Source: a virus (taxonomy: Duplodnaviria; Heunggongvirae; Uroviricota; Caudoviricetes). From it: a DNA stretch of 64,000 nt. Both the position numbers and the translations under genes were made by a program. The notes below the pieces were generated by a model, which was not told the origin of the DNA, made no database searches, and worked only from the letters and a program-made list of their open reading frames with translations. This document shows positions 1-64,000 of this stretch, in pieces. Positions within the stretch are counted from its first letter, which is position 1, and each line of letters opens with the position of its first letter. The DNA is taken from positions 159,865 through 223,864 of the IMG/VR virus record IMGVR_UViG_3300033463_000007. One strand, given 5' to 3'.

Positions 1-134
1 CAGAAAGTGATTCTTGCCATATTGCAAAGACTAACCAAAAAACAATAATTAGACTTTCATTATACAAAGAAAATAAATTTATTACAGATACTGTAATTGA
101 ATTAGCTGTAAGCTTATTAATTTAGGAGGAGACT

Positions 135-1187
135 ATGGTAACTAATAATATACAAATGGCATTTGGTGCTTTAAAGCCAAAAAAAGATATTCGAGAATTT
201 AAGGCTATTACAAACAAAGCTGCGCAAGTTGTTGATATTCCAGATGAATTTGAATTAACTATGCCTCCTGTTAAATCACAAGGACAAGTAGGTAGTTGTG
301 TAGCTCATTCAATTTCTCTTGCTATAGAATATTATAATAAGTTGCAAGAGGAAACTGACATAACTTTTAGTACTGGATATATATATGGTAACAGACGAAA
401 TCAACGTGGGCATAACGGAAGCGGTATGTATGTTGATGCAGCACTTAGTGCTGTTGTTAAATGGGGAGATGTAGCTAAAGATAAATTTTCTGAAAATATA
501 GAAGTTCCAGAAGCTATTACATTGTTTGAAGAGCGTGCTTTTGATTTAGCTCCAGAAGCCTACCCGAATAGATTTACGGAATATTTTGCGCTTAAATCTG
601 ATGAACAAATTAAGTTAAATCTTATGCAAAATGGACCAGTTGTTTTTAGTATTCCATGATATAAGGATTATGCTGTAGAGGCAAAAACATATATATTAAA
701 ACATACTAATAATGCAACATCTGGCGGTCATTGTATGGTTATTTATGGCTGAAATAAGGATGGTTGAAAATTTCAAAATTCTTGGGGCACCTCTTGGGGA
801 AATAGGGGTCGTGCCATTTTGCCATATGGAACCAAAATGTCCACTTGTTATGGCATTAAAGATACAATTATGGCAAGAGCACATGAGAAACAATTAGCAG
901 AATTAAAAGAAAAGTTAGAGAAATTAACAGAAAATTTAGAAAATAAAGAAAAAGAATTACAAAAAACTATAGAAAAATTAAAAGTTCTTGATAAGAATAA
1001 TGCAGAACAAGCAGAAGAGCTTCAAGAACTTAAAGAATCTAAAACAGCTCTTACTAAAGAAATTAATAGTTTACAAAAACAGATTAAAGAATTGCAGATA
1101 CAAAATGAACAACTTGAAAGCCTAAGAGCAGAATTATTTGCAATTAAGAAACCATTTGAAAAAATGCCAAAATGATTAGTAAAAATA
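135..1187 (+). CDS. Papain-like (C1 family) cysteine peptidase with C-terminal coiled-coil; contains in-frame TGA codons read as Trp
   Basis: QGQVGSCVAHS Cys motif, GGHCMVIYG-W-NKDG-W-KFQNS-W-G His/Asn region where the three W are TGA; ORFs 135..659 and 819..1175 are in same frame and joined only if TGA is sense; coiled-coil KEKLEKLTENLENKEKELQK tail. Confidence 0.65.
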
Positions 1188-1240
1188 ATTAATGCTATTC
1201 TTAATTTATTTAATTAATTTATAAATGGAAGGTTAGTTAT

Positions 1241-2413
1241 ATGAGTATTGTTATTAATAATAGATCATATAATAATATAGATGCACTGAGAGTAAAATCT
1301 TTAGAAGATGGGGGATCTATTTCAGAAAAATGATTTTATTCTGCTGATAAGTCTCAGGCAAAAATAGGTGAACCATCTTCTTCTGAAATTAAAATAATTA
1401 CTCCGGATGTTAATTACGTATCATTGAGTCAAGTCACCATTCCGCAAATTAACTCTGTTAATTTAGACCCTTCTAAAATTCAGGCTGGCCAAACGATTAC
1501 AATTGGCTGAGCAGGGAATCCGGCTGCTTTATATTCTATCACTGGTACATATACTAATGATGCCACAGCAACAGAATATGATATTCGTAAGGGTAAAATT
1601 GCCTATGTAAAAGGGCAGCGATTAGTTGGTGTATTAACAAGTAGTGGCAGCGCCGGAGAAGAAACTTTAAAAATATCTTCTCTTGCACAATACCCGACAC
1701 GAAACGGTGAGGGTTATTATGACTATGCACAAATTCTGGATGATTCAGATGTAACTGGTTTAAAAGCAGAAAATATTGTTTGTGGAAAAACAATATTAAC
1801 TGATCTTTATGGCACTTTTGGTTCTTTAGCAATTCCATCACAAGCAGCAGATGAGGCTAGTATTCTAGAGGGTAAAGTAGCAAACGTCTATGTTTATAAT
1901 GAGGAAACAGGTGAAGAATCTCTGAGAACAGCTGTAGGTACTATTAGGACTTGGCCTGAAACAGTTTATAATCCTGATAAAAATAATGATAGAACAATTC
2001 CAGCCCAAAGATATATTGCTGAAGACTTAGTAATAAAAAAAGTTAATATAGGTCCCGTGGATTCACAAACACAACAGGTGACTGCTAATCAAATGTTAGC
2101 AGGTACTTCTTTGGCAGTCGGCTATGATGGCACGCCAGAGGGTCTTCTTAGTATAACTGGCACCATTCCCACAAATCCAAACTCTGGTTATACTATTACC
2201 CCGGGTACTTCATCAATAACACTTTCTGGCCCATCTTATATTAGTTCTGATATTACAATTATAGGTGATACCGATTTAGTTACTAATAATATACTGGAGG
2301 GTATTACTATTTTTGGTGTTACCGGAACTCTAAAATCAGAGGAGACTATTTATACAGAATTATGAACAAGAATATATGGTACTCCAGAGCCTGTGGCTGA
2401 AGCTATATTTTAA
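1241..2413 (+). CDS. Tail fibre-like repeat protein (TGTYT module family)
   Basis: RBS GGAAGG upstream of ATG; continuous frame through 4 TGA codons; repeated motif ITGTYTNDATATEYDIRKGKIAYVKGQRLVG shared with neighbouring genes. Confidence 0.5.
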
Positions 2414-2460
2414 ACTAAAAATAGTTTTCTAATAGATAATATTAAAAGGATATTAAAAAT

Positions 2461-5400
2461 ATGCCAACAAATAAAGAAAACTTTATAAATAAATTAAATA
2501 CCCTAGCTGATGCTGTTAAGACCAAGAGACCACTAGCTGAGGGTACGGATTATACTATTAATAATATTGTTGATGCAATTAGTAGTTGGGAGCTTAGACG
2601 AGCAGAAGAAAGCCCAACAGTTGATTTAGATTTATCTAATGGCAATCAGGTAATTATACCTACTGTAAGTGGTAATGTCTTATCTCAGGTCACTATTCGG
2701 CAACCGGTAGATCAGGAAGGCCATAATATATTTATTTCTGATAATATTAGGTCTGGAATAACTCTTGGAAATGTAACCGGAACTTATACAGCTGTAAATG
2801 AGAATGCTGTAACAGCTGCAGATATAAGATTTAATAAAAAAGCCTTTGTAAATGGTAGCGATGTAATAACTGGTTCCATGTCAGATTATAGTGGAACTAC
2901 TTTAATTGTTCCAACTTTTACAAATGGTACACCCTCACAGTCATCAACATCCCATATAGCTACACAAAATACTTTTGTAACAAGTAATATTAATTATGCA
3001 AATATTTGGTATTCAAATTTAGACCCCACAAAGATTCTTAATGGTGAAACAGTCAATATTGGCACTACTGATGATATTAGTACACCAAAAGTTACTGTTA
3101 CTGGTACTTACACTCCAGCAGTTGAAACTCTAATTCTTGACCAACCAAATGAACCCGGTGGTTTAAAACTTAATTATCAAAATACAGTTGGTTATGATTT
3201 ACCAGTACAAATTTTAACACACAGCCAAGGTAAATTAATAGAACAAGTTATATTATATCGTCCTGAAAATCTTATACCGGAAAATATTAAATATAATATA
3301 CCTATTGCAGGTACTGCTGGTACCTTTACAAGTAGTTCTACTGTTTCCAGTGGACAAATTGCGGCAACAGCTGATAAAATACGTTCTGGTTATTCCGCAT
3401 GGGTAAATGGTACTGAAATACAAGGTTCAATACCTAATAAAAGTGCAGAGGTTTATAATCCAACTATTGCATCGTCAAGTTCCGGCACAGCCACTTTAAA
3501 TCCTATAACAATTAGTTCTGGTCAATACTTAACTGGAAATCAAACGATTACAGCGACAGAGGTAAGAGGGTTAAATCCTGAATATATTGTTTCTGGGCAT
3601 AGCATTCAAATTGGCTATACACAAAATGATACTTTTAGACCAATTCATACAACACAAGGCTCTTACACAGGTATTGCTTCAGAATATATTGAGCCAACAG
3701 CTATAGAGTTTAATGAATTAATTTTCCGCACTACTACAAGTGGAATTACGATAGATTCAGATGTTGTAGTAAATCCAGAACCTGGGCATGCTTTTAGTCA
3801 GGTTAAAATTAAAAGGCCAACTGATATGTCTGCAGTTGCTGCAAAAATTGCTTATAATCAAACTATACACGGTATTTCTGGTACATTTTCTTATGAAGCA
3901 AATAATTCTATAACTGCCAGTTCAATTAGAAATGGCAAAGTTGGTTTTGTTAATGGTAATAAAATTATCGGTACAATGCTTGAGCGTGATGTCGGTAATA
4001 TTGGACTTTCTACTACAGATTATACAATAGCAGCAAATCAATATTTAGCAGGTGCTCAGACAATTTATGGTGCCAGAATAACAACCACGGATACTGGCGG
4101 TACAATAGCTGTTAATGATTTTAATGCTTTAGCCGGATTACTTGTTAAAGATGTAACTTTAGATATTGGTGATACTGGTGATACTGATAGACTTGCTCAT
4201 ATTGTTGGTACATATGATAACCAAAAACCGGAAGAAGTTGGAAATGTAACATTAAATTTCTGAGATTCAACACATTCAACTTATTATGATCAATTAGACA
4301 TTAATCCAAGCACACAAAATACAGTTTTTTCTCATGTTTTAATAAATAAACCAGCGACTTTAATTAAAGGAAATATTGCATCTGGAGTTTCTATCGCTGG
4401 TGTTACAGGTACTTATACAAATGATGCAAATGCAACATCAAGTGACATTTATCCTGGCAAAACTGCTTATGTACAGGGCACTAAAGTTTCTGGCAGCATG
4501 CAAACACGTGCCGCTGCAACAATTTATCCGAGTGCTTCAGACCAAACAATTGCTTCAGGTCGTTATTTAACTGGTACTCAAACAATAAAAGCAACGACTG
4601 TTAAAGCATATGACCCAGTATTACAAGAAACTGTTCCGTTAGATCCTGATTATATTATTAAGGGTGTTGTTGTAAAAGTTGGTGATGAAGTTAATAATGC
4701 TCGTGTTGCTAGTATAACTGGTACTTTCGATTATACTGAATTTATTGAAGGTCCAAGAGAAGTTGATTTATCATTAGCTTCTGGCAATCAAACTATAAAT
4801 CCAGAGGCCACTGGATATTCAATGAGCCAAATAATAATTAAGAAGCCCGTAAATTTATTAGCTAGTAATATTAAAAAAGATGTTGAAATTGCAGGTATTA
4901 CTGGAACATTTGAAGAAATAAAAGTATTAGAAATAGATGCAAATTACAATTCAGCATCAACTATTAATCTCACTACTGCACAAAAGAATGTTTTTACTTC
5001 TTTGGCTTTAGGTAGTACTATTAAATTAAAATTTACACAATCTAATAGTATTAAATATTTTACTAAAACCTATTCAAGCACCTCCGGTAGTGAAACATTT
5101 ATTGTTCTTACTGCACCAATTTCAAATGATTTTGAATGAAGTAATACTAAATATATTAGAACAAAAACTGAATTATGTTATATTGCTATTGCTAATAATA
5201 CAGCAGAATTACATTTGGTATATAAACAAGGCTCGTCTGCTGCTTTATTAGGTGAAATTAGGCCTAATACTGATCTTGTATTAGACCCAAGCACTGAAAC
5301 ACGTATTTATGATTATACAGATGCTACAATAGGTATTCCTACATCATTAACGGTTACAGGTCTTGCTTATACAGCTGTTCAACCAGAGCAGCTTTTACAG

Positions 5401-5688
5401 GGGACAACATTAAATATTGGAACCGCAGCGGATCCAGATGCGGTTTATACTGTAACAGGTACTGCTATATCAGAATATGACTTATATTCATTATTAAATA
5501 ATGCTAAATGGGGTAATTCTGGTGATCTTGCAGGTACAACTGTATTATTCTCTAATACACCTGAGCTCACAAATATTGGTACTAAAGCAGTTACATTTAC
5601 AGCTGGCTCTGATAACTATACAAGTTTAACAATTAATAATAATGAAATTAAATATAATGATACTCGTGTATATGGCGAAGCTGAGTAA
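2461..5688 (+). CDS. Large tail fibre / receptor-binding repeat protein (~1075 aa) formed by ORFs 2461..4263, 4498..5139 and 5215..5688 joined through TGA=Trp
   Basis: All three standard-code ORFs are in the same frame and separated only by TGA codons (4261, 5137); repeated x-I/V-TGT-Y/F-T beta-strand motifs; ends with TAA. Confidence 0.55.
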
Positions 5689-5703
5689 AGGAGAAATATA
5701 AAT

Positions 5704-7116
5704 ATGGCAAAAAGTTGACTTGCTGGAGCTTCAAAAAAAATTACGATAACTGGCGGAAATGACAGTACAAATACAGATATATTAAAATATATGCAATTAA
5801 ATGCAGGCTGAATACAAACACTAGCTACACCAGTATTATCATTAACAGACTTAGCTATTACTTGGCCAAGTGTAACTAATAGGACCTCTTATACTGTTTA
5901 TGTTAATAATCAGTCCTATCAAGATCAAGTAATGATAAATTCTTTTGATATATCAGACTTTACACCCGGGACTTATTCAATTACAGTAAAAGCTATTGGA
6001 AGTACTTATTATCAAGACAGTTCATTAAGTACACCTTTTGTATATACATACTTAACTGCTCCAACAAATCTTGCAATAACAAATGATACAACATTATCTT
6101 TTACAGGTTCTTCTGGTGCAACTCATTATAGAGTTATTGTAGATTCTGAGACAATTCTTGGTATTTGTAATAGTTCTCCAGTTGACTTAGCTAGTTTTCA
6201 AGGCTGGGGTAATCTGACAGCAGGTGGTCATACAGTACAGTTACAAGCATTTGCTGATAATGCACGAGATAGTCAAGTTTCAACGGGTGTATTAGTTAGA
6301 ACTGGTGGTTATAATTTAACAGTTTCTACTTGACAAGAATCTGGTGAAGATAGTGGTCAATTTCAAGTTTTATATTCAGATAACTCCTCTGCTTGAGTTG
6401 GCTCTGGTACAACTAAGCATGTTTTACAAGTACTAGACTATAGATATACTTGAGATTATCAACAATCTTGAGAAATTAATGATGCCCAGCCATCATTACC
6501 TTATACACTTGCTGCAAATGCCTCTGCCTCAGTTTATTCTGAATCAAGTGGTGGCGGTGGGACCTGCTTTATTGCTGGTACACAAATAACTCTTGCTGAT
6601 GGTACCACAAAAGCTGCTGAGGATATTACTTATGATGATTCTTTGTTAGTTTGAAATTTCTATACTGGTACTTTTGATACAGCTAAACCCTTATGAATTA
6701 AGAAAGAAGAATTATCACCCTGTTATAATTTAGTCACTTTTGACAATGGTAAAACAATTGGTTTTGTTGGACCTGGACAAGAGATCGGTTATCATAGAAT
6801 TTATAATAATGAAGCTAAACAATTTACACATACTGGTGTAGCTGATACACCGGTAGGTACAACTTCTTTTGATGTTTTTGGACAGCAACCAAAAATAGTA
6901 AGTCAAGAAGTTAAATGAGAAAGAGTAAAATATTATAATATAATAACAGATAAATACTATAATTTATTTACAAATAATATTTTAACTTCTTGTATGCTAT
7001 CTAATGAATATGAAATATTAGATAATATGACTTATAATATAAATAATAGATATTTAACAGATAAACAAATTACTGATTATCTACAAAAAATTGAGGATTT
7101 AAGACGTCCAAATTAG
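5704..7116 (+). CDS. Structural protein with fibronectin-III-like repeats and C-terminal Hint (intein/hedgehog-like) domain
   Basis: ATG with RBS AGGAGAAATATAAAT upstream; many in-frame TGA; motif GGGGTCFIAGTQITLADGTTKAAEDITYDD is a classic Hint block A; ends TAG at 7114. Confidence 0.45.
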
Positions 7117-7129
7117 AAAGGATATTATA

Positions 7130-7579
7130 ATGGTTTATATTTTAGAAGGTACACATGGAGTTGGTAAAACCGAACGAAGTACAACTTTTGGAGTTCCTGT
7201 TGCAAATATTAGAAATGATACTCGTGCAAGAAATATTACACAAGTAACCTCATTACTTAATAGTTATATTAATATAGATGCTGTATTTGATAGATTTTTT
7301 ATGCTATCTTTTCCAGGAGAAGATCATGATAAAAGGGTCTCCCAATGTATTGCAATTAATAATTATTTAAAAACTAGATCTGATGTAACTTGTATTTTAT
7401 ATATCTGTGACCGCGAAGTTGCTTGACAAAGGTATCAAAATACAGAACATCCAATTGAGCGACGCGTTGATAGAGCTGGTTTTGATGCAGCTTATAATTG
7501 ATATCAAGAAATTATTCCATATATGGATGCTTTTCAAATAATAGATACCACCAATGCCAGCAGTCATCATTCTGGCTAA
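7130..7579 (+). CDS. P-loop nucleoside/nucleotide kinase-like protein
   Basis: Walker A GTHGVGKT near N-terminus; two in-frame TGA (W) extend ORF 7130..7426 to TAA at 7577. Confidence 0.4.
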
Positions 7580-7602
7580 TAAGATATAGGAGATATTATT
7601 AA

Positions 7603-8382
7603 ATGCTAATAAGTGATTTAACAGGGACAACGTGGACGATAAACTCATCTGTAACGGCAACGTCGGGGCAATTCCGTTCCTCAAATATTGCTTTCACCGT
7701 TAACTACGGCGATGAGTGGAATGAAATCCGGATAGGCTATTATGCCTACCACCATGACCTCGTTGCTTCGGCAGACAGGGCGTGCGGTTTTAATGTTACG
7801 GTGGGCTTTTATTTTAACCTCGAAAACACGACGATAACCTTTACAGGCGGCACAGACGCCACCAACTCAACCCTCATCTCTTGGCTTGAAGCAAATGCTA
7901 CTAATGTTACGCCTGAACCAACACCAACAGAGAATATTTTGACACCCAAAGAGCAATTTTTTAAGAATATGAATGACCTTGCTCAAAGTATTATTGACAA
8001 AGCGGGTCTTGCAGCTGGCTTAAAAACGTTACAGGAGTTAAAAGAAGCTGTTGATGATATTGTTGTAGCCCAGGAAAGTGAAAGAAGGACATTATCATTA
8101 AATATGGCTAGCGGAGATCAAGTAGTTAACCCAACAGATGCTGATAAAGTAATGACACAGGTAACAATTACTAAACCAAGTACGTTTCTTGCAAGTAATA
8201 TTAAAGATGATATAGAAATAGGCGGAATTACTGGTACTTTTACTGACAGTACAACTGTTTCTACCGGACAAACGGCTGCAGCTGCAGGCCAGCTGTTAAT
8301 AGGATATTCAGCTTGGGTAAATGGTGTAGAAATACAAGGAACAATTCCAGTATATACTGGTGGAATTGTTACTACTGAATAA
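7603..8382 (+). CDS. Tail fibre-like protein, chimeric: GC-rich N-terminal module fused to conserved NIKDDIEIGGITGTFT C-terminal module
   Basis: C-terminal 90 aa nearly identical in pattern to 3300-3440 region of the large fibre gene; N-terminal 330 nt has strikingly higher GC and uses TGG for Trp. Confidence 0.5.
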   Translation: MLISDLTGTTWTINSSVTATSGQFRSSNIAFTVNYGDEWNEIRIGYYAYHHDLVASADRACGFNVTVGFYFNLENTTITFTGGTDATNSTLISWLEANATNVTPEPTPTENILTPKEQFFKNMNDLAQSIIDKAGLAAGLKTLQELKEAVDDIVVAQESERRTLSLNMASGDQVVNPTDADKVMTQVTITKPSTFLASNIKDDIEIGGITGTFTDSTTVSTGQTAAAAGQLLIGYSAWVNGVEIQGTIPVYTGGIVTTE

Positions 8383-8399
8383 TTTAGGAGTATAATAGA

Positions 8400-9200
8400 A
8401 TGGGAAAAAATATTTCTGTTAATGGCAGACAGTATAATTCAATAACAAAATTAAAAGTACAAAAAAATATATCTACAGAGAGCTATCATGTTTATGATTC
8501 TTATTACTCTGATGATTTATTTGAAAATACTAAATTAGTAGCGCCTTCTTTAGAGGTGCAGACAATTAACCCATCTGGTGATAATGTTGCTCTTAGTCAA
8601 GTAGTAGTACAAAGTATCGGAGCCGAAAATTTAATTCCAGAATATATTCAGGCGGGAAAAACAATTTCAATAAAAAGTAATGGTTTAGATGATAATCCTG
8701 ATTCATATCTTATGTCGGTTACAGGTACTTATACAAATGATGCAACAGCTACTGCTAATGATATCTTAGTAGGAAAAACTGCTTATATTAAAGGTGAAAA
8801 AGTTGTAGGTGCTAGATTAACTTCTGGTGGTATTATCCCAGAAGGTATTGCCTATATTACAACCACAGCACCAACTAATGTTTATAATTTTGCAGTTGCA
8901 AAAGTTGATAGCGAATTTCTTAGACCCGAAAATATTAAACAGGGTATAGAAATTTTAGGTAAAGTTGGTACTTATGGTGGTATCGATACAACAACTGCAA
9001 TAGATTTTTCAGCAGTTCATTTAGGCTATTTTTATAATGATGCTTTTTATACTGATAAAGCACATGTACATTTAATAGAGCCAGTTGATGGCAATACTTA
9101 TATGGATAAAGTATCTGCCAATGCTTATGATTATATAAATAATAGATATACTATTACCACGTCCTGGGTGGTAAATGTTGATCCAGCACAATTAGACTAA
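8400..9200 (+). CDS. Tail fibre-like protein (TGTYTNDATATANDILVGKTAYIKG module)
   Basis: Shares repeat modules with genes at 1241, 2461, 4376 region. Confidence 0.5.
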   Translation: MGKNISVNGRQYNSITKLKVQKNISTESYHVYDSYYSDDLFENTKLVAPSLEVQTINPSGDNVALSQVVVQSIGAENLIPEYIQAGKTISIKSNGLDDNPDSYLMSVTGTYTNDATATANDILVGKTAYIKGEKVVGARLTSGGIIPEGIAYITTTAPTNVYNFAVAKVDSEFLRPENIKQGIEILGKVGTYGGIDTTTAIDFSAVHLGYFYNDAFYTDKAHVHLIEPVDGNTYMDKVSANAYDYINNRYTITTSWVVNVDPAQLD

Positions 9201-9345
9201 ATGAATACAATTATTTTATGTTTAAAATAAAGTATTCAGTTTTATTGAATGCTTTATTTTATTCTTTTATTGTATAATATAATTGTATTTATAGGATCAA
9301 TAGAATCTGATAGATTCTTGATGATAATAAAGGAGTTTAATTTAA

Positions 9346-9951
9346 ATGGGTTTTTGTAAGACTTGTTATAAAGAAAAAATAAACCCTCAAGTTAAAGATG
9401 AAGATTTATCATATGAATTAGATGAAGCAATTTGTGAGTGTTGTGGAGAATTAAAGCATTTGGTAAAAATACCAGAAATTAAAGATCCAAACATAATGAC
9501 TGTTGCTGAATGTAATTTAGAAACACAAAAACATATAGAAAATGTTCGTAAATATATTAGATTTATTACAGATAAGTTGACACAGAGAGGTGTAGATCAT
9601 GATGCAAGTAAGATGGAATCACCGGAAGTTGAATTATTTGCACAATATACAAAAAAACTAGCCTCTTTAGTTTATGGTAGTGATGAATATAAAGCAAATT
9701 TAGAAGCTTTACAACCTGCACTAGAACATCATTATGCTACCAACAGACATCACCCAGAGCATTTTCCTAATGGAATAAATGATATGAATTTAATTGATAT
9801 TATTGAAATGTTTTGTGATTGGAAAGCTTCTTCTTTACGACAGAATGATGGAAATTTATTAAAAAGTATTGAGTTAAACACTGAGCGATTTAATATTGAT
9901 CCTCAGCTAAAACAGATTTTTATTAATACTGCTAATTTATTAGATGATTAA
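9346..9951 (+). CDS. Hypothetical protein, H-H...N-R-H-H...DM motif family (paralog of 34561..35124)
   Basis: LEHHYATNRHHPEHF...DMNLIDIIEMFCDWKASS resembles SWNHHYHHNKHHFQFWW...ESVCDMLGASKAY in the paralog; possible metal-dependent hydrolase. Confidence 0.35.
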   Translation: MGFCKTCYKEKINPQVKDEDLSYELDEAICECCGELKHLVKIPEIKDPNIMTVAECNLETQKHIENVRKYIRFITDKLTQRGVDHDASKMESPEVELFAQYTKKLASLVYGSDEYKANLEALQPALEHHYATNRHHPEHFPNGINDMNLIDIIEMFCDWKASSLRQNDGNLLKSIELNTERFNIDPQLKQIFINTANLLDD

Positions 9952-10005
9952 ATACTTTAAAGAGAATAAAGATAATTAAAAGAGTATTGGATATTCAATA
10001 CTCTT

Positions 10006-10020
10006 TTATTGTATAATATA
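10006..10020 (+). promoter_or_regulatory. Terminator-promoter cassette: hairpin 9980-10005 then TTATTGTATAATATA
   Basis: AAGAGTATTGGATATTCAATACTCTT hairpin immediately followed by extended -10. Confidence 0.5.
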
Positions 10021-10048
10021 ATACTATAGTAATAAAAGGAGATTTATT

Positions 10049-10270
10049 ATGTCAAATTTTGAAGAGCCTTCTGTAAAAGCACATATAGGAACTGGTGGAA
10101 TTAGCTTTACTGGGCTTTTAACTATTGTTTTTATAGTTCTAAAACTTTGTGGTGTTATTGATTGGAGTTGGTTTTGGGTATTAAGTCCAACTATTTTTGG
10201 TATAATTTTATTAATATTGATTATATTTATAGTAGCTATTATTATTGCAGCTAAAGAGAGACATAATTAA
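10049..10270 (+). CDS. Small two-TM membrane protein
   Basis: Highly hydrophobic 73-aa ORF with good RBS AAAGGAG. Confidence 0.35.
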   Translation: MSNFEEPSVKAHIGTGGISFTGLLTIVFIVLKLCGVIDWSWFWVLSPTIFGIILLILIIFIVAIIIAAKERHN

Positions 10271-10836
10271 TGGGTAAATTAGTATTTTATTATGGTGTAA
10301 TGGGTTGTTCAAAAACAGCTAATGCTTTAATTACGCGTTTTCAATATTTAGAAAAGGGTAAAAAGGTTTTGTTAATAAAACCGGCACTTGATACGAGAGA
10401 TAATATAGATAATAAGAGTATTATAGCTTCTAGAATAGGTATTCAAGCAGAAGCTTATGCAGTAAGAATTGATGAATCTATTGCTTCACTTTTAAGTAGA
10501 GATACTTATGATATAATTATTTGTGATGAAGCACAATTTTTAACAACAGCACAGGTTAATGAATTAAGAAATTTAAGTAAATATATAGATATTATTTGCT
10601 ATGGCTTAAGAACAGATTTTCAATCTCATTTATTTGAAGGTAGTAAGCGTTTATTTGAATTGGCTGATAATATTTATGAAATAGAAGGTGTATGTACTTG
10701 TGGTAAAAAAGCTGTAATTAATGCTCGTCTGACTGCAGATAAAAAAATTATCTATCATGGTGATCAATTAGAACTTGGTGGCAATGATAAATATGTTGGT
10801 ATGTGTTGGGATTGTTGGCAACGGGGTAATATTTAA
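10270..10836 (+). CDS. tdk: Thymidine kinase
   Basis: MGKLVFYYGVMGCSKTANALITRFQYLEKGKKVLLIKPALDTRD and C-terminal CxxC..CxxC zinc ribbon typical of type II TK; no TGA. Confidence 0.85.
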   Translation: MGKLVFYYGVMGCSKTANALITRFQYLEKGKKVLLIKPALDTRDNIDNKSIIASRIGIQAEAYAVRIDESIASLLSRDTYDIIICDEAQFLTTAQVNELRNLSKYIDIICYGLRTDFQSHLFEGSKRLFELADNIYEIEGVCTCGKKAVINARLTADKKIIYHGDQLELGGNDKYVGMCWDCWQRGNI

Positions 10837-10838
10837 TT

Positions 10839-11111
10839 ATGGATGAAGAATTTAATGCTTGTGATTTATTTTTAATGTGAAATAGAGATACTAAAGTAGA
10901 ATGTATTGGTACAAATGCACTATGGAATTATATTAATTCTTTTGTTCAGCAATATAAAACAAATATAGTTCTTACAAAAATAAATCAGAATTATAGATCT
11001 AATTTGGATAAATATTGCATTGAAGTGTGGTATAATTTTGATTCTGGTTGTAGGTTAATTAATGCCTATACACTAGAATATAATGAACCAGATAGACAAA
11101 TTTTTTATTAA
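10839..11111 (+). CDS. Hypothetical protein
   Basis: ORF continuous through one TGA (W). Confidence 0.3.
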
Positions 11112-11130
11112 TAGAAAGGAGAAAATATTT

Positions 11131-12024
11131 ATGAAATGGTTTTGTTGTAGTGATATTCACGGATTTTATGATGAATTAATTCAAGCATTAACTGATGCTG
11201 GTTTTGAATCAACTAATCAAGATCATGGTATTATTGTTTGTGGAGATATTTTTGATCGCGGAAAGCAACCATTAAAAGTATATGAATTTTTAAAAAGTCT
11301 TCCTAAGGAACGCCGTATTCTTATTAGAGGAAATCATGAATTTCTTTTACGTGATTTAGTAAAACGTGGTTATGCTTTAAGTCATGATGTTCATAATGGA
11401 ACAGAAGATACATTATGTTATATTGCAAATATTATAACAGATTCTGAATATAATCAAAAACAGATAATTGAATTAACTAAAAATAAAAATATAGATGAAT
11501 TATTACGAACAGATACTAATTATGATAAGCTAGAAAAGCGTCGTCGTAAAAAATATAATAATAGAAAAATTAAAGAAATATTAAAATGGATAGCTTCAGA
11601 TGAGTGGATAAACTACTATGAAACAAATAACTATATTTTTGTACATTCGTTTATTCCGCTTCGACCGCGGCAGAATCTAAAATTTTCTGAATTATTTTCA
11701 ACACCAAATGAGTATGATCCAGATTGGCGAAATGTACCACAATTTATTTGGGAAGAAGCAACCTGGGGATGCCCTTGGCAGCTCTATTTAAATTATTTTG
11801 AGCCAGAAATTAGAAATGGAAAAATTTTAGTATGTGGACACTGGCATGCCTCTGATTTTTGGAATCATTTAGATTTTAAAGATACTCCAGAGCTGCAGTT
11901 AGATACAGCTGGAGAAAATCCATTATATAAATCTGAAAAGTATCCAAATATTATTGGTCTTGATGCCTGCACTGTACGAAGTCATAGAATTAATGTTTTA
12001 GTTTTAGATGATGAGGATATGTAA
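11131..12024 (+). CDS. Calcineurin-like metallophosphoesterase (Ser/Thr phosphatase-like)
   Basis: DIHG...GDIFDRG...GNHE motifs; RBS AAAGGAGAAAA. Confidence 0.6.
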   Translation: MKWFCCSDIHGFYDELIQALTDAGFESTNQDHGIIVCGDIFDRGKQPLKVYEFLKSLPKERRILIRGNHEFLLRDLVKRGYALSHDVHNGTEDTLCYIANIITDSEYNQKQIIELTKNKNIDELLRTDTNYDKLEKRRRKKYNNRKIKEILKWIASDEWINYYETNNYIFVHSFIPLRPRQNLKFSELFSTPNEYDPDWRNVPQFIWEEATWGCPWQLYLNYFEPEIRNGKILVCGHWHASDFWNHLDFKDTPELQLDTAGENPLYKSEKYPNIIGLDACTVRSHRINVLVLDDEDM

Positions 12025-12025
12025 T

Positions 12026-12349
12026 ATGATTTCGAAAGAACAATTTATAGAAATAATTAATTTTACTAAGAAGAAAAATGAACAGGAAACTTCATTTTGT
12101 GATGTACTAGAAACACTAAGCCCACATGCCTATTGTGATTGTTTTTTATACAGCGAATATGAAGAAAAAGTTTTATTTCTTTTAGGTTTACTTTTAAATG
12201 ATACTTCTGACCTAATTGGTTATAAAATGTATGAATTTGATCAGTGGTCTGCAGAAGAAGCTAAACAAAGGCAGCTTCATGAAACACCAGAAGTAGCATC
12301 TTGGGAAACAGTTTATGATTATTTAATTGAACATTTACCTAAATCATAA
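12026..12349 (+). CDS. Hypothetical protein
   Basis: ORF with RBS GAGGAT. Confidence 0.3.
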   Translation: MISKEQFIEIINFTKKKNEQETSFCDVLETLSPHAYCDCFLYSEYEEKVLFLLGLLLNDTSDLIGYKMYEFDQWSAEEAKQRQLHETPEVASWETVYDYLIEHLPKS

Positions 12350-12428
12350 ATTTTAAAGAGCTCAAATAATTGCTAAATTAATAAAGAGAATAATTTTTAA
12401 TTATTCTCTTAAATTATTATTAAAGGAG

Positions 12429-13370
12429 ATGTATAGTAAATTGGCAATTACCACAGACACCTATACAGGCTGAAAAAAGTGGTCACCCACACAGGAAGAA
12501 CTTGGAAAATTCTATGAAACTTCAGAGCTTCCTTTTCAGTTATTTGAAAATGAGTATTTAATAATTTATGATGATGAAAATTTACCAACTTATTATTGTT
12601 ATGAAAAAGGTAGATTGCGGCCATTTAAAGGAGGTTCAATTAAAACAATTCATGATACCCCACCAGAAGACGAGCTTAATATTGAAACTGGTGGCTCAAA
12701 AAAACGCAAGACAAAAAAATATTCAAAAGGAAAACAGACTATAATATATCCACGTAATGATGAACAAGTATGCGCTTTTGACTTATTAAGGGATAATACA
12801 AAAACAATAAAATTATTATTAGGTGTATGAGGATCTGGTAAAGATTTGCTGATGGCAAATTCAGCACTAGAGGCCTTACGGCTTGGAAAATACGAAAAAA
12901 TTATTTGGTTAAGGAATAATGTAAGAACAAAAGATACACCGGATTTGGGTGCCCTTCCTGGTGAAGTTTGAGATAAATTGTGTGCTTATGTAGGTCCATT
13001 TATTGACTCAGTTGGGGAAGATTCTGTAAAGACTATGTTACAAAAAGGTACATTAAAAGTTGAACCTTTACAGTCTATCAGAGGACGTAATTTCAGTGAT
13101 AGTATAATTATTTGTTCTGAAGCTGAAAATTTAACTTATGATCATTTAAAATTAATTGTTGCTAGAGCAGCTGAAAATAGCTGCATTATGATAAACGGTG
13201 ATCTTCGCCAACGTGATTTATCTATTTTTGAAAGGTCACAAGGCTTAGAAAAATTTATAGAGTGCTTAAAAGGCGAGCCTTTATTTGGTTATGTTTATTT
13301 ACCGAAAACAGAACGTAGCGCAACAGCAAGATTAGCCGATAAATTAGATGCCTTTGAATTTAAAGATTAA
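12429..13370 (+). CDS. phoH: PhoH-like ATPase
   Basis: RBS AAAGGAG + ATG 12429; ORFs 12615..12830 and 12978..13370 same frame joined by two TGA (GV-W-GSGKD Walker A, GEV-W-DKL); C-terminal MINGDLRQRDL PhoH motif. Confidence 0.6.
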
Positions 13371-13383
13371 GGGGGAATTGTAG

Positions 13384-14091
13384 ATGAGTTTAGTAATCGC
13401 AATTCGAGATAAGGATAGAATCGTATTAGGGTCAGATAAACAAAGTTCATATGGTGTTAACAAACAGCATGATGCAACTAAAATTTGGGAGTCTGTAGAC
13501 ATTCCAGGTGCTCTTATTGGTGGAGTTGGAATGATGCGTGCTAGTCAAATTATTCAATATAATAAAATTGTTGATTTAAATGAATTATCTGATACTGGTT
13601 TAACTACTGAATTCATTATTAATTCTGTTGTTCCTGGCATTGTTTCCCAACTACAATCACATGGTGTATTTTGTGGCCAAATTGAAGAAAAAGATGTTGG
13701 TAGTAGTATTATGATCCCAAACACTTTTATATTTGCTTTTGAGGACCGGGCTTGGATAATTTCACCAGATTTAAGTGTGTCAGAACTTGGTGATTATTTA
13801 GCTATTGGCTCAGGGTCGGACGTAGCTAATGGCGCTTTATATGCTACTCCAGATAAAAATCCGTTCGAACGGATAGTAACAAGTATAAAAGCCGCCGCGG
13901 AAACAACTTTATTTGTTGATGATGAAATTGATTTTCTAGTTACAAAACCATATGCAAAAGATGAACAAGCACTTAAAAAAGCTATGGGAGTATTTGAGCA
14001 AGCTGAATTAACTATAGAAAATTCAGAGCCTGAAAAGCCAAAAGAAGAAGCAAAGACAAAGAAAAAATCAAAAGCTAAAAAGAAAAAATAA
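13384..14091 (+). CDS. HslV / proteasome beta-subunit-like Ntn hydrolase with lysine-rich C-terminal tail
   Basis: MSLVIAIRDKDRIVLGSDKQSS and YLAIGSGSDVANGALYA align with HslV TTIVSVRR...GDGQ and LIAIGSGGPYAQAAARA; Ser2 as putative nucleophile. Confidence 0.55.
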   Translation: MSLVIAIRDKDRIVLGSDKQSSYGVNKQHDATKIWESVDIPGALIGGVGMMRASQIIQYNKIVDLNELSDTGLTTEFIINSVVPGIVSQLQSHGVFCGQIEEKDVGSSIMIPNTFIFAFEDRAWIISPDLSVSELGDYLAIGSGSDVANGALYATPDKNPFERIVTSIKAAAETTLFVDDEIDFLVTKPYAKDEQALKKAMGVFEQAELTIENSEPEKPKEEAKTKKKSKAKKKK

Positions 14092-14101
14092 TAATTAATT
14101 A

Positions 14102-14144
14102 AAAGACCTAATTTTTAGGTCTTTTATTGTATTATATAATATAA
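14102..14144 (+). promoter_or_regulatory. Terminator-promoter cassette
   Basis: AAAGACCTAATTTTTAGGTCTTT hairpin then TTATTGTATTATATAATATA. Confidence 0.5.
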
Positions 14145-14166
14145 ATTTATTTTTAGGAGTTTATCT

Positions 14167-14691
14167 ATGAAATTTGTTATAAAAGAAAAAACACCAGCAG
14201 AAAATAAGGCTTTATGTGAAAAATATCCTTTTCTTACTTGGCGTGGAGATCCGTTATATGTTGGAAGTTATTCAAAAGATAGAGAGCCAGATTATAAATA
14301 TACATGGGAAGATGAAATGCCAGATGGCTGGCGAAAAGCTTTTTGTCCACGAATTTGGGATGAGCTTAAAGCTATTCTTGAAAAAGCTGACTTTGTAAAT
14401 GAGTTTGAATTTATGCAAATAAAGGAAAAGTTTGGTACTTTAAGACTCTATTATTGTGGTATACCTGCTGAAATAAGTAAAGAGCTTTCAGATTGGGAAG
14501 ATAAATATGATAAACTTTCTGAACAAACTTGTATTATTTGTGGAGAACCTGCCACACAAATGACTACAGGGTGGATTACATATGTTTGTGATGATTGTGC
14601 AAAAGAAATGGGTGGTAGAACAATTCCAATTAAAGATTTAGATGAGTATTATGATAATCCTAAAAAATACTGAGAAACACATACAAATTAA
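14167..14691 (+). CDS. Hypothetical Cys-rich protein
   Basis: ORF extended through terminal TGA to TAA at 14689. Confidence 0.35.
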
Positions 14692-14700
14692 TATAAAATT

Positions 14701-14717
14701 TATTGTATAATATATTG
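14701..14717 (+). promoter_or_regulatory. Extended -10 promoter (TTGTATAATATA) driving the intron-containing suppressor tRNA
   Basis: TGnTATAAT extended -10 consensus; same motif recurs upstream of >12 genes. Confidence 0.5.
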
Positions 14718-14811
14718 TCGGATAATTAATCCGACTATTGTCCTCCTTTCTATAGAAGTTCATATCGTCGCAGTTATGATTAAATAGTTTGCGCTAGACT
14801 AGCTTCATTTT

Positions 14812-15175
14812 GGAAGAATCGTTAAACGGTATGACCGCGGTCTTTAAAAGTAAATAGTAGCTAACTACTTATGGAGCACTTAATTAGAAATAATTAATGT
14901 GAATGTGGGCTAATTCGGTAAAGGTTAGAGAATGCCGAGCTAAATTGAATAAACAGGTGCTACGAGAACCGGATTAAGATCTTATGAAAGCTTATTAGGC
15001 ATCCTAGAGTGCTGTAGTTAAATGGTGTTAGATGAACAGCCTGTTATTTATAAATGTGTAGAGAACATATACCCACAACCTACGTCTTTATAAGATAAGG
15101 TTAAGACATGTTCCAATAAGATTAAATTCTTATGCAAAACCGCTTTTCTGGGTTCGAATCCTAGTTCTTCCGCCA
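14812..15175 (+). tRNA. Intron-containing suppressor tRNA-Trp(UCA): 5' exon 14812-14844, intron 14845-15134, 3' exon 15135-15172 plus encoded CCA
   Basis: Acceptor GGAAGAA/TTCTTCC perfectly paired across 360 nt; D-arm GTTA-AACGGTA-TGAC; anticodon stem GCGGT/ACCGC; splice positions fixed by U at exon end and G at intron end; spliced loop CUUCAAA (E. coli tRNA-Trp is CUCCAAA); T-arm CTGGG-TTCGAAT-CCTAG; discriminator G73 (Trp identity). Confidence 0.6.
14845..15134 (+). ncRNA. Group I-like intron (290 nt, no ORF) in anticodon loop of tRNA-Trp(UCA), inserted between nt 34 and 35
   Basis: Contains P-like GCTAATTCGGTAAAGG and Q-like AATGCCGAGC and S-like AAGATAAGGTT elements; insertion site identical to cyanobacterial tRNA-Leu(UAA) group I introns. 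Confidence 0.45.
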
Positions 15176-15212
15176 AAAGGAACTTTATTTAATATAAAGT
15201 TCCTTTTTATTT
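15176..15212 (+). terminator. Rho-independent terminator after tRNA
   Basis: AAAGGAACTTTATTTAATATAAAGTTCCTTTTT hairpin plus T-run. Confidence 0.6.
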
Positions 15213-15281
15213 ATCTTATTTTGTTTGCAATATAATTTGCTAAACTAATATGCAAGCAATTATTTAAAGGAGAAATTTATT

Positions 15282-15797
15282 ATGGAAATTTTATATTGTA
15301 AATATTGCGGTAAAGAATGTAAAAATAAAAATAGTTTAGCTCAGCATGAACTTAGATGCTCTTACAATCCAAATAGGCTAAAATATTCTACCTGGAATAA
15401 AGGAAAAACAAAAGAAGTTGATGCACGATTAGTTAGAAAAGTTACAGATGGTTTTAGTAAAGTTGGATGGCGTCATTATCAACAGTATCTTGCAGATAAT
15501 TCTATTGCTTGGGGGCAACAGAATATGCAGTGTTATAAAAAATATTTTTTAGAGGAACAACATCATTGTTGTGCTATTTGTGGCTGCTCCGATTTATGGC
15601 AAGATAAGCTATTAGTGTTTATTCTTGATCATATAGATGGTAATGCTGATAATAATAATCGTGAAAATTTACGTCTAATATGTCCTAACTGTGATTCTCA
15701 GTTAGATACTTTTAAATCTAAGAATAAAAAATCTGCACGAGCAAAACATAGAAATATAAAAGTAGTAACTGAGGAACAATATAAAGAATTATTTTAA
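15282..15797 (+). CDS. HNH homing endonuclease (zinc-finger + HNH)
   Basis: CKYCGKEC zinc finger; HHCCAICG...LDHIDGNADNNNRENLRLICPNCDSQL HNH motif; no TGA. Confidence 0.65.
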   Translation: MEILYCKYCGKECKNKNSLAQHELRCSYNPNRLKYSTWNKGKTKEVDARLVRKVTDGFSKVGWRHYQQYLADNSIAWGQQNMQCYKKYFLEEQHHCCAICGCSDLWQDKLLVFILDHIDGNADNNNRENLRLICPNCDSQLDTFKSKNKKSARAKHRNIKVVTEEQYKELF

Positions 15798-15861
15798 AAT
15801 TGTTCTAATATTACAGTAAATATTGTATAATAATATGTATAAAATTATTATGAGGTAAATT

Positions 15862-16443
15862 ATGGCAAAAGATCCATTAAAAACAGTTGGAGCAAGTAAT
15901 CTTTCTGACAAAGAACGAGCTAAAAATGATTATTATGCTACTGATCCTAAAACAACAAAGGCTTTTTTAGCTACATACCCATTAGATAAGACTAAGCTTA
16001 TCTGGGATCCAGGTAGTGGACATAATTTAATTATTAATGTTTTACAGGAGTATGGTTATAAAACATGGTCAACTGATTTATATAATTATGGTTATCAAGA
16101 TAATATTTTTGATTTTTTAACATATTCAAAAAAATTTGAAGGAATAATTTTTGGAAATCCCCCATATAAATTAGCTAATGAATTTGTAAAACACGCATTA
16201 GAAATAGTTACACCTGGAAGCCAAGTTATTTTTTTATTGCGTACGCTTTTTCTTGAGGGCCAGAAAAGATATAATGACATATTTAAACAAAAAAATTTAA
16301 AATTTGTTTTTGTATTTATAAATCGACAAGTATGTAGTACTAAAGATGATTTTACTGAAGGTAGTGCTATTTCATATAGTTTTTTTGTATTTGAAAAAGG
16401 TTTTATAGGAGAACCCACCATAAAATGGTTAGCTACAAATTAA
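15862..16443 (+). CDS. DNA N6-adenine (or N4-cytosine) methyltransferase
   Basis: IWDPGSGHN (motif I) and IIFGNPPY (motif IV NPPY). Confidence 0.6.
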   Translation: MAKDPLKTVGASNLSDKERAKNDYYATDPKTTKAFLATYPLDKTKLIWDPGSGHNLIINVLQEYGYKTWSTDLYNYGYQDNIFDFLTYSKKFEGIIFGNPPYKLANEFVKHALEIVTPGSQVIFLLRTLFLEGQKRYNDIFKQKNLKFVFVFINRQVCSTKDDFTEGSAISYSFFVFEKGFIGEPTIKWLATN

Positions 16444-16640
16444 AATATAGTGGTTATTGTATTATAAACTATACTACACAACAAATATTTTATGGTAAAA
16501 ACTTTGTAGAATTATCACAAACATCTGGTATTGCTGTTGCAGTAATTCAAAGAAATATAAAATTAAATAGAAAAGTAAAAAATATAGGTTATTATAAGTT
16601 GGATATTAATGGTATGCCAATAATAAAGGAGGTGATTTAA
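16425..16640 (+). CDS. Small hypothetical protein, possible HTH
   Basis: 71-aa ORF overlapping MTase 3' end; ELSQTSGIAVAVIQRNIKLNR helix-turn-helix-like. Confidence 0.25.
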   Translation: MVSYKLKYSGYCIINYTTQQIFYGKNFVELSQTSGIAVAVIQRNIKLNRKVKNIGYYKLDINGMPIIKEVI

Positions 16641-16641
16641 T

Positions 16642-17133
16642 ATGAAAGTGTTTATCATTAGTGATACACACTTTGGTTAAGGCCATACTAACATAATTAA
16701 ATATTGTAATAGGCCTTTTCAAACTACTCAAGAAATGGATGAAGTGATGATTAAAAATTGAAATGAAACAGTTTCTAATAAAGATACTATAATTCATCTT
16801 GGAGATGTTGGACTTAGTTCAAAAACATACATTTCTAGTATTGTTAAAAGATTACATGGTAATAAAATTCTTATTATGGGAAATCATGATAATTGGTCAG
16901 AGCAGGCCTATAGAGATATGGGATTTTCTACTGTAAGTAAATTTCCTATTTTATATAATAATTTTTATTTACTAAGTCATGAGCCCCTACAGTTAAGTGA
17001 AACGACTCCTTATTTTAATTGTTATGGACATGTTCATAATGATGAAAAATATCATGATATGGCTACAAGTAAATGTTTTTGTGTTGAAAGAACCGGCTAT
17101 AGGCCCGTACTATTATTTGAAAAAAATTAAGAG
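16642..17133 (+). pseudogene. Metallophosphoesterase (YfcE-like) interrupted by in-frame TAA at codon 13 (16678-16680), plus one TGA=Trp
   Basis: MKVFIISDTHFG-TAA-GHTNIIKYCNRPFQ...IHLGDVG...MGNHD...GHVH: all metal-binding motifs present and in one frame; the stop sits inside the conserved DTHFGH motif. Confidence 0.5.
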
Positions 17134-17141
17134 ATAAAATT

Positions 17142-18131
17142 ATGCAAAGAATGTTATCAGGAATAAAACCTACCGGAACTCCTACTTTAGGAACTTATTT
17201 AGGTGCAATTTTACCCTTTATAAGATACCAAAATGAATATGAGCTATTTATTTTTATTGCAGATTTACATGCCTTAACAACTTGTCAAAATGCTAAAGAA
17301 TTAAGAGATAATATTAATTTATTAGCTAAGATTTATCTAGCTGCTGGATTAGATTGTGGACAAAATAAAACTGTATTATTTAAGCAATCTGATGTATTAC
17401 AACATAGTCAGTTAAATTGGATTTTAAGTAATTATACACTAATGAGTGATCTTGAAATGATGACTCAATATAAACAAAAATGTCAGCAACTTGCAGCTAG
17501 ACAAGGAGTTAATGTATCTTTATTTACTTATCCTGTTTTAATGGCTGCAGATATTTTACTTTATAATACAGATTTAGTGCCTTGTGGTCAAGATCAAAAA
17601 CAACATATAGAATTAACACACGAGCTTGCCCGAAAATTTAACTCTATGTATGGTGAAACTTTTAAACTACCAAAGCCATATATAACCAAAACCGGCGCTA
17701 AAATAATGAGTTTATCTGACCCGACTAAAAAAATGAGTAAATCAGAGTCAGATAAAGGAACAATTTATTTAACTGATACTAAGGAAGTTATTTTTAATAA
17801 ATTTAAAAAAGCTGTCACTGATAGTGAAGGAAAAATTTATTATAATCCAGAAACTAAGCCTGGAATAAGCAATTTACTTACTATTTATGCTGCAATAAAA
17901 GATATTTCTATTCAAGAAGCTGAAAATATATTTAAAGATGAAAAAGATTACGGTAAATTTAAAAATGAAGTAGCTCAGATAGTTTGGCAATATTTAGATA
18001 CATTACAGTATAATATAAAACAAATTTCTGATAAACAAATATTTTTAACATTAGATGATGGTCAAAAACAGGCAGCTAAAATTGCATCAGAAACTCTATC
18101 CAAAGTATACAAAAAGGTGGGATTAAGATAA
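17142..18131 (+). CDS. trpS: Tryptophanyl-tRNA synthetase
   Basis: Class I aaRS: N-terminal MLSGIKPTGTPTLGTYLGAI, KMSKS motif KKMSKSESDKG; 329 aa; no TGA codons. Confidence 0.85.
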   Translation: MQRMLSGIKPTGTPTLGTYLGAILPFIRYQNEYELFIFIADLHALTTCQNAKELRDNINLLAKIYLAAGLDCGQNKTVLFKQSDVLQHSQLNWILSNYTLMSDLEMMTQYKQKCQQLAARQGVNVSLFTYPVLMAADILLYNTDLVPCGQDQKQHIELTHELARKFNSMYGETFKLPKPYITKTGAKIMSLSDPTKKMSKSESDKGTIYLTDTKEVIFNKFKKAVTDSEGKIYYNPETKPGISNLLTIYAAIKDISIQEAENIFKDEKDYGKFKNEVAQIVWQYLDTLQYNIKQISDKQIFLTLDDGQKQAAKIASETLSKVYKKVGLR

Positions 18132-18134
18132 AAT

Positions 18135-19196
18135 ATGTTTGATAGGCTTGAAAGTATATTAAATAAATATGATGAGCTTTCAATGAAATTAAGTTCTTCA
18201 GAAATTATTTCAAGTAATTTATATCAGCAATATAGTAAAGAGTTAGCAGATATTCAAGAAATTGTTGATACTTATTCTGCTTATAAAGACGCACAGGATT
18301 ATTTAGAACTACTTAAAGAAGATGAAGCTAAAAATACTGATTTGGAATTAAAAGTACTATATAATAGTGAAATTAAAGAAACTCAAAGTAAATTATCAGA
18401 GCTAGAAAATAATTTAAAATTATTATTATTGCCAGCTAACAAGGATGATTCCAAAAATATTATTATGGAAATTCGTGCAGGAGTTGGCGGAGATGAAGCA
18501 GCTATTTTTGCAGCAGATCTTTTTAATATGTATTTAAAATATACACAAAAACAAGGTTGGAATGTTTCAGTTAGTAGCTATACTGAAGGTGTTCTAGGTG
18601 GTTTTAAGGAAATTATCTTAAGTATTTCTGGTAAAAACGTTTATCAAAAATTAAAATATGAAGGTGGAGTACATCGGGTACAACGAGTACCAGAAACTGA
18701 GGCTAGAGGCAGAATTCATACATCAACAGCAACAGTTGCAGTACTTCCAGAAAGAACAGAAACAGAAGTTATAATTGATCCAAAAGATATTACTATTGGT
18801 TTATTTCATTCCGGTGGGGCTGGTGGTCAAAATGTAAACAAAGTTGAAACAGGTGTACGTATAACACATATTCCTACCGGAATGGTAGTTGCTTGTCAAG
18901 AAGAGCGGTCACAGCTACAAAACAAAGAACGTGCTTTTGAAATATTGCGCGCAAAGTTATGGGATTATTATAATACTCAAAATATTAATTCTGAAATAAA
19001 CCAACGAAATAGTATGATTGGTACTGGTGATAGATCAGAAAAAATTCGAACTTATAATTTTCCGCAGCATCGTATAACCGACCATAGAATTAATTATACT
19101 ACTTATAATATAGAAGAAGTATTACAAGGTAATTTAGATGATTTAATTGAACATTTACAAATTGCAGAAAATGCAAAATTGTTAATTAATCAATAA
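18135..19196 (+). CDS. prfA: Peptide chain release factor 1
   Basis: GGQ motif (SGGAGGQNVNKVETGVRITHIPTG), PxT-type tripeptide region RVPETEARGRIHTSTATVAVLPE, C-terminal HRINYT; 353 aa; no TGA codons. Confidence 0.85.
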   Translation: MFDRLESILNKYDELSMKLSSSEIISSNLYQQYSKELADIQEIVDTYSAYKDAQDYLELLKEDEAKNTDLELKVLYNSEIKETQSKLSELENNLKLLLLPANKDDSKNIIMEIRAGVGGDEAAIFAADLFNMYLKYTQKQGWNVSVSSYTEGVLGGFKEIILSISGKNVYQKLKYEGGVHRVQRVPETEARGRIHTSTATVAVLPERTETEVIIDPKDITIGLFHSGGAGGQNVNKVETGVRITHIPTGMVVACQEERSQLQNKERAFEILRAKLWDYYNTQNINSEINQRNSMIGTGDRSEKIRTYNFPQHRITDHRINYTTYNIEEVLQGNLDDLIEHLQIAENAKLLINQ

Positions 19197-19232
19197 GATT
19201 AAAAGAGCCTGTTTTAGCCAGGCTCTTTTTTA
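19197..19232 (+). terminator. Rho-independent terminator after prfA
   Basis: AAAAGAGCCTGTTTTAGCCAGGCTCTTTTTTAT hairpin, followed by TTTGCTAAATTATATAG motif. Confidence 0.6.
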
Positions 19233-19269
19233 TTTGCTAAATTATATAGTAAATATGGAGGATTTTATT

Positions 19270-20127
19270 ATGTTAAAATTTAAAGTACCAAAGCAACAAG
19301 ATTTAGATTTAGATCAGTTGATTTTTGATAGAATTACTTTTGGCAATACACAACCATCACCAAAAGATGATCGAGATTATATTGCGCAAGCTAAAGATTG
19401 ATCTAAAATAAAATTTCCAAAAGAATATAGAGCACCAAAAACAGAAGTTTTAAATCAAGAAAATTATGGGTCTTGCGTAGCTCATTCTTGCGCCACCGCT
19501 TTAGCCCAAGGAGAACAACTTATTTCAAATACCCACAATAATTATTCTCGCGGTTATATTTATGGTAATAGAAAATCAACTGACTTGCAAACTGAGGGTA
19601 TGATTGTTAGGCAGGCATTAAAGCAACTACATAATTGTGGAGATGTTCTATATGATGATTTTCCATATAATAAAACTTATCCTATGGTAAAAGCTTTAAT
19701 TGATATTGATAGAGAATATTTAGCAAATAAAGCAAAGCAGTATACTATTTTTGATTTTTATAGGTGTTGTGATGAAAATCAGTTAAAAGATGCTATTATA
19801 TCCTCCGGTGCAGTTATAATTGTAGTTCCTGTTTATAGTGATTTTGCCCGTGATTTACATAAAACTCAATCATGGGAACTCCGAGGCTATCATGCAATGG
19901 CTTTAGTTGGTTGAACTGCTGATAAATGAATTGTACAGAATTCTTGAGGCTTAGAATGGGGTTATGATGGTTGTTTATTAATGGATATGGATTATCCCAT
20001 AATTGAAAGCTGAGGCATAACCGTTAATAAGGAACTTAAAAAGTCACTTTGATATAGAATAAAAACAATTTTTAAACAATTTTGAAATTGAATTAAATAT
20101 ATCTGAAATAAAATATTTAAAAAATAA
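19270..20127 (+). CDS. Papain-like (C1) cysteine peptidase, paralog of 135..1187
   Basis: NYGSCVAHSCATALAQ Cys motif, GYHAMALVG-W-TADK-W-IVQNS-W-GLE-W-GYDG with W=TGA; ORF continuous only under TGA=Trp. Confidence 0.6.
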
Positions 20128-20216
20128 TTTGCTAAATTAATTAGTAATGCAGTAACTGTAAAAAATCTATTATTAGCTGCATTAGTTTAATAATTAGAGG
20201 AGAGATTTAGAAATAA

Positions 20217-20663
20217 ATGGATACTTGATTAGTAACTATAATTTCATTAATCGGGAGCACTGCATTATCAACAATAGTTGGCTTAATTATAAAAAACAGC
20301 GTCTCTAAAAAAATGGATGAACAAAAAGAATTACTTGAACTTCGTGAATCTAAAGGGCATCAAGAGCGTAAGCAAGAAATGACAGAAATTATAAAAGCTG
20401 AGTTATTACCCGTTACACAGCAGCTTGATTCATTATCAGAAGCAATAAAAAAGAATAATGCCGGTACTGTTACATTATTAAGAGAGAGCTTAAAGCAATC
20501 CAGAGATCATTTAATGGAAAAAGGAGTTGCCACTGCCTCTGAAGTTGCAAGTTGACATGAACTATATAATACTTATGCAAAGCTAGGCGGAAATAATTTT
20601 AAAGATTATGTTGATGCTTGAAAAGATGATGTAGATGGGCTACCAAGAGAAAAAAGTAAATAA
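20217..20663 (+). CDS. N-terminal transmembrane protein with charged coiled C-terminus (holin-like / lysis accessory)
   Basis: MDT-W-LVTIISLIGSTALSTIVGLII TM segment; three TGA=W; preceded by TTTGCTAAATTAATTAG motif. Confidence 0.35.
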
Positions 20664-20692
20664 AATTTTTAAATATGGTAAAGGAGTAATGT

Positions 20693-21073
20693 ATGGAAAA
20701 ATTTAGTTTAATTTGTGATTTAGTTATTGCTATTATTGGGGTAATTCCAACAATTATTTCATTAATTTATTTAGTTAGAAATATTATAAAAAATAAAAAT
20801 TGGAATATGATCATGAAAATGGCAATGGAAGCAATGACTGCTGTAGAAGCTTATGCTATTGCTAATCCTAACATGACATCTGAGGATAAACTTAATATGG
20901 CATTAGAGGCTATCAAGAAAGCCTGTGGATCTGCTGGAATTACAGTAGATGATATTCTTATTAAACAAATTATTGATTATATTTCTGAAATGTGCAGCTG
21001 GGCAAAAACTGTTAATACAAATGTAGAAGTAGTTGAAGTTAAAACTGTTATGCTTGCAGCAAAAACAAAGTAA
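20693..21073 (+). CDS. Holin-like protein (LL-H type architecture)
   Basis: N-terminal TM LICDLVIAIIGVIPTIISLIYLV followed by amphipathic helices. Confidence 0.4.
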   Translation: MEKFSLICDLVIAIIGVIPTIISLIYLVRNIIKNKNWNMIMKMAMEAMTAVEAYAIANPNMTSEDKLNMALEAIKKACGSAGITVDDILIKQIIDYISEMCSWAKTVNTNVEVVEVKTVMLAAKTK

Positions 21074-21095
21074 TTTAACAGGAGGATTTATTTAA

Positions 21096-21461
21096 GTGTT
21101 TTATATTGCAGATAATGGAATTATTAAGCTGCATGCTGGTGATTCTGGAAATTTTCATTTTCAAATCAATATTGGTTCCACAATAAATCCTCAACCTTAT
21201 GCATTACAAGCAAATGATAAAATTTATTTTTCAGTAATGGAACCAAACCAGCCTTTTGAGCTTGGTGTTTTAAGAAAAATTTTAACAGTTGATGATTTAA
21301 TTGATGAAACAACAATTAATATTCAATTTATAACAGAAGACACTGAAAGGTTAATTCCTGGAATTTATTATTATGAAATGAAATTAGTGCTTATAGATAA
21401 TGAAGAAAATACTCATTATTACACTATTTGCCCAAAAACTAAATTTTATATTCTTGATTAA
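21096..21461 (+). CDS. Hypothetical protein
   Basis: ORF with RBS AGGAGGA. Confidence 0.3.
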   Translation: MFYIADNGIIKLHAGDSGNFHFQINIGSTINPQPYALQANDKIYFSVMEPNQPFELGVLRKILTVDDLIDETTINIQFITEDTERLIPGIYYYEMKLVLIDNEENTHYYTICPKTKFYILD

Positions 21462-21529
21462 AAATAGTTTATTTAAAAATTAATAGCCCTCTCCACTTTA
21501 GGGGGCTTTTTTATTCGGAGAGATACTTT

Positions 21530-23023
21530 ATGAAGAAGACAGATAATTATCAACAAAATATAGATGAAAATAGTGATAAAAATTTTGAATCAATTGGGTA
21601 TGATGAACCAATTGATTTATTATATAGTGAATTAGTTGCCTCTAAGGAAACACCAGAACAAGTAATTATTTATACTGATTTTACACGTAGAACAGAATTA
21701 CCTACTGAAAATGATAAATATGTTAAATCATATATTCGTGAAGCTGATGGCGGATGAAATTTAGCTATTAAAGGTAAGCCTACTCATGAATTATGCACTG
21801 TATTAAGTAATTGTGTAGGCTGAGCCGCTGGTAGATATAATGAAATTTATGATGAAATTAAAAATATCACAGGTCATCATTATCCTTATTTAGTTTGTAA
21901 TGCAGAGGATTTTCCAGTTCGAGCCAAAAAATCATATCCTGATATTATAATGGATCAAACTCCTGAACCTGGCGCAATAATGGTCTGAGAAGGTATTGGT
22001 AGTCTCGCAGGACATGTTGCTATTGTAGAAGAAGTGATAGATAATAATACTGTATATACTTCTGAATCAGGTTATGGTAGTACTATTCCAATGAGATACC
22101 AAAAAAGAGTTAATGATAATGGTTGTTGAGGCATGAACACAACAAATTATAAATTTACTTGCTTTATGCACAATCCAGCAGTTGAAAAAACTATTATTAA
22201 TATAGTGCAACCAGTTGAAAGAGATGTACTAATAGATCAATTATATATTGATACACCTAATTATTCATATATTAGAATGGATCATAGTACAGCTTCTAAA
22301 GCCATAGGGCAGTTTAAACAGGGATATTTTAATTATACCGATAGTTTTATTGGCGATGATTATGTTTGATATAAGCTTGCTGAAAATCAATGAGTTGCTA
22401 AAACAGGCCATATCCAAGTATATCCTAAAGTAAATCCAAGTATAGAAAAAATTGAATTGAATGAAGACTATACTAATACATATTATGCAGGTGATTTTTT
22501 ACAGTTTAAAATGATAGGTTTAAATTGCAAAGAATATTGAAATACCGGGGAAGTAAAAGATGTTGTTTATAATAATTATAAAATAATACCAGCAAATGGC
22601 ACAGCTTTAACTGTTAATGATACAAAAATTATTATTAATTTTGAAAATAATTTAACTCTTGAATTACCTCTTGAGATAAAAGTTAAGGTTGAGCCAAAAG
22701 TTGTAAAAATACAGCTTTCTGGCACGTATAAAACTGAATATTGAGAAGGCGAAAAACTTGATTTAACTGGTCTTATTGTTGAAGCAGTTTATGATAATGG
22801 TGAAATTACTTCATCTATACCTTATATTGCTTCACCACAGGCAAATAGTTTGTTACCATTTATGGGGACTCAAAACGTTGTAATTGCTGCTTATCTTGAC
22901 AACAAAGGATTTTCAACTTCTTTTAAAATAAATGTAAAACATAAACAAACTGCAGCCGAAAAATTCAGTCAAATGATACAAGCACTAGCTAACTTTATTA
23001 GAAGTTTATTTAATAAAAAGTAA
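21530..23023 (+). CDS. CHAP-domain peptidoglycan hydrolase with C-terminal Ig-like repeats (lysin / tail-associated lysin)
   Basis: CTVLSNCVG-W-AAGRY (Cys) and GAIMV-W-EGIGSLAGHVAIVEEV (His) CHAP motifs; many TGA=W; C-terminal KVVKIQLSGTYKTEY-W-EGEKLDLTGLIVEAVYDNG Big-like domain. Confidence 0.6.
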
Positions 23024-23062
23024 AAAATAATCCCGGAATATTCTTCCGGGATTATTTTTATT
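23024..23062. terminator. Bidirectional terminator between converging + and - genes
   Basis: AAAAAATAATCCCGGAATATTCTTCCGGGATTATTTTT perfect hairpin. Confidence 0.65.
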
Positions 23063-25055
23063 TCAAACTTATTTTTTTATTATCTTTAACTTTAATAGCA
23101 CAAACACCACCAGATAATCGTTTCTTTAGATTAAATTTTTCAGAATCAATTATCTTTTCTTTATTATTATAAATAACTTTTATTTTGTCTTTATTAACTA
23201 AGCGGCAATCAATAATTAAATCGTCTAAATCCAATTTCATTATTGGTGTACCAACTTTTTTACTAATTTCGAAGACTTCCTTAGCCTCAATTTTTTTAAC
23301 TAGACCATTCTGTGTTATAAAAAACATATAAGGTAAATCTTCTTCACCATTATAAATTTGAATTATAACTTCATTTGGGTTAAGATGCAGTAAAGAAGTT
23401 AAATTAGTGCCGGTTGCATTTTGACTGCACTTAGGAATTTGTTTAGTATCAAATTTGTACATAATTCCTAAATTTGAAATTAAAATTACACGCTTATCTT
23501 CTGCAATTTTAATAACTGTTTTACTAGTACTTTTGTTGGCTTTATATTGTCTAAGATCAATTCGTTTAATATTATTATTATCTAGCATAATCATATAATC
23601 TTCAATAATTTTTGGTGCTTTTGTAATAATAGTTTTTTCTTCTTCTAAATTGATATCACAGACTTCGGTTCTTCGTTCCCAGCCATATTTTTTTGTAAAG
23701 TCAGTTAATCTTTTTAAAAATTCTTTTTGTTGTAATTTAGGATCATTTAAAATAGCAGTACAATCAAGAATAATTTTATTTAATTCTTTTTGTTCTTCCT
23801 GAAGTTCGAGGGTTTCTAAATTTGCTAATTTACCAAGTCGCATATCTACGATTGCCTTGGCCTGATTTTCTGTAAAACTAAATATATCGATTAAGTTCTT
23901 ACGAGCTTCTTCAGAAGATTTTGAAGATTTAATTGTCTTAATAATTTTATCAATAATACTAAGGGCTTTAATTAAACCATCTACAATTTCAAGTCTAGCG
24001 GTTGCTTTATTTAAAGTATACGTATACTCTCTTTGTAAACAATTAATATTATGTTCAACATAAATTTTAATATATTCTTGTAAATTAAGCATTTTAGGAA
24101 TACTATTTACAAGTGCCATTTGATTAGCTGAAAAAGTGGTTTGTAAATCTGTTAATTTATAAAGTTTATTTAAAACTATTTTGGGGTCAATAGAGCATTC
24201 TATTTCTATTAAAAGTCCATCATCACCAGATTTATTATAAATATCTTCTATACCAGTTAATGTATTAGCATTAACTAAATCTTTAATTTTTTGAATAAAA
24301 GGTTCAACATAAACTTGATATGGTAATTCTGTAATTTGAATAAAATTACCAAATATCTCAGCTTTTCCTCTTAGTATAATATTACCTCGACCAGTTTCAT
24401 AAATAGTATGTAAATCTTTTTTATTGATTATTATTCCACCTGTAGGATAATCAGGATAAATATTATCAATTGAAACTTTACCTTTTTTAAGATATTCTTT
24501 TATTTTTTCAACTAGCTCATTAAGATTATGTGGTTCCCATTCTTGAGCAATAGTATAGCCAATTCCTTGAGATCCATTAATATATAGACGAGGAAATAAT
24601 GCTGGTAATACCTGTGGCCATTTTTGATCTTCTGAATAATTTAAAATAAAATCTACAACATTTTTATCAATATTTTTAAATAAACCATCTTCAGAAATAG
24701 TTGATAATCTACATTCAGTATAACGAGGCGCTGCTGCCGTAGGGCCGCCCATCAATGAGCCATTAGCACCATGAAAGTCTATTTCAGAAAGATTATTTAT
24801 CCAATCTTGACTCATTCTAACAATAGTAGAATATTCAGAACCATGTGGATGCCAATTAGCAATAACACCACCATCAACTTTTGCAGACTTTACATGTGGC
24901 TTTGTAGAAGTATACTTTTTTTCAAACATTTCCCAGAGAATAGCTCGTTGAGAAATTTTTAAGCCATCTCGTACATCACAAAATGAACGATTATTATTGA
25001 CTTCTTGTGCATATATTAAAAAATCTTGTTTTAATTCATCCTCAATATTAATCAT
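23058..25055 (-). CDS. Type II DNA topoisomerase, GyrA/ParC-like subunit (T4 gp52-like)
   Basis: ISQRAIL-W-EM region, active-site Tyr region; 665 aa; no TGA. Confidence 0.7.
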   Translation of the reverse strand: MINIEDELKQDFLIYAQEVNNNRSFCDVRDGLKISQRAILWEMFEKKYTSTKPHVKSAKVDGGVIANWHPHGSEYSTIVRMSQDWINNLSEIDFHGANGSLMGGPTAAAPRYTECRLSTISEDGLFKNIDKNVVDFILNYSEDQKWPQVLPALFPRLYINGSQGIGYTIAQEWEPHNLNELVEKIKEYLKKGKVSIDNIYPDYPTGGIIINKKDLHTIYETGRGNIILRGKAEIFGNFIQITELPYQVYVEPFIQKIKDLVNANTLTGIEDIYNKSGDDGLLIEIECSIDPKIVLNKLYKLTDLQTTFSANQMALVNSIPKMLNLQEYIKIYVEHNINCLQREYTYTLNKATARLEIVDGLIKALSIIDKIIKTIKSSKSSEEARKNLIDIFSFTENQAKAIVDMRLGKLANLETLELQEEQKELNKIILDCTAILNDPKLQQKEFLKRLTDFTKKYGWERRTEVCDINLEEEKTIITKAPKIIEDYMIMLDNNNIKRIDLRQYKANKSTSKTVIKIAEDKRVILISNLGIMYKFDTKQIPKCSQNATGTNLTSLLHLNPNEVIIQIYNGEEDLPYMFFITQNGLVKKIEAKEVFEISKKVGTPIMKLDLDDLIIDCRLVNKDKIKVIYNNKEKIIDSEKFNLKKRLSGGVCAIKVKDNKKISLK

Positions 25056-26952
25056 TAGTCACCTCATTAATATGATTTAATAGGTAATCACGTCTTAAAT
25101 CTACTGAATTACTCATAAATATATCTAAAAGATTGGAAGCCAACTGGGTATCTTTGACAATAATTTGTTCAACATGACGTGTTTTTGGGTCTAAAAGACA
25201 ATATTTAGCCTCTTCCGGAGACATTTCACCCAATCCCTTCAGTCTTCCAACTATATAACTTTCATTTTTATGTTTTTTATTATATTGTTGAAGAGCTTCT
25301 TTATCCTTTAAATAAATATATTCATTCTTTTTTGTAGTAATTCTAAATAATGGCGGAATTACTGCCCATATTTTACCATTTATAAGTAATTCAGGACATA
25401 AGCACCAGAACATATTTATTAATAGAAGTCTGATTTGCATACCATCTTCATCAGCATCACTTGCAATAAAGATATTTCCATATCTTAATTTTTTTTCATC
25501 ATAAATAAGTTTACCGGTTACTTTATCAATGTCTAAACCAATAGCTTTAACAATATTAGAAATTTCTTGATTGGCATAAATTTTATCTGGTGATGCTTTT
25601 AAACAATTCAATATTTTACCACGAATTGGAAAGATTGCTTGTGTTTGACCATCTCTTTTTGCAACTAAACCATTCATAGCACTATCGCCCTCAACAATAA
25701 AAAGTGAAACATCTTCACGTTTTTTGGCTGAGCCATCAATAAGTTTAGTTGGTAGTGAAATAAACTTTTTACCTTTTAATGCTGTATTTCTGATGTTGTC
25801 TTTTGCTTTAGTGGCGGCTTCACGAGCTTTGCGAGCAATAAGAGCTTTATCAATAATAATTTTTGCATCTTTTGGATTGTTATTTAACCAATCTACAAAA
25901 TCATTATTAATAACTTGATTAATTAATGTCTTGTCTAAATCAACTACTTTAGATTTTACTTGACTATCATATTTAACATTGTTAGCTTTTACATTAAATA
26001 TTAATACTAGACCCTCATTTAATTCTGCTTGTGTTAATGGATCTGCATTTTTCTTTAATAATCCAGTATCATAGGCATATCTATTTATTTGTCTAGTAAG
26101 ACCAGCACGTACAGTTGAAATATGAACACCAGATTCAGTAAGTCCATAATTAACATAAGCGGTTATACTCTCAGAATAATCTGAAGTATAAGTCATACAT
26201 ATATCAAATAAATTAGTATTATTAATATATTTAATATAAAATCTATTATTTAGTATTTCTTTTTTAATATTTAATAATGATTGTAATCCATCATTAGATT
26301 TATATATAGTTTCTTTATTATTATATATAAATTTAATAGTTAATTCTGGGCATAAAGCACTTATATCTGTAAATAATTTTTCAAGGTCTTTTATATTTGC
26401 TTCAACATTTTGAAAAAATTGAGCATCTGGTTGCCACTGCACTAAAGTACCTGTAGTTTCTTTTATCCAATCGCCAGTTTCTCTCTTTTGGAAAAGACCA
26501 TCTTTAAACCAAATATGCTCATACTGCTGTCCATTATAGGAAATAACTTCTAGTTTTTTTGATAAAAAATTAGTTAATTTAGATCCAATTCCATTAAGCC
26601 CTATTACTGACCCTTGGTACACTCCATTATCATCATATTTACCAGAAGTATTAATAACATCAAAAGCTGCCTGTAAAACAGTTTCTCCGTCTTCTCTTAA
26701 TACATTAATAGGAAAGCCCTGTCCATTATCTTCAACACTATATAAATTTTTATTTGTATCTATATTAACAATAATAGTATTACCATGGCTAATTAAGAAT
26801 TCATCCAGTGAATTTGAAAATATTTCTCTAACAAGCTGTGTTGAATATTCATTAGACCCCAAATAAGTTGAAGGTCTAAGCCTTGTAAATTCTCGTGGAT
26901 TTAAAGATATAATACTATCATCATTATATAACGTTTTATCTTTTTTAGACAT
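25048..26952 (-). CDS. Type II DNA topoisomerase, GyrB-like ATPase + Toprim subunit (T4 gp39-like)
   Basis: GHKL ATPase motifs (DNGQGFP), Toprim EGDSA, PLRGKILN; 634 aa; overlaps downstream subunit by 8 nt. Confidence 0.75.
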   Translation of the reverse strand: MSKKDKTLYNDDSIISLNPREFTRLRPSTYLGSNEYSTQLVREIFSNSLDEFLISHGNTIIVNIDTNKNLYSVEDNGQGFPINVLREDGETVLQAAFDVINTSGKYDDNGVYQGSVIGLNGIGSKLTNFLSKKLEVISYNGQQYEHIWFKDGLFQKRETGDWIKETTGTLVQWQPDAQFFQNVEANIKDLEKLFTDISALCPELTIKFIYNNKETIYKSNDGLQSLLNIKKEILNNRFYIKYINNTNLFDICMTYTSDYSESITAYVNYGLTESGVHISTVRAGLTRQINRYAYDTGLLKKNADPLTQAELNEGLVLIFNVKANNVKYDSQVKSKVVDLDKTLINQVINNDFVDWLNNNPKDAKIIIDKALIARKAREAATKAKDNIRNTALKGKKFISLPTKLIDGSAKKREDVSLFIVEGDSAMNGLVAKRDGQTQAIFPIRGKILNCLKASPDKIYANQEISNIVKAIGLDIDKVTGKLIYDEKKLRYGNIFIASDADEDGMQIRLLLINMFWCLCPELLINGKIWAVIPPLFRITTKKNEYIYLKDKEALQQYNKKHKNESYIVGRLKGLGEMSPEEAKYCLLDPKTRHVEQIIVKDTQLASNLLDIFMSNSVDLRRDYLLNHINEVTND

Positions 26953-26954
26953 TA

Positions 26955-27113
26955 TTATATTTCCTTATTATTTATATATTGTTTCAAGATTGTTCTAATT
27001 AAACTAGACAAGCTTCTATCTTCTTTTTGAGCAATTTTATTTATTTTATTGTATAATTCATTATCAAGCTGTAATGCAATAGTTTTTTTAGAACTATTTT
27101 CTTTATTAACCAT
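26955..27113 (-). CDS. Ribbon-helix-helix (CopG/Arc-like) DNA-binding protein, 52 aa (not in ORF track)
   Basis: RBS GGAGTAACTACA-ATG; MVNKENSSKKTIALQLDNELYNKINKIAQKEDRSLSSLIRTILKQYINNKEI: beta-strand TIALQLDNEL then two helices; stop 3 nt upstream of topoisomerase ATG. Confidence 0.5.
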   Translation of the reverse strand: MVNKENSSKKTIALQLDNELYNKINKIAQKEDRSLSSLIRTILKQYINNKEI

Positions 27114-27280
27114 TGTAGTTACTCCTTAAACATAATATATTATGTATATACAATATATTTTATAATTTTTATAAATAATTATAAACAATTAATATAGCTT
27201 ATAGAAAATTATAAATAATTTATAATTTTTATTGTATATACTATATGTATATATTTATTTAGATTTGAGGTGTGTTATTA
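27114..27280. promoter_or_regulatory. Divergent AT-rich control region with direct repeats TTATAAATAATT(T)ATAA
   Basis: Repeats TTTTATAAATAATTATAAAC and AAATTATAAATAATTTATAATTTTT between RHH gene (-) and 27281 gene (+); candidate operators. Confidence 0.4.
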
Positions 27281-27598
27281 ATGACGCAAAAAAGATTTAA
27301 TCAAATTGTTGAAGAAACTGTAAAAAGAAGTACAGACCTTTTGGTTGTAAAGCAGGCAGAATATAATTTGTCTAATGACAGATTTGATTCTTTTAAGCGA
27401 GGAGCTGGAATTACAGGATGGAAGCCAGATCAGGTTCTTCTTGGTTATTTAACAAAACATTTAGCCTCTATTGTAGATATGATTAATAGTGATCAGCAAT
27501 TTACAGAAGAAAAAATTGAAGAAAAAATTGGAGATGCAATAAATTATTTTCTTCTTCTTAGAGGCCTTTGGGAAGATATTGGAAAGGTTAAAAAATAA
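27281..27598 (+). CDS. Hypothetical protein (possibly MazG-like NTP pyrophosphohydrolase fold)
   Basis: 105-aa helical ORF, RBS GAGG. Confidence 0.3.
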   Translation: MTQKRFNQIVEETVKRSTDLLVVKQAEYNLSNDRFDSFKRGAGITGWKPDQVLLGYLTKHLASIVDMINSDQQFTEEKIEEKIGDAINYFLLLRGLWEDIGKVKK

Positions 27599-28281
27599 TG
27601 GAAATAAGTATTTATCCTTGTTTTAAACATTGGTTATCTACAGATGGGACTAAAAATAATGCTATTTGGTTTTATAGTGATCCTCATTTTGCAGATGCTG
27701 AAATGCCTTATATACGAAAAAATTATATAGGTGATGAAGAACAGGTTAAAAGAATAAATAGTAAAATTGGTAAAAATGATACTATAATTTTTTTAGGTGA
27801 TATTGGTGATATATCATTTATACAAAAAATTAGAGGATATAAAGTTCTTATTAAGGGTAATCATGATTCAGGTCCTTCTAAGTATCAAAGAATAGAACAG
27901 ATTATTTCTGAACAGGAGGCTATAGAAAAAAAATTAGATATTACTCTTTATAAAAAAATGTTTCATTCTACAATTGGTTACTATTACTATTATGATAATA
28001 AATTATTTGATGAAGTTTATGACGGAACTTTACAAATTAATTCAAAAATTATACTAAGTCACGAGCCCGTTGAATATGAATATTGTTTTAATATTCATGG
28101 TCACGATCACTCAAATTGGTATAATAAAGAAAATCATTTAAATGTTTGTGCAGAACATATTAATTATACCCCAATTAGTTTTAAAAGTATTCTTGAAAAA
28201 GGGGTATTAAAAAATATTCCAGATATTCATAGGGTAACTATTGATACAGCAACAGAAAATAAAAAAGAAAAACAAATCTAA
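27598..28281 (+). CDS. Calcineurin-like metallophosphoesterase
   Basis: SDPHF...LGDIGD...GNHD...HGHDH motifs. Confidence 0.55.
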   Translation: MEISIYPCFKHWLSTDGTKNNAIWFYSDPHFADAEMPYIRKNYIGDEEQVKRINSKIGKNDTIIFLGDIGDISFIQKIRGYKVLIKGNHDSGPSKYQRIEQIISEQEAIEKKLDITLYKKMFHSTIGYYYYYDNKLFDEVYDGTLQINSKIILSHEPVEYEYCFNIHGHDHSNWYNKENHLNVCAEHINYTPISFKSILEKGVLKNIPDIHRVTIDTATENKKEKQI

Positions 28282-28389
28282 AAGCTTCAAAAGAGCAATT
28301 TGTAGTCTAAAAGACGAAAGGAGATTTTTAAATGATAATTAATTATAAATATTTTTATGAGTAACTATTGTGGAAAATGTGATAACTAA

Positions 28390-28406
28390 TTTGCTAAATT
28401 AATTAG
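28390..28406 (+). promoter_or_regulatory. TTTGCTAAATTAATTAG motif (second recurring intergenic motif)
   Basis: Near-identical copies at 20128, 28390, 53063; variants at 12370, 15236, 19233, 44565. Confidence 0.4.
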
Positions 28407-28430
28407 AATAATTTAGTAAAGGGGATTTTT

Positions 28431-29456
28431 ATGTCAGTAAAAGATGCGTTAATAGCTACTCATTTATTTTTAGAAAACGACTACTTTTTTCGGTATATTG
28501 ATTTAATTGAAAAAAATAAAAATAGAGTAAAACAAAAGTATAAAACTCAAAAACATCATATTATTCCAGCTATTGCTTTTAAATTATATAATTGAGAAGG
28601 TATTGATGCACCAGAAAATTTAGTTAATTTATTATATAAAGATCATATTTTAGCTCATTATTATTTAGCTTTAGCTACTAAAACTTCTGATTTTCAATAT
28701 AAAATGATTGCTGCTATAAATTTTATTTTAGGTAAAGCTAAACAAAGTAAAATAGATATACAAGAACTACAAACTTTTATCTTAAATTTGGAAAATTATC
28801 AAAATTTATATGAAAATTGAATTAAAGAAAGAAGTTTATTACTTCACTCCAAATTATTAGGTCATGAAACTTCTGAAGAAACAAGAAAAAAAATAAGTGA
28901 AGCAAATAAAAATAAAATTTATATTTATAAAGAAAATATAGTACGTGCTGTTCATAAAGAAGACTTACAATTATTTTTAGATAATGGTTGAACTTTAGGA
29001 AATCCTAACTGTCAAAAAAGAAAACAGACCACAGGACAGACTATTATACATAAAGAAGAAATTGAAAAATATATTTTTAAAGAAGACTTATCTTTATATT
29101 TAGCTAATGGTTGAATATTAGGACGAAGTGACCAACATAAAAAAGCAACACAGCAAGGAACACAAGCTTATTATGATAAATTAACAAAAGAAGAAAAAAT
29201 TAATAAATGTGCAACTAGACAAAATCAACACTGAGAAATGTCAGAAGAAACAAAGAAAAAAATAAGTAATGCAAAGTCTGGAAAAAAGCAATCTGAAGAA
29301 CAAAAACTTTTAAATAGTCAAAATAAAAAAGATACAATTTGAATGACTAATGGTCAACAAGATATTATGATTAAAAAAGATTTAGAACTTTATTATTTAG
29401 ACCAAGGTTTTATTCGAGGAAGAACTAATTATAAAAAAAATAAAAAAGGAGAATAA
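28431..29456 (+). CDS. Free-standing HNH homing endonuclease with NUMOD3-like repeats (341 aa, 9 in-frame TGA=Trp)
   Basis: KHHIIPAIAF HNH core; repeated SEETRKKISEANK / SEETKKKISNAKSG (NUMOD3) and LQLFLDNG-W-TLG / LSLYLANG-W-ILGR repeats; preceded by TTTGCTAAATTAATTAG motif; invisible in the standard-code ORF track. Confidence 0.55.
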
Positions 29457-29461
29457 ACTAG

Positions 29462-30358
29462 GTGAGTATATTTTCAGGTCGCGCAGACCTTTTTGATCAT
29501 ATGATGATGGAGAAGCTTAGAACTAAAGAGGGTTCTGATAAAAAAGAAGATACTGAAAAAGCAAAAGTACTTTATGGCGATATAATGGAATGCTTTCGTA
29601 TCTTTAAAAAGAAAACTGGTGGCATTTTACATCGGCATGTTCATATTGATGTAGATGAATGGAATCAGCGATTTGTAGCATCTAAATGTCCAGAATTTTC
29701 TTTTAAAGAAATTAAAACTAAAATTTCAGATAAAAGATTTAAAAAAGGCGAGAAAGAAGAAGTAAATTATATTTATACTTATTTCGGTAAAGAATATACT
29801 AAAAAAGAACTTCATAAACACGGTGGAGTTTATATTGATGATCCAATTTATTTTGATAATATTCTTGAATTAGTTCCGTATTTTCCTTATATTATTACAA
29901 TGGGTAGCTGTAATGATGAAAAAGAAACAATTTATATTTCTAAAGAATCGTTTGCAGAACAGGAACATGAAAAAATGCTTCAAAGCGGCTATGATTCAAA
30001 AACAATTCATTATTATCGCAAGAATTTAGCTGATATTTATTTTAAAATCTGTAAAGAATATTTAATGTATAATCTCGAGGCACGTACTAAAGTAATACAT
30101 ATTAAAGATTTAGTTAAGAATGATGATTCTGATTATTATATTAAAATTGATAAGGGTGTAGATGAAAATCATGCAGTAGAATATGTTTGGAATGATGGTA
30201 CAGTACATTCACATTGGACTTCGCCAAAGCTTATAGATAAAAATACTATTCTTCTTAGTCAAAAAGATGTAGATTGTTATTTATTTGCAGATATTAAGAC
30301 AGATAGTGTAAAAATTAAATATGTAGAATATTGTGAGTTTCCATTTTACTTAAATTAA
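29462..30358 (+). CDS. Hypothetical protein
   Basis: GTG start after AAGGAG RBS; 298 aa. Confidence 0.4.
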   Translation: MSIFSGRADLFDHMMMEKLRTKEGSDKKEDTEKAKVLYGDIMECFRIFKKKTGGILHRHVHIDVDEWNQRFVASKCPEFSFKEIKTKISDKRFKKGEKEEVNYIYTYFGKEYTKKELHKHGGVYIDDPIYFDNILELVPYFPYIITMGSCNDEKETIYISKESFAEQEHEKMLQSGYDSKTIHYYRKNLADIYFKICKEYLMYNLEARTKVIHIKDLVKNDDSDYYIKIDKGVDENHAVEYVWNDGTVHSHWTSPKLIDKNTILLSQKDVDCYLFADIKTDSVKIKYVEYCEFPFYLN

Positions 30359-30436
30359 ATAAATTTTAAATAGCAGATTAAATTCTGCTATTTTTTATTG
30401 TATTTTATATAGAAAAATTTAAATTGGAGATTTACT

Positions 30437-30976
30437 ATGCGGCGTATATATTTAGATAATATTGGACATATTAGTCGGTATGATAATTATTGGTATCCAG
30501 CCGAAATTTATTTTAAATATAAAATTGATAGTTTTTTAAGAATGCTTAAAGATAAGAGGCATAAGCATAAAACTGGTGTTGAAGCTGCAAGAACTTTTGT
30601 TCCTGAATTTTCAGTAATTGAATATATTTATGAAACTATATGTGAATATCTTGAGCAGGCTGGTAGAATAGTTGATTTAGATGATACAACAGAATGCTTA
30701 ATGCTTAACTTTGGAGGTCAAAAATATACAGAACGGCAGCTTTGCCAGATGCTTTTGCAAGTAGCGGAGTATATTTTATGTGATATTGATAATATTAAAG
30801 TTTATGGTAGATATAAAAAAGAAGCAAAAGAAAATATAAAATATACACTTTTAAATAATCCATATTATACTAAATATAATAAATGGTTTGATGAGTTAGA
30901 TTGGCAGCAAACAAATAAAGTTTTAAATAAATTTTGGGCAATTTGGAATGTGCTTAGAATTAGAATAGGATGGTAA
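30437..30976 (+). CDS. Hypothetical protein
   Basis: ORF with RBS TGGAGA. Confidence 0.35.
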   Translation: MRRIYLDNIGHISRYDNYWYPAEIYFKYKIDSFLRMLKDKRHKHKTGVEAARTFVPEFSVIEYIYETICEYLEQAGRIVDLDDTTECLMLNFGGQKYTERQLCQMLLQVAEYILCDIDNIKVYGRYKKEAKENIKYTLLNNPYYTKYNKWFDELDWQQTNKVLNKFWAIWNVLRIRIGW

Positions 30977-31431
30977 GAATGAAAATTATTGATTTCGAGC
31001 GAAAAGGCAATGTAATTAGATTTTATCTTGGTGAAAAAACTGATGATTGGGGTTGGACTCGTCCAGATTATAAAGATTATCGTGGAGAAACGCCTGAGTG
31101 GTTAAAACCAAGTGATATTTATTATGGCGATGACTGGGATGATCGCCCTTATGAACATAATGCAGGAGAGGTTTATTCTGAATTTGTTAAAGGTTATTGT
31201 GACATAGCTTTTAATTTTGATGATTTGGTATTAGAACCTTGTTGTGGTGAATATAATTCGGCTTGGTGTAAAGATGATATGCGGGATAGAAAAGTTCCTT
31301 GTATTATTGTAGTATCTAAAGAAGTTTATGGTGACTATTGTTGGGATGATTCATTTTCTCGTTGGTCTGGTGCTGATGGTATAAAAAAATATTATTTTGG
31401 TGATGACCTAGAACCTACTAAGGTTATTTAA
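30970..31431 (+). CDS. Hypothetical Trp/Asp-rich protein
   Basis: 153-aa ORF. Confidence 0.35.
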   Translation: MVRMKIIDFERKGNVIRFYLGEKTDDWGWTRPDYKDYRGETPEWLKPSDIYYGDDWDDRPYEHNAGEVYSEFVKGYCDIAFNFDDLVLEPCCGEYNSAWCKDDMRDRKVPCIIVVSKEVYGDYCWDDSFSRWSGADGIKKYYFGDDLEPTKVI

Positions 31432-31448
31432 ATGAAAGGAGATTTAAA

Positions 31449-32582
31449 ATGATCGGTTTTATTTTTGGAATTATTTTTTTGCTTGTTGGGATAACAGTCG
31501 GAATCATTTTGGCAGTTAAATCAGAAGAAGATTATCAGGAAGATGAGTATGGAAATACTATTCGCGATTCAAATGGCAAACGAATTCGTATAAAAGTATA
31601 TCCATATAAAAAATATGCTTGGATAGCTTTTGTTGGCGGTACAGTTTTGAGTATTATTTTAATATTCTGTGGTTGTACCGTAAGCGTTGAAACTGGAAAT
31701 ACCGGTGTAGTTACTACCTTTGGTAGAGTAGAAAATTATACTCTTGAGGCAGGTTTTCATCTTAAAGCACCTTGGAATTCCGTAATTTCTATGGATAATC
31801 GTGTTCAGAAAGCTACAGTTGAACTTAGCTGTTTTAGTTCTGATATTCAGGAAGTAGAAATGAAATATACATTGAATTATCAGATTGATAAAGCAAATGC
31901 CCAGGAAATTTATAAAACTATTGGTTCAGATTATTATAAAACAATTATTGAGCCCAATATTTCTGAGGCAGCAAAAGTTATTACTGCTAAATATACTGCA
32001 GAACAGCTTGTACAGACTAGAACAGAGCTAGCTGTTGGAATTGAATCAGTACTTACTGAGGCTCTTGCTTCTTATAATATTAAGGTTTCTTCCACAGCTA
32101 TTGAAGATCTTGATTTTACAGATTCTTTTACTAATGCTGTAGAAGCAAAGCAGGTTGCCGAGCAGAAGAAAAAGCAGGCTATTATTGAACAAGAGCAAGC
32201 AAGACTTGAAGCTGAAAATGCAAAAGCCATTGCTAAGACACAGGCAGAAGCAGCTGCAGAAGTAGCCAGAATTCAGGCCGAGGCAGACCTCGCAGTACAG
32301 CAGATTAATGCAGATGCCGCTGAATACACCGGCCGTAAGGAAGCTATGGCAACATTGTATGCTCTTGCAGGTGTAAATGGTTGGACAGTTGTAATTGATG
32401 AGAATGGCTCTGGTAAACTTTATAAAGCAGATGGTAGTAGTATTTCTGTAGATGAACTTAAAATTGGTACAGAAAATCTAATTAAATACTATTATACTCA
32501 GACTTGGAATGGTATTCTTCCAGAAACTTATGTTGGAAATGATAATGTAAGTTCAATTCTTGTTGGAAATACAGTTAAGTAA
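31449..32582 (+). CDS. SPFH (band-7 / prohibitin / HflK-like) domain membrane protein
   Basis: N-terminal TM; TGNTGVVTTFGRVENYTLEAGFHLKAPWNSV SPFH core; Ala/Glu/Gln-rich coiled-coil (AEAAAEVARIQAEADLAVQQ). Confidence 0.6.
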   Translation: MIGFIFGIIFLLVGITVGIILAVKSEEDYQEDEYGNTIRDSNGKRIRIKVYPYKKYAWIAFVGGTVLSIILIFCGCTVSVETGNTGVVTTFGRVENYTLEAGFHLKAPWNSVISMDNRVQKATVELSCFSSDIQEVEMKYTLNYQIDKANAQEIYKTIGSDYYKTIIEPNISEAAKVITAKYTAEQLVQTRTELAVGIESVLTEALASYNIKVSSTAIEDLDFTDSFTNAVEAKQVAEQKKKQAIIEQEQARLEAENAKAIAKTQAEAAAEVARIQAEADLAVQQINADAAEYTGRKEAMATLYALAGVNGWTVVIDENGSGKLYKADGSSISVDELKIGTENLIKYYYTQTWNGILPETYVGNDNVSSILVGNTVK

Positions 32583-32686
32583 GAATAAATTAATAAATAA
32601 TATTAAAAAGGATAGTATTTAATTAAATAAATATTATCCTTTTTATTGTATTATATTATTGAAAATTATTTTTGGAGATTTTTTAA

Positions 32687-33166
32687 ATGTATTGTATTTG
32701 TAAAAATTGTAAACAAAAAGCAGAAGTAGATACTGATCTTATTTATACTACTTTTCCACCACAATATAGATATCATTGTGATTTTTGTGATGAATATGGT
32801 TGGATTTCTATTGATGACCTACGTTCTGAACAAGCCAAAGAAACTTTGAAAGAAAAAATATCAGAAGCACAAGCTGATTTAAATCTAAAAGTATTAATTG
32901 AACAGGTAAAAGAACAAAAAGATGAAATTGAACAGCTAAAAAAAGAAATTGAACAGCTTAAATATATAAATAAACAGATTACTTATGTTCCAATTAATAT
33001 TCCTGAAATTAAAACTACTGAAACTAATCCTTGTGAATATTGTCCTTCTAACCCTAGATATAAAACTAATGGTATTTATGTTGGAGATTCACCTTGTCAA
33101 TGGTGTCCACATTCTCCCTATAGAACAACATGTTCATCAACTACAAATATAAAGGAGAGCAAATAA
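32687..33166 (+). CDS. Hypothetical Cys-rich coiled-coil protein
   Basis: CICKNCKQ...CDFCDEYG zinc-ribbon-like N-terminus, EQLKKEIEQLK coiled coil. Confidence 0.35.
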   Translation: MYCICKNCKQKAEVDTDLIYTTFPPQYRYHCDFCDEYGWISIDDLRSEQAKETLKEKISEAQADLNLKVLIEQVKEQKDEIEQLKKEIEQLKYINKQITYVPINIPEIKTTETNPCEYCPSNPRYKTNGIYVGDSPCQWCPHSPYRTTCSSTTNIKESK

Positions 33167-34009
33167 ATGAGTTTAGCAGATAAATATTTTAAAGACCAAA
33201 TGAAGATTATTAGAGAAACAGGTTTTAACGATAAAGATTATAAAGTAAGAGCCAAGTGGGAAGCCGATGATGTTCCTGCGCATACTATTAAAACTTTTGG
33301 GTATATAACTAGATATGATTTATCTAAAGAGTTTCCAATTTTAACTTTGCGTAGTCAGGGATTTAAAGGAGCTGTTAAAGAACTTCTTTGGATTTTTCAA
33401 AAGAAATCTACAAATATTAATGATTTAGGTTTACATATTTGGGATGCTTGGGCAGATGAAAATGGAGATTTAGGAAAAACTTATGCTTATCCTTTAAGAG
33501 AAAAAATAAAATATCCAGAAGGTGAGTTTGATCAAGTTGATTATTTACTTTATCAATTAAAAAATAATCCAATGGATAGGAGAATGATGTTACAGTTGTT
33601 TGATCCCCACAATGTAATAGCTACAAAATTACCTCCTTGTGTTATGACTTATCTATTTGATGTTTCTGATGGAAAATTAAATATGACAGTTATTCAAAGA
33701 AGTGGTGATTGTTTAGCTGCGGCTGCAGCAGGTGGCTGGGATGAAATTGGTGAAGCAGTTTTACAGCATATGTTAGCACAGGTTTCTGGTTTAAAAGTAG
33801 GCGAAATGGTGCATTTAACAAATAATCTTCATATTTATGATAGACATATGCAATATATAGATGAGATTTTAGCGAACCCAGAATATGAAGCACCAACATT
33901 TTGGATTAATCCTGAAATTACTAACTTTTATGATTTTAGACTAGAAGATTTTAAATTAGATAATTATCAAGCTACAAAACTCTCTACTAAGTTTGATGTT
34001 GCAGTATAA
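33167..34009 (+). CDS. thyA: Thymidylate synthase family enzyme (ThyA-like; atypical FDP...LPPCV motifs, possible dNMP hydroxymethylase)
   Basis: LPPCVMTYLF (Cys nucleophile), RSGD, folate-binding region; canonical WNP and PCH are replaced by FDP and PCV. Confidence 0.65.
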   Translation: MSLADKYFKDQMKIIRETGFNDKDYKVRAKWEADDVPAHTIKTFGYITRYDLSKEFPILTLRSQGFKGAVKELLWIFQKKSTNINDLGLHIWDAWADENGDLGKTYAYPLREKIKYPEGEFDQVDYLLYQLKNNPMDRRMMLQLFDPHNVIATKLPPCVMTYLFDVSDGKLNMTVIQRSGDCLAAAAAGGWDEIGEAVLQHMLAQVSGLKVGEMVHLTNNLHIYDRHMQYIDEILANPEYEAPTFWINPEITNFYDFRLEDFKLDNYQATKLSTKFDVAV

Positions 34010-34101
34010 TTAGTGTAATATATAATTTAAAAGGCAAAGTGCTTAAATATTAAGCACTTTTATTGTATATAATTATATATATTCAAAATTTGGAGGATTA
34101 T

Positions 34102-34554
34102 ATGCAAAAAATTTATTTAGCCAGTTCTTTTGCCTATGCAGATAGAGAAAAAACAGAAGAACGAAAAGCAATAATGCAGCAATTTGAATCTAATTTAATT
34201 GAACGAGGTTTTATAGTATATAATCCTTCAAAACTTAAAATTCCTAATGCTTGGGATTATTCTATGTGGGATTGGGGACAGCTTGTATTTGAGGCTGACT
34301 ATAAAGAATTAAATAATTGTGATTTAGTTGTTTTTATATCTTATGGAAAAGAAAATAATGCAGGATCAGCTTGGGAAGTAGGTTATGCATATGCAAAAAA
34401 TATTCCTATTATTATGGTAAGTATGGATAAAAATAGTCCAGAAAGTTTAATGTTATTACATTCTGCTCGAGCTTGTCTAGCTGGTTTTGAAGAATTTATT
34501 AATTATGACTTAAGTATCTTACCCAAGACTAAGATTGATGTTGTTGAAAGTTAA
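34102..34554 (+). CDS. Nucleoside 2-deoxyribosyltransferase-like protein
   Basis: KIYLASSFAY N-terminus and NAGSAWEVGYAYAKNIPII catalytic Glu region. Confidence 0.5.
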   Translation: MQKIYLASSFAYADREKTEERKAIMQQFESNLIERGFIVYNPSKLKIPNAWDYSMWDWGQLVFEADYKELNNCDLVVFISYGKENNAGSAWEVGYAYAKNIPIIMVSMDKNSPESLMLLHSARACLAGFEEFINYDLSILPKTKIDVVES

Positions 34555-34560
34555 CATAAA

Positions 34561-35124
34561 ATGAAATTATTACAACATTTAAAAACTATACATATACATA
34601 GGAAATACGTAAGAAAAGCTTGCTTTAAAGTTGGACTTTTTTGGCAAGGACTATTACATGATTTAAGTAAATATTCTATAATAGAATTAGGTATAGCAAA
34701 ATATTATACTGGTAAAAAATCTCCTCACCAAACCTGTCGAGAAATACTTGGATATAGTCCTTCTTGGAATCATCATTATCATCATAATAAACACCATTTT
34801 CAATTTTGGTGGGATGAGAATGAAGCAGGTCAAATTATTCCTATAAAGATGCCCTATAAATATATTGTAGAATCTGTTTGTGATATGCTTGGAGCGAGTA
34901 AAGCATATAACAGAGAAAATTGGAAGCCAGTAATACTTTGGAATTATTGGATATCTAAATGTAAAGGTAAGCGAATTATGCATGAATCATCGATTTATCT
35001 TACAGAAAAACTTCTTAATTATATTTATATGCATGGAGAACAAGAATTTTATATCTGGTATAAAAAATATAAAAATTATTTAAAAGAACATTATAATAAT
35101 GATAATAATAATTTAAATTATTAA
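34561..35124 (+). CDS. Hypothetical His-rich protein (paralog of 9346..9951)
   Basis: Shared HH..N.HH and DM..ASK motifs. Confidence 0.35.
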   Translation: MKLLQHLKTIHIHRKYVRKACFKVGLFWQGLLHDLSKYSIIELGIAKYYTGKKSPHQTCREILGYSPSWNHHYHHNKHHFQFWWDENEAGQIIPIKMPYKYIVESVCDMLGASKAYNRENWKPVILWNYWISKCKGKRIMHESSIYLTEKLLNYIYMHGEQEFYIWYKKYKNYLKEHYNNDNNNLNY

Positions 35125-35144
35125 TACGGAAAAAGGATTACGCT

Positions 35145-35201
35145 ATGAAAACATTATTACTTATGCGAGGTGCCCCTGTTTTATATGCCTATAAAAGATA
35201 G
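35145..35201 (+). CDS. 18-codon ORF duplicating the N-terminus of the downstream Pnkp-like gene (MKTLLLMRGAP...)
   Basis: MKTLLLMRGAP vs MRTLLLLRGAP at 35323; own RBS AAAAGGA. Confidence 0.3.
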   Translation: MKTLLLMRGAPVLYAYKR

Positions 35202-35322
35202 AGCTAATAAAATTTTAAAATTACGTCGTATTAAAAAATAGTTTAAAAACTTTTAAAAATAAAATAATTATTATAATATATATATAATCTATAGATTATA
35301 TAATGGAAGGTAGGTGATTATT

Positions 35323-37539
35323 ATGCGCACTCTCTTACTTTTAAGAGGTGCTCCTTAGCCAGGAGCAGGTAAGTCAACTTGGATACAGCAACACAATTTA
35401 CATGATTATACTATTTGTCCTGATGAGTTACGAGTTCTTTGTGCCTCAAAAGAGCTTATGGCTAACGGTGAGTATACAATTACTCAAGAAAGAAATAATG
35501 AAAATAAAGTATGGTCTTTATTATTTGATATTCTTGAATATAGAATGTCAAGAGGTGAATTTACTGTTATAGATGCTACTTGTTCTAAAACAAGAGATAT
35601 TCAACAGTATAAGGATCTTGCAGATCATTATAGATATAGAGTATATATTGTAGATTTTACAAAAGTGCCTCTTGAAACTTGTTTAGCACAAAATAAGCAG
35701 CGTCATCCCGATAAGTGGGTTCCGGATGATGCAATTAAAAATATTTATGCTAGATTTGCTACCCAGCCTATTCCTAAAGGTGTGTCTGTAATTCAGCCTG
35801 ATGAATTTGATACAATTTTAGAAACTCCTTTTGATGTATCTAACTATAGAAAATTAGTATTCATTGGAGATATTCATGGTTGTTATGATACTTTAATGCA
35901 GTATCCTGATTTCAAAGATGGATTAAAAGATGATACAGAATATATTTTTATTGGAGACTATATTGATAGGGGCAATCAAAATTATGAAGTCTTAAAGTTT
36001 CTTGGCGAAATAAAAGACCTTCCTAATGTTTGCTTACTTGTAGGAAATCATGAAAATCATATTCAAGATTTTGGAGACGGTATTACTGCAAAATCTAGGG
36101 AGTTTGAAGAAAAAACTAAAGTAGAGCTTCAGACAAAGGGATATACAGAAAAAGAAGCTAGAATGTTTTATAGAAAACTTAGACAGTTTTCTCACATCAC
36201 TTGGAATAGTTTTGAAATTCTAGCTTGTCACGGGGGAATTCCTAATCTTACAAAAAATCTACTCTATGTACCTTCTGAAAAACTTATTAAAGGATCAGGG
36301 TCTTATAGTGATTATTTAACGGTTACTGCTTCTTGGATGGCCCAGACAAATAGTAATCAATATTTAATTCATGGTCATAGAAATACTGAAGGTAGTGAAA
36401 CACAGATTGCTGATCGAGTTTTTAATCTTGAAGGCAAAGTAGAATTTGGTGGGCAGCTAAGAATTGTTGAATTAGATAAAGATGGTTTTCATACTATTGA
36501 GCTTGATGATTGTCAGCCAATTACTGAAGATCTTAATACCGAAACTCGACCGGTAGAGACAGTTGAAGACGCCATTTCTTATCTTAGAAATAATAAGTTT
36601 ATTCAAGAAAAGAAATTAAATGAACAAATATCTTCATTTAATTTTACCCGTGATGCTTTTTATAAAGGAAATTGGAATAGACAAACAATTCTAGCTCGTG
36701 GATTATTTATTGATACTGAAGCTAAAAAGATTATGGCTAGATCATACGAAAAATTCTTTAAAATTGGTGAAGTAAATTCTACTGAATTAGCTGTTTTAAA
36801 AAGTAAATTACAGTTTCCTGTAAGTGCATATGTTAAAGAAAACGGTTTTTTAGCTATTGTATCTTATGATTATAGAAATGATGATTTATTCATTGCATCT
36901 AAATCGACTAATCAAGGAGACTATGTTGAATATATCAAGACTGCTATCGAACCGTATAAAATAAATTTATTTAATTATTTAAAATATGCTAATGAAAATG
37001 GCAATAATATCTCTATGGTATTTGAATGTGAAGATCCTGAGCATGACCCACACATTATTAAATATAATAAGCTTAGAGTAGTTTTATTAGATATAATTTC
37101 TAACCAACTTGATTTTTTTGCTTGGCCTTATGAGCTAACTAAAAAAGTTGCAGAAGAAGTAATTTATTGTCCTGTAAAAGAAAAAGCATATGAATTTAAA
37201 GATTGGGACTCTTTTAGGGAATTTTATTCTGAAATCCAAGAAGATGATTATCAGTATAATGGAAAATATGTAGAAGGATTTGTATTTGTAGATTCTAACG
37301 GATTTCAAACAAAGTGTAAGACTCCTTATTATAATCAATGGAAAAAACTTAGAGGTGTTGCAGACCAGACTCTAAGACAGGGTTATATAGTAAAAACAGG
37401 AATGTTAATTAATTCTTTAGAAAATCTTTTTTATGGTTTTTGTAAAGATTTATATAAAACTTATAGAGATCCTGAAACAAAAACTTATCCATTTAAAACT
37501 GATATTATATCTTTAAGAGAAAGGTTTTTAGTTAATTAA
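35323..37539 (+). CDS. Polynucleotide kinase-phosphatase-ligase (Pnkp-like RNA repair enzyme) with in-frame TAG at codon 12 (35356-35358)
   Basis: P-loop LLRGAP-TAG-PGAGKSTW; metallophosphoesterase GDIHG...GDYIDRG...GNHE; C-terminal nucleotidyltransferase/ligase VKENGFLAIVSY (KxNG motif I); ORF 35458..37539 is the same frame. Confidence 0.5.
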
Positions 37540-37540
37540 T

Positions 37541-37981
37541 ATGACTAAAGATGAATATTATATTAAAATAGCTGAAGCAGTATGTCTTAAGTCAAAATGT
37601 TTTAAAAAACATTATGGATCTGTTATTGTAAAAAATGATACTGTAGTTAGCACAGGTTATAATGGCACAGCTCGCGGTGAAGCAGAATGTACTATTTGTA
37701 CAAAAATAGATTCAGATAAAGATTTAAAAGAATATTCTACTTGTCCTGCTATTCATTCTGAAATGAATGCAATTATTTCAGCATCAAGAGAAGAAATGTT
37801 AGGCTCAACTCTTTATCTAGCTGGCTGGGATGTGGCTAAAGAATGCTTCATAGAAGCTAAACCTTGTGAAATTTGTTTACGTCTTATCAAAAATGCTGGC
37901 ATAGATAGAGTTGTTAATTCTTCTGGTACACTCTATTTAAGAAATAATTTTGGTATTTTAAATAAAATAGAGGCTAATTAG
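37541..37981 (+). CDS. dCMP deaminase
   Basis: HSEMNAI and PCEICLRLI zinc-binding CDA motifs. Confidence 0.7.
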   Translation: MTKDEYYIKIAEAVCLKSKCFKKHYGSVIVKNDTVVSTGYNGTARGEAECTICTKIDSDKDLKEYSTCPAIHSEMNAIISASREEMLGSTLYLAGWDVAKECFIEAKPCEICLRLIKNAGIDRVVNSSGTLYLRNNFGILNKIEAN

Positions 37982-38029
37982 CCTCTATTTCTATATTTCA
38001 ATACTGTATAATATAAAGAAAATAATATT

Positions 38030-38563
38030 TTGAAGAGGCACTTAATGATTAAATGTATAGTATGTGCAGATAATAATTGGGCAATTGGTAAAAATAATGG
38101 TTTATTATATCAGCTTAAAGAGGATATGAAACATTTTCAGCAGAGTACTATTAAGTATGGTGAAAATTTTATAGTTATGGGTGAAAATACTTTTAAATCT
38201 TTGCCAAATAGCAAACCATTAAAAAATAGAATAAATATTGTACTTTGTAAACCAGAGTCTGAATATGAAGATTGTATTTGTATACATGATTTTTATAAGC
38301 TAGTTGATTTTATTAAAATTTTAGCTAAAACTTATACAGTTTGGATTATTGGTGGTGCAATGCTTTATCAGTCAATGTTACCTTTTTATGATGAGATAAT
38401 AGTTACAAAAGTAGATGCACAAGATTCAGAAGCAACAGCATATTTTCCAGATTTGGATGAATTAGTTGATGATTTTAAAATAGTAGAAGAATCAAAATCT
38501 TTTGAAGATAATGGCTATAATATTAGATTTGTTATTTATAAAAGAATGAAGGAGCAAAATTAA
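38030..38563 (+). CDS. folA: Dihydrofolate reductase
   Basis: MIKCIVCADNN-W-AIGKNNGLLYQLKEDMKHFQ N-terminal DHFR signature; GGAMLYQSMLP. Confidence 0.75.
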   Translation: MKRHLMIKCIVCADNNWAIGKNNGLLYQLKEDMKHFQQSTIKYGENFIVMGENTFKSLPNSKPLKNRINIVLCKPESEYEDCICIHDFYKLVDFIKILAKTYTVWIIGGAMLYQSMLPFYDEIIVTKVDAQDSEATAYFPDLDELVDDFKIVEESKSFEDNGYNIRFVIYKRMKEQN

Positions 38564-38564
38564 T

Positions 38565-39440
38565 ATGGCAAGAAAAAATGCAGACTATAGATCCCCTATT
38601 TTTTATAATATTTTAAATGAAGTAAATGATGAATTAAGAGAAAATTCTTGCCCTGAAATTTCAGCAGACATGGGAGCTATTTTTGAATCACAATTTGATA
38701 TAGGAAAATATGATACCACAGTAATATGGCGAGTAACAAGTAAAAATTGTCCGCAATTAAAAGATCCTAAAATTATATCTAAACTTAAAAAAAGATTAAC
38801 TTATAAATTTCCGAATTATATTCAAAATAAAATTATTAAATTAGCAGATCCTTCATGGCAAAAAGATAAGCAAGGTAATTTTATTGGTTCAATTGTTATA
38901 AAAATTACTGAATTAGAAGATAATATTATTACTCGTGAAGATTTAGACCTTTATAATAAAGGAGATTTTGATGCAATTCAGCATTGTTTTGAAATTGAAT
39001 CACGCATGTATAGGCGTCCTGGTGACACTAGAGATCAAGCTACACGACTTAATGATTTTACTGATGCATTAATCTATGAACCCCTGCTAGAAAAAACTCA
39101 ATTAAAAGGCATCACTAATTTAAAACTGCAGCATCAAGTAGAAGCTATAACATTAGAGACTGATAAAAAACCTGATTTTATTGGTACAATTAATAACAAT
39201 CAAGTTAAAATAGAAGGTAAATCAACACGTGTTGCTAAGCAATATTTAGATACTCCAATAGGACATCATGAATTTGCTGCTTATTTTAAGCATAGATTAG
39301 AATCAACTGGTTCTGAAAGTATAGGTAGTATTCATGAAACCGACTATGTGTTATTTGTACTTAAAAAAACAGGCGATGTAATTTGTATTAATGCAAATAA
39401 TTTTGAAGATAACTGGTTAGCTGGTAAAATTAATTTTTAA
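38565..39440 (+). CDS. Hypothetical protein
   Basis: 291-aa ORF. Confidence 0.4.
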   Translation: MARKNADYRSPIFYNILNEVNDELRENSCPEISADMGAIFESQFDIGKYDTTVIWRVTSKNCPQLKDPKIISKLKKRLTYKFPNYIQNKIIKLADPSWQKDKQGNFIGSIVIKITELEDNIITREDLDLYNKGDFDAIQHCFEIESRMYRRPGDTRDQATRLNDFTDALIYEPLLEKTQLKGITNLKLQHQVEAITLETDKKPDFIGTINNNQVKIEGKSTRVAKQYLDTPIGHHEFAAYFKHRLESTGSESIGSIHETDYVLFVLKKTGDVICINANNFEDNWLAGKINF

Positions 39441-39496
39441 TGATAATTTTAGTAATAATTATATTATTTATTTTATAGAGATTGGAGACACTATAA

Positions 39497-39778
39497 ATGA
39501 TACTTCATTTAAAAGATGGTAGATATATAGATGCTGAGGCATATGGACTTTCTACTTGGGGCTCTTTAAATCAAAAATATATTGAGAAAAAACAAAAATA
39601 TTGGTATATAGTTGAAAGCTGCTGTTTTGACCCAAGACATGACGAATGGTCAAAATATGAAACAAAATTAAATGTAGTAGAAGAACTTCATGAATTGCCA
39701 AAAAACTGTAAGCTAGAAAATCAGTCAGATGCTAACTATTTTAAATTAATGTATGAGGAGCATAAAAATGGAAATTAA
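39497..39778 (+). CDS. Hypothetical protein
   Basis: ORF with RBS GGAGACA. Confidence 0.3.
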   Translation: MILHLKDGRYIDAEAYGLSTWGSLNQKYIEKKQKYWYIVESCCFDPRHDEWSKYETKLNVVEELHELPKNCKLENQSDANYFKLMYEEHKNGN

Positions 39779-39956
39779 GAGAATTATTAATGTAAGTAAA
39801 GATGAATTAGAGACCCTAGTAAAAGCAGGTACTATTTTAGGTGAAATTAAAAATGAATATAAGCCAAATAGTACAGATTCTCTTGGAACTGAAACTATAG
39901 ATATTTTAAATGCACTTAAGACAGTTATTGACACACTTATATATCGAGGAGACTAA
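39768..39956 (+). CDS. Hypothetical small protein
   Basis: ATG after GAGGAGCATAAAA. Confidence 0.3.
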   Translation: MEIKRIINVSKDELETLVKAGTILGEIKNEYKPNSTDSLGTETIDILNALKTVIDTLIYRGD

Positions 39957-39958
39957 CA

Positions 39959-40165
39959 ATGCAACTTTTTTATGATGTTCATTTTAGTAATAAAAAATCA
40001 AATCGTTTTTCATCTAAAGAAGAAGCTTATAAATTTGCGCATGAAAAACAGTTAAGACAGAAAAAACCAGTCATTATAAAAACAATAATGTTTAGTGATG
40101 ATTTTCTTGATTGGTCAATTATAGATGAAAGAAATTTTGTGGAGCCTGAGAGAGTAAATGATTAG
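39959..40165 (+). CDS. Hypothetical small protein
   Basis: 68-aa ORF. Confidence 0.3.
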   Translation: MQLFYDVHFSNKKSNRFSSKEEAYKFAHEKQLRQKKPVIIKTIMFSDDFLDWSIIDERNFVEPERVND

Positions 40166-40958
40166 TATAAAAGATTATGTAGAGAATAGAAAAGCACAAA
40201 TTAAAGATGAAGTTAGTAAATTAACAATAAAACCAAAACTTGTTATAGTTCAGGTTGGAAATGTAGAGGCTTCGAATCGTTATGTAAAAAATAAAATGAA
40301 AGATTGTGCAGAATGTGGTATTCCTTGTGAATTAATTCATTTAGATGAAACAATTACAGAGGCAGAACTTTTATCTACTATTATTGATTTAAATAATAAT
40401 CCAACTGTAACAGGTTTTATTGTACAGCTTCCTCTTCCAAAACATATTAGAGAATCTATAGTTATTGAAGCTATTGATCCTAAAAAAGATGTAGATGGTT
40501 TTTCTAAATTAGCTTTAGTGTCTCCAGGTACTCCGCAAGGTGTTATTGATTTTCTTGATTTTAATAATATAGATTATACTGATAAAAACGCGGTAGTTAT
40601 TGGTAGATCAAATATTGTAGGTAAACCAATGGCTAAATTACTTTTAGAAAAGAATTGTAATGTTGTACAACTTCATTCTAAAACATCAGAAGAAAATAAA
40701 CGTAAGTTTTTAAAAGAAGCAGATCTTATTGTAGTTGCAGTTGGTCATAGAAATATTATAGATACATCTTATGAATTAAAACCCTCTTGTATTATTATGG
40801 ATATTGGAATGAATATTAATGATGAAGGTAAACTTTGTGGTGATGTTGAACAAGACTTACCTGTATATTTTAAATCCCCAACACCTGGAGGTTCAGGACT
40901 TCTTACAAGATTAGCTTTAATAACTAATTTAATTAAATTATATAAATTGCAAAATTAA
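40158..40958 (+). CDS. folD: Bifunctional methylenetetrahydrofolate dehydrogenase/cyclohydrolase
   Basis: KLVIVQVGNVEASNRYVKNKMK, GFIVQLPLP, VVIGRSNIVGKPMA FolD motifs. Confidence 0.75.
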   Translation: MISIKDYVENRKAQIKDEVSKLTIKPKLVIVQVGNVEASNRYVKNKMKDCAECGIPCELIHLDETITEAELLSTIIDLNNNPTVTGFIVQLPLPKHIRESIVIEAIDPKKDVDGFSKLALVSPGTPQGVIDFLDFNNIDYTDKNAVVIGRSNIVGKPMAKLLLEKNCNVVQLHSKTSEENKRKFLKEADLIVVAVGHRNIIDTSYELKPSCIIMDIGMNINDEGKLCGDVEQDLPVYFKSPTPGGSGLLTRLALITNLIKLYKLQN

Positions 40959-41042
40959 ACAAAATTTTTCTTAAAGATCCTAAATATTTAGGGTCTTTAA
41001 TTGTATATTATAGTAATTCCAATTTATGATTAGGAGATTTTT

Positions 41043-41609
41043 ATGATACAGTTTATTAAAACAATGTTGGTAAAGAATCCAGTTAGAAATGTAGCTGAAA
41101 ATGCAGGTATTGACTTTTTTATCCCCGAAAATACTGCAGATTTTATTGTAGCTTTAAAAGATAAGAATCCAACGCTTAATATAATTAACGATATTAATGC
41201 CGCTGGCAAAATTAATTTATTATTTTTAAATAAGCAGTCATATATAACGCTTTATGATGGTAAGATTCATATTGCACCCCACCATGATATTATTATTCCG
41301 CTTGGTATTAAGAGTAAGTTTAGTCATGGTTTAGCACTTATTGCAAATAATAAATCTGGTATTGCAACAAAAAAGAAGCTTATTTTTGGTGCTTCTGTAA
41401 TTGACGAAAGTTACCAAGGTGTTTGGCATGGCCATATGATTAATTGGTCTGATGAATTTCAAGAAATTGATTGTGGACAGAAAATTATTCAGTTTATTCC
41501 ACATTTTATTTCAACAGATGAACTTGAAGTATTAGATATGTCAGAAGAAGAATTTTTTACAGAAAAAACATCAAGAGCCGAAGGTTGGGCAGGTAGTACT
41601 GGAGTATAA
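41043..41609 (+). CDS. dUTPase / dCTP deaminase-like protein
   Basis: GASVIDESYQGV-WH resembles dUTPase motif 3 (G.IDxDYRG). Confidence 0.45.
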   Translation: MIQFIKTMLVKNPVRNVAENAGIDFFIPENTADFIVALKDKNPTLNIINDINAAGKINLLFLNKQSYITLYDGKIHIAPHHDIIIPLGIKSKFSHGLALIANNKSGIATKKKLIFGASVIDESYQGVWHGHMINWSDEFQEIDCGQKIIQFIPHFISTDELEVLDMSEEEFFTEKTSRAEGWAGSTGV

Positions 41610-41628
41610 TTTTAAAGGGGCGCATTAA

Positions 41629-42303
41629 ATGGAGTGTTGGCTTTATAATAGTTGTAATCACAAAGACTGTGATAAAGATTTTTGCTTAAGAAGATATAAA
41701 TTAGATTATTTATATAATAATTCTTTATTATCTGACGTTCAGCGAAATCATACAAATATTTTTACAGATGAAGATGGGACTGATCTAGAAGAATTTAAAA
41801 AGCTGGCAGATATTCAAACAAATATTGAATCTTTTGTACTTACTGGAAAAAATCTCTATATTTATTCTTCAAATGCTGGAAACGGTAAGACTACTTGGGC
41901 AGTTAGGTTGATTCAAGCTTATTTTAATAAAATTTGGCCAAAAACGCCGCTTATGTGTAAAGCTTTATTTATTAGTGTACCAAGATTTTTGGTGGCCTTA
42001 AAAGATAATATTTCAGCTAAAAGTGATTATATTGAGTTTATAAAAAATAATATTATGATTGCTGACTTAGTAGTTTGGGATGATCTTGGCGCAAAGGTTG
42101 CAACAAATTATGAAGTAGATCAGTTATTAAGTTTAATTGATGGTAGAATAGCTCTTGGTAAATCAAATATCTATACCTCTAATCTAAATTCAAAAGAAAT
42201 GTATGATAACTTCGGAGAGAGGCTAGCCAGTAGAGTTTGTAATTTTAGTATTAATATTGAATTTAAAGGTGCAGACAAAAGACAAATTGGAGGTGCTAAT
42301 TAA
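41629..42303 (+). CDS. DnaC/IstB-like helicase loader ATPase
   Basis: Walker A SSNAGNGKTTWA; Walker B LVVWDDLG. Confidence 0.55.
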   Translation: MECWLYNSCNHKDCDKDFCLRRYKLDYLYNNSLLSDVQRNHTNIFTDEDGTDLEEFKKLADIQTNIESFVLTGKNLYIYSSNAGNGKTTWAVRLIQAYFNKIWPKTPLMCKALFISVPRFLVALKDNISAKSDYIEFIKNNIMIADLVVWDDLGAKVATNYEVDQLLSLIDGRIALGKSNIYTSNLNSKEMYDNFGERLASRVCNFSINIEFKGADKRQIGGAN

Positions 42304-43601
42304 TGTTATCACAGAATGTTATAATAAATAAAATTTTAGCTACCAAAGATATGTCATTAATAACTCTTAATGCTTTAACTGAAGATTATTTTTTTAATTA
42401 TAAAGCAGAGTTTTTATTTATAGTTAATCATTATAAAACATATGGTACAGTACCAGATAAAGTAACTTTTATTAATGCTTTTCCTGATTTTGATTTACAA
42501 GATGTAAATGAACCGGATACTTATTTATTGGATCAGCTTTATAAAGATTATAATACAAGCTATTTAGCTAATTGTTTTAATCATATTAAAAAATTACTTG
42601 AAGCGGGTAAAACTGAAGAAGCATATGAATATCATATTAATTCTATAAATAAATTACATCATGGTTCAGTTTTGCAGCCAGTAGATATTATTACAGATAC
42701 AAGTCGATATGATCATTATCTTGAACGTACAGCCAATTGGAATCAATATTATATCTCTACAGGTTTTCCGGAACTTGATAAAATTATAGGCGGTATTGAC
42801 TGTAAAAATGAAAATATGGTAATTGCAGCTCGAACTGGTCAAGGTAAAACTATGTGTATGGTAAAAATGGCTGTAGCTGCTTATCTTCAGGGTAAACGAG
42901 TTGGTATTTATGAAGGCGAAATGACTGAAGATAAACTTGGTTATCGCATTGATACATTTCTTGGTCATATTAAAAATACTGCTATTAATCGTGGTGATCT
43001 TTATATTCAGCAAGAATATCAAAAATATATTAATAGCTTATCTTTAAGTAATAATAAAGGCTGTATAAAGGTTTTAACACCAAATAGTGCAGGTGGAAGA
43101 GTAACTGTAGACACTTTACAAGCTTTTATTGAGAAAGAAAAACTTGATATTTTATATGTTGACCAATATTCTTTGCTTGAGGATACAAGTCATGCTAAGA
43201 CAAGTTTTGAGCGAGTTGGTAATATTGCAAAAGCAATTAAACAATTACAAGTAAAATTTCAGATCCCAATTATTGCTGTATCCCAAATGAATAGAACAAA
43301 AAATGAAGATGGCTCACAGGATACTACCCAAATTGGTTTATCTGACATGATTCCACAGTATGCAACAATTCTTCTTATGCTAGATAGAGATAAGAATGAT
43401 CGTACAAAACTTACAATTAATGTTGTAAAAGCAAGAGATGGTGGCGATGGCAATAAACTTGAATATGTTGTTAATTGGGATCTTGGTACTTTTCAATATA
43501 TCCCATCTGAGAATGATTTAGTATCTTCTGATGAAGATATTAATAATATTGCTCAGAGCTATGAAAATACATTTCCGATAGATGATGATTTAGTTTATTA
43601 A
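42303..43601 (+). CDS. dnaB: Replicative DNA helicase (DnaB-like)
   Basis: GFPELDKIIGG, IAARTGQGKTMCMV Walker A, ILYVDQYSLL, RecA-fold C-terminal domain. Confidence 0.75.
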   Translation: MLSQNVIINKILATKDMSLITLNALTEDYFFNYKAEFLFIVNHYKTYGTVPDKVTFINAFPDFDLQDVNEPDTYLLDQLYKDYNTSYLANCFNHIKKLLEAGKTEEAYEYHINSINKLHHGSVLQPVDIITDTSRYDHYLERTANWNQYYISTGFPELDKIIGGIDCKNENMVIAARTGQGKTMCMVKMAVAAYLQGKRVGIYEGEMTEDKLGYRIDTFLGHIKNTAINRGDLYIQQEYQKYINSLSLSNNKGCIKVLTPNSAGGRVTVDTLQAFIEKEKLDILYVDQYSLLEDTSHAKTSFERVGNIAKAIKQLQVKFQIPIIAVSQMNRTKNEDGSQDTTQIGLSDMIPQYATILLMLDRDKNDRTKLTINVVKARDGGDGNKLEYVVNWDLGTFQYIPSENDLVSSDEDINNIAQSYENTFPIDDDLVY

Positions 43602-43607
43602 TAAATT

Positions 43608-44564
43608 ATGAGATATTTAAGAATAGATAATTATATTATTGATAAACCAATAATTGATATTTTATATGAAATAAAACGCAATTTAACAAATGGCAAGCTA
43701 AAAAGTATTAGGCCAAATGGTGATAATATTTTGGTAACGTGCCCGCATCATGCTAATGGATTAGAACAAAAGCCAGCTTTAAATATTTATATTGGTGAAA
43801 ATTCTAGTATTCCATATGGTTTTGTACATTGTTTTGTTTGTGATTTTAAAGGCTCTTTTGAATATTTTGTTTCAGAATGCTTTAATAGTACACTTGATTA
43901 TGCAAAACAATGGTTAATTACAAAATTTGGTATATTAGTAGAAGAGACTATTTTAGTAGATTCACCAATTAATTTAAATAAACCAAAATCGCTATTTTTA
44001 AATGAAAAATTATTAGAGCAGTATCAAACTTGGACACCTTATTTTGCCAAAAGAAAATTATCAAGACAAACTTGTGAAAATTTTAAATTAAGATATGATC
44101 CAATTCATAGGCAAGCTATTTTTCCAGTTTATGATATATCAGGTCATTTAAAAATGTTAGCAAAACGTAATATTGATACCAAAGTTTTTTATTTAGATAA
44201 GAAACAGGAAAAAGAAGTTTATGCACTCAATATTATTCAAAAAAATAATATTAAAAAGGCATTAATAACAGAGGGTCCATTCGATTGTTTGTCCGGTTGG
44301 GAACATGAAATTCCCACAATTGCAACTTTAGGTAATATTTCAAATTATCAAATTGAACAGCTTAATAAGTCTTGTTTAAATATTTTATATTTAGCTTTTG
44401 ATAATGATGAGGCCGGTAAGCGATTTAGCGATATTATTAAACGTAGATTAACTAATAGAATTATTACTTTTGATATAGAACTTCCTAAAAATAGAAAAGA
44501 TTTAAATGATTTATCCGAAGAAGATTGGCAAAATTTAATAAAAAATTATAATTTAGCTGTTTAA
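43608..44564 (+). CDS. DNA primase (zinc-finger + Toprim)
   Basis: CPHHANG...CFVCDF zinc finger; Toprim ITEGPFDCLS and DNDEAGKRF. Confidence 0.65.
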   Translation: MRYLRIDNYIIDKPIIDILYEIKRNLTNGKLKSIRPNGDNILVTCPHHANGLEQKPALNIYIGENSSIPYGFVHCFVCDFKGSFEYFVSECFNSTLDYAKQWLITKFGILVEETILVDSPINLNKPKSLFLNEKLLEQYQTWTPYFAKRKLSRQTCENFKLRYDPIHRQAIFPVYDISGHLKMLAKRNIDTKVFYLDKKQEKEVYALNIIQKNNIKKALITEGPFDCLSGWEHEIPTIATLGNISNYQIEQLNKSCLNILYLAFDNDEAGKRFSDIIKRRLTNRIITFDIELPKNRKDLNDLSEEDWQNLIKNYNLAV

Positions 44565-44677
44565 ATTCGCTAAATTATATTGTATAATAATTATACAAGT
44601 GTGCAAATATATGTAAATATAAAACATACTTGATAAAATAGATTAATAAAAAAGAATTATAAAATAAGGAGATTTTT

Positions 44678-45493
44678 ATGGCAAATTTTAGTTTTTCAGA
44701 TTATCAGAACGTAGTTAATGCAGCACAGAATAAAAATAATGCTGCTCGTATTGGTTACTTTAAACTTGCCAATGATGGTGATGAAGCGCTCATTAGAATT
44801 AATTGTGCAAATGTAAATGATCTTTTGTTTGCATCAGTTCATACTATTAGTGCTGCAGGTAAGTGGCTTAAAGTAAATTGTCTTAATCCTCTTGGAACCT
44901 ATAATGACGGCTGTGAACTGTGTACGGCGGCTGCCAATGGAAATAGTGCAATTTCTAAGGCAGGCAAAAAAGTATATATTCAAATGATGGTATCATATAA
45001 GGATAAGACGACGGGTGCTTGGGCAGAAGCTATTCCAGTTATTTGGGAAAGACCTGCATCATTCTCACGTGAAATTGCAAATAAACTTAGAGATTATGGA
45101 GATCTTAGACAGGTTCTTTTAAAGGTTACCCGTAATGGCGTGGCAGGCGATATGAAGACAACTTATTCAATGGATTATGCTGTGCCAACAATTTTTAAGC
45201 CCGAGATGATTCCCATGGATTTTAGTGCTTTTAATAATTTTAATATTGCAAAGCATTCTTATTGGGAAAAGACAGCTTCTGAAATTCACACTTTCCTTAC
45301 AACTGGTGCATTTCCAGAAGTTATTACAGCAGCTCCTGCTGAAACACAGACAATGACAGCCCCTGTACAGCCAGTAAATAATATTCCTGTACAGAATACC
45401 ATTCCTGTTGCTGAAGCTCCGGTAGTTCAGGCAATGCCTGTCACTGAGACACCACCGGCGAGAAATTTTTCAGGTAGTAAATTCTCGTTCTAA
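44678..45493 (+). CDS. Probable single-stranded DNA-binding protein (zinc-containing, gp32-like) with Pro/Val-rich C-terminal tail
   Basis: Cys cluster NCLNPLGTYNDGCELC; position between primase and further replication genes; low-complexity acidic/proline tail. Confidence 0.35.
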   Translation: MANFSFSDYQNVVNAAQNKNNAARIGYFKLANDGDEALIRINCANVNDLLFASVHTISAAGKWLKVNCLNPLGTYNDGCELCTAAANGNSAISKAGKKVYIQMMVSYKDKTTGAWAEAIPVIWERPASFSREIANKLRDYGDLRQVLLKVTRNGVAGDMKTTYSMDYAVPTIFKPEMIPMDFSAFNNFNIAKHSYWEKTASEIHTFLTTGAFPEVITAAPAETQTMTAPVQPVNNIPVQNTIPVAEAPVVQAMPVTETPPARNFSGSKFSF

Positions 45494-45791
45494 GTTTTTT
45501 AATTTAATATTTGGTTAATTTTAAAATATTGCAACTAAAATATTTTGATAGGTGATTATAAAAAAATAATTTTAATTAGGCCTAATAATTATCATTTATA
45601 CTCATTGAAGTTTTCTGAAAAGATCAGTGAAGTTGCTACCTCTCGATATATAGGTGAAAGAAATCGGACCGCTATAAGGTGGGGTGCGGTTTAGACCCCT
45701 AAAGACAGCCGTCATTGAATGGTGATCACCCTATTCCATTCATTTTTTTATCTACTGCTGGTGTGGCTCAATGGCAGAGCAGCTGATTTGT

Positions 45792-46369
45792 AAAATAAAT
45801 TGCAACCTTGTAAGGAAACTTATAAGTGAAAATCTCGCTAATTCGGGGAAACCTACAATGAGTAGAATCTATCTTAATTGTGGTAGAAAAATTACCGGAC
45901 GAGGGCTTAAGTATTGTAACAATGTTTGCCAGAAAGAATATGAATATAAATCATATATTGAAAGATGGAAACAAGGTTTAGAAACTGGGCTTCGTGGGGA
46001 GTATCAAATATCTGATTTTATTAAAAGATATTTGTTTGAAACTCGTGGTAAGAAATGTGAACTGTGTGGTTGGGATAAAGTAAATCCTTTAACAAAAAAT
46101 GTTCCTGTAGAAATCCATCATATAGATGGAGATTACAAGAATAATTCAGAAGAAAATTTACAAATTTTATGTCCAAACTGCCATTCACTTACAAATACCT
46201 ACAAAAACTCTAATACTAATAATGGTAGAAAAGAGAGAAATAAATACTCGTCATGACAATCCCGAGCTAGGTTAATACCGAGTGTAGAGACTTTACACGA
46301 GAAACCTAAACCTATATAGGCATGGTTAAGAGAAAGTCCAGACTACAATGTGAAAACGATGTAGCACTG
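45792..46369 (+). ncRNA. Group I intron (td-like, subgroup IA) in tRNA-Thr anticodon loop
   Basis: P element CTAATTCGGGGAAACC (45836-45851), Q element GACAATCCCGAGCTA (46262-46276, near-identical to T4 td intron GACAATCCCGTGCTA), R element GTCCAGACTACAATG (46336-46350). Confidence 0.55.
45858..46256 (+). CDS. Intron-encoded HNH homing endonuclease
   Basis: MSRIYLNCGRK zinc finger; CELCG...VEIHHIDGDYKNNSEENLQILCPNCHSL HNH motif; ORF track extension to 45771 overlaps the tRNA 5' exon and is probably not translated. Confidence 0.6.
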   Translation: MSRIYLNCGRKITGRGLKYCNNVCQKEYEYKSYIERWKQGLETGLRGEYQISDFIKRYLFETRGKKCELCGWDKVNPLTKNVPVEIHHIDGDYKNNSEENLQILCPNCHSLTNTYKNSNTNNGRKERNKYSS

Positions 46370-46422
46370 AATCAGCAGGTTGATGGTTCGACTCCGTTCA
46401 CCAGCTCCAATAAATTATAAGA

Positions 46423-47019
46423 GTGGGCTATATGTTTAAAAATTGTTTTACTATATGTATAGACATGGATGATACAATTGAAGATCTTTTACCTGCCTGG
46501 CTTATTTGGCTTAATAATAAATATGGTTATAATAAACAGGTTGAAGATGTAAAAGAATGGGGTATGGATAAAGTCTACCCAGAATTAACAAATGATCAAC
46601 TTTATGAACCCTTAACCATCAGAGATTTTTGGAAAACAGTAAAACCAAAACAAGATGCTATTGAATATATTGGAAAATTAGTTAGTGAGCACCAAGATAT
46701 AAGAATTGTTACTTCTGCAAGATATGATACTTTTCAATATAAGGTAGAAGAGGTAATTTTAAAATATTTTCCAATGATTGACTATCATAATATTATTTTA
46801 AGCTATGATAAAGCAAGAATAAATTGCGATATTATGATTGATGATAATATTAATAATTTACTTGGTGGAAATTATTATAAATTATTATATAATACAACTC
46901 ATAATCAATTGGAAGATTTAAAAGACTGTAAACGTGTATCTTCTTGGAAAGAGATTTATAATATTATTAGCACCTTAGATTGGTATTATACTTGTAATCA
47001 TAAACAAACAGTTAATTAA
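46423..47019 (+). CDS. HAD-family 5'(3')-deoxyribonucleotidase
   Basis: ICIDMDDT DxD motif, IVTSAR, MIDDN motif III/IV. Confidence 0.55.
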   Translation: MGYMFKNCFTICIDMDDTIEDLLPAWLIWLNNKYGYNKQVEDVKEWGMDKVYPELTNDQLYEPLTIRDFWKTVKPKQDAIEYIGKLVSEHQDIRIVTSARYDTFQYKVEEVILKYFPMIDYHNIILSYDKARINCDIMIDDNINNLLGGNYYKLLYNTTHNQLEDLKDCKRVSSWKEIYNIISTLDWYYTCNHKQTVN

Positions 47020-47020
47020 T

Positions 47021-47080
47021 GCCCAGGTAACTCAGCTGGTTAGAGGAAATTGTGTCGTGGGTTCAAGTCCCACCCTGGGT
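47021..47080 (+). pseudogene. tRNA remnant lacking the anticodon stem-loop (acceptor + D-arm fused to T-arm + acceptor)
   Basis: GCCCAGG-TA-ACTCAGCTGGTTAGAGG ... GTGGG-TTCAAGT-CCCAC-CCTGGGT: only 10 nt where ~22 nt of anticodon arm plus variable loop should be. Confidence 0.35.
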
Positions 47081-47285
47081 TTTTTATAAAAGTTACAGTA
47101 AAATTATTAGCTAAATTAAAAGAATAAAATAGCTAAGATAGAAAAAATAGCACAACCAAAGAAATTTGGTGTCGCAAAGCTAAAGGGCCCTTTCCGGGCA
47201 GCCAGTTGCTTCTAGGAGACATTACTCATGGAAGCTTTTATTTTATTTATATTTTATTAAAAATTTATATAAAGGGGAAAAATTT

Positions 47286-47927
47286 ATGAAATTAAGAAAC
47301 ACATTAGCACTTATTATGGTAGCAGCTATGCTTTGCTTTGTTGGTGTTGGCTTTGCAGCATGAACATTTATGAATATTGAAGATGCTGAAGTTAGTACAA
47401 TTCAGGATAAAGTTGCTGTCGGTATTGAATTAAATAATGGTTTTAAACTCTATAATGCAGCAGATGATGCTGAAATTACCGCACTTTATCTTATTTGTGA
47501 TGCTCCTGCTGGTGAAACAGATATTCTTAATGGCCAGGGTGTTTATTGGTCAACTTCTGCAACAGGTAAAGATGGTTCTGGTAATAAGTTAGCTGTTACT
47601 AATGTATATATTAAAGGTACATTAGCAAAAGCTGATGAAGACGGTGTCTGGGATAAAGCTACTGTTGATGTTGCATTTACAGCCGACTATACTGATTTAA
47701 GTTCAACTTATATTACTTTTGGTGTAGCTCCAACTATTGCTAATACTACTGGTATTACTGTTGCAAATAATGCAGTAGTTCAAAGTGCATCTTTTGTATT
47801 ACCTTCAGTTGCATATGTTGCAGCAAATCTTCCTCACAGTATTTCAGAGTTAACAGATATGAATACTGCCCTTGGAACAGACTTAAGCGGTACTGCTTTA
47901 AGATTTACAGCTCAAATTGTTGCTTAA
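47286..47927 (+). CDS. Secreted protein with signal peptide
   Basis: MKLRNTLALIMVAAMLCFVGVGFAA-W signal peptide; TGA=W joins to ORF 47370..47927. Confidence 0.4.
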
Positions 47928-47942
47928 TTTAAGGGGTGTTTT

Positions 47943-48710
47943 ATGAATTCAATTACGATTATTACAATAGTCGTAGTTGCACTCTTAACCGTAGTTATCT
48001 TTGGGTTAGCCTGGTTAGGCTGGAGTTCTTGCCTAAAATTTTATAGAATTGAAATAAATTTAGGTAAGCATGATACTGAAATACTTAAAGAATATTGTTC
48101 TAAGAAGAAAAATAAAGGGGGACTGATTGGACTTATTAGTTCATACTTAGTCCTCCTTATCCTATTAGGACTATTTATAACCGGGATAGTTTATAAAATT
48201 AACGGTGAAAATTTTATTATCAACAATAAGACTGCCCTTGTAATCAAATCTGATTCAATGTCTGAATTTTTTGATGATGAAATAGCTAAACAATATCAAT
48301 TGTTAGATTATGATTCAGCATTACAATTTAGTATGGGAGATATTTGTATTTTTGAAAGGGTAACTGATAATACAAAATTAGTTAAGGGTGAAGTCTATGG
48401 CTATAAATATAAAAATATTATTATTACACATAGATTAGTAGATGAACCTATGAATGAAATTTATAGGTTTAGAGGCGATAATAATCCAGTTGCAGATCAA
48501 GTACTTATAAAAAAAGAAAATATTATTTATCATTATACCGGATATAAGATTCCAGGCTTTGGTGTTTTTATTTTATATGCTCAGTCATATTTTGGTATTT
48601 GGTCCTTGGTTAGTATCATTGGTGTAGCTATTAGTGCAGAAATTGTTTATCATAAATTAGATAATATAAATAAAAAGCATTATAGATATCTTGTAGAAAA
48701 TCGAGGCTAA
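47943..48710 (+). CDS. Signal peptidase I (S26)-like membrane protein
   Basis: N-terminal TM; KSDSMSE (SM catalytic Ser region) and RGDNNPVADQ (GDN box). Confidence 0.4.
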   Translation: MNSITIITIVVVALLTVVIFGLAWLGWSSCLKFYRIEINLGKHDTEILKEYCSKKKNKGGLIGLISSYLVLLILLGLFITGIVYKINGENFIINNKTALVIKSDSMSEFFDDEIAKQYQLLDYDSALQFSMGDICIFERVTDNTKLVKGEVYGYKYKNIIITHRLVDEPMNEIYRFRGDNNPVADQVLIKKENIIYHYTGYKIPGFGVFILYAQSYFGIWSLVSIIGVAISAEIVYHKLDNINKKHYRYLVENRG

Positions 48711-48714
48711 ATAT

Positions 48715-49695
48715 ATGAAAAATAAATTTTTAATTTGTATAATTAGTCTATTTACTATAGCTGCTTTATTTGGAACAACTTATTCTGCTTGATTATTCAC
48801 TGATGTCGCTATCGCCTCAAATCAATTTCAGGTTGAGGTACTTTCTTGAGTTTTTGGTGATAATGGTTTTGCTAAAATTGAAAATGTTCGAAATGGTACC
48901 AATGTAATTATTACAAAAGAAGAAAATATTACACAAAATAGTTCTGAAGCTATTAGAATGACTAGCACTACTGGAACATCTACAAAAGATCATATAATAA
49001 ATATTAATTTTGATCGTGATTATTATCTTTCAGAAATTCAGTTTTATAAATTTGAATTTGATTATTATCATAGATATAAAAGAGAACAGTATGATAAAGG
49101 GTTTCCTAAGATACAATTTACTATAAACAATTCAACTTTAGGAAGTGATCAGGGTGGAACTGACTATTGTACTGAAACCTCCGCCTTTGTAGTAACAGAA
49201 ATTGATGAAAATTGGTGACATTTAGAATATTATGTATTTGCTAATATGCCAACAATTGCTCGACATAGTGATACTCCAATTGCTTTAACTAAAAAAGTAA
49301 ATGGCGTTAGAATTACAGATCGAACTATGTATGATTATGCTGGTACTACAGCTTTTGTTATTATTGATAATATGCAATTTAGTGCGGAGCCCACCTCCAG
49401 ATTGGGCATATTTAACAGATGGACCGGAGATACTGCTGGAAATTATTTTTGGGTTAAAGTTGCATTTTCTGGGCAGCCACATTCAGTTAAGCTTTATTCA
49501 AGTGATACAAGCATAGCTGTTCCTGAATTTGATCCTAGCGATATAGTATCTACTTCATATCCGTTTCCTAATGGAAGTCCATTTTATGTACAATTTTTAA
49601 AAGCTGGTACAGTGACTATCACAGCTGTTTTGGAACTTGGTGATAATCATGAAATACAAACTATTAGTTATACTTATATAGTTACAGATCCTTAA
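48715..49695 (+). CDS. Secreted protein (signal peptide; ORFs 48958..49218 and 49246..49695 joined via TGA=Trp)
   Basis: MKNKFLICIISLFTIAALFGTTYSA-W signal; frame continuous through 4 TGA. Confidence 0.4.
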
Positions 49696-49736
49696 AAAAA
49701 TCTGCTCCTTGTGAGCAGATTTTTTATTTTTTATTG
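49696..49736 (+). terminator. Rho-independent terminator followed by TTATTGTATAATATA promoter
   Basis: AAAAAAATCTGCTCCTTGTGAGCAGATTTTTTATTTTTT. Confidence 0.6.
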
Positions 49737-49775
49737 TATAATATATTGCACATAAAAAAATGTGCAATATTATAT

Positions 49776-50181
49776 GGGGGTGTAAAGGTTTCGACAGGGT
49801 TAAGAAAGTGATAGTATACGCAGGAGTTATTCACCTTACGAATCGGTAATTTAAAATAAACGACAATACAATTGTTACTTTTAGTCCTTTCTTAATTAAT
49901 GCACTCTCTTCTATGAGGGCTGCTGCTTAAGATATTATAGGCGCCAAAACAATACGCTGGTGATCAAGCAAGTATTTGAGGTCAAAGAACGGGTCACATA
50001 AAGTTGTCCAACTTTAAAATGGACTGGTGGAGACGGATAAAACCGGCGCAACTCATTTAATATATTGAATTTGCTTATTTTACATTATATTAAATTATTT
50101 TATTAAATAAGCTAGTGCGTAAGTATTATACTATTTTAGTATTAATTTTGGACAGGGGTTCGATTCCCCTCACTTCCACCA
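49776..50181 (+). ncRNA. ssrA: tmRNA (ssrA) with long tag ending -AAA
   Basis: 5' GGGGGTGTAAAGGTTTCGACAGGG (cf. E. coli GGGGCUGAUUCUGGAUUCGACGGG), 3' GGACAGGGGTTCGATTCCCCTCACTTCCACCA; acceptor with G3:U70; tag ORF ...GAC AAT ACA ATT GTT ACT TTT AGT CCT TTC TTA ATT AAT GCA CTC TCT TCT ATG AGG GCT GCT GCT TAA = (N)DNTIVTFSPFLINALSSMRAAA. Confidence 0.75.
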
Positions 50182-50185
50182 ATGT

Positions 50186-50261
50186 CTGGGTGTAATTCAG
50201 TTGGTAGAATGCGTGATTTGGGATCACGATGCCGGATGTTCAAGTCATCTCACTCAGACCA
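50186..50261 (+). tRNA. tRNA-Pro(UGG)
   Basis: CTGGGTG-TA-ATTC-AGTTGGTA-GAAT-G-CGTGA-TTTGGGA-TCACG-ATGCC-GGATG-TTCAAGT-CATCT-CACTCAG-A-CCA. Confidence 0.7.
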
Positions 50262-50271
50262 TAGGCTCATT

Positions 50272-50347
50272 GGAGCTCGTCCTCGACGATATTGAGGGCA
50301 CGCCTTATAAGCGTGTACATAAGGTTTGACTCCTTAGGGCTCTACCA
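50272..50347 (+). tRNA. tRNA-Ile(UAU)-like
   Basis: GGAGCTC-GT-CCTC-GACGATATT-GAGG-G-CACGC-CTTATAA-GCGTG-TACA-TAAGG-TTTGACT-CCTTA-GGGCTCT-A-CCA; D-loop lacks GG and pos 8 is G, so lower confidence. Confidence 0.4.
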
Positions 50348-50403
50348 GGAAAAAGTTAATAGCAATATTAACTTTTATTTTTTATAAAGGAAGGTTTTAT
50401 AGC

Positions 50404-51191
50404 ATGAATTTATTTAAATGCTACCTATCCGACAGTAAGTGATATAAAGAAGCCGTAAGAAATGGTCAACCCATTGGAATTCTTTGACATGACACTGCTG
50501 CTGGAAACCCAAACTTAAAACGTTATGTCCAACCAAATGAATCAGATCCAGATTATGATAAGCTTATGGCAATGCTTGGAAAGAATCAATATAATAATTC
50601 TTGACAGCATTCTACCATGAATAAAGGTGTAAATGCTTTTATTGGTAAACTAGAAGATGGCTCGGTTGCAACAGCTCAATTAGGTGAATGAGATATTCAT
50701 GCTTGAGGTTGTGGGGGCGGAAATAAAGGCTCCTGTAATGGTTATACTATTGTAAATGGTAAAACAACTTGAGTTGAACCTTTTTGGATTCAATTTGAAA
50801 CTTGCGACGACTTTTATACTGATAAAAGCTACTTTGAAGCGGTCTATAAAGAAGCTTGTGAGTTTACAGCTTATATTTGTAAGCAATTTAATATTGATCC
50901 AAATGGTACCGTAGAGTTTAATGGTGTTCAGGTACCTACTATTTTATGTCATGCAGATAGCTATAAGCTTGGACTTGGAAATGATCATGGTGACGTTTTA
51001 GTATGATTTAAAAAGTTTGGTAAAACTATGGATGATGTAAGAAGAGATGTGGCTGCTATCTTACAAGAAGAAAAAGAAAAAGATGATAAAGATAAAGACG
51101 ATGAAGAAATAGATGAAAATACATTTCTCAAATGCTTTAAAATAGTCATCAAATTTATTAAACAGCTCTGGTATAGCACAAATAAAAAGTA
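50404..51191 (+). CDS. N-acetylmuramoyl-L-alanine amidase (Amidase_2/PGRP-like endolysin); 9 in-frame TGA=Trp
   Basis: GIL-W-HDTAAGNP, HA-W-GCGGGNKGSCNGY, PTILCHADS zinc-ligand pattern; completely fragmented in the standard-code ORF track. Confidence 0.65.
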
Positions 51192-51198
51192 AAACTTT

Positions 51199-51240
51199 AA
51201 AAGACCCCAGAATTCTGAGGTCTTTTTATTGTATAATATA
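51199..51240 (+). promoter_or_regulatory. Terminator-promoter cassette upstream of polA
   Basis: AAAGACCCCAGAATTCTGAGGTCTTT hairpin then TTATTGTATAATATA. Confidence 0.5.
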
Positions 51241-51267
51241 AAGAATAAATTTATAGTAGAGGTTGTT

Positions 51268-53037
51268 ATGTCTAGTTTATTTGGTGATGAATTTGAAATT
51301 AAAATTAAAGAACCAGTAGTTAAAGATTTAATTAATAAAACAAAAGCTAAGAAAGAAGCAGAGATTGATCCTGAAAAGCTTTTAAAATCAAAGAAGACCT
51401 CTTTACTCGATAGATTAGCTCTTATTAATGAAAATGTATCTAAAATTTTGGGTAAGCAAAAACATAATGTTTTAGTAATTAAAGATAAACAAACATTTGA
51501 AAATTATATTACTGAAGCCATTAAATCCGGTCGAATCGCAATAGATACAGAAACTAATAATTCAACAGACCCCGTAACTTGTAAATTAATGGGTCCTTGT
51601 TTCTATTATCCTGGTGGTAAACAGGCTTATGTACCTATTAATCATAGAAATCCGGAAACAAAAGAACGGCTTTCATGGCAATTAACAGAACAGGACTGTC
51701 AGGAGCAGTTTAAAAGACTTGTTGATAGCCATAATGAAATTATAATGCATAATGGCAAATTTGACTATGAAGTTATTAAATGTACATGTGGAATCGAAGT
51801 TGTTCCAGATTGGGATACTCTAATTGCTGCAAGATTAATAGATGAAAATACATTTAAAGATGCTGCTATTGGCCTTAAATCACTATATACTAAATATATT
51901 GATCCGGAGCAAGAAAAATACTCAATAGATCATTTATTTGCAAATGTTACATATGCTGATGTAGATCCAGATATTTTTGCTTTATATGCTGCCACAGACT
52001 CAATGATGACTGATAAAGTATATATTTGGGAGCATAAAACTTTTTATGATTTACCAGAAAATCAACCTGTATTAAATTTGCTTAGAACTATTGAAATGCC
52101 GATTATTCAGGTTACAGCTGAAATAGAATTACGCGGTGTTTTTATTGATCAGGAGCTTGGTGAAAGACTTAAGATAAAATATAATAATCAACTTAATGAA
52201 TTAGATAATAAAATTAATCAAATTCTAGTAGATATAAAACCGATTATTTCAACTTGGCGGCTTACAAAAGATGCAGTAGATCAAGCTAAACAATATGTTT
52301 CCGCAAAATCTAAAATGACAGCTGAAAAAATTGAAACAACATATCCTTTTATTGATAAGGATGGCAGACGTTATAAAATTGGTAAATCAAAGTCAGAACA
52401 GCTACCTGAAGATGTAAATCTTGCATCTCCTACACAACTTGCTATTTTATTGTATGATATTTTAGGTTGCCCAGTAATTGATAAAAAGAATCCAAGGGCT
52501 ACAGGTGAAGAAGAAATTGGTAAAATTGTTGAGAAATTAGAGTCAAAGGAGACAAATGATATTAAAGTAGCCGCGGCTAAACAGCTTTGTAGTAGCATTT
52601 TGCAGCGTAGAGGCTTAGCTAAGTTAATTACTACTTATATTGATGTTATTCCTGACTTGGCAAAGCATTGGCCAGACGGTAGAATTAGATATAGATTAAA
52701 TTCAACCGGCACAGACACAGGTCGTTTTGCCTCTGGTGGCAAGTTTAAATTCCTAGATGAAAATGAAAACCCAGTAGAATTAAACTCAATTAATAGCCAA
52801 AATTTACCTTCTCATAATGCAGAAATTAGACTTTTATTTAAAGCCAGTGAAATTTATAATAAATGTTATTGTAATGATGATGTTTATAAGATTCAAGTCG
52901 GTGATGAAGTTGAAACTATTGATGGCTGGAAAAATGTTAAAGAATTAAAAGTTGGTGATGTTATTATTGGTGATGAAAGTCAGGATACTATTATTAATAT
53001 AGTTCAAAAAGAGCAAACTTATTTAATTTATATTTAA
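51268..53037 (+). CDS. polA: DNA polymerase I (family A), 3'-5' exo + N-terminal part of polymerase domain (exon 1 to ~52857; remaining 60 codons are in-frame read-through into the insertion)
   Basis: IAIDTETN (Exo I), HNGKFDYEV (Exo II), RIRYRLNSTGTDTGRFASGG and NLPSHNAEIRLLFKASEIY align to Klenow RIHTSFNQTGTATGRLSS and NLQNIP...IRQAFIAPEDY. Confidence 0.7.
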   Translation: MSSLFGDEFEIKIKEPVVKDLINKTKAKKEAEIDPEKLLKSKKTSLLDRLALINENVSKILGKQKHNVLVIKDKQTFENYITEAIKSGRIAIDTETNNSTDPVTCKLMGPCFYYPGGKQAYVPINHRNPETKERLSWQLTEQDCQEQFKRLVDSHNEIIMHNGKFDYEVIKCTCGIEVVPDWDTLIAARLIDENTFKDAAIGLKSLYTKYIDPEQEKYSIDHLFANVTYADVDPDIFALYAATDSMMTDKVYIWEHKTFYDLPENQPVLNLLRTIEMPIIQVTAEIELRGVFIDQELGERLKIKYNNQLNELDNKINQILVDIKPIISTWRLTKDAVDQAKQYVSAKSKMTAEKIETTYPFIDKDGRRYKIGKSKSEQLPEDVNLASPTQLAILLYDILGCPVIDKKNPRATGEEEIGKIVEKLESKETNDIKVAAAKQLCSSILQRRGLAKLITTYIDVIPDLAKHWPDGRIRYRLNSTGTDTGRFASGGKFKFLDENENPVELNSINSQNLPSHNAEIRLLFKASEIYNKCYCNDDVYKIQVGDEVETIDGWKNVKELKVGDVIIGDESQDTIINIVQKEQTYLIYI

Positions 53038-53101
53038 TTTTTTATCTTGACCGGTAAAATCAGTGCTAAATTAATTAGATTAATATTTTGGAGGTTTAAT
53101 T

Positions 53102-53896
53102 ATGGCATATGGTTTTATTTATAAAATAATAACTACAGCTTCTAATAAAGTTTATATTGGACAAACAACTAGAACTATTGAAGAACGTTACCAAGAGCAT
53201 TTGAAAGCAAGAAATAGTAAAGATAAAAATACTTTACATTTATATCTTGCTATGAATAGGTATGGCGTTGATACTTTTAGTGTTGAAAAAATTGATGAAG
53301 CTAATACACAAGAAGAACTAAATCAAAAAGAAATATATTGAATTAATTTTTATGATTCAATGAATAATGGATATAATATGGCACCTGGTGGTAGCATAAA
53401 TATTTTTGAATCTGAAAAAGTTAGAAAAAAACATGCAGCAAGCATGCGTGATCCAAAAACACGAGAAAAAATTTCTAAAACAATGCATGAGCTTAGAACT
53501 ACTTTTGGCTTTTCTGAGGAACATAAAAAAAAGATACGTGAATCAAGTCGAAAGCGAAAAGAAGAACGGGCAAAGTTAGGTTTAAAATATTATGATGATT
53601 GTTCACATTGTGCAACTAGATCAAAAGCAGTTTATTGTATATTAGATACCGGTGAAAAATTTGAATTTGATTCTATTTTACACGCTGGTAAATGATGATA
53701 TGAAACATACAAACCCTTTGGTGAAACTTATTCTACTGCTACCTATCAAAGAAAAATTGAAGCCTCTATTGCGGGTAAAGAAATTATTTTCCAATCCGGA
53801 CATGACAGTAGAAGTCAAGGTAAAAAAAATATTATTATTAAAATAACTAATATAAAATGATTTTATAAAGATAATTGAAATGGAGGTGATGCCTAA
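53102..53896 (+). CDS. GIY-YIG homing endonuclease inserted within polA (intron-encoded)
   Basis: GFIYKIITTASNKVYIGQTTRTIEERYQEHL GIY-YIG motif; ORFs 53102..53341 and 53360..53695 same frame joined by TGA; preceded by GTGCTAAATTAATTAG motif and RBS GGAGG. Confidence 0.7.
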
Positions 53897-55066
53897 TGAA
53901 AAAGTCTGTCAATATTCGCACAAAATATCGAATTGTTGGTTCAGACTATTCTTAAGTCCGGTCAGGAATTACGACTAGCTGCTTTTATTAGTCAAGATAA
54001 AAAATTACTTGATGCTTATGCAAATAATCAAGATGCTTATGCTATTATTGCAAGCACAATTTTTAATGTACCATATGAAGAATGCCTAGAATTTTATCCA
54101 GCTGGTACTGAGCTAGAAATTGGTGGCCAAAAGGTTATTGCCGGTAATAAAACTCATTTAAATCCAGATGGTAAGGCAAGAAGATCTGTTGGTAAAACAA
54201 TGGTGCTTGCTGGAAACTATGGAATGTCAGGTGCTGGTGCTGGTTCTCTTATGAAGAAAACAGCTAAAGAAGGCAAAGAACTCCTCGAAAAATATTTTCA
54301 GATGTTTACCGGACTTGGTAGTGCTATAGAAAAAGCAAAGGCAGATTTAAAAAAGACTGGTTACGTTGAAGGTCTTTGTGGGCGTAGACGTAGGCTGCCA
54401 GATATTTTTCTTTCTCCCTATGAAGTAAAATATAAAGATCCTGCTAAATTAGAGCAGCAGAATTTTAATCCATTTATAAATTGTCAAAATAGAAATTATA
54501 TTGATCCAACACTTCAGAAATATATTACAAAAACTAATTTTTGTAAAAATAATACTGACTATGAAGCTTTGGTACAGGAAGCTGCTAAAGATGGTGTAAT
54601 TGTACAGGCTAATACAGGTAGAATTGCGCAGGCAGAGAGACAGTGTTTTAATGCTTTAATTCAGGGCGCCGCTGGTACACTTACTAAAAAAGCTATGATT
54701 GATATTTTCAACGATGAACAATTAAGAGCTTGGGATACACATTTAATTGTTACAGTACATGATGAAGTATTAGTTGAATGTAAAGAAGAATATGCAGACT
54801 TGGTTGAGCAAAGATTACCGGAAATTATGATTAATGCAGCTAAAGAACTTGGCATTGAAGCGCCCAGTATGAAATGTGATCCGTATAATGTTACTAGATG
54901 GTATGCAGATAATGCAGCAGCAGCAATTTTAAAAGAATATAATAAAGCTGTTGAAAAAGGAAAGTCAAATGAAGAGGCTCTTGAAAAAGTTATTCAAGAG
55001 CATGAGGAAATTCCAGGAGAAGCCATTATTAAAACAGTTGAAACTGGTTGTGATTTAAATTTTTAA
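53897..55066 (+). CDS. polA: DNA polymerase I C-terminal part (motifs A, B, C); contains a 7-nt frame discontinuity inside motif A at 53947-53953
   Basis: Frame a: MKKSVNIRTKYRIVGSDYS-TAA (motif A Asp); frame b from 53954: GQELRLAAFISQD..., RRSVGKTMVLAGNYG (motif B), VHDEVLVE (motif C). Confidence 0.6.
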
Positions 55067-55082
55067 ATAGAGGGTGATAAAT

Positions 55083-56213
55083 ATGGTATTAAAGACTCAA
55101 TTATTTCAAGAAACTTGTAAAACGATTTTAATGGCTGTAGATAGTTCTAATTATGCAGCTAACCTTGAGTTAATAACAGATCAAAATATTTTATATTTAA
55201 ATGTTACAAATAGAGAATATTATGTAAGTATTAAGTACCAATTAGACCAAGAAGAAAATTTTCATGCAGTATTAAATGCACAATTATTTTTAAATTTAAT
55301 TACTACAATTACTGCTGATACTTTTATATTAGAATCAAAAGATAATATAGTAATTATTAAAACAGGAAAAAGTACTTATAAACTGCCTTTAATTTTTGAA
55401 AATGATACATTATTAAAATTACCTACAATTTCAATAGATAATATAACGGTATCAATGCCAATTAAGCTAGAAATTTTAAATAGTATTGTAAATGTTAATC
55501 GTAAAGAGTTTTTAAAGCTTAAAAATCGTGACACTGCGACCATAAATTTACTTAATAAGTTTTATTATATTGATGAAGATGGTTGTTTTAATTATACAGA
55601 TGGTGGAACACTTAATACTTTTAAACTTGATAAACCTGTAAAGTTAGCATTAACTGATAATATTGTAAAATTATTTAAACTCTTTAAAACAGATGTATTT
55701 TTTGATTTTGGGCATAATTTACTTTCAAATGGAGTGGTTCAAACAGTAGCTATTTTTAAATCAGATACTACATATTTAGCAATTAATGCAATATCAGATT
55801 CTACTATACTTAGTAAACTTCAAACTTGTTGTGGTATATTAAAAAGATATGTTTCAGATTTGTATGAAACCACTATAACGGTTGATGCTAATACCTTATT
55901 AGCAGCACTTAATAGACTTTTACTTTTTACAAAAAATAGTTATGCTGATACTAAGCTGTTTGCAATTTATATGAAATTTACAATTACACCGACAGAACTT
56001 TTAATTTCAGATAATATGAATAATACAGAAAGTATTGTAATAGAAAATAGTATTTCGTCTAATTATGAAATGCAATTAAATTTGATGGATTTAAAACTTT
56101 TACTAGAGGCTTGTAAAAATGAGCATATTACTATAAATTGCGGAAATCATAAGGTAGTTATTATTAAACATGGACTTATAAGTCATATGCTACCTGAGAA
56201 AGTTGGAAATTAA
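55083..56213 (+). CDS. Probable DNA polymerase sliding clamp (beta/DnaN-like)
   Basis: Size (377 aa), position adjacent to polA and clamp loader genes; weak direct motif evidence. Confidence 0.35.
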   Translation: MVLKTQLFQETCKTILMAVDSSNYAANLELITDQNILYLNVTNREYYVSIKYQLDQEENFHAVLNAQLFLNLITTITADTFILESKDNIVIIKTGKSTYKLPLIFENDTLLKLPTISIDNITVSMPIKLEILNSIVNVNRKEFLKLKNRDTATINLLNKFYYIDEDGCFNYTDGGTLNTFKLDKPVKLALTDNIVKLFKLFKTDVFFDFGHNLLSNGVVQTVAIFKSDTTYLAINAISDSTILSKLQTCCGILKRYVSDLYETTITVDANTLLAALNRLLLFTKNSYADTKLFAIYMKFTITPTELLISDNMNNTESIVIENSISSNYEMQLNLMDLKLLLEACKNEHITINCGNHKVVIIKHGLISHMLPEKVGN

Positions 56214-56216
56214 TCT

Positions 56217-56687
56217 ATGAAACCAGACCTTGGAAAAAAATTTGAGGAGCTTTTTAAGTTAGACTGAAAAAGATGCTTTCCAGATACTTTTATTTTTAGA
56301 CTAAAAGATGATTTAGCTGGATTTAAAAATGCTAGTCAAAATCCTTGTGATTTTATGTGTTTTCCAGGAAACTACTTATTTTTAGTTGAAACCAAAGAAC
56401 ACCATGGCGCCTCGATCCCGTTTACAGCAATTCCTCAATATGAAAGATTATTAAAATATAAAGATTTACCAAATGTATATCCCGGTGTTATAATCTGATT
56501 TTCAGAAAAAGATCTAGTAATGTGAGTTAGCATCAATGATATGGAAAAAATGGTTTTAAATGGTGAAAAATCAATTGGAATAAGAATGCTAAAAAATAAA
56601 TTGTATAATATAATAGTTTTACCGTCAGTTAAAAAACGGGTATATTTAGAAGTTGATTATACACCTTTAATACCCAAGGAGGATTAA
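56217..56687 (+). CDS. PD-(D/E)xK nuclease (RecU-like Holliday junction resolvase candidate)
   Basis: PCDFMCFPGNYLFLVETKE D...E-x-K motif; 3 TGA=W. Confidence 0.35.
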
Positions 56688-56688
56688 T

Positions 56689-57210
56689 ATGACTGAAAAA
56701 TTGGAAAAAGCTAAACGTGAGGTTGATGAAACTTATAATTTATTATTAGAAGCCGTTAGAGATGTCACTGCACAATATACAGCTGAGCTTGATGGAATTG
56801 TTAAGGAATTATCAAAAGGAATTAATTTATTTTCTAATACAGAACTTTGGGATTTTCAAGTTAGACTAAGTATTGCTGCTTATGTTCTTGGTAATGCAAA
56901 AGAACAGAGCTCATTAAAAGAGGCTTGTGCAGAAGCTCTTTATAAAGAAAATTTAGCTCGTGCTTTTAATACTTCTGTAGGTACACAGGAAGCTAAAAAG
57001 CAAGCTTCAATTCTTGATTCTACAGATAAGCAAGCAATTTCTATGCTATATGCCTCTGTAGCAAGTCTATTAAAAACTAAATGTGATGAGGCTCATAGAC
57101 TGGTAAATGTATTACAAGGCATTCAAATTTCACGGGCTGCAGAAGCAAAAATTTCAGCAAGTCCAAGAAGTGAATCAGAACGACAAATTTTATTAGAAGA
57201 TATTAGATAA
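56689..57210 (+). CDS. Hypothetical helical protein
   Basis: 173-aa ORF. Confidence 0.35.
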   Translation: MTEKLEKAKREVDETYNLLLEAVRDVTAQYTAELDGIVKELSKGINLFSNTELWDFQVRLSIAAYVLGNAKEQSSLKEACAEALYKENLARAFNTSVGTQEAKKQASILDSTDKQAISMLYASVASLLKTKCDEAHRLVNVLQGIQISRAAEAKISASPRSESERQILLEDIR

Positions 57211-57223
57211 AGGAGAATAAATA

Positions 57224-58450
57224 ATGGCAGAAGTAAAACAATTGTCATTTAAAGATGTAGTTAAAAAAATTAATAAAGCATGCAAGGATTGAGATATTTT
57301 GGGTTCTGGTAATTTTTCTCAGAACTTAAAAAAATTGTCTCTAGGTACACTTGGTTTTGATTGTCCTTTTAAAGGTGGTTTGCCATATGGGCAAATTGTT
57401 ACATTTAGTGGTGTTGAGCACTCAGGAAAATCTACTGCAGCGGTACTTGCTATGGCTCAATACCAAAAAGAAAACCCAGATAAAATTTGTATCTATGTTG
57501 ATGCCGAAAATACACTTTTAACACAGTCTGATTATTTTCAATCAATTTCATCAATTAGTTATGATGAAAATCATTTTGTTAGATATGATTGTACAGGTAG
57601 ATCTGCAGAAGAAATTTTTCAGGATTTAATTATGCTTCAAGAAACTGAAGAAGTTGGTATGATTGTGATTGATTCTTCCAGAGCACTTATTTCACAAGCA
57701 GATCTTGATAATGAATTTGTAAAAGATAATGGACAACGAGCAAGTGTCGCAAAACCTATTGGTAAATTTATTAAACAAATGATGATGTATTTACCAAAAA
57801 GAAATAATATTCTGTTAATTATTAATCAGGTTACAGTTGAAAAAAGTTTATATGCCACTACTTATACTGAACCAGGTGGATATGCTTTAAAATATTTTCC
57901 ATCTCTAAAGGTTAGATTTGGTACCCGTACTTATACAGCTGGCGATAAAACTGATATTACACAGTCAAAGGTTGATGAAAAAGTTGATGGTATTAGGTTG
58001 CATTTTGCGATTGTTAAAAGCCGTTTGGGTGCAATTGGAAAAGACGGTGGTTTTATTACTATCCGTTATAATAGCGGAGTAGATACTGTTTTTGATCTAC
58101 TAGAAGTTGCATTAAAGGCTGGATTTATCAAAACACCCACTAATAAGTCTTATGTTCTAACTAATCTGTTAACCGGTGAAACTTATAGAGATGGCGAAAA
58201 TGAGCTTGTCTTTGAAGCAAGTCGTGGTGCTGATGCTTATGCTGCATTAGTAAATTATTTATGTAGTAATCCTGTTTTTGTTAATGAATATTCAAAAATG
58301 ATTAATGAATATTTATCACAAAACAAAGTTAAAGTTGATTTAATTGATGAACAGATTATTAATGATTTAATGAAACAAGAGAGTGAAATTATGGGTGACG
58401 TTGAAATGACTGATACTCAGGCGCTTGCTGCAGATGGAGTAGATGAATAA
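57224..58450 (+). CDS. RecA/UvsX-like recombinase
   Basis: GGLPYGQIVTFSGVEHSGKST Walker A, IVIDSSRAL Walker B region; one N-terminal TGA (CKD-W-DIL). Confidence 0.65.
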
Positions 58451-58454
58451 TAAA

Positions 58455-58847
58455 ATGAGTAATAGCTTTAGAATTCATAATACTGAAGATACAAAAAATC
58501 ATAGTACTCGTTGATATTCATCAAGACAGGAAGCAGTTGTTGCAAAAACTGTAGATGGCAAACAAATGCCGAATAGCGGAGCTACAACATTTCTTCCAGG
58601 AGATGTTAGTATTGATAATTTATTTTCACTTGAATGTAAAACAAAAACAACTAATTCAGAGTCTATTTCTGTTAAACGTGAATGGTTTGAAAAACAAATT
58701 AAAGAAACTATACAATCCGGAAAAAAATATAGTGCTGTAGTTATTAATTTTGGTCCAGATAATCCATATAACAAAAATTATTATATTATTGATGAGTATC
58801 TTTTTCAAGAGCTACTTGACTATTTAAAGGAAAAACCTAATGATTAG
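58455..58847 (+). CDS. Small PD-(D/E)xK-like nuclease candidate
   Basis: PGDVSIDNLFSLECKTK pattern; one TGA=W. Confidence 0.3.
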
Positions 58848-59205
58848 ACCCTATATTCAAAAACAGCTAAATAAATGTAGTTTTGCTAAACTTGATAATT
58901 TTGATACAAAAACAAATACTTATCATATTGCAAAGTATACAAAACCAAGATATGAAGTAGGTAAAGGTTATTTAATTAAAATTCCTAAATATCTAATTAA
59001 TAATAATACATCTATTTTAGCAACTAATTGAAATAGTGGTAGATCACCACAAAATGAATATTATAAAGCATATGTTAATAAATTTATGGGATCATATATT
59101 TATGTAGATTGTTTGGCTTATGATTACCAAAATCAGCAAGATTTATCAAGTATGTGGTTTGGTTGGCTTGATGTTAATGAACTACAGCAATTAAGTATTT
59201 TATAA
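58840..59205 (+). CDS. Hypothetical protein
   Basis: ORF 58840..59031 extended through TGA to TAA at 59203. Confidence 0.3.
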
Positions 59206-59272
59206 TTAAAAGGGCCAATTTTTAAGGCCCTTTATTGTATATTATATTAAGAAATTTATAAATCGAGGTGAA

Positions 59273-60328
59273 ATGATAGTGTCAAACACCTATGGCTCTT
59301 TAGCTGCAAAATGCAGACCTGATACTTTAGATAAAATTTTAGGTCAGCCAATTACAATTAAAATTTTATCTGAACAGCTAAAACGGCGGCTATTTAAAAA
59401 TGTTTATTTATTTACAGGACAAACCGGTATTGGCAAAACAACGGTTGCTAGGTGCTTTGCCAATGCAATTAATAATAATATTGGTTATCCTATTGAAATA
59501 GATGCTGCATCAAATAATTCTGTTGAAGATGCACGAGCATTAGTCGCAGCTGCACATGAAAGGGCTCTTGTTGGAGAATATAAAATTTATATTATTGATG
59601 AATGTCATATGTTAAGTACAGCTGCTTGGAATGTTCTTTTAAAATGCTTAGAAGAATGTCCTAAATATACAATTTTTATGCTGTGTACAACTGAAAAATA
59701 TAAAGTACCAAAGACTATCCAAAATAGGGCGCAATGTTTTAATTTAGTTCCAATTGCACCAGAAATTATTAAAAAAAGATTAGAAGAAGTTTGTAATTTA
59801 CAAGGTTTTTTAAACTATAATGAAACTTGTGATTTTATAAGTAAAATAGTTGATGGAAGTCTTCGTACAGCTTTAAATTATCTAGAACAGTGTGCCGATT
59901 ATTCAATTGATTTAAGTTTAACAAATGCTAAGCAAGTATTAAATCATTTATCTTATGAAGTTTTGTTTAAACTTACCTGGGCTATTTTTGAACAAAATGA
60001 ACCAGAAATAATTAATACTATTGATACATTATTTAATACTGGATATGATTTAAAAACTTTTATTGATTGGTATTTAAATTTTATATTAGATCTTTTGAAA
60101 TATACTTTATTTAACCAAAATATAAAAGTAACAAGTATCCCAGAATATTTGGCAACTGAAAATAATGCAGTAGTTCAGTATACTGTAAATCAGCCGGCTA
60201 GCGTAGCAAAATTTAATTTTATTTTAGATCAATTATTGGATCTTAAACAACTTATTAAGTATGACTTAAATTATAAAAATACAATTCTTATTAAATTTTT
60301 ACAAATAGCAAGAGAATTAAATGGCTAA
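59273..60328 (+). CDS. Clamp loader ATPase (DnaX/gp44-like AAA+)
   Basis: YLFTGQTGIGKTTVARCFA Walker A, IYIIDECHML Walker B, SRC-like region. Confidence 0.6.
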   Translation: MIVSNTYGSLAAKCRPDTLDKILGQPITIKILSEQLKRRLFKNVYLFTGQTGIGKTTVARCFANAINNNIGYPIEIDAASNNSVEDARALVAAAHERALVGEYKIYIIDECHMLSTAAWNVLLKCLEECPKYTIFMLCTTEKYKVPKTIQNRAQCFNLVPIAPEIIKKRLEEVCNLQGFLNYNETCDFISKIVDGSLRTALNYLEQCADYSIDLSLTNAKQVLNHLSYEVLFKLTWAIFEQNEPEIINTIDTLFNTGYDLKTFIDWYLNFILDLLKYTLFNQNIKVTSIPEYLATENNAVVQYTVNQPASVAKFNFILDQLLDLKQLIKYDLNYKNTILIKFLQIARELNG

Positions 60329-61115
60329 CTCAATTATTGGACAGGAAAAAATTTTAGATAAATTAAATAGTTATACACTACAAACATTACCTAGAACTTT
60401 ATTGTTTTTAGGTGAGGTTGGAAGTGGAAGACATACTTTAATTAATTATATTACTGAAAAATTTAATCTAGCAAGAATAGAATTAACAGAAGATTTTTTG
60501 ATTTCTAATTTTGATCTACCTGTAATACCAACAATGTATATAATTGATTTAGATTTATTTACCGAAAAACAGCAAAATCAATTTTTAAAATTTATTGAAG
60601 AGCCATCAAATTTTGCTTATATTGCACTTATTGCTAGATCAGATATTAATATTTTATCTACAGTACTAAATCGTTGTTTGAAATTGCCTCTTGCTATCTA
60701 TACAAAATCACAGTTAAAGGAAATTTGTCCAATAGCTTCTGATTTAGGTTTACAATTAAACTTGACACCCGGCAATTTAAAAACCGTTGATTTTAAACAG
60801 CTTGACCAATTATATTCTCTAGTTGAATCTTTTTTAAAAAATATTAAAAGTTATTCACTAGTGGAGTATTTAAAGCAAGCATTATTATTAAATTATAAAG
60901 AAAATTATAATAAATATGATTATACTTTATTTTTAAAATTAATTCTTTATATTTCATATAATATTTATAGTACTGAAAAAAATATATTATATTTAAGAAT
61001 TTATATATTTACAACTAAATGTTGTCAAGAATTATTGTATAAAAATATAGATAAAAATAATTTTATCTTAAATTATTTAATAAATTTAAAGGAGATTATA
61101 ACCCATGAATCTTAA
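60321..61115 (+). CDS. Clamp loader accessory subunit (delta-prime/gp62-like)
   Basis: LLFLGEVGSGRHTL degenerate P-loop; adjacent to AAA+ subunit. Confidence 0.4.
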   Translation: MANSIIGQEKILDKLNSYTLQTLPRTLLFLGEVGSGRHTLINYITEKFNLARIELTEDFLISNFDLPVIPTMYIIDLDLFTEKQQNQFLKFIEEPSNFAYIALIARSDINILSTVLNRCLKLPLAIYTKSQLKEICPIASDLGLQLNLTPGNLKTVDFKQLDQLYSLVESFLKNIKSYSLVEYLKQALLLNYKENYNKYDYTLFLKLILYISYNIYSTEKNILYLRIYIFTTKCCQELLYKNIDKNNFILNYLINLKEIITHES

Positions 61116-61440
61116 GGATATCACAGAAAAAGCTGCTTCCCTTGAAGATCTAAAAATTGAAATCATTGCAAGAAATACTGCCATTTCTGTAATGGTTAAT
61201 GTCATTAATGCCTATCTACAGGTACACAGTCTTTCTCAAGTAGAGATTGAAGCAATTCAGAAGGCACTTGATAATGAAAATAATCAGGCCATTTCTCTTA
61301 TGACCGTGCTTGGTAATGCGCTCTCTATTACAGAGCCTCCTGCAGCACCTACAGAGACTGAAGCACCTGCAGATGGAACAGATACACCCGCAGTGGAAGC
61401 TGTAACGGAAACTACTACTGAAACAACAGAAGAGGCATAA
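61105..61440 (+). CDS. Hypothetical protein with acidic Thr/Glu-rich tail
   Basis: 111-aa ORF. Confidence 0.3.
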   Translation: MNLKDITEKAASLEDLKIEIIARNTAISVMVNVINAYLQVHSLSQVEIEAIQKALDNENNQAISLMTVLGNALSITEPPAAPTETEAPADGTDTPAVEAVTETTTETTEEA

Positions 61441-61442
61441 TA

Positions 61443-62342
61443 ATGGAATTACAAGAATTAAAAAATAAAATTTTGACGAATACTTTGTCTGATAGTTTTT
61501 TAATTCTGGTATATTCTGATACCGATTTTATTGTAAATCAGTATATAGATCAAATCTGTAATATAAAAAATTATAATAAAATTATAGTTCAAACACTTGC
61601 AGATGTAAATAACTTAAAGAATAAATTATTTGGTGCCGATCAAGATTTATATATAATATGTAATGATACTTTTTCAGAAGATTTTTTAGATTATAGTATT
61701 TTTACAAATTGTATTATTTCTTGTAAAAATATAGATAAAAATATATTTGATAAGGTTAAAAATTATATAGTTACTGTACCTGCTCCAGTTTCTTGGCAGG
61801 TACAGGATTATATGAAAGTTATCTGTCCGGGGTTAGATTTAAATAATTATAATTGGCTATATGAGACAGCAGAACATGATTTATATAAAATTACTAATGA
61901 GCTAGATAAATTAACTTTATTTGATATTACTGATAAACAACAAATTTATAATTTTATAAAATTTGATAAATTTGGTAGTATATATAATATAACACAAACA
62001 CAATTAGCAAATAGTATAGAAACTTTAGATAAAATTAAGTTAAATGATTATTTAATTTATCAACAAAATTGTGATATTGAAGCTATTGGACTCATAAAAA
62101 TTTTAATTTATTATTTTAAGTTAATTTTTTATATAAAATATGTAAAAGCAACAGCTAATGAGCTAGCAATTTCAGATAAACAATATTTTTATTTAAATAA
62201 AAATATAAATTTATCTAGCCAATTTTTAATATTAGCTCTTAAATTTTTATCTGAATTAGATTTAAAAATTAAAGAGGGTAGAATTGAATTACAAAATAAT
62301 ATTTTAGTAAGTTATATTATTTGTAGATTATTGAGCTTCTAG
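61443..62342 (+). CDS. Hypothetical protein (possible clamp-loader delta-like subunit)
   Basis: Position within clamp loader cluster only. Confidence 0.25.
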   Translation: MELQELKNKILTNTLSDSFLILVYSDTDFIVNQYIDQICNIKNYNKIIVQTLADVNNLKNKLFGADQDLYIICNDTFSEDFLDYSIFTNCIISCKNIDKNIFDKVKNYIVTVPAPVSWQVQDYMKVICPGLDLNNYNWLYETAEHDLYKITNELDKLTLFDITDKQQIYNFIKFDKFGSIYNITQTQLANSIETLDKIKLNDYLIYQQNCDIEAIGLIKILIYYFKLIFYIKYVKATANELAISDKQYFYLNKNINLSSQFLILALKFLSELDLKIKEGRIELQNNILVSYIICRLLSF

Positions 62343-62351
62343 GAGGCTATA

Positions 62352-63290
62352 ATGGATTTAGAAAATTTTTCTTATTCAAAATTAGATACCTATACTCAAT
62401 GCCCATTTAAATTTAAACTAAAATATATTGATGGATTTTATTTTTATGCAGATTCTATAAATACGGAAATAGGGACTGCCGTTCATAAATGTGAGGAACA
62501 AATTGCTAAAGATATTCAGGCTCAACGAAATATAGACTATATAAAATATAAAAATGAGCTTTTATTAGTTTTAGCAGAATTAAAATATAAGTATCCAACA
62601 GAATTTTTTAACTTAGATAAATCTGGGAGAACTTTTGAACAAAAAATATATGAGTATCTAAATTATGGTATTTATAAACTAGAACAATATATGAAAGATC
62701 ATCCAACATATAAAATTGTTGGTATTGAGCAACCTTTTAAAGTAGTTTATAAGTCAGGTCAAAATTTAAATGGCTTTATTGATAGAATTTTTTATGATGA
62801 GGTATCACATAAATATATTATTCAAGATATAAAAACTTATGCAGTACCAATTGAAACTGAAAAATTAACTACACCACTTCAATTTGTAGTTTATACTTAT
62901 GCTGTTCAGGATTTATATAAATGTAAGCTAAGTCAAATAATTTGTCAGTATTATTTACCATTTTGTTCTATAACACAAACAGCTTGTACGACTGGTTATC
63001 TTTCACGAGGCGAAGCTAAAATAGATAAAATTTTTATAAATATTGCTGAGCAGAATTTTGAACCAAAGCCGACGCCATTATGTAATTGGTGTGAATATGC
63101 AGCTACTAATCCAGATGCTGGAGAAGAAAGTAAATTTAAATGCCCATATTTTTGTTATTGGGATCGTAATACTCGCAATTCTAAAGATATTACAAAATTA
63201 GAAAATAAATGGCAAGGATTAGAACAGCACAATAAAATTATGGAAAACTATTTAACAAAACATAATTTAAATAAAAAGGAGGTGAATTAA
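62352..63290 (+). CDS. PD-(D/E)xK nuclease with C-terminal 4-Cys cluster (Cas4/RecB-like exonuclease)
   Basis: N-terminal C at QCPFKF; NGFIDRIFYDEVSHKYIIQDIKTY (D...QDIK motif); C-terminal CNWCEY...KFKCPYFC Fe-S-like cysteines. Confidence 0.5.
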   Translation: MDLENFSYSKLDTYTQCPFKFKLKYIDGFYFYADSINTEIGTAVHKCEEQIAKDIQAQRNIDYIKYKNELLLVLAELKYKYPTEFFNLDKSGRTFEQKIYEYLNYGIYKLEQYMKDHPTYKIVGIEQPFKVVYKSGQNLNGFIDRIFYDEVSHKYIIQDIKTYAVPIETEKLTTPLQFVVYTYAVQDLYKCKLSQIICQYYLPFCSITQTACTTGYLSRGEAKIDKIFINIAEQNFEPKPTPLCNWCEYAATNPDAGEESKFKCPYFCYWDRNTRNSKDITKLENKWQGLEQHNKIMENYLTKHNLNKKEVN

Positions 63291-63476
63291 ATGGCAAAAG
63301 TAATTGTAAATCCAGAAGATGGCCTTGAAGCTGCACTTCGTAAGTTTAAGAAGCAAGTTATAAAAGAAGGTATTCTTGATGATCTTAAAAAGAAAGAATA
63401 TTATAAATCAAAGTCTGTAAAAAGACGTGAGAAGTCAAAGGAAGCAAGACGTAGACTTGAATTAGGTAAAAATTAA
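63291..63476 (+). CDS. rpsU: Ribosomal protein bS21
   Basis: MAKVIVNPEDGLEAALRKFKKQVIKEGILDDLKKKEYYKSKSVKRREKSKEARRRL aligns with bacterial S21 ([42 protein letters not shown]...). Confidence 0.7.
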   Translation: MAKVIVNPEDGLEAALRKFKKQVIKEGILDDLKKKEYYKSKSVKRREKSKEARRRLELGKN

Positions 63477-63489
63477 ATTATATGAATAC

Positions 63490-64000
63490 AAATATTTGTT
63501 ATGACATTTTAATAATTGGTGCGGGACCTGCTGGAATGACTGCTGCTATTTATGCTGGAAGATCTAATAAACAAGTAGCTTTAATTGACAAAAATGGTTT
63601 TGGTGGAAATATTGCCAATTCACCTAAAGTAGAGAATATTCCAGGTTTTGTTAGCATTTCGGGTGCAGATTTTGCAGCCAATATGTATGAGCAAATAAGT
63701 AATTTTTCAACTGTAAATCATATTATTGCAGAAGCATTATTTATAGACTATCGATATGGCTTGTTTAGAATTACACTAGATGATAAATCTATAATTTGCG
63801 GTAAAACATTAATTTTTGCTACCGGTACAGAACACAGGCAATTAAAATTAGATACTAAGGATATTTATTATTGCGCTACTTGTGATGGACCATTTTTTAA
63901 AAATAAAAATGTTATTGTGGTGGGATCTGGAAATACTGGTGCCACGTATGCCTTAGAATTATCTACCTATTGTAAAAATGTATATTTATGTGATTTAACA
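63490..64000 (+). CDS. trxB: Thioredoxin reductase-like flavoprotein (5' part; continues beyond window)
   Basis: YDILIIGAGPAGMTAAIYAGRS FAD-binding GxGxxG; CATCDG redox-active CxxC. Confidence 0.65.

Follow-up and report, generated by a model that had tools for sequence, protein, structure and literature searches.

Introduction

The translational bypass of phage T4 gene 60 reportedly goes together with a cassette that carries the homing endonuclease MobA (Bonocora et al. 2011). There, a free-standing endonuclease divides an essential replication gene, which encodes a topoisomerase. The upstream open reading frame (ORF) has acquired a C-terminal extension and the one downstream an N-terminal extension, which is followed by a diverged copy of host sequence and then by a coding gap. 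A stop codon stands directly after the take-off codon, the take-off position moves among neighbouring codons from one lineage to another, the gap often outlasts the endonuclease, and the type of nuclease is swapped (HNH, GIY-YIG, Vsr-like). All of these features have their likeness in the locus described here and in its relatives, and the organisation of the MobA/gene 60 element set out in the preprint of Manning and Atkins (2022) has the same layout as our cassette. The two elements nevertheless lack sequence homology and differ in several respects. The host gene here is a family A DNA polymerase gene, interrupted at motif A, and the gap, which measures 20-50 nt in T4 gene 60, is 7 nt long, with 4-15 nt in most relatives and 55 nt in one. 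A significant take-off stem-loop, a Shine-Dalgarno (SD) sequence within the gap and a nascent-peptide signal, which belong to gene 60, are not evident for our allele. In contrast to T4, the phages that bear such loci are uncultured, have a low GC content and read TGA as Trp.

Two further groups of described events are relevant. Stop hops and short bypassing in E. coli (Weiss et al. 1987; O'Connor et al. 1989) are described as low-efficiency events of synthetic or accidental origin, in which a peptidyl-tRNA detaches beside a stop or slow-to-decode codon and pairs again with a matching codon, in whatever frame, a few nucleotides further downstream. The event proposed below would be of the same kind, but its configuration is a fixed part of an essential gene and is conserved in a whole phage clade; according to a review, no natural in-frame stop hop is known. 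Genes may also be split by endonuclease invasion without inteins, as described for nrdA of Aeromonas phage Aeh1 and for the split gp43 of T4-like phages. There too an endonuclease gene separates the two neighbouring ORFs that encode an essential enzyme, whose parts presumably reassemble, but these cases are not known to have a coding gap in the downstream ORF.

The present locus lies in a stretch of 64,000 nucleotides (the window) of a phage genome of about 232 kb in which TGA is read as Trp. We consider it probable, from the sequence comparisons that follow, that an endonuclease cassette has entered the family A DNA polymerase gene of this phage and that the C-fragment of the enzyme is made by a programmed UCU to UCC hop over a 7-nt gap. 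In our literature search no earlier account of an element of this kind within a polymerase gene came to light.

Results

Two insertions separate the interrupted gene from its continuous relative

The features of the locus are collected in Table 1. The N-terminal part begins at ATG 51268 and contains a 3'-5' exonuclease domain and the start of the polymerase domain, as identified with Pfam. Its match to uninterrupted polymerases stops after ...IRLLFKASEIY (TAT, 52855-52857). A very close relative, L190, has a continuous polymerase gene whose product belongs to the same protein cluster (at least 90%), and it was used as the reference for alignment with MAFFT. The N-part is colinear with L190 as far as KASEIY, and the homology resumes with RIVGSDYS, so that the boundaries proposed in the sequence-only reading were right on both sides. 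The same reading had let the N-part end at about 52857; this is where homology ends, but the ORF itself continues for 59 more codons to a TAA at 53035-53037.

Table 1. Features of the interrupted polymerase locus and gap sequences of related alleles
Feature	Position	Strand	Details
Family A DNA polymerase, N-terminal part	51268..52857	+	Pfam DNA_pol_A_exo1 and DNA_pol_A; alignment with L190
Cassette-borne C-terminal extension of N-fragment (tail)	52858..53037	+	59 codons (NKCYCNDD...TYLIYI) and TAA; absent from L190
Spacer upstream of endonuclease gene	53038..53101	+	holds GCTAAATTAATTAG (53065-53078) and a GGAGG ribosome-binding site
Free-standing GIY-YIG homing endonuclease	53102..53896	+	264 aa; Pfam, PDB and PHROG matches
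Long SD sequence for C-fragment leader	53882..53891	+	GGAGGTGATG; inside 3' end of endonuclease ORF
Cassette-borne N-terminal extension of C-fragment (leader)	53896..53928	+	11 codons (MKKSVNIRTKY); absent from L190
Cassette copy of motif A first half	53929..53952	+	RIVGSDYS, including catalytic Asp; ends in putative take-off codon TCT (53950-53952)
7-nt coding gap	53953..53959	+	TAAGTCC: stop TAA (53953-53955), spacer base G, putative landing codon TCC (53957-53959)
Polymerase C-fragment, remainder	53960..55066	+	GQELRLAAF... to TAA; 368 codons; +1 frame relative to leader
6-nt gap allele			TCT TAG TCT
12-nt gap allele			TCC TAG CGGAAA TCA
15-nt gap allele (L184)			TCT TAA ...TCA
5-nt gap allele			GCC TA GCT
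7-nt Glu gap allele (L183)			GAA TAG T GAG
9-nt gap allele (L188)			GAA TAG CCT GAG
4-nt gap allele (L187)			CGA TAG T ATG

Relative to L190 the window contains exactly two insertions, one of 1,071 nt (about 52858-53928) and one of 7 nt, the gap itself; the alignment has no further indel except for 3 nt inserted close to the 5' end in L190. The break within motif A noted earlier is thus present base for base: RIVGSDYS is followed by TAA, and GQELR resumes in the +1 frame. An identical frame-broken ORF is on record in at least three contigs (Logan, ENA), with a near-identical one in JGI, and gaps homologous to this one, in which the variation is compensating, are present in over 20 distinct contigs that stem from different studies and from diverged lineages. 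Because the L190 alignment shows just these two insertions and the ORF recurs in other assemblies, the frame break is neither chance nor artefact. The idea that the 7 nt are an error of sequencing or assembly, entertained earlier as an assembly indel, has in its favour only its prior probability, and in view of this recurrence in independent assemblies its likelihood is virtually negligible.

Over the 24 nt that separate the two insertions, identity to L190 is 79%, every change being synonymous, and over the 120 nt that follow the gap it is 95-98%, compared with a mean of about 82% over the gene. As judged from these alignments, the gap is the right-hand end of the cassette, and the 24 nt before it are the cassette's own copy of the RIVGSDYS sequence. 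L190 lacks the whole insert and L027 keeps a remnant only, which defines a presence/absence polymorphism at one locus among close relatives. If the gap is skipped, the sequence reads DYSGQELR, identical to that of L190 and of the intact homologs P0002-P0006. These homologs are stand-alone proteins of 387 aa (MKKTINTRTKYKIVGSDYSGQELR...); the predicted hop product has the same length and is colinear with them, and the joined product matches Pfam DNA_pol_A with an E-value of 2.5e-42.

The insert carries a free-standing endonuclease

The cassette, whose insertion point lies directly upstream of motif A, consists, in order, of the 59-codon tail, a promoter-like spacer, the GIY-YIG gene, the long SD sequence, the 11-codon leader, the copy of RIVGSDYS and the 7-nt gap. 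The tail is conserved at the protein level in split relatives and is read through in frame in continuous ones. It is a small beta-rich domain resembling the start of the Hint fold, without the catalytic residues of inteins. The spacer holds GCTAAATTAATTAG. Three exact copies of this motif occur in the window, and each is followed about 37 nt further on by a TGA-rich ORF; with up to two mismatches, 10 matches were observed and 3.6 were expected.

Five in-frame TGA codons (53339, 53693, 53696, 53858 and 53876) must be read as Trp for the endonuclease ORF to be open. Its product matches the Pfam GIY-YIG family (PF01541, 4e-9) and the homing endonucleases of PHROG (2e-29), and its N-terminal domain aligns to the catalytic domain of I-TevI (PDB 1MK0, 6e-7) and has the motif residues Tyr, Arg, Glu and Asn. 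These matches, and the GGAGG upstream, bear out the earlier identification of the inserted gene as a GIY-YIG homing endonuclease with its own ribosome-binding site. Like I-TevI, the protein is bipartite, with a separate C-terminal DNA-binding region. However, the gene here lies outside any intron, it uses TGA for Trp, and its C-terminal region is shared with HNH-headed ORFs found at the same site in other phages (L030 and L066). As a free-standing gene placed between two genes and carried variably by close relatives, it resembles the Seg and Mob endonucleases of T-even phages.

GIY-YIG genes are often borne by introns, and the sequence-only reading had taken the insert most likely for a group I intron, whose removal by RNA splicing would restore a single ORF. 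Besides the type of endonuclease gene, this reading could point to the U with which exon 1 would end and to the coincidence of the insert boundaries with the break in homology. We now regard it as scarcely credible. No Rfam match to a group I intron was found in a scan of the window at gathering thresholds or in a permissive scan of 52600-54200 (E<=10). The endonuclease ORF is followed by only about 30 nt, the insert ends in a base other than G (T or A stands before the resume point), and its first 177 nt encode a conserved domain that is translated. Relatives that lack the endonuclease keep two ORFs 0-20 nt apart, with tail and leader, and there is therefore no room for a ribozyme. Moreover, the C-fragment has an SD sequence and an ATG of its own, and the 7-nt gap would survive splicing.

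The order of N-part, free endonuclease and C-part is also that of the fractured genes with split inteins (Dassa et al. 2009), and since the tail is similar to the first strands of the Hint fold and the leader junction of some relatives reads N|T, tail and leader might be the two parts of a split intein that joins the halves by protein trans-splicing. This is extremely unlikely. Tail and leader together amount to only about 70 aa, as against about 130 aa or more for a Hint fold; the position-1 Cys/Ser, the TxxH block and the His-Asn pair are not conserved in 32 aligned relatives; Pfam gave no intein match in the cassette; and precise excision would demand Arg at the +1 position. In the window the leader junction is N|I and thus provides no nucleophile. 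With the defining residues and size of an intein absent, protein splicing is not expected.

Since the cassette interrupts the polymerase gene, the enzyme is produced as two polypeptides, and by analogy with other split genes we infer that these reassemble non-covalently by way of tail and leader.

Gapped alleles are maintained across the phage family

The leader ATG overlaps the stop codon of the endonuclease as TAATG, and homologous leaders stand at the head of stand-alone C-fragments in relatives. The long SD sequence was found in 17 of the 17 gapped alleles tabulated, and by eye in L186-L188, with or without the endonuclease; it was not found in the intact split alleles of the same tabulation. 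Of 20 gapped loci, 10 have an endonuclease ORF between the halves, as compared with 0 of 9 intact split loci (Fisher P = 0.011, the loci being interrelated), and gapped alleles without endonuclease retain the cassette SD sequence or an endonuclease remnant. Differences in the leader between close gapped alleles are almost all synonymous (3:0 and 4:0). By this measure the leader of gapped alleles is under purifying selection.

These data also bear on whether the gene could be a decaying pseudogene, disabled by invasion of the endonuclease while another enzyme replicates the genome. Its catalytic motif is indeed broken in frame, and our analysis covers 64 kb of a genome of about 232 kb. Nevertheless, the N-fragment (589 codons), the downstream ORF (368 codons) and the leader are all intact, the arrangement is maintained across lineages at 45-90% identity with changes biased toward synonymous ones, and about half of the polymerase family carries such interruptions. 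We consider decay highly improbable, and the inactivated polymerase that had been offered as one option is not borne out by two intact ORFs behind a leader under purifying selection.

The gaps of relatives range from 4 to 55 nt and are placed after a Ser, Ala, Glu or Arg codon of motif A. The window allele shares with L017, L024, L025, L026, L027, L030, L055, L066 and L186 a 7-nt design in which a Ser codon is followed by a stop codon, a single nucleotide and a second Ser codon. Ten distinct sequences of this design conform to TC[TCG] TA[AG] [GT] TC[TCAG], a variation of the kind seen in codons. Other gap sequences are given in Table 1. A stop codon comes first in all 11 gap types. In 7 of the 11 the last codon of the gap is synonymous with the codon that precedes the stop (P about 1e-6, a value that overstates independence because the loci are related to one another); the four types without such a matched landing codon are those of L129, L134, L181 (55 nt) and L187 (4 nt). 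The D-x4-E spacing of motif A is invariant in every intact homolog seen. In simulations the hairpin GACU...AGUC around the window gap was no better than chance (P = 0.24), and significant hairpins were obtained for the gaps of L184 (15 nt), L181 (55 nt) and L183 (7-nt Glu). The 9-nt gap of L188, which was left out of the simulation, forms by eye a perfect 7-bp hairpin.

Ribosomes probably hop across the gap

By the proposed mechanism, ribosomes would start at the leader ATG and translate 19 codons, which would bring UCU (Ser) into the P site and UAA into the A site. The peptidyl-tRNA(Ser) would unpair, the mRNA would slip by 7 nt and the tRNA would re-pair with UCC, so that decoding would restart at GGU and yield DYS-GQELR as in uninterrupted homologs. 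The comparisons show directly how the cassette is built and that close relatives may have or lack it, that the gaps are conserved and follow a common grammar, and that the hop product is colinear with intact homologs. From these features we infer the hop and its efficiency.

The frame after the gap is +1 relative to that before it, and +1 frameshifting is classically stimulated by a stop codon in the A site. A programmed +1 shift at UCU UAA G, which had been put forward from the sequence, would read AAG UCC GGU and produce DYS-KS-GQELR, with two extra residues in motif A. If only the 7-nt alleles are considered, a product of the form DYS-(K/R/S)-S-GQELR, taken as a tolerated insertion, accommodates the sequence variation equally well. 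On such a shift, however, tRNA(Ser) would be unable to re-pair from UCU to CUU or from UCG to CGU, and the matched-codon statistic would be left without explanation. No SD-like stimulator of the prfB type is evident in the 15 nt upstream of the window gap. The 7-nt hop fits better because it restores the D-x4-E spacing, and also because no single frameshift can deal with the 5-, 6-, 9-, 12- and 15-nt gaps of relatives, of which the 6-, 9-, 12- and 15-nt gaps hold a stop codon in frame. We therefore retain the notion of a programmed translational event, while a simple +1 shift appears unlikely.

Alternatively, UAA might terminate translation and release a 19-aa leader peptide, with the rest of the C-fragment separately initiated and the enzyme assembled from three pieces. 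The 4-nt gap of L187 ends exactly on a native Met, a layout typical of termination-reinitiation. In 9 of 17 gapped alleles, however, the downstream frame offers no ATG, GTG or TTG ahead of the resume codon, although the leader SD sequence is strong in all, and in the window the only candidates are two TTG codons 24-27 nt upstream that lack a ribosome-binding site. The separate product would moreover be without the strand that bears the catalytic Asp, and the 19-aa peptide would be needed in trans. Reinitiation is accordingly very unlikely, and a hop over the gap remains the reading that we prefer.

Discussion

If T4 mobA/gene 60 is taken as the model, the most likely role of the gap is in immunity: it would interrupt the endonuclease's own target in motif A, and DNA that bears the cassette would therefore be shielded from cleavage. 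The hop in the window, if it is real, would be the natural equivalent, at short range, of the 50-base bypass known from T4 gene 60. Taking all of the relatives together, we lean toward the view that a large clade of uncultured gut and rumen phages of about 200 kb expresses its essential polymerase by natural programmed hops, of 4 to 55 nt and at four adjacent codons of motif A, each gap being the trailing edge of an endonuclease cassette that uses it for self-protection. If this is true, these phages harbor a second independent system of programmed bypassing in bacteria and their phages, after T4 gene 60, and the first natural series of short hops and of in-frame stop hops, which would therefore provide an allelic series for the minimal requirements of take-off and landing.

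The interrupted polymerase gene

The window has a G+C content of 29.6% and is phage-like. The sequence-only reading had described a DNA polymerase gene split by an endonuclease insertion and broken again by 7 nt within motif A, and this description agrees with the sequence base for base. Past the end of homology at 52857, the N-terminal ORF continues for 59 codons (the tail) to a TAA at 53035-53037. The GIY-YIG ORF that follows contains five in-frame TGA codons, all five at positions typical of Trp in I-TevI-like enzymes. Its stop shares bases with an ATG at 53896 (TAATG), which opens a leader, MKKSVNIRTKYRIVGSDYS, followed by TAA. Beyond the gap the C-fragment resumes in the +1 frame as GQELRLAAF... 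and extends for 368 codons; the joined C-fragment product matches Pfam DNA_pol_A at 2.5e-42.

Features of the window, and coding gaps at motif A in related loci (L numbers)
Feature	Location or sequence	Strand	Length	Remarks
Family A polymerase N-part	ATG 51268 to homology end 52857 (...IRLLFKASEIY)	+		Pfam exonuclease and polymerase N-terminal domains
GIY-YIG ORF	53102-53896	+	264 aa	open only with TGA = Trp
Gap TAAGTCC	53953-53959	+	7 nt	between leader frame and GQELRLAAF...
Second free-standing endonuclease	28431-29456			NUMOD3 motif; HNH-like KTQKHHIIP...YKDH head by eye
Gap, L100	TCT TAG TCT		6 nt	Ser to Ser
Gap, L110	TCC TAG CGGAAA TCA		12 nt	Ser to Ser
Gap, L184	TCT TAA CGAATAGTA TCA		15 nt	Ser to Ser
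Gap, L107/L179	GCC TA GCT		5 nt	Ala to Ala
Gap, L183	GAA TAG T GAG		7 nt	Glu to Glu
Gap, L188	GAA TAG CCT GAG		9 nt	Glu to Glu
Gap, L129	TCC TAGCT GCG		5 nt	unmatched
Gap, L134	TCC TGAGAACT GGG		8 nt	unmatched
Gap, L187	2985-3000; CGA TAG T ATG, after QEPR		4 nt	unmatched
Gap, L181 (also L182)	3900-3990		55 nt	unmatched; strong take-off stem-loop

The boundaries of the insertion were obtained from P0128, a continuous polymerase of 907 aa (...FKAADGY|RIVGSDYSGQELR...) that falls in the 90% cluster of the window protein. Alignment with its gene, L190, reveals exactly two insertions in the window, of 1,071 nt and 7 nt; the sole further indel, of 3 nt and close to the 5' end, is an insertion in L190. 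The larger insertion aligned at 52855-53925, which is equivalent to 52858-53928 because TAT is repeated at both ends. At motif A, DNA of the L190 type reads ...TATCGTATAGTTGGATCCGACTATTCAGGTCAGGAA..., with a TCA|GGT junction. Identity to the cassette-free L190 gene is 79% over the 24 nt that separate the insertions, every change there being synonymous, and 95-98% over the 120 nt on the 3' side of the gap (53966-54085), compared with a gene average of about 82%. Because identity is 79% before the gap and 95-98% after it, the 7 nt seem to close a single unit on its right-hand side. The parts of this unit are, in order, the tail, spacer, endonuclease, Shine-Dalgarno sequence (SD), leader, diverged RIVGSDYS copy and gap. 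The high identity of 53966-54085 could reflect a recombination or co-conversion boundary, or a nucleotide-level constraint on an endonuclease target. A co-conversion tract was also sought in the HEG+/HEG- pair L017 and L022, but at about 85-88% these two have diverged too far for boundaries to be visible; L190 resolved them.

An assembly indel had been offered as one source of the 7-nt break. The exact C-fragment ORF of the window is on record in at least three Logan and ENA contigs, the longest of 231,970 nt, and in a JGI contig (232,051 nt) it differs only in the letter given for the TTG start codon. The recurrence of the frame-broken ORF in Logan, ENA and JGI records and the conservation of the gap in relatives show that the gap is real and not an assembly indel.

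Predicted expression as two polypeptides

The large insert had been taken for a group I intron. Rfam searches at gathering and at permissive thresholds found no group I intron, and the anatomy of the locus does not suit one. With few exceptions, homologs of the C-terminal part are proteins that stand alone, about 350-430 aa long, and many of them begin M-K-K-x-x-N-x-R-T-K-Y-K-I-V-G-S-D-Y-S-G-Q-E-L-R. In relatives that lack the endonuclease, two ORFs lie 0-20 nt apart with the same tail and leader retained, and in other relatives the tail domain is translated through as one continuous ORF. An active or split intein was considered and rejected, as the tail has neither the catalytic motifs nor a Pfam match: across 32 relatives there was no conserved Cys/Ser at position 1, no TxxH and no His-Asn, and tail and leader together amount to only about 70 aa. 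Since the intron and intein readings fail on the Rfam, ORF layout and tail evidence, the polymerase gene is, as judged from its sequence, expressed as two polypeptides.

Coding gaps in related polymerase genes

Gapped alleles were collected by four routes: from protein matches whose gene call begins in the wrong frame; by scanning three collections for a DNA pattern and retaining true polA motif A sites; from a profile-based sample of viral contigs, independent of the pattern; and from matches whose gene call begins right after motif A. The pattern scans of metagenome and genome collections returned mostly chance matches outside polymerase genes, and the polA motif A matches alone were kept.

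The 7-nt design TC[TCG] TA[AG] [GT] TC[TCAG] was found in 10 distinct sequences, the window and nine relatives with 45-90% protein identity; in these the stop and the 'TC' are invariant and the wobble positions vary. Other gap types occupy this position or lie one to five codons further downstream. All 11 gap types start with a stop codon, and in seven of them the last codon is synonymous with that preceding the stop (P = 1e-6, taking 1/16 for each type; a generous value because loci share ancestry). For the unmatched gaps of L181, L129, L134 and L187 a landing rule was sought and none was found; in L181 the resume codon is preceded by UUU, which does not encode Ser.

Motif A is intact in one ORF in 48 of the 120 nearest homolog clusters. 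Another 12 begin in the +1 reading of DYS-stop and another 48 right after motif A; all seven sampled from this last class had gaps. A practical consequence is that gene callers truncate such polymerases; about half of these database homologs begin after motif A or in the wrong frame.

A take-off hairpin was examined as a general signal and set aside. Taken over all gaps its significance is marginal (P = 0.05), and the small hairpin of the window gap does no better than chance (P = 0.24), so it is not counted as evidence for the window. Hairpins are significant at the 15-nt gap, the 55-nt gap and the 7-nt gap of L183, and a perfect 7-bp hairpin is visible by eye at the 9-nt gap of L188. The inserted bases in the gaps of L100, L184, L183 and L188 are often the reverse complement of codons just upstream, for example GCTCAGG-AATAG-CCTGAGC in L188. 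These sequences hint that the gaps arose when a double-strand break was repaired by fold-back (snap-back) synthesis.

The same polymerase gene has a second cassette site, after ...QKVIAG (L024, minus strand, ~4700-3330; P0125; L013:2057-3633). In L024 it holds a further Hint-like tail and a GIY-YIG ORF, together with the long SD known from the motif A site and a leader, MKLANITVKSPARLTSKAGKERRSVGKTLVL, after which come TAG and a 10-nt gap, and then AGNYGMSG... in another frame. The landing codon is unmatched there, unless take-off occurs one codon earlier (GUU to GUA).

A proposed ribosomal hop across the gap

We infer that the C-fragment is expressed by a ribosomal hop over the gap, a reading that we consider fairly probable. 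It rests on several considerations. First, the product obtained by skipping the gap is exactly the sequence of intact homologs, and it keeps the D-x4-E spacing of motif A, which is invariant in every intact homolog examined. Second, no single frameshift rule would serve gaps of 5, 6, 7, 9, 12 and 15 nt; a move from a codon over the stop to a synonymous codon would fit all of them. Third, for the 7-nt alleles alone a +1 shift, one option of the sequence-only reading (at UCU-UAA-G), may also fit and would yield DYS-(K/R/S)-S-GQELR; however, tRNA(Ser) is unable to re-pair in the +1 frame (UCU to CUU), and such a shift does not serve gaps of the other lengths (5, 6, 9, 12 and 15 nt). Of that earlier proposal the programmed translational event is retained and the +1 shift is not, a 7-nt hop fitting better. 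Fourth, differences in the leader between close gapped alleles are almost only synonymous (3:0 and 4:0), and the leader is therefore likely to be translated and under selection. In every gapped allele tabulated the long SD (A)AGGAGGTGATG precedes the leader ATG. Independent initiation in the downstream frame was also considered, and was rejected on the finding that 9 of 17 alleles have no ATG, GTG or TTG before the resume codon.

According to the hop model, a ribosome would initiate at 53896 and proceed until UCU is in the P site and UAA in the A site. The peptidyl-tRNA(Ser) would then unpair, the mRNA would move by 7 nt, and the tRNA would pair again at UCC, with decoding restarting at GGU. 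L187 may be served differently, by termination and reinitiation at a native Met codon, on which its gap ends exactly; its polymerase would then be in three pieces.

Association with endonucleases

[quoted passage not shown] The gapped loci without an endonuclease all have the long cassette SD, which is absent from intact split alleles; L027 retains the last ~20 endonuclease codons and L134 a decayed spacer of 416 nt. The nuclease heads differ. They are of the GIY-YIG type in the window, L017, L026, L110 and L186, related to the HNH/NUMOD3 ORF of the window in L030 and L066, and DUF7487, Vsr-like by eye, in L055 and L181. HNH-headed and GIY-YIG enzymes have a common C-terminal region (E = 2e-17), which fits a single DNA-binding module specialised for the polA site. 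The N-terminal 200 aa of the HNH/NUMOD3 ORF are 32-34% identical to the nuclease heads of the L030 and L066 enzymes; its neighbours do not resemble halves of one gene.

By analogy with T4 MobA, whose target is reportedly interrupted by the bypass sequence, the gap probably makes cassette-bearing DNA immune to its own endonuclease. The I-TevI cleavage motif, CNNNG, is too degenerate to be related to gap position.

Other features of the window

In-frame TGA at Trp-typical positions occurs only in some genes, namely peptidase-like, tail-like, amidase-like and holin-like ORFs and both endonucleases (for example 135-7579, 19234-23023, 28431-29456, 50404-51192 and 53102-53896). The replication genes (polymerase halves, RecA-like gene, clamp-like gene) have no TGA and use TGG. 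This distribution suggests that recoding of TGA to Trp is limited to late and mobile genes, and the endonuclease may therefore be made only late in infection. The sequence GCTAAATTAATTAG is present in three exact copies (20131-20144, 28393-28406 and 53065-53078), and about 37 nt downstream of each copy lies a TGA-rich ORF (holin-like, HNH endonuclease and GIY-YIG endonuclease, respectively); at up to 2 mismatches there are 10 matches against 3.6 expected. It looks like a late promoter or shared regulatory element.

About 1 kb upstream of the polymerase gene, at 49776-50261, there is a tmRNA (Rfam 85.5 bits, tag ...SSMRAAA) followed directly by tRNA-Pro(UGG). It is curious to find a ribosome-rescue RNA close to a gene that would stall ribosomes on a stop codon. 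A c-di-GMP-I riboswitch aptamer (47139-47213; Rfam 49.5 bits, gathering score 35) is present in this phage DNA, upstream of an ORF at 47286-47927. The tail-like ORF at 5704-7116, with nine in-frame TGA codons, contains GGGGTCFIAGTQITLADGT, by eye like the start of a true Hint/intein-like autoprocessing domain, with no supporting Pfam match.

Relation to known bypass systems

Knowledge of programmed translational bypassing in bacteria and phages comes essentially from one element, that of T4 gene 60 and its topoisomerase homologs. According to the field's main review, shorter counterparts of gene 60 had long been presumed and not found, and no natural in-frame stop hop was known. The T4 MobA/gene 60 element as described by Manning & Atkins has the organisation of the polymerase cassette (C-terminal extension, endonuclease, N-terminal extension, diverged homologous region and bypass), with an insert whose last codon is the landing codon; their preprint does not once use the word 'polymerase'. 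The searchable literature covers the T4 element and topoisomerase homologs, laboratory stop hops, mitochondrial bypassing and Streptomyces phage candidates, and within this incomplete coverage no account of a DNA polymerase gene carrying a bypass cassette was found. Searches of 50,697 phage records with blastn and tblastn gave no relative above about 37% protein identity, and there is thus no cultured model among them.

If the hop is real, this would be a second, independent bypass system, in a different essential gene. Gaps of 4-7 nt would seem to require little beyond a stop codon and a matching landing codon, and more than 10 natural variants (with gaps of 5, 6, 7, 9, 12, 15 and 55 nt that follow a Ser, Ala or Glu codon) would be directly usable in reporter assays. 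A second endonuclease cassette with a coding gap would also mean that bypass as self-immunity is no oddity of T4 and that mobile DNA uses it as a general strategy.
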